From contig NZ_JBHSTI010000008.1 in the NCBI RefSeq assembly GCF_042660085.1, forward strand, positions 420,001 to 452,000: a DNA stretch of 32,000 nt, in the 5' to 3' direction. Within the stretch, counting starts at the first letter, position 1. Each line of letters starts with the position of its first letter. The notes beneath the pieces were generated by a model. It had not been told where the DNA came from. It was given only the letters and a program-made list of their open reading frames with translations, and made no database searches. The DNA is from Longivirga aurantiaca (GTDB lineage Bacteria; Actinomycetota; Actinomycetes; S36-B12; CAIYMF01). The position numbers and the translations under genes were made by a program. Below, in pieces: positions 1 through 32,000 of this stretch.

Positions 1-1
1 C

Positions 2-1591
2 GGCGAGGTCGAGCGCGGCCTCGAGATGGTCGACGCCGTGCTCCTGCTCGTCGACGCGAGCGAGGGCCCGCTGCCGCAGACCCGCTTCGTCCTGCGCAAG
101 GCGCTGCAGAAGAACCTCCCCGTGATCCTGGTCGTCAACAAGGTCGACCGTCCCGACGCCCGTATCGCCGAGGTCGTCGACGAGACGTACGAGCTGTTCT
201 TCGACCTCGACGCCACGGCCGAGCAGATCGAGTTCCCGGTCGTGTACGCCAGCGCCAAGGCCGGTCGCGCCTCGCTCAACCGTCCCGAGGACGGCGGCAT
301 GCCGGACAGCGAGAACCTCATCCCGCTGTTCACCACGATCCTCGACACCGTGCCGGCACCGCACTACGACCCCGAGATGCCGCTGCAGGCGCACGTCACC
401 AACCTCGACTCCTCGCCGTACCTCGGCCGTCTCGCCCTGTGCCGCATCCACAACGGCACGCTGAAGAAGGGCCAGCAGGTCGCGTGGGCGCGGCACGACG
501 GCACCATCACCCGCGCCAAGATCGCCGAGCTCCTCATCACCCAGGCTCTCGAGCGCGTCCCCGCCGAGTCGGCCGGCCCCGGCGAGATCGTCGCCATCGC
601 GGGCATCGAGGAGATCACGATCGGCGAGACCCTCACCGACGTCGACGACCCGCGCCCCCTGCCGCTCATCACGGTCGACGAGCCGTCGATCTCCATGACG
701 ATCGGTATCAACACCTCGCCCCTCGCCGGCCAGAGCGGCAACAAGCTCACCGCCCGCCTGGTGAAGAACCGCCTCGAGGCCGAGCTCATCGGCAACGTGT
801 CGATCCGCATGGTGCCGACCGAGCGCCCCGACACCTGGGAGGTCCAGGGCCGTGGCGAGCTCCAGCTCGCGATCCTCGTGGAGATCATGCGGCGCGAGGG
901 CTTCGAGCTCACCGTGGGCAAGCCGCAGGTCGTCACCAAGCTCGTAGACGGCAAGGTGCACGAGCCGATGGAGGCCCTCACGGTCGACATCCCCGAGGAC
1001 TACCTCGGCGTCGTCACCCAGCTCATGGCCCTGCGCAAGGGCCGCATGGAGCAGATGGTCAACCACGGCACCGGCTGGGTCCGCATGGAGTATGTCGTGC
1101 CCGCACGCGGCCTCATCGGCTTCCGCACGGAGTTCCTGACCGAGACCCGCGGCACCGGCCTGCTGCACCACGTGTTCCACAAGTACGAGCCGTGGCACGG
1201 CGAGCTCCGCACCCGCCCGACCGGCTCGCTCGTGGCCGACCGCCGCGGCCCCACCACCGGGTTCGCCCTGGCCAACCTCCAGGAGCGCGGCACGCTGTTC
1301 GTGGGCCCGGGCACCGAGGTCTATGAGGGCATGATCGTCGGCGAGAACTCGCGCCAGGACGACATGGACGTCAACCCGACCAAGGAGAAGAAGCTGACGA
1401 ACATGCGTCAGTCCTCCAGCGACGTCCTGGTGCCCCTGATCCCGCACAAGCAGATGTCGATGGAGCAGGCGCTCGAGTTCTGCCGCGAGGACGAGTGCAT
1501 GGAGGTCACGCCGGCCACCGTGCGCATCCGCAAGGTCGTCCTCGACCAGACCGAGCGCGGCCGCTCGGCCGCCCGCGCCAAGAAGGGCTGA
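2..1591 (+). CDS. typA: Translational GTPase TypA/BipA, 5'-truncated by the window edge
   Basis: The reading frame is open to the window start (in frame from nt 2). It shows the G4 motif LVVNKVDRPDAR, a beta-barrel domain II and a BipA-type C-terminus (EDECMEVTPATVRIRKVVLD). The TGA at 1589-1591 is followed by a strong hairpin. Confidence 0.94.
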   Translation, partial: GEVERGLEMVDAVLLLVDASEGPLPQTRFVLRKALQKNLPVILVVNKVDRPDARIAEVVDETYELFFDLDATAEQIEFPVVYASAKAGRASLNRPEDGGMPDSENLIPLFTTILDTVPAPHYDPEMPLQAHVTNLDSSPYLGRLALCRIHNGTLKKGQQVAWARHDGTITRAKIAELLITQALERVPAESAGPGEIVAIAGIEEITIGETLTDVDDPRPLPLITVDEPSISMTIGINTSPLAGQSGNKLTARLVKNRLEAELIGNVSIRMVPTERPDTWEVQGRGELQLAILVEIMRREGFELTVGKPQVVTKLVDGKVHEPMEALTVDIPEDYLGVVTQLMALRKGRMEQMVNHGTGWVRMEYVVPARGLIGFRTEFLTETRGTGLLHHVFHKYEPWHGELRTRPTGSLVADRRGPTTGFALANLQERGTLFVGPGTEVYEGMIVGENSRQDDMDVNPTKEKKLTNMRQSSSDVLVPLIPHKQMSMEQALEFCREDECMEVTPATVRIRKVVLDQTERGRSAARAKKG

Positions 1592-1618
1592 CCGGCCGGC
1601 CAGCCGACCCGCCGCACC

Positions 1619-1651
1619 GAGGAGCCCGCGACGCGACGTCGCGGGCTCCTC
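1619..1651 (+). terminator. Intrinsic-terminator-like hairpin after typA
   Basis: Perfect 14-bp GC-rich stem GAGGAGCCCGCGAC / GTCGCGGGCTCCTC with a 5-nt loop, about 27 nt after the typA stop. There is no U-tract, which is common in high-GC actinobacteria. Confidence 0.65.
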
Positions 1652-1950
1652 GCGTTCCCGCACGCGCGCCGACCTGCGGCGATACGGTGACGCCCGTCAC
1701 ATCGAGACCCGATTCCGGCCGAATCGTCACAGTCAGGTGCCGCGGGTATGTCGGAATGGTCCCGATCCGCCCCCCCGCGGTCACGATCCGGTCACGGGGG
1801 TGAGCGTGGCTTCATCCGTCCGTTGGGATGACATAGGTTTCCCGAGGTCCCGGGGTTGGGGGCGAGCCGGTGACCCCGGCAATCGTCCGTACGCCGATCT
1901 CGGGAACGACAGGTCTTCCCGGAACCAGACAGGAAGGCAACAGGTTCTCC

Positions 1951-2937
1951 ATGACCGTGCCTCTCGACACCGAGCGCCGCGACGACGACGCGCCGGCGAT
2001 CGCTGAAGCGACGCCCGAGATCGCCGGGCGCTCCCTCGGTGCCATCGCGTGGGGCCGTCTGCGCCAGGACAAGGTCGCCCTCGTGGGCGCCGGCATGATC
2101 ATCTTCTTCATCCTGGTCGCCATCTTCGCGCCGCTGCTGTGCCGCATCTTCGACGTCGACCCGTTCTCGACCAATACCGACCAGCTCGACGACCTCGGAT
2201 TCCCGAAGGGCCCGTGGGCCGGCGCCTCCTGGGAGCACCCGCTCGGCGTGGAGCCCCGACTCGGTCGCGACATCTTCGCCCGCATCGTCTACGGCGCCCG
2301 CTACTCGCTGATCATCGCGCTGCTCGCCACCGTGCTGACGGTCGTCCTCGGCGTCGTGTTCGGCATCCTCGCCGGCTTCCGCGGCGGGTGGCTCGACACG
2401 TTCATCAGCCGCGGCATGGACATCCTGCTCGCCTTCCCGGTGCTGCTCTTCTCGATCGGCGCCCTGGTGATCGTGAGCCTCACCGACTGGTACCGAGACA
2501 GCGTGCCGGCCCAGGTCGCCTTCCTGACCTTCGTGATCGGCTTCTTCGGCTGGCCGTACATCGGCCGCATCATCCGCGGCCAGGTGCTCTCGCTGCGGGA
2601 GAAGGAGTTCGTGGACGCCGCGCGCAGCATCGGCGCGCCGACCCGTCGCATCCTGTTCAAGGAGCTCCTGCCGAACCTGCTCCCGATCATCCTCGTCTAC
2701 GCGACGCTGATCATCCCGACCAACATCCTGGCCGAGGCGGCGCTCTCGTTCCTGGGCGTCGGGCTCCAGCCGCCGACCCCCACCTGGGGCCAGATGCTGT
2801 CGAGCTCGGTGAGCTCGTTCCAGCTCGTGCCGTTCTACATGGCGGTCCCCGGCATGGCGATCTTCCTGTGCGTCCTCGCGTTCAACCTCTTCGGAGACGG
2901 GCTGCGCGACGCGTTCGACCCCAAGGGCACCCAGTGA
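1951..2937 (+). CDS. Peptide/nickel-type ABC transporter permease (DppC/OppC-like)
   Basis: The ORF spans 1870-2937. I prefer the ATG at 1951, which has AGGAAGG about 13 nt upstream. It has an OppC_N-like N-terminus followed by multiple TM helices and an EAA-type cytoplasmic loop (FVDAARSIGAPTRRILFKELLPN). Confidence 0.9.
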   Translation: MTVPLDTERRDDDAPAIAEATPEIAGRSLGAIAWGRLRQDKVALVGAGMIIFFILVAIFAPLLCRIFDVDPFSTNTDQLDDLGFPKGPWAGASWEHPLGVEPRLGRDIFARIVYGARYSLIIALLATVLTVVLGVVFGILAGFRGGWLDTFISRGMDILLAFPVLLFSIGALVIVSLTDWYRDSVPAQVAFLTFVIGFFGWPYIGRIIRGQVLSLREKEFVDAARSIGAPTRRILFKELLPNLLPIILVYATLIIPTNILAEAALSFLGVGLQPPTPTWGQMLSSSVSSFQLVPFYMAVPGMAIFLCVLAFNLFGDGLRDAFDPKGTQ

Positions 2938-3053
2938 CCTTGATCCGGGCGGTCTGACCGCCCACCACATACTTTCCCGGCGGGAGGCCGGGGAGCCCGA
3001 GACCGTCATCCGACGGCCCCGGTGACCACCCTGAGGAGAAGGTGGATCTGTTC

Positions 3054-4811
3054 ATGGCGAACACTCGACGCGCGACTGCGATCGCAGCTGTCGGCGCTGC
3101 CGCCGCGCTCGCCCTCGCAGCATGCGGTGGCGGCAGCGGCGGTGGCACCACGAGCGCCCCGGCCGCCAGCGGCTTCAACGCGGCTGCGACCGGCGTTGTC
3201 AACCCGTCCGATGTGACCGGTGGCACCCTGAAGATGGGCGCGACGTCCGACTGCGACTCGTACGACCCGGCTCGTACCTACTACGCGTACTGCTGGGACA
3301 TCCAGCGGCTCTTCACGCGCTCGCTCATGGGCTTCGCGCCCCTGCCGGGCGCCGCGGGCACCGCTGTCGTCCCCGACCTCGCGACGGCCGCCGGTGAGGC
3401 GAACGCCGACAAGACCGAGTGGAAGTACACGCTCAAGGACGGCGTGAAGTGGGAGGACGGCAGCGCCATCACGTCGAAGGACGTGAAGTACGCGGTGCAG
3501 CGTCTCTTCGCGACCGACGTGATCAACGGTGGTCCGTCGTCGTACTTCACCAGCCTGCTCGACGACGGCACCTACAAGGGCCCCTACGCGGACCCGAACG
3601 GCGACCTCCCGTCGGTCACCACGCCTGACGACAAGACGATCATCTTCAAGCTCAACAAGCCCTTTGCGGACTTCAACTTCCTGATGGCGCTGCCCACGGC
3701 CGCTCCCGTCCCGGCGTCGAAGGACACCAAGGCCGACTACGGCAAGAAGCCGTTCTCGTCCGGCCCCTACAAGATCGACTCGTTCGAGGCCGGCAAGAGC
3801 ACGACCTGGTCGCGCAACACCAACTGGGACAAGGCGACCGACGAGATCCGCAAGGCCCTCGTCGACAAGGTCGAGCTCACGATCATCGGTGACGCTGCCG
3901 ACCTCGACAAGCGCCTGCTCGCCGGTGACCTCGACCTTCAGGCCGACGGTGGAATCCTCCCCGAGAGCCGCGCCCTCGTCCTCGCGGACGAGACCAAGAA
4001 GGCCAACGCCGACAACCCGGTGACCGGCTTCACCCGCTACATCGCAGTGATGCAGACGGTCGAGCCGCTCACCAACAAGGCGTGCCGCGAGGCGATCTTC
4101 TACGCCTTCAACAAGGCCGACTACCGCAAGGTCCGCGGCGGCGACACCGGTGGCGACCTCGCCAACACGATGACGCCCCCGCTCGTGCCGGGCTTCGACG
4201 AGACGTTCAACCCGTACCCCTCGGGTCCGGACGGCACGGGTGACCTCGAGCAGGCCAAGGCCAAGCTCGCGGAGTGCGGTCAGGCTGACGGCTTCTCGAT
4301 CAACCTCGCGTACGTGAACCAGGGTCTCGGCCCGGACCTGTTCGCCTCGGTCCAGCAGAACCTCGGCCGCGTGGGCATCAAGGTCGGCGGCGCCGCGAAC
4401 GACGGTTCGTCGTACTACTCGACGTGGATCGGCTCGCCGAAGAACGTCATCGACCAGAAGATCGGTATCGCGATCGCTGGTTGGGGCGCTGACTTCCCGA
4501 CCGCCTACGGCTTCTGGCAGTCCATCGCCAACGGCAACGCGATCCTCGACGAGGGCAACTCGAACTACCCGTCGCTGAACGACCCCAAGGTCAACGACCT
4601 GCTCGACCAGTTGACCAAGGAGGGCGACAAGGCCAAGGCCGACGACCTCGCCAAGCAGCTCGACCAGCAGGTCATGGCGAACGCGGTGTACCTGCCGGTT
4701 CAGTTCGACAAGACCTTCTACTACCGCAACCCCCGCCTCACCAACATCTACCTCAACGGTGGCGTGGGTAACTACTACGACTACGTCAACGTCGGCACCG
4801 GCGGCAAGTGA
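3054..4811 (+). CDS. ABC transporter substrate-binding lipoprotein, family 5 (peptide/nickel type)
   Basis: Signal peptide with lipobox LALAAC-GGGSGG. Length is about 585 aa and the sequence is SBP_bac_5-like. The ATG at 3054 lies just downstream of GAGGAGAAGG; the GTG at 3042 is an alternative start. Confidence 0.9.
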   Translation: MANTRRATAIAAVGAAAALALAACGGGSGGGTTSAPAASGFNAAATGVVNPSDVTGGTLKMGATSDCDSYDPARTYYAYCWDIQRLFTRSLMGFAPLPGAAGTAVVPDLATAAGEANADKTEWKYTLKDGVKWEDGSAITSKDVKYAVQRLFATDVINGGPSSYFTSLLDDGTYKGPYADPNGDLPSVTTPDDKTIIFKLNKPFADFNFLMALPTAAPVPASKDTKADYGKKPFSSGPYKIDSFEAGKSTTWSRNTNWDKATDEIRKALVDKVELTIIGDAADLDKRLLAGDLDLQADGGILPESRALVLADETKKANADNPVTGFTRYIAVMQTVEPLTNKACREAIFYAFNKADYRKVRGGDTGGDLANTMTPPLVPGFDETFNPYPSGPDGTGDLEQAKAKLAECGQADGFSINLAYVNQGLGPDLFASVQQNLGRVGIKVGGAANDGSSYYSTWIGSPKNVIDQKIGIAIAGWGADFPTAYGFWQSIANGNAILDEGNSNYPSLNDPKVNDLLDQLTKEGDKAKADDLAKQLDQQVMANAVYLPVQFDKTFYYRNPRLTNIYLNGGVGNYYDYVNVGTGGK

Positions 4812-4849
4812 CGAAGTCCTAGCTAGCTGATCGCTCCACTTCAACACGC

Positions 4850-4888
4850 GGGTGTGGCCGGCGGGAGACAATCCCGTCGGCCACACCC
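4850..4888 (+). promoter_or_regulatory. Intercistronic hairpin between the SBP and permease genes
   Basis: 17-bp stem GGGTGTGGCCGGCGGGA / TCCCGTCGGCCACACCC with one mismatch and a 5-nt loop GACAA. It lies 39 nt after the SBP stop and 12 nt before the next start codon. Confidence 0.5.
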
Positions 4889-4900
4889 TGCGGAGGGCAC

Positions 4901-5911
4901 ATGTTCCGGTACATCGTCCGACGGCTCCTCGGGGCCGTGGTCGTCGTGTTCATCGTCAGCCTCGTGACGTTCTTCCTGTTCCAGCTGGGACCGAAGATCA
5001 CGGGCTCGAGCCCCGCGTACCTGTACGCGGGCAAGAACCCGACGCCGGAGATCATCGCCCAGATCGAGAAGGGCCTCGGTCTCGACCAGCCCCTGCTCGT
5101 GCAGTACGGCCAGTTCGTCAAGGGCATCGTGGTGGGCCGTGAGTACTCCGACGGCACCGTCGACGGCGTCCGCCCCTGCCCTGCCCCGTGCTTCGGCTAC
5201 TCGTTCCGCTACCAGACCCCGGTCTGGGACCTGATCAAGGACCGCTTCCCCGTTACGGCGTCGTTGGCCGTCGGGGCCGCCATCCTCTGGCTGATCTTCG
5301 GCCTGTCGGTCGGCATCCTGTCCGCCCTGAAGAAGGGCACGATCACAGACAGGGTCGCGATGATCATCGCGCTCGCCGGCGTCTCGCTACCCGTCTACTT
5401 CACCGGGCTCGTGCTGCTGTACGTGTTCGTGTACGGCCCGATCCGGTTCCTGCCACCACCGTCGTACAAACCTCTCACCGAGGATCCGGTGGCGTGGCTG
5501 CAGTCGCTGATCCTGCCGTGGGTCGCCCTGGCGTTCCTGTACGCGGCGCTCTACGCCCGGCTCACGCGCGCCAACATGCTCGACACCATGTCCGAGGACT
5601 ACATCCGGACCGCGGTGTCCAAGGGCCTGTCGCGCCGGAAGGTGATCAGCAAGCACGCGCTGCGTGCGGCGCTCACGCCCATCATCACGATCTTCGGCCT
5701 GGACCTCGGAGCACTGCTCGGTGGAGCGATCCTGACCGAGAAGGTGTTCAGCCTCCCAGGGCTGGGGTACCTGTCGATCGACGCGATCCAGAAACAGGAT
5801 CTGCCCGTCATCATGGGTGTCACGATCGTCGCTGCGCTGTTCATCGTCGTCGCCAACATCGTCGTCGACGTCCTCTACGGCGTGGTCGACCCACGCGTGC
5901 GCCTGAGCTGA
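4901..5911 (+). CDS. Peptide/nickel-type ABC transporter permease (DppB/OppB-like)
   Basis: The N-terminus MFRYIVRRLLGAVVVVFIVSLVTFFLF is typical of DppB/OppB. It has six predicted TM segments and an EAA loop (DYIRTAVSKGLSRRKVISKHALRAALTP). Confidence 0.92.
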   Translation: MFRYIVRRLLGAVVVVFIVSLVTFFLFQLGPKITGSSPAYLYAGKNPTPEIIAQIEKGLGLDQPLLVQYGQFVKGIVVGREYSDGTVDGVRPCPAPCFGYSFRYQTPVWDLIKDRFPVTASLAVGAAILWLIFGLSVGILSALKKGTITDRVAMIIALAGVSLPVYFTGLVLLYVFVYGPIRFLPPPSYKPLTEDPVAWLQSLILPWVALAFLYAALYARLTRANMLDTMSEDYIRTAVSKGLSRRKVISKHALRAALTPIITIFGLDLGALLGGAILTEKVFSLPGLGYLSIDAIQKQDLPVIMGVTIVAALFIVVANIVVDVLYGVVDPRVRLS

Positions 5912-5924
5912 CCAAGGAATCACC

Positions 5925-6992
5925 GTGACCCTCATTGCCGACTCCGCGGCCTCGGCCCCCTCGGGCCCCCCGAAGCACTTCCTCGAGGTCCGCGACCTGC
6001 GTGTCGCGTGGCCGACCGACGACGGCCTCGTCCGGTCGGTCGACGGCCTGTCGTTCTCGGTCGAGCGCGGCAAGACCCTCGGCATCGTGGGCGAGTCCGG
6101 CTCGGGCAAGTCCGTGACGTCCCAGGCCATCCTCGGCCTGCAGAAGGGCACCCGCGCCCAGGTGTCCGGCGAGATCTGGCTCGACGGCGAGGAGCTCGTC
6201 GCCAAGGACGCCGACGAGATGCGGTCGCTGCGCGGCAACAAGGTCGCGATGATCTTCCAGGACCCGCTCTCCTCGCTGCACCCGTTCTACCGGGTCGGCG
6301 AGCAGATCGTGGAGGCCTACCAAGTCCACAACAACGTCAGCAAGGACGTCGCGCGCAAGCGGGCGATCGAGATGCTCGACCGGGTGGGCATCCCCAACCC
6401 CGACCGGCGCGTCGACGACTACCCGCACCAGTTCTCCGGCGGCATGCGCCAGCGCGCGATGATCGCGATGGCGCTCGTGAACGACCCTCAGCTGCTCATC
6501 GCCGACGAGCCCACCACGGCGCTCGACGTGACGGTCCAGGCCCAGATCCTCGACCTCATGCGCGACCTGCAGAAGGAGTACAACTCCGCGATCATGATCA
6601 TCACGCACGACCTCGGCGTCGTCGCCGAGATCGCCGATGACGTGGTCGTGATGTACGGCGGTCGCTGTGTCGAGCAGGGCTCGGTGCGCGACGTCTTCTA
6701 CCGCCCGGAGATGCCGTACACGTGGGGCCTGCTCGGCTCGATGCCGCGCCTCGACCGCGACCGCAAGGGCCGCCTCGACCCGATCCCGGGCAACCCGCCG
6801 TCACTCATCAACCTGCCGAAGGGCTGCGTCTTCGCGCCCCGCTGCAAGCACCGCGACAAGGTCGCCGGCACCGCCTGCGCCACCGATCGCCCGGATCTGA
6901 TCGAGACCGCACCCGGGCATGCCGTCCGCTGCCACATCGACGCCGAGGAGCGGCGCCGGACCTGGATCGAGGACATCAAGCCCTCGCTCTAG
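5925..6992 (+). CDS. ABC transporter ATP-binding protein (DppD/OppD-like)
   Basis: Walker A GESGSGKS, signature FSGGMRQR, Walker [13 protein letters not shown] and H-loop ITHDL. The C-terminal oligopeptide-transporter extension carries 4 Cys. The GTG start follows AAGGAA. Confidence 0.93.
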
Positions 6993-7031
6993 CCGCCCGT
7001 CCCGCTCCCACGCCGTACGAATGGAGACACC

Positions 7032-8186
7032 GTGACCGTCGCACCGAGCACCGAGTCGAGCCAGGCCCCCGGCCTGCGCGACGACGCCCTGCTCCAGGTC
7101 AGGGACCTCAAGAAGCACTTCCCGATCACCCAGGGCATCGTCTTCCAGCGCCAGGTGGGCGCCGTGCAGGCCGTCGACGGCATCACCTTCGACGTCGCCG
7201 AGCGCGAGACCCTGGGTGTCGTCGGCGAGTCCGGCTGCGGCAAGTCGACCGCCGGCCGCACGATCACCAAGCTGATCGAGCCGACGTCCGGGTCGATCGT
7301 GTTCAACGGCCACGACATCACGAACTACTCGGTGTCGCAGATGCGCAACATCCGCAGCGACGTCCAGATGATCTTCCAGGACCCGTACTCGTCGCTGAAC
7401 CCGCGCCACACGATCGGCACCATCGTCGGTGCGCCGTTCCGGGTGCAGGGCACGGTCACCGACAAGGAGATCAAGCCCAAGGTCCAGGAGCTCCTCGAGC
7501 GCGTCGGCCTCAACCCCGAGCACTACAACCGCTACCCGCACGAGTTCTCCGGCGGCCAGCGCCAGCGCATCGGCGTCGCGCGGGCCATCGCCCTGCGCCC
7601 CAAGCTCATCGTCTGCGACGAGCCGGTCTCGGCGCTCGACGTGTCGATCCAGGCGCAGGTCGTCAACCTGCTCGAGGACCTGCAGACCGACTTCGGCATC
7701 GCCTACATCTTCGTGGCGCACGACCTCTCCGTGGTCCGGCACATCGCCGACCGCGTCGCGGTGATGTACCTCGGCAAGATCATGGAGCTTGCCGACCGCG
7801 ACGTGCTCTACTCGACGCCGCTGCACCCGTACACCCACGCGCTCATGTCGGCCGTGCCGATCCCGGACCCCGACAACCAGAACCGGCGCGAGCGGATCCT
7901 GCTCACCGGCGACCTGCCGAGCCCGATCAACCCGCCCTCGGGCTGCGTGTTCCACACCCGCTGCTACAAGGCGCAGGAGCGCTGCAAGCTCGAGGTGCCG
8001 GAGTTCCGCGAGCTCTCCCCGGGGCACGCCATCGCGTGCCACTTCCCGGAGGCCAAGCCGGTGTTCGTGCACAGCGACGAGGTCATCCGCGGGCCGCAGC
8101 CCGACGAGGAGTCGGTCGCCCCCGTCGACGGGAACGACGACCTCGTGCACCGCGCGCACGAGACCGGCCGCACCAACATCCGCTAG
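7032..8186 (+). CDS. ABC transporter ATP-binding protein (DppF/OppF-like)
   Basis: Walker A GESGCGKS, signature FSGGQRQR, Walker [13 protein letters not shown] and H-loop VAHDL. The C-terminal extension carries 4 Cys and an acidic tail. The GTG start follows GGAGA. Confidence 0.93.
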
Positions 8187-8191
8187 TCACG

Positions 8192-8227
8192 ACGAAGGGC
8201 CCCGACCAGATGGTCGGGGCCCTTCGT
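8192..8227. terminator. Bidirectional terminator-like hairpin between convergent genes
   Basis: Perfect 16-bp stem ACGAAGGGCCCCGACC / GGTCGGGGCCCTTCGT with a 4-nt loop. It lies 5 nt after the ATPase stop (8186) and 10 nt beyond the minus-strand peptidase stop (8238). Confidence 0.75.
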
Positions 8228-8237
8228 GCACCTCGGC

Positions 8238-10328
8238 TCAGTCGACGCCGAGGGAGCGCTTCAGGAAGTCGAGCTCGAGCAGCAGCTTGTTCTCGGCGAC
8301 CTCCTCCTGCGGCGTCATGTGCGTGACGCCGGACAGCGGCAGCACCTGGTGCGGGCGACCCGCGACCGTGAGCGCCCCGGACAGCGCGAGCGTGTGGGCG
8401 ACCACCACGTTGTCGTCGGTGAGCCCGTGGATGATCATGAGCGGCCTGGAGAGCCCGGGTGCGAGCGTCATCAGGCTGCCGGCGTCGTACGGCGCGGGGT
8501 CGACGGCCGGGTTGCCGAGGTAGCGCTCGCTGTACGTCGTGTCGTAGAGCCGCATGTCGGTCACGGGCGCACCGGCGACGGCGGCATGGAACACGTCCGG
8601 CCGCTTGAGCACTGCGAGCGCCGACAGGTAGCCGCCGAACGACCACCCGCGGATTCCGACGCGCGTGGTGTCGACGTCGTCAGGCCAGCAGGCGGCTACG
8701 GCCTCGAGCGCCGTCACCTGGTCTGCCAGGACGACGTCGGTGAGGTCGTGGTGCACGGCGCGGTCCCAGGCGGGACCGCGCCCCGGGGTGCCGCGGCCGT
8801 CGGCGACGACGACGCAGAAGCCCTGGTCGGCGAGCCACTGGTCCTCCCCGAACGACAGGCCGGACGCGAGCACCTCGGCGTGGTGCGGGCCGCCGTACGG
8901 GCTGAGGACCACCGGGAGCCGGCGGGAGCCGGGCTCGTGGTCGCTCGGCCACAGGACGGCGGTGACGATCGCGAGGTCGCCCGCGGCGATGACCTCGACC
9001 TTCGGGGTCACGGCCGGTACCTCGGCATGGGTCGTGACGGGGATCGCGCGGCCGCCCGAGCGCACCTCGTACGTGGTCGCGGTCGAGTCGAGCGTGCGGC
9101 CGACGAGGAGGTCGGTGCCGCCCGACGTGCGCCCGGCCCACCAGGCCTGGCCGTCGGCCACGACCGAGAGGGTGCCGTCCCACGCCACCTTCACGAGCGA
9201 GGACGAGAGCGGGTCGGGCGCGGTGGCCACCAGCACGCCGTCCGCGTCTACGTCGACGACCCCGCGCACCTGCACTCCTGCCGGCGTGAGCCAGCCATCA
9301 CCGAGGTGCAGCCGGTAAGTGTCGCTGGCGCGGTCCGGGCGCAGCGTCAGGAGGCGGCCGTCCGGCGTCCAGCGGAACGCGCCGGGGGAGGCGTCGACCC
9401 ACTGCTCGTCCGTGATCTCCGCGACGGTCCGCGTCTCCCCGGTCGCGACGTCGACGGCGAGCACGGCGAACGTCCGCTGGTCGCGCGTGGAGACGACCAC
9501 GAGCGGGTCGCCGTACGACGTCCACGAGACGTCGACGAGGTACTCGAACGCGGCAGAGTCCCACCGGACGTCCGCGGACGACCCGTCGAGCCGCACGACG
9601 GCCAGCGACACGAGCGCGTTGGGCGTGCCTGCCGCGGGGTAGCGGTGCGGCCGCGGGCGCTGGTCGGGGTGCAGCGGGTCGGCGATCCACCACTCGTTCA
9701 CCGGTGTCTCGTCGACGCGCTCGACCAGCACGGCGTCGGACGAGGGCGACCACCAGAAGCCGCGCGAGCGGTCGAGCTCCTCGGCTGCGGCGAAGTCGGC
9801 GAGGCCGCAGGTCTCGAGGGCGTGCGCCGGCTCGGCGAGAGCACGGTCGTCGGACCCGTCGGAGCGCACGAGCCGCAGCGACCGACCGGATACGTAGGCG
9901 ACGTGCGCGCCGTCGGGCGACAGCCTCGGGTCGATCACCGGGCCGGGCACGTCGAGGGCGTGGATGTCGCCGTCGTCGAGCGATCCGCCGTACAGGCCGC
10001 CGGACAGCGCGAAGACCGCGTGCGTGACGGCGTCGTCGGTCGAGTAGCCGACGATGCCGGCGTTGCCCTCGCGCATCCGCTCGCGGCGCGCACGCTCCTC
10101 CACCGACAGCTCCTCGGCCCCCGAGTGCAGCATGGTCGGGTCGGCAGCCAGCCGCTCGACGCCGCTCTCGACGTCGAGCACCCAGAGCCTGCCGACGACG
10201 TCGGTGCCGGACGCCGAGCGCACGAACACGACGCGGCGGCCGTCGGGGGACAGGGTGAACAGGCGCGGCGCCCCGGCGCTGAAGCGGTGGGTGCGGGCGC
10301 TGTGCCGGGGGAACGACGACGTTGTCAT
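8238..10328 (-). CDS. S9 family serine peptidase (prolyl oligopeptidase / dipeptidyl aminopeptidase type)
   Basis: 696 aa. It has an N-terminal propeller-like region and a C-terminal alpha/beta-hydrolase domain, with nucleophile elbow GWSFGGY, Asp in HGLTDDNV and a C-terminal His (GVTHM). Confidence 0.9.
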
Positions 10329-10384
10329 GGCGGGAGTCTTTCACCGCCGACGCGTGCGCACCGACGGGGTTAGGCTCACCTCTC

Positions 10385-11275
10385 GTGACCTCTCCCGCAG
10401 CTGACCACCGCATGCTCCTCGTGCACGCTCACCCCGACGACGAGACGATCGGCACCGGCGCCACGATGGCGAAGTACGTCGACGCCGGCGCCCACGTCGC
10501 CCTCGTCACATGCACCCTCGGCGAGGAGGGCGAGATTCTTCTCGAGGAGCACGCGCACCGAGCCGCCGACCGCGACGACAGCCTCGGCGAGCACCGCAGG
10601 ATCGAGCTCGCCGACGCCATGACGGCGCTCGGGGTGACCGACCACCGGCAGCTCGGTGGCGACGGCAGGTACCGCGACTCCGGGATGATGGGTCTTCCGG
10701 ACAACGACGACCCCACGTGCTTCTGGCAGGCCGACCTGCTCACCGCGGCGTCGGACCTCGTCGCGGTGATCCGCGAGGTGCGCCCGCAGGTGCTCGTCAC
10801 GTACGACGACTTCGGTGGCTACGGCCACCCCGACCACATCCAGGCGCACCGCGTCGCGATGTACGGCGCGATGCTCGCCGCAGCGCCGTCGTTCCGGCCG
10901 GACCTCGGCGAGGCCTGGGACATCGCGAAGATCTACTGGACGGCGTTCCCGAAGTCGATCGTGCGCGCAGGCATCGAGGCGCTGCGGGCTTCGGGCGAGA
11001 CCACCGGCTTCGCGGCCATGGACCCCGACGACATGCCCTTCGCGTGCGACGACGCCCTCGTCACGACCACGATCGACGCCGAGGACTGGCTCGACCGGAA
11101 GATGGCGGCGATGGCTGCCCACGCCACCCAGATCAGCCTCGAGGACGGCTTCTTCGCGCTCTCGAACAACCTGGGCTCGCGCGCGTTCGGCCGGGAGTAC
11201 TTCCGCCTCGTGAAGGGCCAGACGGGCCCGCTCGACGAGTCCGGCCACGAGACCGACCTGTTCGCCGGCATCTAG
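10385..11275 (+). CDS. mshB: LmbE/PIG-L family deacetylase, likely mycothiol-pathway GlcNAc-Ins deacetylase MshB
   Basis: Zinc motif [10 protein letters not shown] and second motif GYGHPDH. Size is about 296 aa. The position between the typA region and fdxA-dapC matches other actinobacteria. The start is GTG 10385 (no overlap with the peptidase gene) or ATG 10412. Confidence 0.8.
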
Positions 11276-11302
11276 GCCGGCGAGGCGTCGGACGGGGGAG
11301 CG

Positions 11303-11737
11303 ATGCGGGTCGGACCGTGGATGGCGGTGCCGCTGGGTGCGCTGCTGCTGGCCGCCTGCGGCACGTCGGGATCGCCGACCCCCACGTTCACCCCCGGCGA
11401 TCCCCTTCCGGAGTCGAAGTTCGTGCCCGGCCCGAACGCCTCGTACATGGGCCTGGTCCTCACCGGCGAGCTCGTGCTCGGGCCTGACGGCTGCCTCCGT
11501 CTGGATCCCGTGCCGGCGAGCATGGCCAGCGGCGTCACCGACATCCTCTGGCCGGTCGGCACGACCCTCCGCATGCTCCCGTCCGGCCAGGGCGAGGTCG
11601 TCTGGCCCGACGGCACCGTCGTCGCGACCACGGGGGAGCAGTTCAGCGCCTCGGGCGGCTTCACCTCGCACAGGGCCGAGCCGCCGTGCATCGGCGACGG
11701 CGGTGCCTTCCAGCTCGAGGCGGTCCTGGAGCCCTAG
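11303..11737 (+). CDS. Small secreted lipoprotein, function unknown
   Basis: N-terminus MRVGPWMAVPLGALLLAAC-GTSG (lipobox LLAAC). Codon GC3 bias is coding-like. I recognise no family. Confidence 0.55.
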   Translation: MRVGPWMAVPLGALLLAACGTSGSPTPTFTPGDPLPESKFVPGPNASYMGLVLTGELVLGPDGCLRLDPVPASMASGVTDILWPVGTTLRMLPSGQGEVVWPDGTVVATTGEQFSASGGFTSHRAEPPCIGDGGAFQLEAVLEP

Positions 11738-11921
11738 CAGCACGCGCCGTCCGACCGCCCCGTTGCGCGATCCGAGAACTCGCGCACACGCTGCGTAGTG
11801 CTTCGGCCGTCCGGGGTACTCCACCCGGGTGAGTACGACGCCCGGCGTGCAGCGGATCGGGCCCTCGTCGCTCACGATGGGTGCACGCCCCCGGCACCGG
11901 GGGCGGTGACAGACAGGGGTC

Positions 11922-13928
11922 GTGCAGATGGCACAGCGGCGGACCGACTCGGCGGCCATGCTCAACGAGGCCGGAACGGGGAGCTTGGCTGCCCGCGACG
12001 GCGACGTGGGGGAGTCCCGGGAGCGCTCGCGCCGTCGACGCCTCTGGGGCCTGTTCGCCCTGCTGCTGCTGCCCGCCGCCTACCTGTGGAGCCGGATCTC
12101 CGCCGGCGACCCCTTCGACATCCTCTCGATCACCCTGCCGCAGATCGACGCGATGGTGCTCATCCCGGCCCTCTTCTTCATCACGCTCATCGCGATCCTC
12201 GTGGGCTCGACCGTCGGTGCCGGCCGCTCCCCGCACGTCACCTACCGCCCCGAGCAGATCGACACGCGCCTCGACGACGTCATCGGCATCGACGGCGTGA
12301 AGGAGGACGTGGTCCGCTCTCTCAACCTGTTCCTCGCGCACAAGGCGTTCGCGAGCGAGATGGGCGGCACCCCGCGCCGCGGCCTGCTCTTCGAGGGCCA
12401 GCCCGGCACCGGCAAGACCTACCTGGCCAAGGCCATGGCCCGCGAGGCCGGCGTCCCCTTCCTCTTCGTGTCTGCGACGTCCTTCCAGTCGATGTACTAC
12501 GGCGCCACCGCGCGCAAGATCCGCTCGTACTTCAAGGCGCTGCGCAAGGCCGCTCGCCAGGAGGGCGGGGCGATCGGCTTCATCGAGGAGATCGACGCCA
12601 TCGCCATGGCCCGCGGCGGCCTGTCCATGACGCCGATGCCCATGACGCGCTCGAACGCGGCCCTGTGCTGCGGCGGACTCGACGGGCTCCCCGGCCAGTA
12701 CGCCGGCGCCGCGCAGTCGCTCTCGGTCGTCTCCGCCGCCGCCGGCGGCGGTGGCGCTGTCGTCCGCAACGCCTCGATGACGAGCGAGGGCGTGGGCGGC
12801 GTCGTCAACGAGCTGCTCGTGCAGATGCAGTCCTTCGACGACCCGACCGGCTTCCAGAAGCTGCAGTCGTGGCTCGTCGACAAGGTCAACCTCTTCCTCC
12901 CGGCGAACCGTCAGATGAAGCGGCCCGTGCCGCCCGTCACCAACGTGCTCGTCATCGCGGCGACCAACCGGGCCGACAACCTCGACCCCGCGCTGCTGCG
13001 CCCGGGCCGCTTCGACCGCCGCCTCTCGTTCGAGGCGCCGGGCAAGGCCGGCCGGCGCGAGCTCATCGACTTCTTCCTCTCGCGCAAGTCGCACGTGGCC
13101 GAGCTCGACACCGAGGAGGTGCGCGACAGCCTCGCCTCGGTGACCCAGGGCTACACCCCGGTCATGATCGAGCACCTCTTCGACGAGGGTCTCGTCAACG
13201 CGCTGCGCCGCGGCGAGCAGGCGATGAACCGCCAGGACGTCGAGCGCGCCCGCCTCGTCGAGGAGGTGGGCATGGGCCAGCCCGTGGCCTACACCGAGCA
13301 CGAGCAGCGCCTCATCGCCACGCACGAGGCCGGCCACGCCGTCGCCGCCTGGCTCACCGCGCCTCAGCGCCGCCTCGAGGTGCTGACGATCATCAAGCGC
13401 AAGGACGCCCTGGGCATGCTGGCCCACGGCGACGCCGAGGACGTGTTCACGCGCTCGCGCTCGGAGATGACCGCGCTGATCCAGATCGCGATGGGCGGGC
13501 AGGCCGCCGAGGAGCTGTTCTTCGACGACGTCAGCACCGGGCCGTCGGGCGACCTGCTCTACGCCACCAACGTGGCGGCCCAGATGATCGGTGCGGCCGG
13601 CATGACCGACACGCTCATCTCGTACGCCGCCATCCAGGGCTCCGCGCTGAGCGACTCCAACCTGGTGGGCAAGGTGCTGCAGGACGCCGAGGGCCGCGCC
13701 CGCGTCGAGAAGCTGCTGCAGGACCAGAAGGCGTACACCCGCGCGCTGCTGAACGAGAACCGGCACCTGGTCGAGGCGCTCCGCGACGCTCTGGTCGAGC
13801 GGCACGAGCTGATCGGCCGCGAGATCACCGACATCCTCGAGCAGGCCAACGCTGCGCGGGCCGAGTCCGTCGTCGACGTCCGGACCGGTGCGGCGCGACC
13901 GGAGGCCGCGGTTACGCTCGAGGGGTGA
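11922..13928 (+). CDS. Atypical FtsH-like membrane AAA+ ATPase / M41 zinc metalloprotease
   Basis: Two N-terminal TM helices. Walker A GQPGTGKT, Walker B IGFIEEID, pore loop MYYG, SRH IAATNRADNLDPALLRPGRFDRR, and zinc site HEAGHAV with a downstream GGQAAEE. The start is GTG 11922 or ATG 11928. Confidence 0.87.
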   Translation: MQMAQRRTDSAAMLNEAGTGSLAARDGDVGESRERSRRRRLWGLFALLLLPAAYLWSRISAGDPFDILSITLPQIDAMVLIPALFFITLIAILVGSTVGAGRSPHVTYRPEQIDTRLDDVIGIDGVKEDVVRSLNLFLAHKAFASEMGGTPRRGLLFEGQPGTGKTYLAKAMAREAGVPFLFVSATSFQSMYYGATARKIRSYFKALRKAARQEGGAIGFIEEIDAIAMARGGLSMTPMPMTRSNAALCCGGLDGLPGQYAGAAQSLSVVSAAAGGGGAVVRNASMTSEGVGGVVNELLVQMQSFDDPTGFQKLQSWLVDKVNLFLPANRQMKRPVPPVTNVLVIAATNRADNLDPALLRPGRFDRRLSFEAPGKAGRRELIDFFLSRKSHVAELDTEEVRDSLASVTQGYTPVMIEHLFDEGLVNALRRGEQAMNRQDVERARLVEEVGMGQPVAYTEHEQRLIATHEAGHAVAAWLTAPQRRLEVLTIIKRKDALGMLAHGDAEDVFTRSRSEMTALIQIAMGGQAAEELFFDDVSTGPSGDLLYATNVAAQMIGAAGMTDTLISYAAIQGSALSDSNLVGKVLQDAEGRARVEKLLQDQKAYTRALLNENRHLVEALRDALVERHELIGREITDILEQANAARAESVVDVRTGAARPEAAVTLEG

Positions 13929-14398
13929 GCCACTCTCGGGAGAACGCCAGCACGATCGTGCTGATGGGCTTCCTCGGGGTGCTGCTCGGTCTCGTCGGGT
14001 CGGTCGTGTCGGCCGCACGCGTGCAGGTCGGGTCCGTGACCGTGCCGTGGGGCGCCCTCCTGGCTGCCCTCACGCTCGCCGTGGCCGTCCGCGCCGTCGT
14101 CTGGTCGAGCCGCACGCGGCTCCAGGGCGCTGTGCTCCTCGGAGGCTGGGTCGTGGCCACCAGCGTCGTGCTCCTCGTCTCGCCCGGCGGCGACGTCCTG
14201 CTGCCCGGCGTCCCGCGCAGCTACGTGTACCTCGGCAGCGCCTTCGTCCTCGGGCTGGCGGCGCTGGTCTGGCGCCTCCCGGAGGGCCACGGCGACCTCA
14301 TCGAGAGCGAGGCCGCCCTGGTGCCGGGCGACAGTGGCGCTGTCCTGCCCTCCGGAGACCTGCCCGAGCCTTCAGGGGAGGGCCCGGACGTCCGATGA
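13925..14398 (+). CDS. 4-TM integral membrane protein, unknown function
   Basis: This is the last 157 codons of the 866-aa track ORF. The GTG at 13925 overlaps the upstream TGA (GTGA). There are four hydrophobic helices (IVLMGFLGVLLGLVG..., VPWGALLAALTLAVAV..., GAVLLGGWVVATSVVLLV, YVYLGSAFVLGLAALVW) and an acidic Pro-rich tail. Confidence 0.6.
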   Translation: MSHSRENASTIVLMGFLGVLLGLVGSVVSAARVQVGSVTVPWGALLAALTLAVAVRAVVWSSRTRLQGAVLLGGWVVATSVVLLVSPGGDVLLPGVPRSYVYLGSAFVLGLAALVWRLPEGHGDLIESEAALVPGDSGAVLPSGDLPEPSGEGPDVR

Positions 14399-14405
14399 CG
14401 GACGT

Positions 14406-14924
14406 GTGAGCCTTCATCCGCCCGGCGGGTCGCCGACCTGGTTCGACGACGACGTCGAGGACCTCGACGCGGTTGCGACGCTCGAGCACGTACTGGTCAG
14501 GCTCGGTGCCGGCCGCTACGCCGTCGCCGCCCGGCACGTGGTGGAGGTCGTGCCCGTCCCCGGGCTCACGCGGGTTCCCGCTGCCCCCTCCTGGCTCCTC
14601 GGGGTCGCCAACTGGCGCGGTCACGTGCTCCCTGTCGCCGACCTGCGCCCGCTCCTCGGGGTGGCGCCCACGCCTCTCGCCTCGAGCGCCCGTGTCGTGG
14701 TCATCCGGTCCGACGACGTCGAGGTGGGGTTCGTGGCCGACCAGGTGCTCGGGCTGCTCGACGTGCCCGAGGACCACGACCCGGCCCCCGTCACGCTGGC
14801 GGCCGAAGCCTCGGACCTCGTGGTCGGCCTTGCGGACGACGGCTCGGTGACGGGCCCGGTCGCTCTCCTGGACGCCTCCGCCGTGCTCGGGCTCGCCCGC
14901 GCGCACCCATCTCGACCCCGTTGA
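14406..14924 (+). CDS. cheW: CheW-like coupling protein
   Basis: CheW domain pattern: HVLVRLGAGRYAVAARHVVEVVPVPGLTRVPAAPSWLLGVANWRGHVLPVADLRPLLG. The GTG at 14406 lies 7 nt after the preceding stop; the track ORF start at 14334 overlaps the upstream gene. Confidence 0.85.
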   Translation: MSLHPPGGSPTWFDDDVEDLDAVATLEHVLVRLGAGRYAVAARHVVEVVPVPGLTRVPAAPSWLLGVANWRGHVLPVADLRPLLGVAPTPLASSARVVVIRSDDVEVGFVADQVLGLLDVPEDHDPAPVTLAAEASDLVVGLADDGSVTGPVALLDASAVLGLARAHPSRPR

Positions 14925-14969
14925 CCCCTTCAGGTGACGCCGTGGGTGCCGACACACACGTAGGGACCC

Positions 14970-16577
14970 GTGGGGGGTCTCGCGCGGCGTAGTGCGGGAG
15001 CAGTCGTGGAGTTCAGCAAGCGCATCGCGGTGATCGCGGGCGTCGCCACCTGGGGGTGCGTCGTCCTCGGTCTGGTCGCGGCCTACCTGACGCTGCAGTT
15101 CGTGCCCGGGGCACCGGTCGACCTGGTGCAGACCTGGGCCTGGACGGCGTTCGGAGCGGCCCTCGCCGGCCTCACGTCGTACCTCGCCTGGCGCGCGCAC
15201 CGGTCAGGTGCCGTCCTCGAGCAGTCCCTCAAGGTCGGCCGTGTCCTGCTGGTCGCGAACGTCGTCTACATCACCGGCCTGGCCTGTGCGAGCGGCGGCC
15301 TGCTCGGGTCGGCCTCGGTCCTCCTGGCCGTCAACGTGCTGTTCGCCTCGTTGCTGTTCTCGCGCTGGACCCTGCCCCTCTTCGCGCTCCTCCTCTCGGC
15401 GAGCATCGCCGTCACCGGCACGATCACCGGCACCTGGACCGGGTCGGCGCTGCCGCTCGGCCTCATCGCGCTCGTGGCGCTGCCGGCGATGACCCTCATC
15501 GGAGGCCAGCTCATCGAGGCCGTCCTCGCCTTCGGCAGCAAGTCCTCGCGCGAGCGCAGCGAGCTCTCGGCCCGTGTCGACGCGCTGACCTCGCAGCTCG
15601 AGCGCGCTGCGGCCGGCGACCTGTCCGCGCGCATCGACGTCGCCGCGATGGCCGACGTCGACGACTCCGAGGTCGACACCGTCGCGGTGCTCTCGACGTC
15701 GGTCAACGAGGCGCTCGAGAACCTCGCCACACTGGTCGAGCAGGTGCGCAGCGGCGGCGAGCAGATCGCCGCGAGCGCCACCGAGCTGCTCGCGAACGCC
15801 GAGGAGCACGCCGCCAGCGCCACCCAGCAGTCGTCGGCCGTGGCCGAGACCACCTCGACCATCGAGGAGCTCGCCGCCACAGCCGCCCAGATCGCCGAGA
15901 CGGCCGAGGCCGTCGCCCGCTACGCCGCCGAGACGCTCCGGCACGCCGAGCAGGGCCGGCAGGCCGTCGCGGCCTCGGTGCACTCGATGGACCAGATCGC
16001 CGACCGCGTGGACTCGATCGCGACGCGGGCCCTGTCGCTCGGCGAGAAGAGCCAGGAGATCGGCCGCATCCTCGAGGTGATCGACGACCTCGCCGACCAG
16101 ACCAACCTGCTCGCGCTCAACGCCGCCATCGAGGCGGCACGGGCGGGCGAGCACGGCCGTGGCTTCGCGGTCGTGGCGACCGAGGTGCGCAAGCTCGCCG
16201 AGCGCTCGCAGGAGTCAGCCGGCCAGATCCAGGCGATCGTCGCGCAGATCCAGACCGAGACCCACGCGACCATCCTCGCGACCGAGGACGGCAGCAAGGA
16301 GGTCCACGCCGGCGCCGAGCTCGCTCGCGATGTCGTCGAGGCCCTCGAGCGCATCTCGGGCATGGTCGACGAGACCACGACCGCGGCCAAGGAGATCTCG
16401 ATCGCGACCCAGCAGCAGCGCTCGGCGTCCGACCAGGTCGTGGCCGCGATGACCCAGGTGTCGGACGTGTCGCGTCAGTACGCCGTCGGCTCCAAGCAGT
16501 CCGCCGCAGCGGCGGCCCAGCTCACGATGCTGTCGGCTGAGCTGCGCGAGTCGATCCAGCGCTTCCGGGTGGCGTGA
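14970..16577 (+). CDS. Methyl-accepting chemotaxis protein with a 6-TM N-terminal module
   Basis: Highly conserved MCP hairpin tip [37 protein letters not shown]. There are six N-terminal hydrophobic segments and a HAMP-like [10 protein letters not shown]. The alternative start GTG 15006 has GGGAG 5 nt upstream. Confidence 0.92.
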
Positions 16578-16586
16578 GGCTCACCC

Positions 16587-18818
16587 ATGGCCTGGTCCGA
16601 CAACCCGGAGCTCGCGGCGAGCTTCCGTCACGAGGCGGCGGAGCGCTCCGCGTCGCTGCGTGACGGGCTGCTCGCGCTCGAGGGCTCCGCGCAGCCGCGC
16701 CAGGCGGCGACCGCGCTCATGCGCGACGCCCACACCCTCAAGGGTTCCGCGACGATGTTCGGCGCCGCCGAGGTCGTCGAGCTCGCCCACCGCGCCGAGG
16801 ACCTCCTCGCCCGTGTGCGCGACGGCCGGGTGGCCGTGCGCCGCGATGTCATCGACCTGCTGCTGCTCGCGACCGAGCTGCTGTCCCGCTGGCGCCCGGG
16901 CGAGGAGTGGGCCGTGCCCGCCGACGTCCGCGCCGACACGCTCGTCTCGCTCGACGCCGCCATCTCGGGCCGGGAGTCGGTCGAGGTGCCGCGGCTGCCC
17001 GCCGAGCCGTCGCCCGTCGCGGCCGAGGCTCCCGACGCCGCAGCGGAGGAGCTGCCGTCGGCGCACGCAGGCGGTCGCCTCGGCGACCAGGTGAGGGTGC
17101 CGACCCGCCGCGTCCACGGGCTGCTCGACGTCGTCGGGGAGGCCGAGCTCGACGTGCGCCGGGTCGAGCGCCATACCCGCGAGCTGAGCGACCTCCTGTC
17201 CGAGCACCAGGTGCTGGTGAAGCAGCTGCGCGCCGCCCTGCTCGCGGGCGGCTCGGTCGGCGAGCTCGGCGACCGCGTCACCGCGATGGTGGGGGTCGGC
17301 GACCGCCTGCACGCCACCACCCGCGACCTGCGCTCCCGGACCGAGGACGCCGGCAACCGCCTCGCCCGCGTCCGCGACGGCGCGATGGGTCTCGCGATGG
17401 TGCCGGTACGCCGCGTGGCCGCCGCCTTCCCCGCGCTCGTCCGCGAGGTGGCGGGTGCCTCCGGCAAGGATGTCGAGCTGGTGCTCGACGGGGCGGACGT
17501 CGAGCTCGACGTCCGCGTGCTCGACGGCGTCGCCGACGCCCTGCGCCACCTCGTGACCAACGCCGTCGACCACGGGTGCGAGACGCCCGACGGCCGTGCC
17601 GCCGCCGGCAAGCCGCGACGGGCCATCGTCACCCTGGCCGCCCGCACGGCGGGCTCCTCCGCCGTGGTCGAGGTGGCCGACGACGGCGCCGGTGTCGACG
17701 ACGACCTGCTCCGCGAGATCGCGGTCCGCCGCGGCTACCTTCCCGAGGGCACCACGGCGTCGGGGTCGGTGCTGCACCAGGTGCTGTTCGAACCCGGCTT
17801 CTCCACGCGCGAGGACGTCACGACCACGTCCGGCCGCGGCGTCGGCCTCGACGTGGTGCGCTCCGCGGTGCAGGAGCTCGGCGGCACGATCGAGGTCGTC
17901 AGCACGCTCGGCCTCGGCACCCGGTTCATCCTCACGCTCCCCGTCACCCTCGGTGTGGCCCGCTGCCTGCTCGTCCGCTGCGGCACCGAGCGGTACGCCG
18001 TCCCCCTCGCCGGAGTGGTCGAGACCCTGTCGCTCGGCGACGTGGCCGTGCACGACGTGGCCGGCTCGCTCGTGATCTCGCGCGAGGACTCGGGCGCGAC
18101 GATGCCGCTCGCCGACCTCGGCGAGGTGCTCGGCGTCGTGGGGGCCCGATCGCCGCGCGCGGTCGTCGTCGCCCGTCTGACCGGTGAGTCGGTCGCGTGG
18201 GCGGTCGACGAGGTGGAGTCCGAGCGCGAGGTCGTCGTGAAGAGCCTCGGCGACTTCCTGGGCCGGGTCCCGGGAGCGGCCGGCGCCACGATCGACGACG
18301 ACGGCTCGGTGCTCCTGCTCGTCGACCTCCGCGAGCTGGCGCTGCGCTGGACCGGCTCTGCCTCGCTCGGCGCCGGCGTGCCCGAGCCGCTCGCCACCGA
18401 GACCTCCGGCGCCGCACCGCGCGAGCGCGACACCGCCGAGGGCCAGGGCCGGGCCCGGGTGCTCGTCGTCGAGGACTCCCTCGGCGTGCGCGAGCTCCAG
18501 CGGTCGATCCTCGAGGGCGCCGGGTACGACGTCGTCACGGCGGTCGACGGCCTCGACGGCGCGGCTCGGCTGCAGGGCGGACCGGTCGACCTCGTGCTCT
18601 CGGACGTCGAGATGCCGGGCATGGACGGCTTCACCCTCACGCGCACCATCCGCAAGACCCGCGGCTGGGAGAACGTCCCCGTCGTGATCATGACCTCGCG
18701 CGGCGACGACGCCGACAAGCGCGCCGGGCTCGACGCCGGCGCGGACGCCTACCTGCTGAAGCGGGAGTTCGACCAGCGCGCGCTGGTCGACACCGTGCGT
18801 CGGCTCGTGGGCCGGTGA
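16587..18818 (+). CDS. cheA: Hybrid CheA histidine kinase with a C-terminal receiver domain (Hpt-dimerisation-HATPase-CheW-REC)
   Basis: Hpt His in MRDAHTLKGSATMFG. P3 is VRVPTRRVHGLLDVVGEAEL. P4 is NAVDHG...DDGAGVD...TSGRGVGLDVV...GTRFILTLP, followed by a P5 CheW-like region. REC is VLVVEDS...DLVLSDVEMPGMDG...VIMTS...AYLLK. Confidence 0.92.
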   Translation: MAWSDNPELAASFRHEAAERSASLRDGLLALEGSAQPRQAATALMRDAHTLKGSATMFGAAEVVELAHRAEDLLARVRDGRVAVRRDVIDLLLLATELLSRWRPGEEWAVPADVRADTLVSLDAAISGRESVEVPRLPAEPSPVAAEAPDAAAEELPSAHAGGRLGDQVRVPTRRVHGLLDVVGEAELDVRRVERHTRELSDLLSEHQVLVKQLRAALLAGGSVGELGDRVTAMVGVGDRLHATTRDLRSRTEDAGNRLARVRDGAMGLAMVPVRRVAAAFPALVREVAGASGKDVELVLDGADVELDVRVLDGVADALRHLVTNAVDHGCETPDGRAAAGKPRRAIVTLAARTAGSSAVVEVADDGAGVDDDLLREIAVRRGYLPEGTTASGSVLHQVLFEPGFSTREDVTTTSGRGVGLDVVRSAVQELGGTIEVVSTLGLGTRFILTLPVTLGVARCLLVRCGTERYAVPLAGVVETLSLGDVAVHDVAGSLVISREDSGATMPLADLGEVLGVVGARSPRAVVVARLTGESVAWAVDEVESEREVVVKSLGDFLGRVPGAAGATIDDDGSVLLLVDLRELALRWTGSASLGAGVPEPLATETSGAAPRERDTAEGQGRARVLVVEDSLGVRELQRSILEGAGYDVVTAVDGLDGAARLQGGPVDLVLSDVEMPGMDGFTLTRTIRKTRGWENVPVVIMTSRGDDADKRAGLDAGADAYLLKREFDQRALVDTVRRLVGR

Positions 18819-18851
18819 GACCCATGACGGGTGCAGAGGCAAGGACAGAGG

Positions 18852-18873
18852 CGCGTGCGGCAGGGACCGCACG
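18852..18873 (+). promoter_or_regulatory. Small intercistronic hairpin between cheA-REC and the REC-GAF gene
   Basis: 8-bp stem GCGTGCGG / CCGCACGC with a 6-nt loop. It sits in the 88-nt gap and is flanked by the purine-rich direct repeats CAGAGGC. Confidence 0.3.
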
Positions 18874-18906
18874 CCTCCGGAGCGCGACGACGGAAGAGGC
18901 GACGAC

Positions 18907-19905
18907 ATGACGTACGGGAAGCCCACGGCAGTGGTGGCGGACGACAGCCCCACCCTGCGTCGGATCGTGACCGGCGTGCTGCAGGACGCCGGCTTCGAGG
19001 TCGTCCTTGCCGAGGACGGCGTCGAGGCGGTGCAGGCGGTCTTCCGCACGATGCCCGACGTCGTGATCCTCGACGTCCAGATGCCGCGCGTGTCCGGCTA
19101 CGTGGCCGCGCGGGTGCTGAAGGACGACTGGCAGACGGCGGACCTGCCCGTGCTCTTCCTCACCTCCCTGAACGCCGCGAGCGACCGCTACTGGGGCGCT
19201 CGCGCGGGTGCCGAGCGGTTCCTCACCAAGGACTTCGAGGCGCCCGAGCTGGTCGAGGCCGTCCGTGGCGCGATCCTGACCGCGGAGCGGGCCCGGGGCG
19301 GGCGGCAGTCGATCAAGGCCGACCCGCTCGAGCTGACCGACGACGACGTGCTGGCGCGGGTCTGCGACCTGTTGGACCGCAAGCTGTTCGAGGCGTCGGT
19401 GACGCAGGACGTCACGACCATCGCGGCCGACGTGCACGGGTTCGAGGAGACCGTGGCCGCCGTGCTGTCGGCGATGGAGGCGATCGTCGACTGCGACCTC
19501 GCCGCCGTGCTGCTGCTCGACCCGCACCGCGAGGCCCCGGACGCGACGTACGTGTCGGTGGCACGTGAGGTGACCGACCAGCAGTACCTCGAGATGCTCG
19601 AGGCGATCGCCGGTGCGGCCGAGCAGGCGACCGGTGTGCCGACCGCCGCGCACGAGCTGCTGCCGATGATCGCCGACCCGCACGGCCGTCTCGGCGCCGC
19701 GGACGCGGACACCGTCGAGAACCCCGGTCTCGCGACGTTCCTGTCGATGCCGCTGCGTGCGGGCGGGCGGCTGCTCGGTGTGCTGGCCCTGTCGAGCTCG
19801 TCGCCGAACGCCTTCGGGGAGTCGGCGCTCACCACGCTGCGCCTCGTCGCGCCGCCTGCGGCCGTCGTGATCGACCACGCCCGCCTGTCCGGCGTACGGG
19901 TCTAG
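18907..19905 (+). CDS. Response regulator with a receiver domain and a C-terminal GAF-like domain; no DNA-binding or enzymatic output recognised
   Basis: REC motifs: VVADDS, DVVILDVQMPRVSG, VLFLTS, FLTKD. The C-terminal ~170 aa has GAF-like features (CDLAAVLLLD..., SMPLRAGGRLLGVLALSS). Confidence 0.8.
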   Translation: MTYGKPTAVVADDSPTLRRIVTGVLQDAGFEVVLAEDGVEAVQAVFRTMPDVVILDVQMPRVSGYVAARVLKDDWQTADLPVLFLTSLNAASDRYWGARAGAERFLTKDFEAPELVEAVRGAILTAERARGGRQSIKADPLELTDDDVLARVCDLLDRKLFEASVTQDVTTIAADVHGFEETVAAVLSAMEAIVDCDLAAVLLLDPHREAPDATYVSVAREVTDQQYLEMLEAIAGAAEQATGVPTAAHELLPMIADPHGRLGAADADTVENPGLATFLSMPLRAGGRLLGVLALSSSSPNAFGESALTTLRLVAPPAAVVIDHARLSGVRV

Positions 19906-19953
19906 TCCGCCTCCCGCCGGGCTTCGACCCGCCCACAGGGTTAGGGTCGCCTT

Positions 19954-20481
19954 ATGGGCGCTGCGGAGATCGGGATGGGAGCCGTCCGCGCGGCGGAGTT
20001 CCGCACGGTCATGAGCCGGTTCGCCACCGGTGTCACCGTGGTGACCTGCGTGCAGGAGGGGTTCGACCACGCGATGACGGCGAACGCGTTCGCCTCGGTG
20101 TCGCTCGACCCCGCGCTCGTGCTGGTCTGCGTGGAGGACGACTCCCGGTTCCACGAGGCCGTGCTCCATGCCGGGGCGTGGAACGTGAACGTGCTCGAGG
20201 AGGGCCAGCGCGGGCGCGCCTCCTGGTTCGCCACCAGCGGCCGGCCCCTCGTGGGGCAGTTCGACACGACCCCCACCCGGCGCTCCGCCGAGACGGGTGC
20301 GCTGCTCCTCGACGGCTGCCTCGCCACGCTCGAGTGCGTGACCGAGTCGGTGCACCGTGCCGGCGACCACGACATCCTCATCGGCCGAGTGCTGGGCATG
20401 GAGCTCGCCCGGCCCGAGGGGCGGCCGCTGCTCTACTTCGCGAGCTCCTACGGCACGCTCGGTGATCCCGCCGCGCGATGA
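19954..20481 (+). CDS. Flavin reductase family protein (HpaC/NADH:FMN oxidoreductase-like)
   Basis: FRTVMSRFATGVTVVTC...DHAMTANAFASVSLDPALVLVCV is the typical flavin_reduct domain pattern. Length is 175 aa. Confidence 0.85.
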   Translation: MGAAEIGMGAVRAAEFRTVMSRFATGVTVVTCVQEGFDHAMTANAFASVSLDPALVLVCVEDDSRFHEAVLHAGAWNVNVLEEGQRGRASWFATSGRPLVGQFDTTPTRRSAETGALLLDGCLATLECVTESVHRAGDHDILIGRVLGMELARPEGRPLLYFASSYGTLGDPAAR

Positions 20482-20715
20482 GGCCTCCCGAGGCGCTCGT
20501 CCGCGTGCGCAGGGTGACGACCCGGTGACTCCGTACCGCAGTCCGGACGGAACCGTCCCGCTGGGCGGCGCGTCGCACGTAACGGACGACCGAGCACACC
20601 CTCCGAGCCTTTACCCTGGTACCACCCCGTCGCGTCCCCCGCGACCCTCCCGGACGCCGCGGTCCGCGGCTCGGTCGAGGTCGGGACGACGACGCCGACC
20701 CTCCTGGACTCACCT

Positions 20716-22548
20716 GTGACTGCCACGCCCGACACCACCTCGCCCGACCAGACCGCGCCGGACCCTGCGTCCCGCGGCTGGCAGCGACCCCTGTTGTGGG
20801 TGGGTATCGCGGTGCTGCTGCTCGGGGCGTTCTACGCCGCCCTGGTCGCCTCCAGCGGCGACGGCCTGCCCCGTGGGGCGAAGGTCCTCGGTGTGGACGT
20901 CGGCGGCCTCTCCGAGGCCGAGGCGGCCGCGAAGCTCGACGCCGAGCTCGGGCCGGCGGCGACCGACCCCGTCAACGCCACCATCGGCGAGGACTCGGTC
21001 AGCATCGTGCCCGCGGACGCCGGCCTCAGCTTCGACGCCGAGGCCACGGTCGACGGCTACGCCGGCCGTATCTGGAACCCCGTCACGCTGATCCTGCAGT
21101 TCACCGGCGGCCCGACGCTGGCGCCGGTCATCGGTGTCGACCAGGCCGCGCTCGAGGCCACGGTGAAGCAGCTCGCGATCGACAGCGACACCGCGCCGGT
21201 CGAGCCGAGCATCGAGGTGCGCGGGTCCGACGCCGTCCTCATCAACGGCATCAACGGCCGTGCGATGGACCAGCCGGCGGCCGTCCAGGCGCTGGCATCG
21301 GCGTACCTCGTGTCGACCCAGACCGTCGACCTCCCCGAGATCGAGACCACCCCGTCGGTGCCCCAGGACAAGGCCGACGCGGCGCTGGTCGTCGCGAAGG
21401 CTGCGATCTCCGGGCCCGTGACCGTGAAGGCCGGCAAGGTGACGGCGGACATCCCCGCCGAGGCGATCGGCCGCGCCCTCGCATTCACCCCGGAGAACGG
21501 CGAGCTGGTCGGCTCGCTCGACGGCGCGATCCTGCGCACCTCGATCGAGGACGACCTCGCGCCGGTCGAGAAGCCCGGCCGTGACGCCACCTGGGATGTC
21601 TCGAGCGGCAAGCCCGTCATCGTGCCGTCCAAGGTCGGCAGGGGCATCAACCCGGACGACCTCGCGGTCGCGGTCGCCGGTGTCATGGGCCAGACCTCCG
21701 CCGCAGCCCGCGTCGTGACGCCGGAGCTCGGGACGATCCAGCCGAAGCTCACCACCGAGCAGGCCGAGAAGCTCGGTGTGGTGGAGAAGCTGGGCTCGTT
21801 CACGCAGAACTTCCCGTACGCCGCCTACCGCGTGCAGAACATCGGCACCGCCGCCCGTTACATCAACGGGACCCTGCTCAAGCCCGGCGAGGTGTTCTCC
21901 CTGAACAAGATCATCAAGGAGCGCACGGTCGCCAACGGCTACACCAAGGGCTTCGTGATCGGCCCGGGCGGCGTGTTCAAGGAGGACCAGGGCGGCGGCG
22001 TCTCGGCGTCGGCCACCACGGCCTGGTCCGCGGCGTTCTACTCCGGTCTCGAGCGCGTCTACACCCAGGCGCACTCGATCTGGATCCCGCGCTACCGCGC
22101 GGGCCTCGAGGCCACGGTGGCCTGGGGCGCGTTCGATATGAAGTTCAGGAACGACACCAAGAACGGCGTCTTCATCACGACCGTGATGACGAACACCTCG
22201 ATGACCATGACCCTCTGGGGCACCAAGGTCTACGACGACATCCGGGCCGTCTCGAGCGCGAAGCGCAACACCGTGCCGTTCGACACGCTGTACGACCCGT
22301 CGCCGACCTGCAACGCGCAGGGCGGCCAGGTCGGCTTCACGATCGACGTGTTCCGGGTCTTCATCAAGGACGGCAAGGAGGTCAAGCGGGAGAAGATCAC
22401 CACCCGCTACCGCCCCTCGCCGACGGTCATCTGCGGCACCGACCCCAAGGACGAGCCGACCCCGTCGCCCTCGCCCTCGGGATCGAGCACGAAGTCCCCC
22501 TCGCCCAAGCCGTCGTCCACCAAGTCCCCGTCGCCGTCAGCGACCTGA
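20716..22548 (+). CDS. VanW-domain membrane-anchored protein with a Pro/Ser-rich C-terminal tail
   Basis: N-terminal TM helix (LLWVGIAVLLLGAFYAALVA). YoaR-like region (VLGVDVGGLSEAEAAAKLDAEL). VanW core (FPYAAYRVQNIGTAARYINGTLLKPGEVFSLN...GGGVSASATTAWSAAFYSG). Tail is PTPSPSPSGSSTKSPSPKPSSTKSPSPSAT. Confidence 0.85.
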   Translation: MTATPDTTSPDQTAPDPASRGWQRPLLWVGIAVLLLGAFYAALVASSGDGLPRGAKVLGVDVGGLSEAEAAAKLDAELGPAATDPVNATIGEDSVSIVPADAGLSFDAEATVDGYAGRIWNPVTLILQFTGGPTLAPVIGVDQAALEATVKQLAIDSDTAPVEPSIEVRGSDAVLINGINGRAMDQPAAVQALASAYLVSTQTVDLPEIETTPSVPQDKADAALVVAKAAISGPVTVKAGKVTADIPAEAIGRALAFTPENGELVGSLDGAILRTSIEDDLAPVEKPGRDATWDVSSGKPVIVPSKVGRGINPDDLAVAVAGVMGQTSAAARVVTPELGTIQPKLTTEQAEKLGVVEKLGSFTQNFPYAAYRVQNIGTAARYINGTLLKPGEVFSLNKIIKERTVANGYTKGFVIGPGGVFKEDQGGGVSASATTAWSAAFYSGLERVYTQAHSIWIPRYRAGLEATVAWGAFDMKFRNDTKNGVFITTVMTNTSMTMTLWGTKVYDDIRAVSSAKRNTVPFDTLYDPSPTCNAQGGQVGFTIDVFRVFIKDGKEVKREKITTRYRPSPTVICGTDPKDEPTPSPSPSGSSTKSPSPKPSSTKSPSPSAT

Positions 22549-22757
22549 CGCCGCACCGCCCCTCCTCCGGGTGAGCGGGCTCCTGAGCGTCCCAGCGTCG
22601 CGCGCGCCTCGGAGGTGCCGACGTCGCGCGCTCAACGGTGACGCCAGGTATGCGCTCGCAGGCTCTTGCGTCATTGTCGTGCGCGGAGCGTGACCGTCCA
22701 GGAGACTGCGCAGACGGCTCGTGGGGGGATCCCCGGCCCCGTACACCGGAGGACTAC

Positions 22758-24770
22758 GTGCCGCTCGCCTTCTCGCCGTCCTGGGACGGTTCGTTCGCAC
22801 GACGCACCGGCGCCGTTGCTGCTGCCGGCCTGGCGCTCGCCACCCTGCCCGTGCTGGGAGCGGATGCCGCCACCGTGAACGAAGGCAGCCGCGATACGTC
22901 CTTCAGCAGCGACGCTGTGGCGGAGATCCCGCGGAGCTCGATCTCGTCCGCCGAGTTCGGCTCCGATGTGGACGTGCAGGCGGACGGTCGGGCGGTGGTG
23001 GTGGGGTCGGCGAGCACCACCAGCGGCCAGCGCGGCGTGGTGTACCGGCTGACGACCTCGGGCGCTCGCGACACGACGTTCTCCGGCGACGGGCGACTGC
23101 TCGTGTCGGCCGCTGGCGCGGCCCTCAACCTGACGGCCGTCGCGGTGATGGCTGATGGACGGATCGTCGTCGCGGGTCAGACGGTCGACGCCGACTCGGC
23201 GTTCGTGGTCGTGCGGTTGACCACCGACGGGGGGCTCGACAAGACGTTCGACACCGATGGCGTGGCCATCTTCAACCCGACGGCCCCAGGATCGGACGCG
23301 CCGATCGGTGTGGCGGTGCGTGCCGACGGGAGGGTGCTCGTCGCTGGCCGGACCCCGACCGGCGCGATCCTCGTGCGGTTCTCGAGCGCGGGCGTGCTCG
23401 ACACCGGCTTCGCCAACGGGTTCACCTACGAGACCGTCACCAACCTCACCAACCCGCTCGGGATGACGGTCGACCCCTCGGGGCGCGCCGTGATCGTGGG
23501 CTCCGTCGGCACCCCCGCGGCCAACCAGGACGCGTCGATCGCTCGGTTCACCGCCGAGGGCGTGCTCGACACCACCTTCGACGTCGACGGCACCAGGGTC
23601 CTCGTCGCGTCCGTCGGTGCCGCCGACTCACTGTTCGGTGTGGGCATCGATCCGTTCGGCCGGATCGTCGCGGGTGGACGGGCCAGCATCGGAGGCGTGC
23701 GGCGCGTGCTGGGCGTGCGCCTCCTGGACTCGGGGGCCAACGACCCGTCCTGGGCAGGCGGCGCATTCGCCACGCCGGAGCTGCCTGTCGGCGCGGGCGC
23801 GCCTCCCATTGACGCGTTGGTCCAGTCCGTCGCCCTGACGCGCGACGGGCGGCCGCTGCTCTCGATCGAGGACGGCGGCCTCCGCGCGCTCGTCGTCCGC
23901 TTGACGTCCGCAGGCGCCCTCGACACGACCTTCGGGCAGACCGGTACAGACGGTCTCGCGTCCGCCTCCTTCCCGAACCCCGGGGGAGGCGTCCAGCCGC
24001 TGCTGGTCGAGGGGATGGATGTCGGGCGCGACGGTCGGATCACCGTCGCAGGAACGATCGACTACGCGGGGGCGGCAGGCACGCGGATGATGGCGGCCCG
24101 TCTGCTGGGTGACCGCACGCCGCCGTCCGCGGCGGCCATGGTGGCCGTGCCGACCATCAGCGTGCTGGGCACGCGGACCATCGGCTGGACCGCAGGTGAC
24201 GACAACACCGGCGTGGCGTCGTACGACGTGCTCTACAGCGCGGCCACGGCGACGTCGGGTTCATTCGGTGCGCTCACCACCTGGAAGTCGCGGACGCCGT
24301 CGAAGACGGGCTCGTTCACCGGCGCGCCGGGGGTCACTTATTGCTTCAGGGCACGCGCGTACGACCGCGCAGCCAACGAGGGCGCCGCAGGTGGTCGCAG
24401 CTGCTTGGCGTTCCCGGTCGACGACCGCGCACTGACGCGTAGCGGCTCGTGGTCCGCCAGCACCAGCAGCGCCGACTACCGCGGCACCACCCTGCGCTCC
24501 ACGACGCTCGGCTCGTCGCTCAGCCTCGCGGGGGCCGACTACCGCCGCCTGGCCCTGGTGGCCACCACCTGCGCCGCGTGTGGCTCGGTGAAGGTCTACC
24601 GCGGGAGCACGCTGCTCACGACGATCTCGTTGGTCTCGGCCACGACCAAGCACCGCGTGGTCATCCCCATCTCGGGCTCCTCGACGATCCGCTCGGGGAC
24701 GATCACGGTGCGCCAGGCGTCGAGCGGCAAGGCCGTCATCATCGACGGACTCGTCGTCGCACTCCTCTGA
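22758..24770 (+). CDS. Secreted protein with about 7 delta-60-type repeats (predicted beta-propeller) plus C-terminal Ig/Fn3-like and beta-rich domains
   Basis: A unit of about 55-60 aa recurs seven times: G-x-LDTTF-x-x-DG ... DGR(I/V)VVAG. The signal-peptide-like FARRTGAVAAAGLALATLPVLGADA follows a GTG at 22758, which has GGAGGA 4 nt upstream. The track ORF start at 22638 adds 40 non-signal residues. Confidence 0.75.
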   Translation: MPLAFSPSWDGSFARRTGAVAAAGLALATLPVLGADAATVNEGSRDTSFSSDAVAEIPRSSISSAEFGSDVDVQADGRAVVVGSASTTSGQRGVVYRLTTSGARDTTFSGDGRLLVSAAGAALNLTAVAVMADGRIVVAGQTVDADSAFVVVRLTTDGGLDKTFDTDGVAIFNPTAPGSDAPIGVAVRADGRVLVAGRTPTGAILVRFSSAGVLDTGFANGFTYETVTNLTNPLGMTVDPSGRAVIVGSVGTPAANQDASIARFTAEGVLDTTFDVDGTRVLVASVGAADSLFGVGIDPFGRIVAGGRASIGGVRRVLGVRLLDSGANDPSWAGGAFATPELPVGAGAPPIDALVQSVALTRDGRPLLSIEDGGLRALVVRLTSAGALDTTFGQTGTDGLASASFPNPGGGVQPLLVEGMDVGRDGRITVAGTIDYAGAAGTRMMAARLLGDRTPPSAAAMVAVPTISVLGTRTIGWTAGDDNTGVASYDVLYSAATATSGSFGALTTWKSRTPSKTGSFTGAPGVTYCFRARAYDRAANEGAAGGRSCLAFPVDDRALTRSGSWSASTSSADYRGTTLRSTTLGSSLSLAGADYRRLALVATTCAACGSVKVYRGSTLLTTISLVSATTKHRVVIPISGSSTIRSGTITVRQASSGKAVIIDGLVVALL

Positions 24771-24840
24771 GCCGGCTGCCGCTCGGGCGGCCATCGCAGG
24801 CCGGTCGGTGCCGCGCCTCCTTGCCCAGCGGGGCCCATGA

Positions 24841-25617
24841 CTACGTCAGGGTGGCGTGGAAGCGCAGGCGGACGTAGTCGGCGGACCAGCCGTCCGGGGT
24901 GAGCAGGCCGAGCGTGCGGGCGTGGCCGTCGACGGCTGCCTCGAACTCGGCCCGGCGCTCGGCAGGGACGTCCTGCACGAGGCGTGCGCCGAACATCGCG
25001 GCCCAGCCGGCCGTGGTGACGCCGTCGGCGAGCGGTGTCGGTCGGTCGATCAGCGCGATGCTGCGCACGGTGAAGCCGTGGCGCTCGAGGCGCGCGGCCT
25101 GGTCGCCGGGCGAGGGGAAGGTCCAGCTGCTCGGCAGGTCCGGATCGAGGCCGACCGCGGCGCGCCCGGCGCGGATCGCCTCGGTCGTGCGCGCGACGTT
25201 CCTGAGGCCGCCCATCTCGACCGCGAGCCGCCCGCCGGGGCGCAGCACCTGCGCGATGCCGTCGATGACGTCGTCCTGGCGCGGCATCCAGTGCAGCGCC
25301 GCGTTCGACAGCACCGCGTCGAACGCCCCGCCCGAGGCCGCACGCAGCGCGTCGGAGTCCTGGGCGTCGACCTGCGCGAACCGCACCTCGGGATGCTCGG
25401 CCCGGGCGATCTCGAGCATCGCGGCGTCGCTGTCGACGCCCACCACGTCCGCTCCGAGGGCCGCGAGGGCCGCGGCCTGATGCCCTGTGCCGCACCCGAT
25501 GTCGAGGATCCGCTCACCGGGCTGCGCGGCGAGGACGTCGAGGAGCACGTCGCCGTACGCCGTCACGAACGAGAAGTCGGAGTCGTACGCCGTCGCGTCC
25601 CACTGCTGCGCTGCCAT
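24841..25617 (-). CDS. Class I SAM-dependent methyltransferase (Tam-like)
   Basis: Motif I RILDIGCGTGHQAAAL and post-I VVGVDSD. The N-terminal WDATAYDSDFSFV resembles trans-aconitate-methyltransferase-like proteins. Length is 258 aa. Confidence 0.85.
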   Translation of the reverse strand: MAAQQWDATAYDSDFSFVTAYGDVLLDVLAAQPGERILDIGCGTGHQAAALAALGADVVGVDSDAAMLEIARAEHPEVRFAQVDAQDSDALRAASGGAFDAVLSNAALHWMPRQDDVIDGIAQVLRPGGRLAVEMGGLRNVARTTEAIRAGRAAVGLDPDLPSSWTFPSPGDQAARLERHGFTVRSIALIDRPTPLADGVTTAGWAAMFGARLVQDVPAERRAEFEAAVDGHARTLGLLTPDGWSADYVRLRFHATLT

Positions 25618-25707
25618 GGAGCGATCCTGGCGCAGCGTCCGTCATTCGGGACAGATCGTTTCGAATGCTGAGACGAATCGGGACGCGACCCGGCGTCGGA
25701 TGCCGCC

Positions 25708-26541
25708 TCAGTTGAGGCGGGCGCGGGCCTGGCGGGCGACGCGTCGGGCGTGCTCGGCCTCGAGCGGCATCGGGCCCTCGACGGTCTCGGCGTAGTCCTC
25801 GAGGACGCGCGACGCCTCGGCGTACCGGCCGACGCTGATGAGCGCCTCGCCGTGCTCGCGGCGCAGACCGAGGTCGTGGCGGGGGAGCAGCAGCGCGAGC
25901 TCGACCGCCCACAGCCGGTGCCAGGCGCGCTCGGGCGTGGTCGCCCAGGCGCGGATGTTGGTGAGGACACGGTCGAGGGTGTCGATGGGGTCGTGGGGCC
26001 GCAGGTGCTCGGGCTTCAGCGACCGGCCGGTGCGCTCGGCGATCGACCGCGCGGTGTCGTACGGCAGGAGCCGCCCGCCGGCGAACGGGTCGACGAGCAC
26101 GCGGTTGCCGTCGGGGTCGCCGACGCCGACGACGAAGTGGCCGGGGAGCCCCACGCCGTACGCCGGGACGTCGACCCGACGGGCGACCTCGGTCCAGACG
26201 CTCGACAGCAGGATCGGCAGCCCGCGCCGGTGCCGCAGCACGTCGGTGAGCAGGCTCGACTCGAGCCGCGCGTAGTCGGCCGACTCGCCGGAGAAGCCTC
26301 CGAGGGCCGCGCGCAGGCGCTGGTCGTCACGGCCGTCGTCGGGCACGCTCTCGGCGAGCGAGTCGAGATCGGCGACGCCGTGGGCCAGCAGCGCCTCGAG
26401 CGTCTCGCCGGACACGTCGTCGGGCAGCGCCTCGGCCGAGATGAGCAGCAGCGCCAGGTCGAGGCGCACGTCGGCCGGGTCACCCGCAGCACCGCCGAGC
26501 CGGACGACGTCGGCGAAGCGCTCGCGCGAGGCAGCACTCAT
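25708..26541 (-). CDS. Transglutaminase-like / SirB1-like protein with a helical-repeat C-terminus
   Basis: The core GLPILLSSVWTEVARRVDVPAYGVGLPGHFVVGV...VLVDPFAGG is typical of the SirB1/YchA transglutaminase-like family. The C-terminus is TPR-like. The start is ATG 26541 or GTG 26559. Confidence 0.7.
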   Translation of the reverse strand: MSAASRERFADVVRLGGAAGDPADVRLDLALLLISAEALPDDVSGETLEALLAHGVADLDSLAESVPDDGRDDQRLRAALGGFSGESADYARLESSLLTDVLRHRRGLPILLSSVWTEVARRVDVPAYGVGLPGHFVVGVGDPDGNRVLVDPFAGGRLLPYDTARSIAERTGRSLKPEHLRPHDPIDTLDRVLTNIRAWATTPERAWHRLWAVELALLLPRHDLGLRREHGEALISVGRYAEASRVLEDYAETVEGPMPLEAEHARRVARQARARLN

Positions 26542-26610
26542 GTGCCGATCGTGACCCACGCCGCCCGGATCGGCACGTCACGGCCCCCGGCGTGTCCCAC
26601 CCCGCACGCC

Positions 26611-26665
26611 GAGACTGATCGATCCGTTGCTTCCGGGCCCGAGAAACGACGGATCGATCAGTCTC
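26611..26665 (-). terminator. Strong hairpin downstream of the GNAT gene
   Basis: Perfect 17-bp stem GAGACTGATCGATCCGT / ACGGATCGATCAGTCTC with a 21-nt loop. It begins 12 nt past the GNAT stop codon (26678-26680). Confidence 0.6.
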
Positions 26666-26677
26666 AGCGGAGGGGCG

Positions 26678-27685
26678 TCAGCGGGAGGAGATCGGTCCGG
26701 GGGAGCGGTAGACGTACGTGTGGTGCAGCACGAGGCCGAGCCGCGCGTAGAGGGCGATCGCGGGCTCGTTGGCGGCCATCACCTGCAGGTACGTCGACGG
26801 CGCTCCTACGGCTGCCGCCCAGCGCCCGAGCTCGCCCATGACCGCGGTGCCCAGCCCGCGTCGGCGCGCGTGCTCGGCGACCGCCACGCTCGTGACGCCG
26901 GCCCAGCGCCCAGCGGGGGACGACGCCGTGCTCGCCCGGCCGGCGGCGAGGAGGCCGCCGTCGGTGCCGCGCAGCGCCACGAACACGCGCTCGGCGGGCG
27001 CGGCGAGGATCCGTGCCAGCCCCTCCGGGTCGAGGGAGGGCTCGACGAGGGCCAGCAGCTCCGGCGACGGGTCCGCCGAGAGCTCGGCCCCGACCCCGTC
27101 GGGCACCGGCCCGCAGGCAGCCACGAGGTCGGCGGTCGGCACCGTGCGCAGCGTCGTACGGCGGGCCGGCGTCCAGCCGAGGCGCTCGAGGTCGTCGTCC
27201 CAGAGGCTGGGCTCGGGCAGCTGCAGGATCGCCGGCAGGCTGCGCTCGGCGTACCAGGCCGACACGTGCGCCAGAGCGTCCTCGAGCGGTACCCCGGGGT
27301 CTCCGACCACCCGGACGGAGTTGGCGCGGCCGGTGAGGCCGCCCGAGGCGCGCAGCTCCCACTCTCCGAGGGAGGCCGTCTCGAACGGCGGCCAGCCCGC
27401 CTGCGCCACCCGCTGCATCGCGGTGGCCGACAGCTCGGGGGTCACGACCTTGGCCGCCACCACGTCCCGCGCGGCCACGGCGACGACCTCGCCCGTACGC
27501 CGCTCCACGCGCAGCACGCCGTCGGCCCAGGAGCGCAGGACGCCGACCACGTCGGTCAGCTGCGAGCCGTCGATGCGGTGCCGGACGGTGACGCGTCGGC
27601 CGACGTCGGAGGGGCTGATCCGGACGGCGAGGAGGGCCGCCGGGCGCCCGCCGGCCGTCCGGACCTGCTCGTCGCGGGACGACAT
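26678..27685 (-). CDS. GNAT family N-acetyltransferase with an N-terminal beta-rich (SH3-like) extension
   Basis: This is the last 335 codons of the 895-aa track ORF, starting at the ATG (MSSRDEQ) at 27685. The acetyl-CoA motif region is VAVAEHARRRGLGTAVMGEL...YLQVMAANEPAIALYARLGLV. Confidence 0.8.
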   Translation of the reverse strand: MSSRDEQVRTAGGRPAALLAVRISPSDVGRRVTVRHRIDGSQLTDVVGVLRSWADGVLRVERRTGEVVAVAARDVVAAKVVTPELSATAMQRVAQAGWPPFETASLGEWELRASGGLTGRANSVRVVGDPGVPLEDALAHVSAWYAERSLPAILQLPEPSLWDDDLERLGWTPARRTTLRTVPTADLVAACGPVPDGVGAELSADPSPELLALVEPSLDPEGLARILAAPAERVFVALRGTDGGLLAAGRASTASSPAGRWAGVTSVAVAEHARRRGLGTAVMGELGRWAAAVGAPSTYLQVMAANEPAIALYARLGLVLHHTYVYRSPGPISSR

Positions 27686-27700
27686 GCTGCGACCCCTTCG

Positions 27701-27728
27701 TAGACATGGTTCGGTGGGTCGGGATACT
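27701..27728 (+). promoter_or_regulatory. Candidate sigma-70-type promoter for fdxA
   Basis: TAGACA, a 16-nt spacer, then GATACT, in the 117-nt divergent gap between the GNAT gene and fdxA. This is a pattern match only. Confidence 0.25.
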
Positions 27729-27802
27729 AGGCGGCAGGCCCCGCCGCTACCGTGGCCAGCACCGTTCGTCGTCAGCACGTGGATCGGAAGGATCCGGAAC
27801 AC

Positions 27803-28132
27803 ATGACCTACGTCATCGCGCAGCCCTGCGTCGACCTCAAGGACAAGGCGTGCGTCGAGGAGTGCCCCGTCGACTGCATCTACGAGGGCGACCGGATGCT
27901 CTACATCCACCCCGACGAGTGCGTCGACTGCGGCGCCTGTGAGCCCGTCTGCCCCGTGGAGGCGATCTTCTACGAGGACGACGTCCCGGCGCAGTGGAAG
28001 GACTACACCGCGGCCAACGCGGAGTTCTTCGACGACCTCGGCTCGCCCGGCGGCGCCGCCAAGCACGGCCTGATCGCCAAGGACGCCGCGATCGTCTCGG
28101 CGCTCGAGCCGCAGGAGCACGAGGGCCACTGA
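27803..28132 (+). CDS. fdxA: 7Fe ferredoxin (3Fe-4S plus 4Fe-4S)
   Basis: MTYVIAQPCVDLKDKACVEECPVDCIY...CVDCGACEPVCPVEAI is the classic CxxxxxxCxxxCP / CxxCxxCxxxCP pattern. GGAAGGA lies 10 nt upstream of the ATG. Confidence 0.94.
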   Translation: MTYVIAQPCVDLKDKACVEECPVDCIYEGDRMLYIHPDECVDCGACEPVCPVEAIFYEDDVPAQWKDYTAANAEFFDDLGSPGGAAKHGLIAKDAAIVSALEPQEHEGH

Positions 28133-28222
28133 GCCCCGTTCCACCCCCTCGCACGTCCGACGCGCCGTCGCCCCCGCGGGTGACGGCGCGTCGTGCGTCC
28201 CCCGTCGTACGTGAGGATCCGC

Positions 28223-29317
28223 ATGACCCGCCTGGCCGACCGGCTGCCCGACTTCCCGTGGGACAGGCTCGCGCCGTACGGCGAGGTCGCGCGCTCGCAC
28301 CCCGGCGGCATCGTCAACCTGTCGGTGGGCACGCCGGTCGACCCGGTGCCGGCCGTCGTGCAGGAGGCCCTCGCCGCGGCCACCGACTGGCCCGGCTACC
28401 CCACCAACTGGGGCACCCCGGCGCTGCGCGACGCGATCTGCCGCTGGGCGGGCCGGACGCTGCACGCCGACCTCGACCACGCCAACGTGCTGCCGACCGT
28501 CGGCTCCAAGGAGCTCGTGTCGCTGCTGCCGCTGCTGCTCGGGTTGGGGGCCGACGACACCGTCGTGATCCCGGAGATCGCGTACCCGACGTACGACATC
28601 GGCGCCCGCATCTCGGGGAGCCGGATCGTGGTGTCGGACTCGACCCTCGCGCTCGGGCCGGAGCGCGTGTCGCTGGTGTGGCTCAACACGCCCAGCAACC
28701 CGACCGGCCGGGTGCTCGGCGTCGAGCATCTTGCGAAGGTCGTGGAGTGGGCGCGCTCGCGGGGCGCGGTCGTGGCGAGCGACGAGTGCTACTTCGAGCT
28801 CGGGTGGGACGCCGAGCCCGTGTCGATCCTCGACCCGCGTGTCAACGGCGGTTCGCTCGAGGGCGTGCTCGCCGTGCATTCGCTGTCGAAGCGGTCGAAC
28901 CTCGCCGGCTACCGCGAGGGCTTCGTGCTCGGCGACCCGGCGATCGTGGGCTCGCTGCTCGAGGCTCGCAAGCACATGGGCCTCATGGTGCCGGGGCCGG
29001 TGCAGGACGCCTCGATCGCGGCGCTGGACGACGACGTCCACGTGGCCGAGCAGCGGGCCCGGTACGGCGCCCGGCGCCTGCGGCTTCGGCGCGCGCTGGA
29101 GTCGGCGGGGTTCACGATCGAGCACTCCGAGGCCGGCCTCTACCTCTGGTCGACGCGCGGCGAGAACTGCTGGGACACCGTCCGCTGGCTGTCCGAGCGG
29201 GGCATCCTGGTCGCGCCCGGCGAGTTCTACGGCGCCGCGGGGCACCTGTTCGTGCGCATCGCGCTCACCGAGACCGACGAGCGCATCGACGCCGCCGTCG
29301 AGCGGCTCGCGATCTAG
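28223..29317 (+). CDS. dapC: Class I PLP aminotransferase, likely N-succinyldiaminopimelate aminotransferase
   Basis: N-terminus MTRLADRLPDFPWDRLAPY and PLP-lysine motif SLSKRSNLAGYR. It lies directly downstream of fdxA, as in other actinobacteria. The ATG at 28223 has GAGGA 5 nt upstream. Confidence 0.85.
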   Translation: MTRLADRLPDFPWDRLAPYGEVARSHPGGIVNLSVGTPVDPVPAVVQEALAAATDWPGYPTNWGTPALRDAICRWAGRTLHADLDHANVLPTVGSKELVSLLPLLLGLGADDTVVIPEIAYPTYDIGARISGSRIVVSDSTLALGPERVSLVWLNTPSNPTGRVLGVEHLAKVVEWARSRGAVVASDECYFELGWDAEPVSILDPRVNGGSLEGVLAVHSLSKRSNLAGYREGFVLGDPAIVGSLLEARKHMGLMVPGPVQDASIAALDDDVHVAEQRARYGARRLRLRRALESAGFTIEHSEAGLYLWSTRGENCWDTVRWLSERGILVAPGEFYGAAGHLFVRIALTETDERIDAAVERLAI

Positions 29318-29456
29318 CCGAGCCGGGTCGCCCGTCCGCCGTACGAGGCGTGTGCGCAGGGTCACGGAGACTCACGGGAGGGGGCTCCGTAGAGTGCGGG
29401 CAACGGACGCGCTCACGAGGCGCACCCGCTGACTCTCCCGACGTGCAGGAGGACCG

Positions 29457-30740
<1,284 letters not shown>

Positions 30741-30752
30741 CCTTCACGTGTG

Positions 30753-30957
30753 TGCCCTGAGGGTCGATCACGGCAGTTCAACCGCACTTCTTGACCCGAA
30801 CTCGGTCGCGTTCGCGCGCCCTGCCGTGATGAGGGGGTACGCCGTACCCGTGTCGGGGCCGGCGTGACCGGGGGCAGCCTCACTGTCCCCCGGGCTCCAA
30901 GATCACGAGGAGGGGTCGTCGGGCGTGGTTCAACTGCCCTGATCGACCCAAGGGGCA
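30753..30957. repeat. Long-range imperfect inverted repeat filling the gltA/dapD convergent gap
   Basis: GGGTCGATCACGGCAGTTCAACC (30761-30783) matches the reverse complement of GGTTCAACTGCCCTGATCGACCC (30927-30949) at 21 of 23 positions, and a further 5-bp match (TGCCC) flanks it. A third partial copy, CTGCCGTGAT, lies at 30821-30830. Internal hairpins occur at 30835-30849 and 30868-30893. Confidence 0.6.
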
Positions 30958-30964
30958 GAAATGG

Positions 30965-31894
30965 TCAGTCGTTGGCGTGCAGGTGCTCGTTGAGGGAGCC
31001 CCAGGCGCCGGAGCGCTGCCGGGCCTCGAGCGCGCCGGTCACGCTGTTGCGCCAGAACTGCAGCCCGTGCGCGCCGGAGAGGTCCTTGCCCTTGGCCACC
31101 GTGCCGTCGGGCAGCGTGATCTTCGACCCGCCCGTGACGTAGCAGCCGGCCTCGACCACGCAGTCGTCGCCGAGCGAGATGCCGACTCCGGCGTTCGCGC
31201 CGACGAGGCAGCGCTCGCCGATCGTGACCACCTCCGTGCCGCCGCCGGACAGGGTGCCCATGATCGACGCGCCGCCGCCGACGTCCGACCCGTCGCCGAC
31301 GACGACGCCCGCCGAGATGCGGCCCTCGACCATCGACGCGCCGAGCGTGCCGGCGTTGAAGTTCACGAACCCCTCGTGCATCACGGTGGTGCCGCTCGCG
31401 AGGTGCGCGCCGAGGCGCACGCGGTCGGCGTCGGCGATGCGGACGCCGGACGGCACGACGTAGTCGACCATCCGCGGGAACTTGTCGACGCCGAACACCG
31501 TGAGGTAGCCGCCGCCGCGGCGTACGGACACCTGCACCTGGTTCAGGCGGTCGATCGCCACCGGGCCGAGCGAGGTCCACGCGACGTTGGTGAGCAGCCC
31601 GAAGACGCCGTCGAGCGAGATCGTGCGCGGCTGCACCAGGCGGTGCGAGAGCAGGTGCAGGCGCAGCCATGCATCGGCCGCGTCGACCGGTGCGACCGAC
31701 AGGTCGGCGATCGTGGTCGTCAGCGTGACCGTGCGGGTGCCGCGGACGTCGTCCACGCGCGTCACGTCGCCGAGCCCGGCCACGTCCGTCGGCGTCGCCG
31801 ACAGCGCCGGGGCCGGGTACCAGACGTCGAGCAGCGTGTCGCCGGCGTAGGTCGCGAGGCCGACGGCGGAGGCGGGGGAGGAGAGCAGCGTCAT
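30965..31894 (-). CDS. dapD: 2,3,4,5-tetrahydropyridine-2,6-dicarboxylate N-succinyltransferase
   Basis: Close resemblance to actinobacterial DapD: [60 protein letters not shown], and hexapeptide repeats [14 protein letters not shown]. The ATG at 31894 is preferred over the GTG at 31987. Confidence 0.93.
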
Positions 31895-32000
31895 GCGGGC
31901 CAACCTACCGAGCGGGCACGCGACCACGCGGCCACGCGGCCAGGCGTCGCCAGGCGTCGGCGTTCCGCGAGGAGCTGTGGACTGCACTGCGTCCGTGACG

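Follow-up and report, generated by a model that had tools for sequence, protein, structure and literature searches.

The locus described here, from Longivirga aurantiaca (Sporichthyaceae), probably encodes a clade-specific, minimal chemosensory pathway of the non-flagellar (ACF, Wsp-like) class, with an FtsH paralogue as its neighbour; the class assignment is drawn from length, architecture and neighbours rather than from MiST class HMMs. Comparison of related loci showed that the evolutionarily stable unit is DUF6113-CheW-MCP (one to five copies)-CheA-REC-REC-GAF; genes for a flavin reductase and for a PG_binding_4/VanW protein that lacks Cys often come next. ACF/Wsp-like pathways are a known kind of system; what is new here is a minimal Wsp-like variant with a REC-GAF output.

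Layout of the locus

The window, that is, the whole stretch of 32,000 nucleotides analysed, carries seven ORFs on one shared strand between positions 11922 and 20481 (Table 1). Computed from the sequence, the intergenic distances in gene order are -4, 7, 45, 9, 88 and 48 nt. The first is a GTGA overlap (13925-13928) of the FtsH-like stop with the DUF6113 start. The 45 nt between CheW and MCP become 81 nt if the MCP starts at 15006, earlier starts being ruled out by an in-frame TAG at 14961. A further gap of 234 nt separates the flavin reductase from the VanW gene. Third-position GC is 0.93-0.97 for five of the seven ORFs; the 4-TM (DUF6113) and CheW ORFs failed this GC3 screen. The mshB-like gene marks the position of the locus as an anchor and lies outside the module.

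Table 1. Genes of the locus, with their positions in the window and the domain matches of their products.
Feature	Coordinates	Strand	Domain evidence
mshB-like PIG-L deacetylase	10322..11275	+	PF02585, E=4e-29
FtsH-paralogue membrane AAA+ Zn-protease	11922..13928	+	AAA + Peptidase_M41 (Pfam)
DUF6113 4-TM protein	13925..14398	+	weak DUF6113 match, 17.7 bits, E=0.003
CheW coupling protein	14406..14924	+	PF01584, E=1e-28
MCP	14970..16577	+	MCPsignal, E=1e-46
CheA-REC hybrid kinase	16587..18818	+	Hpt + HATPase_c + CheW + Response_reg (Pfam)
REC-GAF response regulator	18907..19905	+	Response_reg + GAF (Pfam)
flavin reductase (HpaC/FerA-like)	19954..20481	+	Flavin_Reduct, PF01613, E=2e-39
PG_binding_4 + VanW protein, membrane-anchored	20716..22548	+	Pfam

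Domain calls were made with Pfam on 24 GC3-supported ORFs and on both candidate frames of an unassigned stretch at 26.6-27.7 kb. Among these ORFs and frames, no CheR, CheB, single-domain CheY, CheZ/C/X, flagellar or pilus family was detected, and the catalytic domains of CheR and CheB, used as phmmer queries, found no matches in the window. The first-pass annotation, which had reported the 32 kb to be free of CheR, CheB, CheY and flagellar genes, is thereby borne out, and its coordinates, gaps and domain calls for the seven genes were all reproduced by recomputation and Pfam.

Signalling proteins of the module

The locus has a single stand-alone CheW gene. The MCP begins with six to seven TM segments (hydropathy) that form a membrane-embedded N-terminus without a periplasmic domain; a HAMP-like linker leads to a signalling domain that runs to the C-terminus, the pentapeptide being absent. 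An ungapped alignment of 278 residues reaches the end of PcaY (6s18); the domain is 28 residues longer than that of Tsr, and the protein matches CtpM end-to-end. By the ungapped PcaY/CtpM alignment and the 28-residue excess over Tsr, the MCP is classed as a 40H-length receptor; in Actinobacteria, the receptors cognate to ACF systems are of the 40H type (PMC10746217). Conservation is poor in the TM region (0.39) in contrast to the signalling domain (0.82). Q/E pairs at 286, 293, 300 and 517 are almost invariant and resemble canonical methylation-helix sites, with Q/E exchange among orthologues (Q286, Q52/E11; E293, E62/Q4; E300, E62/Q5; Q517, Q44/E15).

The CheA-REC hybrid comprises an Hpt domain (H49), HATPase_c, a CheW-like P5 and a C-terminal receiver (D673), with no recognisable P2. 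In the REC-GAF protein, D13, D56, T86 and K108 are intact, and the motifs SDRYWG and FLSMPL are conserved. Pfam found no enzymatic or DNA-binding domain in it beside Response_reg and GAF, and the GAF domain gave marginal matches to the PDB (E~0.01). REC-GAF is the putative terminal element of the pathway. A non-flagellar, stripped-down two-receiver phosphorelay ending in a GAF domain had been proposed earlier, and the predicted architectures and motifs support it.

Distribution and boundaries of the module

CheW, the 40H-length multi-TM MCP, CheA-REC and REC-GAF are conserved together in ~75 loci of a clade that spans Sporichthyales, Frankiales and an Acidothermaceae type. CheA-REC orthologues at 46-87% identity were found in ~60 actinomycete species-level loci. 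Neither CheR, CheB nor CheY occurs in any of the 75 clade loci (1.19 Mb searched). The earlier view that these che genes stand outside the standard flagellar class is supported. The nearest non-actinobacterial CheA-REC loci have the Wsp order, MCP-CheW-CheR(TPR)-CheW-CheA-REC-CheB-output. Of 19 non-actinobacterial CheA-REC loci, 12 have CheR and 15 have CheB beside them (some contigs being short).

The small protein encoded upstream of CheW, with four TM segments by hydropathy, is a DUF6113 member: 19/23 orthologues match PF19608 (best E=7e-18), and a P(E/G)GD loop (TM3-TM4) is conserved. Wherever present, its gene lies directly 5' of CheW, often with a 4-nt overlap or, as in the window, a 7-nt gap.

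Downstream, the flavin reductase, whose NCBIfam scores fall under all equivalog cutoffs, is a frequent and not constant member, following REC-GAF in 24/45 loci. A PG_binding_4/VanW gene is found downstream in 23/45. Both also occur in L169, an Acidothermaceae-type locus in which the block DUF6113-CheW-MCP-CheA-REC-REC-GAF-FlavRed-VanW lies behind an Mrp antiporter; L169 is the only locus of this type with downstream sequence, L027 and L170 showing the upstream edge. The VanW adjacency noted in the first pass is thus conserved, and extends to a second genomic context.

VanW domains are L,D-transpeptidases that require a catalytic Cys (PMC11348318). The C. difficile enzymes Ldt4 and Ldt5 have the same architecture as the protein found here, a TM segment with PG_binding_4 and VanW domains (PMC11348318). 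However, the VanW domain of the che-linked proteins is cysteine-free; an invariant Ser in GGGVS is found together with invariant His and Asp in 34/34 che-linked orthologues.

Comparison with known systems and proposed signalling

The closest likeness is to the Pseudomonas Wsp system of the ACF class. In both, CheA ends in a receiver, the membrane receptor is of 40H length, the architecture is not that of a motility system, and a gene next to CheA codes for a dedicated output protein that contains a receiver. In contrast to Wsp, CheR, CheB and the second CheW are missing from the locus in all 75 relatives, the output is REC-GAF instead of REC-GGDEF, and the N-terminus of the receptor is a set of membrane-embedded TM segments where that of Wsp has a periplasmic domain. 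The associated genes here are those for DUF6113, flavin reductase, VanW and the FtsH paralogue. ACF systems are also known from a few Actinobacteria, including zoospore-forming Actinoplanes, through a survey of flagellar evolution in which REC-GAF output, DUF6113 and FtsH linkage are not described (PMC10746217). The likeness to such loci lies in the phylum Actinomycetota and the 40H receptor class.

In the proposed scheme, the multi-TM/HAMP 40H-length receptor, one CheW and the P2-less CheA would form the signalling complex. Judging from the intact motifs, phosphate from H49 of CheA would go both to D673, in the receiver fused to the kinase, and to D56 of the neighbouring REC-GAF protein. With neither a catalytic nor a DNA-binding domain, REC-GAF would most likely work by phosphorylation-controlled contacts between proteins or by oligomerisation of the GAF domain. 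That genes for flavin reductase and for a Cys-less PG_binding_4/VanW protein often adjoin the module points to an output related to the membrane or cell wall rather than to motility.

The first-pass annotation had described the module as having no adaptation genes in view. This stands for the locus, from which the adaptation enzymes are absent and to which the term minimal applies; however, the conserved MCP Q/E pairs with their exchange point to possible methylation and, with it, to possible CheR/CheB genes elsewhere. If such enzymes exist, minimal would be true of the locus alone.

Alternative readings and the FtsH-like protease

The same Q/E pairs, together with the motility of some Sporichthyaceae, would fit a conventional taxis and adaptation network of which the locus is the receptor/kinase branch, with CheR, CheB (or CheD), CheY and motility genes elsewhere in the genome. 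This is very unlikely. Flagellated Actinomycetes have mainly F5 systems, 38H receptors and a CheA with two CheW domains (PMC10746217), as opposed to the CheA-REC hybrid and 40H receptor found here. A dedicated REC-GAF gene lies within 400 bp of CheA in 57/59 loci, CheY is missing alongside CheR and CheB from the 1.19 Mb of clade loci, and many MAGs of Frankiaceae and Frankiales carry the module. Equally improbable is a functional unit confined to CheW-MCP-CheA-REC-REC-GAF, with DUF6113, flavin reductase, VanW and the FtsH-like gene merely syntenic. DUF6113 is indeed missing from seven loci, and flavin reductase and/or VanW from 14/45, where unrelated genes take their place. However, DUF6113 stays with che in the entirely different context of L027, L169 and L170, flavin reductase and VanW do so in L169, the sole one sequenced that far, and the DUF6113/CheW 4-nt overlap is frequent.

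A third reading, rather unlikely though less so than these, takes the FtsH paralogue as a true functional partner, the array controlling regulated membrane proteolysis. REC-GAF could be a phosphorylation-dependent adaptor or anti-adaptor of the protease; other options are that DUF6113 modulates it or is its substrate, or that it degrades the receptor. RssB and CpdR are established REC-domain adaptors of AAA+ proteases, and CpdR controls chemoreceptor degradation by ClpXP in Caulobacter. By analogy, REC-GAF may resemble them as a receiver protein without enzymatic output encoded near an AAA+ protease; theirs is ClpXP, whereas the one here is of the FtsH family, and a REC-GAF/protease contact would be a lead only. 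Consistent with the first-pass annotation, the FtsH-like and 4-TM genes are kept beside che in most relatives: by gene neighbourhood, an FtsH-like gene lies 5' of CheW, on the same strand and within 3 kb, in 34/36 che-anchored loci (33 of the 34 within 1 kb) that span CheA identities of 46-87%, and 6/6 FtsH-anchored look-ups recovered the che module. Where DUF6113 is missing, 60-215 bp separate the FtsH-like gene from CheW. In Longivirga the FtsH-like gene is probably co-transcribed with the module because of the 4-nt stop/start overlap. A Flavin_Reduct gene adjoins both the che module and che-less FtsH-like genes (immediately upstream in 21/46 loci of the latter), which ties FtsH-like, flavin reductase and che genes together pairwise in different lineages.

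Against this, the upstream edge is FtsH-less in L169 and L170 (behind Mrp) and L027 (behind a PP2C gene), with neither an FtsH-like gene nor mshB near che, so the protease is outside the unit that moves; in L033 (Frankiaceae) the order is mshB-DUF6113-CheW without an FtsH-like gene. In Acidimicrobiales and the actinobacterial P0123 group, members of the same subfamily have no che genes next to them; they are 46-57% identical, with shared signature motifs and no che-specific feature. Furthermore, housekeeping mshB is an equally constant neighbour, directly 5' of the FtsH-like gene in 30/32 related loci, which shows that synteny is high here whatever the function. The entire typA...dapD region is syntenic across the clade, and little about function can be read from conserved adjacency by itself. 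The earlier tie between protease and module therefore stands as adjacency and overlap: the link is positional and lineage-restricted, and the protease is a neighbour, not a proven component. Within the lineage that has the FtsH-like gene, it and the che genes accompany each other almost without exception, whichever is taken as the anchor, and a functional tie may exist.

The protease itself is 100% identical to the NCBI entry 'AAA family ATPase [Longivirga aurantiaca]', annotated at 666 aa from an ATG at 11928 (vs 11922). It shares with E. coli FtsH (TIGR01241) an N-terminal two-TM anchor (hydropathy; ~17-residue outer loop), an AAA module with Walker A (GQPGTGKT), aromatic pore loop (YYG) and arginine fingers, and an M41 protease with an intact HEXXH (HEAGH). 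It differs in lacking a periplasmic domain, in a Walker B variant (IEEID) with EE, not DE, in a variable low-complexity insertion inside the AAA domain (~residues 237-290), and in missing the equivalog cutoff of TIGR01241 FtsH_fam (285 vs 600 bits); it is a second, non-housekeeping paralogue. The small multi-TM protein encoded directly downstream recalls the FtsH modulators YccA and HflKC, and the relation of DUF6113 to YccA would be one of analogy only. In the favoured reading, it is probably a membrane protease of Actinobacteria that is older than this linkage and has a distribution of its own; in the Sporichthyales/Frankiales lineage it lies between mshB and the che module.

Gene organization of the locus

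Because the window is approximately 72% GC, its real genes were chosen by third-position GC content and then by Pfam matches. Seven genes on the same strand (11922-20481) follow one another with gaps of -4, 7, 45, 9, 88 and 48 nt. These values, recomputed from the sequence, agree with the first-pass annotation, and its observation that the 32-kb window holds no CheR, CheB, CheY, CheZ/C/X, flagellar or pilus gene is likewise confirmed. The run is flanked on both sides by housekeeping genes. A scan of the window against Rfam returned no RNA family, and scans of the 10-23 kb interval for sigma-70 promoters and intrinsic terminators gave no match, such scans being uninformative at 72% GC.

Features of the locus and its flanks
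Feature	Position (nt)	Strand	Remarks
5′ flank: typA, Opp-type ABC transporter, S9 peptidase, mshB			housekeeping genes
FtsH-like protease	11922-13928	+	AAA + Peptidase_M41 (Pfam)
4-TM protein	13925-14398	+	157 aa
CheW	14406-14924	+	
MCP	14970-16577	+	6-7 N-terminal hydrophobic segments, HAMP-like linker, MCPsignal domain
CheA-REC hybrid	16587-18818	+	Hpt-HATPase_c-CheW-REC
REC-GAF	18907-19905	+	
Flavin reductase	19954-20481	+	
PG_binding_4/VanW protein	20716-22548	+	starts 234 nt after flavin reductase
3′ flank: ferredoxin, dapC, citrate synthase, dapD			housekeeping genes

Three further stretches of the window drew attention. Between mshB and the FtsH-like gene lies a 144-aa lipoprotein-like ORF (11303-11737; lipobox LLAAC) with no Pfam or NCBIfam match and no counterpart in the closest relatives, loci L001 and L004 (87% CheA identity). 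The VanW gene is followed by a 710-aa DUF5122/delta-60 beta-propeller repeat protein (22638-24770), which is not kept at that position in most relatives. Finally, a stretch of approximately 1.1 kb (26560-27750) contains overlapping long ORFs at 26627-27703 (+) and 26664-27707 (-). Pfam gave no match for either of the two, nor did NCBIfam for the + frame.

Conservation and boundaries of the module

Longivirga aurantiaca belongs to the Sporichthyaceae (Sporichthyales), and an NCBI protein of this species matches the FtsH-like protein with 100% identity. Relatives of the locus were collected by scanning the CheA-REC protein against one genome per species, which yielded 80 loci. Approximately 60 of these come from actinomycete MAGs labeled Sporichthyaceae, Frankiales/Frankiaceae, 'Nanopelagicales' or Mycobacteriales, with CheA identities of 46-87%. 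The other 19, at 30-39% identity, belong to other phyla, mostly Verrucomicrobiota, Acidobacteriota and Myxococcota. When all window proteins were mapped onto the relatives' loci, REC-GAF was found within 400 bp after CheA in 57 of 59 loci. Of 36 informative loci, 34 have the FtsH-like gene on the same strand and no more than 3 kb 5′ of CheW (within 1 kb in 33 of those 34), and in 30 of 32 loci mshB directly precedes it. The reverse look-up, made by exact sequence with six FtsH-like homologs of 69-78% identity, found the che module downstream in all six. Thus, the proximity of the FtsH-like and che genes, which the first-pass annotation had reported from this one sequence, is conserved in most relatives.

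Other parts of the arrangement vary. The MCP gene is present in one to five copies per locus. In loci L006, L009, L010 and L013, three to five tandem MCP genes stand between CheW and CheA; their signaling domains are highly similar, but identity between the TM/sensor regions is just 12-20%, a divergence which suggests rapid diversification of input. Flavin reductase and/or VanW genes follow REC-GAF in 31 of 45 loci, and unrelated genes occupy this place in the remaining loci. Two Frankiales loci that encode neither, L040 (13804-17017) and L076 (14301-17570), have a CysS-like ligase, possibly of the MshC type, and an ECF sigma-like protein with a long C-terminal extension shortly 3′ of REC-GAF. 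An extra receiver gene 3′ of VanW in L044, L005 and L007 was considered and set aside as an ordinary OmpR-type regulator.

The 4-TM protein between the FtsH-like protease and CheW is a candidate member of DUF6113 (PF19608). The window protein itself scores 17.7 bits against a gathering cutoff of 27; however, 19 of 23 positional orthologs match the family (best E=7e-18), precomputed matches exist for those of L081 and L173, and at the level of the ortholog group the assignment is sound. A P(E/G)GD loop between TM3 and TM4 is common to the orthologs. A structural model built on a 15-sequence alignment (pLDDT 65, pTM 0.37) supports a four-helix topology and no more. DUF6113 may follow mshB in other actinobacteria. 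Across the fetched loci, an HMM of the DUF6113 orthologs matches solely the gene directly 5′ of CheW. This gene overlaps CheW by 4 nt in L171 and L173 and precedes it by 7 nt in the window, L167, L169 and L170. One sub-lineage has no DUF6113 gene, and its FtsH-like and CheW genes are 60-215 bp apart.

The module also occurs away from the protease gene, most decisively in Acidothermaceae-type loci. In L169, the sole Acidothermaceae-type locus with downstream sequence, a Mrp antiporter operon is followed by DUF6113, CheW, MCP, CheA-REC, REC-GAF, Flavin_Reduct and VanW genes in that order. The upstream edge is the same in L170, again behind Mrp, and in L027, behind a PP2C gene; neither an FtsH-like gene nor mshB occurs within the 3.6-8.7 kb upstream of the module in these three loci. 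A homolog search with the L027 DUF6113 protein returned 14 close Acidothermaceae-type relatives and no others. In the Frankiaceae locus L033, the order is mshB-DUF6113-CheW, again with no FtsH-like gene. Therefore, the FtsH-like gene falls outside the stable unit: what is kept together across contexts runs from DUF6113 to REC-GAF (to VanW in L169), and the module boundaries of the first-pass annotation are corrected to exclude the protease. An ancestral FtsH-DUF6113 pair was rejected as an explanation, since DUF6113 never adjoins FtsH-like genes that lack che neighbors.

Class of the chemosensory system

The CheA protein (Hpt-HATPase_c-CheW-Response_reg) has the C-terminal receiver that marks the ACF class in the Wuichet-Zhulin scheme, and the orthologs with inspected gene calls keep this architecture. 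Residues 7-284 of the cytoplasmic region of the MCP align without gaps (278 residues) to residues 273-550 of PcaY, that is, up to the end of PcaY. The same region matches CtpM end to end, to the last residue, and exceeds that of Tsr by 28 residues (four heptads). PcaY and CtpM are 40H receptors; on these alignments and the excess over Tsr, the receptor is of 40H length. In Actinobacteria, 40H is the receptor type cognate to ACF systems; the systems of flagellated Actinomycetes are mainly F5, with 38H receptors (PMC10746217).

Two known kinds of system offer a comparison. F-class chemotaxis is built on a single-domain CheY, CheR/CheB and flagellar genes, and its Actinomycete F5 form uses a CheA with two CheW domains; the CheA of the window has one CheW domain and a receiver instead, and F-class features are absent from the 32 kb and from the relatives' flanks. 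The Wsp pathway has two CheW-like proteins (WspB/D), a CheR with TPR (WspC), the CheB WspF and the REC-GGDEF output WspR. The window system, in contrast, has a single CheW, a REC-GAF output and no CheR or CheB at the locus. The nearest CheA-REC genes outside the clade sit in Wsp-ordered operons. The full Wsp-like set occurs only in such distant loci; L073, for instance, has the order MCP, CheW, CheR-TPR, CheW, CheA-REC, CheB and a receiver-containing output. The most fitting description of the system is a Wsp-like or ACF-type pathway that has shed its locally encoded adaptation genes and second CheW and that ends in REC-GAF rather than REC-GGDEF.

CheR and CheB, usual members of ACF clusters, gave no match in 75 clade loci (1.19 Mb), and none were hidden in the insertions within the clusters of L049, L024 and L166. 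In the 19 non-actinobacterial CheA-REC loci, several of them on short contigs, CheR stands beside 12 and CheB beside 15. At the level of the locus, the earlier proposal is supported: a phosphorelay with two receivers, stripped down and non-flagellar, whose last element is a GAF domain. The Q/E pairs of the methylation helices are near-invariant among 67 receptors and show exchange between Q and E, and therefore CheR and CheB may be encoded elsewhere in the genome. Conservation averages 0.39 in the TM region of the MCP against 0.82 in the signaling domain; what the receptor senses probably varies and is detected inside the membrane.

The FtsH-like protease and its relation to the module

The FtsH-like protein has two TM helices joined by a loop of approximately 17 residues, Walker A, an aromatic pore loop (YYG), the SRH arginines and an intact HEAGH motif. 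It differs from FtsH as defined by the TIGR01241 equivalog (285.5 bits, cutoff 600) in having no periplasmic domain and in its Walker B, IEEID in place of DE. It is a paralog within the FtsH superfamily, and neither an FtsH ortholog nor the housekeeping FtsH. Its AAA domain carries a variable insertion. In the window, this is a low-complexity Gly/Ala/Ser-rich segment (12630-12790; residues ~237-290) that is largely lineage-specific, and most of it is absent from subfamily members of other groups (alignment A1).

An exhaustive search of cluster representatives identified a small subfamily with 43-61% identity and the same signatures (RSPH after TM2, IGFIEEIDA). In its Acidimicrobiales branch (L082-L084), mycofactocin and luciferase-like genes surround a solitary FtsH-like gene, and neither che genes nor mshB nor DUF6113 occur there. 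At these loci it lies just 3′ of the mycofactocin cluster (mftA-B-C...), between luciferase-like monooxygenase genes, in a flavin/redox neighborhood. Another actinobacterial branch (P0123 type) has no adjacent che module in the 80 metagenome loci sampled. In two of these 80, L145 (18070-19966) and L147 (17100-20442), an unrelated, F5-like CheA (two CheW domains, receiver absent) is found with CheW 6-8 kb 3′ of the FtsH-like gene, separated from it by ABC transporters, probably by coincidence. The subfamily is therefore older than, and independent of, the che module, and no che-specific feature was seen in the clade's FtsH-like copies.

These observations bear on the idea, raised in the first-pass annotation, that the MCP array is coupled to a membrane AAA+ protease. 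The idea finds only partial support. Within one lineage the adjacency shows strong conservation, and in Longivirga the GTGA overlap speaks for co-transcription of the FtsH-like gene and the module. However, the module exists elsewhere without the protease, the protease exists elsewhere without adjacent che genes, and mshB is an equally constant neighbor. Direct functional coupling of the two thus appears unlikely, while the conserved adjacency itself stands. To our knowledge, no chemosensory pathway leading to regulated membrane proteolysis or cell-wall remodeling has been described so far. Literature searches on Longivirga, DUF6113, Frankia che genes and a link between FtsH and CheW turned up no pertinent paper.

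Candidate outputs

In REC-GAF the receiver retains the full set of phospho-acceptor residues, and two motifs are strongly conserved, SDRYWG in the receiver and FLSMPL in the GAF domain. It carries no enzymatic or DNA-binding domain, and would act via phosphorylation-dependent protein contacts. Sequence and profile searches of the PDB matched the receiver half alone; the GAF domain by itself gave marginal matches (E~0.01) and no informative solved relative. A single-sequence AlphaFold2 model was unusable (pLDDT 39.8).

The VanW domain of the PG_binding_4/VanW protein (124.8 bits) spans residues ~372-501. VanW-domain proteins are L,D-transpeptidases that need a catalytic Cys (PMC11348318). The che-linked proteins depart from the Cys-His-Asp triad of this type: in all 34 orthologs the domain has no cysteine but an invariant GGGVS Ser, His and Asp. 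The Ser presumably occupies the Cys position, if the family motif is taken as GGG[VI]CQ. These proteins may represent a Ser-nucleophile or non-transpeptidase variant, a hint at a cell-wall-related output with altered chemistry.

A fuller scheme can be drawn in which an array with a membrane-embedded sensor signals to REC-GAF, which would serve as a phosphorylation-dependent adaptor or regulator of the FtsH paralog in envelope homeostasis, with DUF6113, flavin reductase and the Cys-less VanW protein as co-regulated clients or effectors. This scheme appears improbable. A demonstrated link to the protease or to the cell wall would sharply raise the weight of the finding. As far as we know, the outputs of most non-flagellar chemosensory pathways are unknown, and very few such pathways have been described in Actinobacteria. 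The module described here is compact and fixed in one chromosomal position, with one receptor type, one CheW, CheA-REC and REC-GAF and no local adaptation enzymes. Its conservation extends over an order-level clade, of which Longivirga aurantiaca is a cultured member, and it is therefore open to experiment. It also provides a testable context for the uncharacterized DUF6113, a distinctive FtsH paralog and a Ser-for-Cys VanW variant.

Unexpectedly, flavin reductase is found near the protease in a lineage with no che module adjacent to it. Among informative P0123-type loci (drawn from L085-L164), 21 of 46 show Flavin_Reduct as the immediate same-strand 5′ neighbor of the FtsH-like gene. In the 2.27 Mb of fetched loci, Flavin_Reduct was found solely there or after REC-GAF. 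The P0123-linked proteins are 31-44% identical to the flavin reductase of the window and are candidate orthologs. Therefore, FtsH-like, flavin reductase and che genes are linked pairwise in different lineages, which keeps alive a possible functional connection among the three. In L147, for example, Flavin_Reduct (8583-9182) is preceded by Lactamase_B_2 and followed by the FtsH-like gene (9692-11770).
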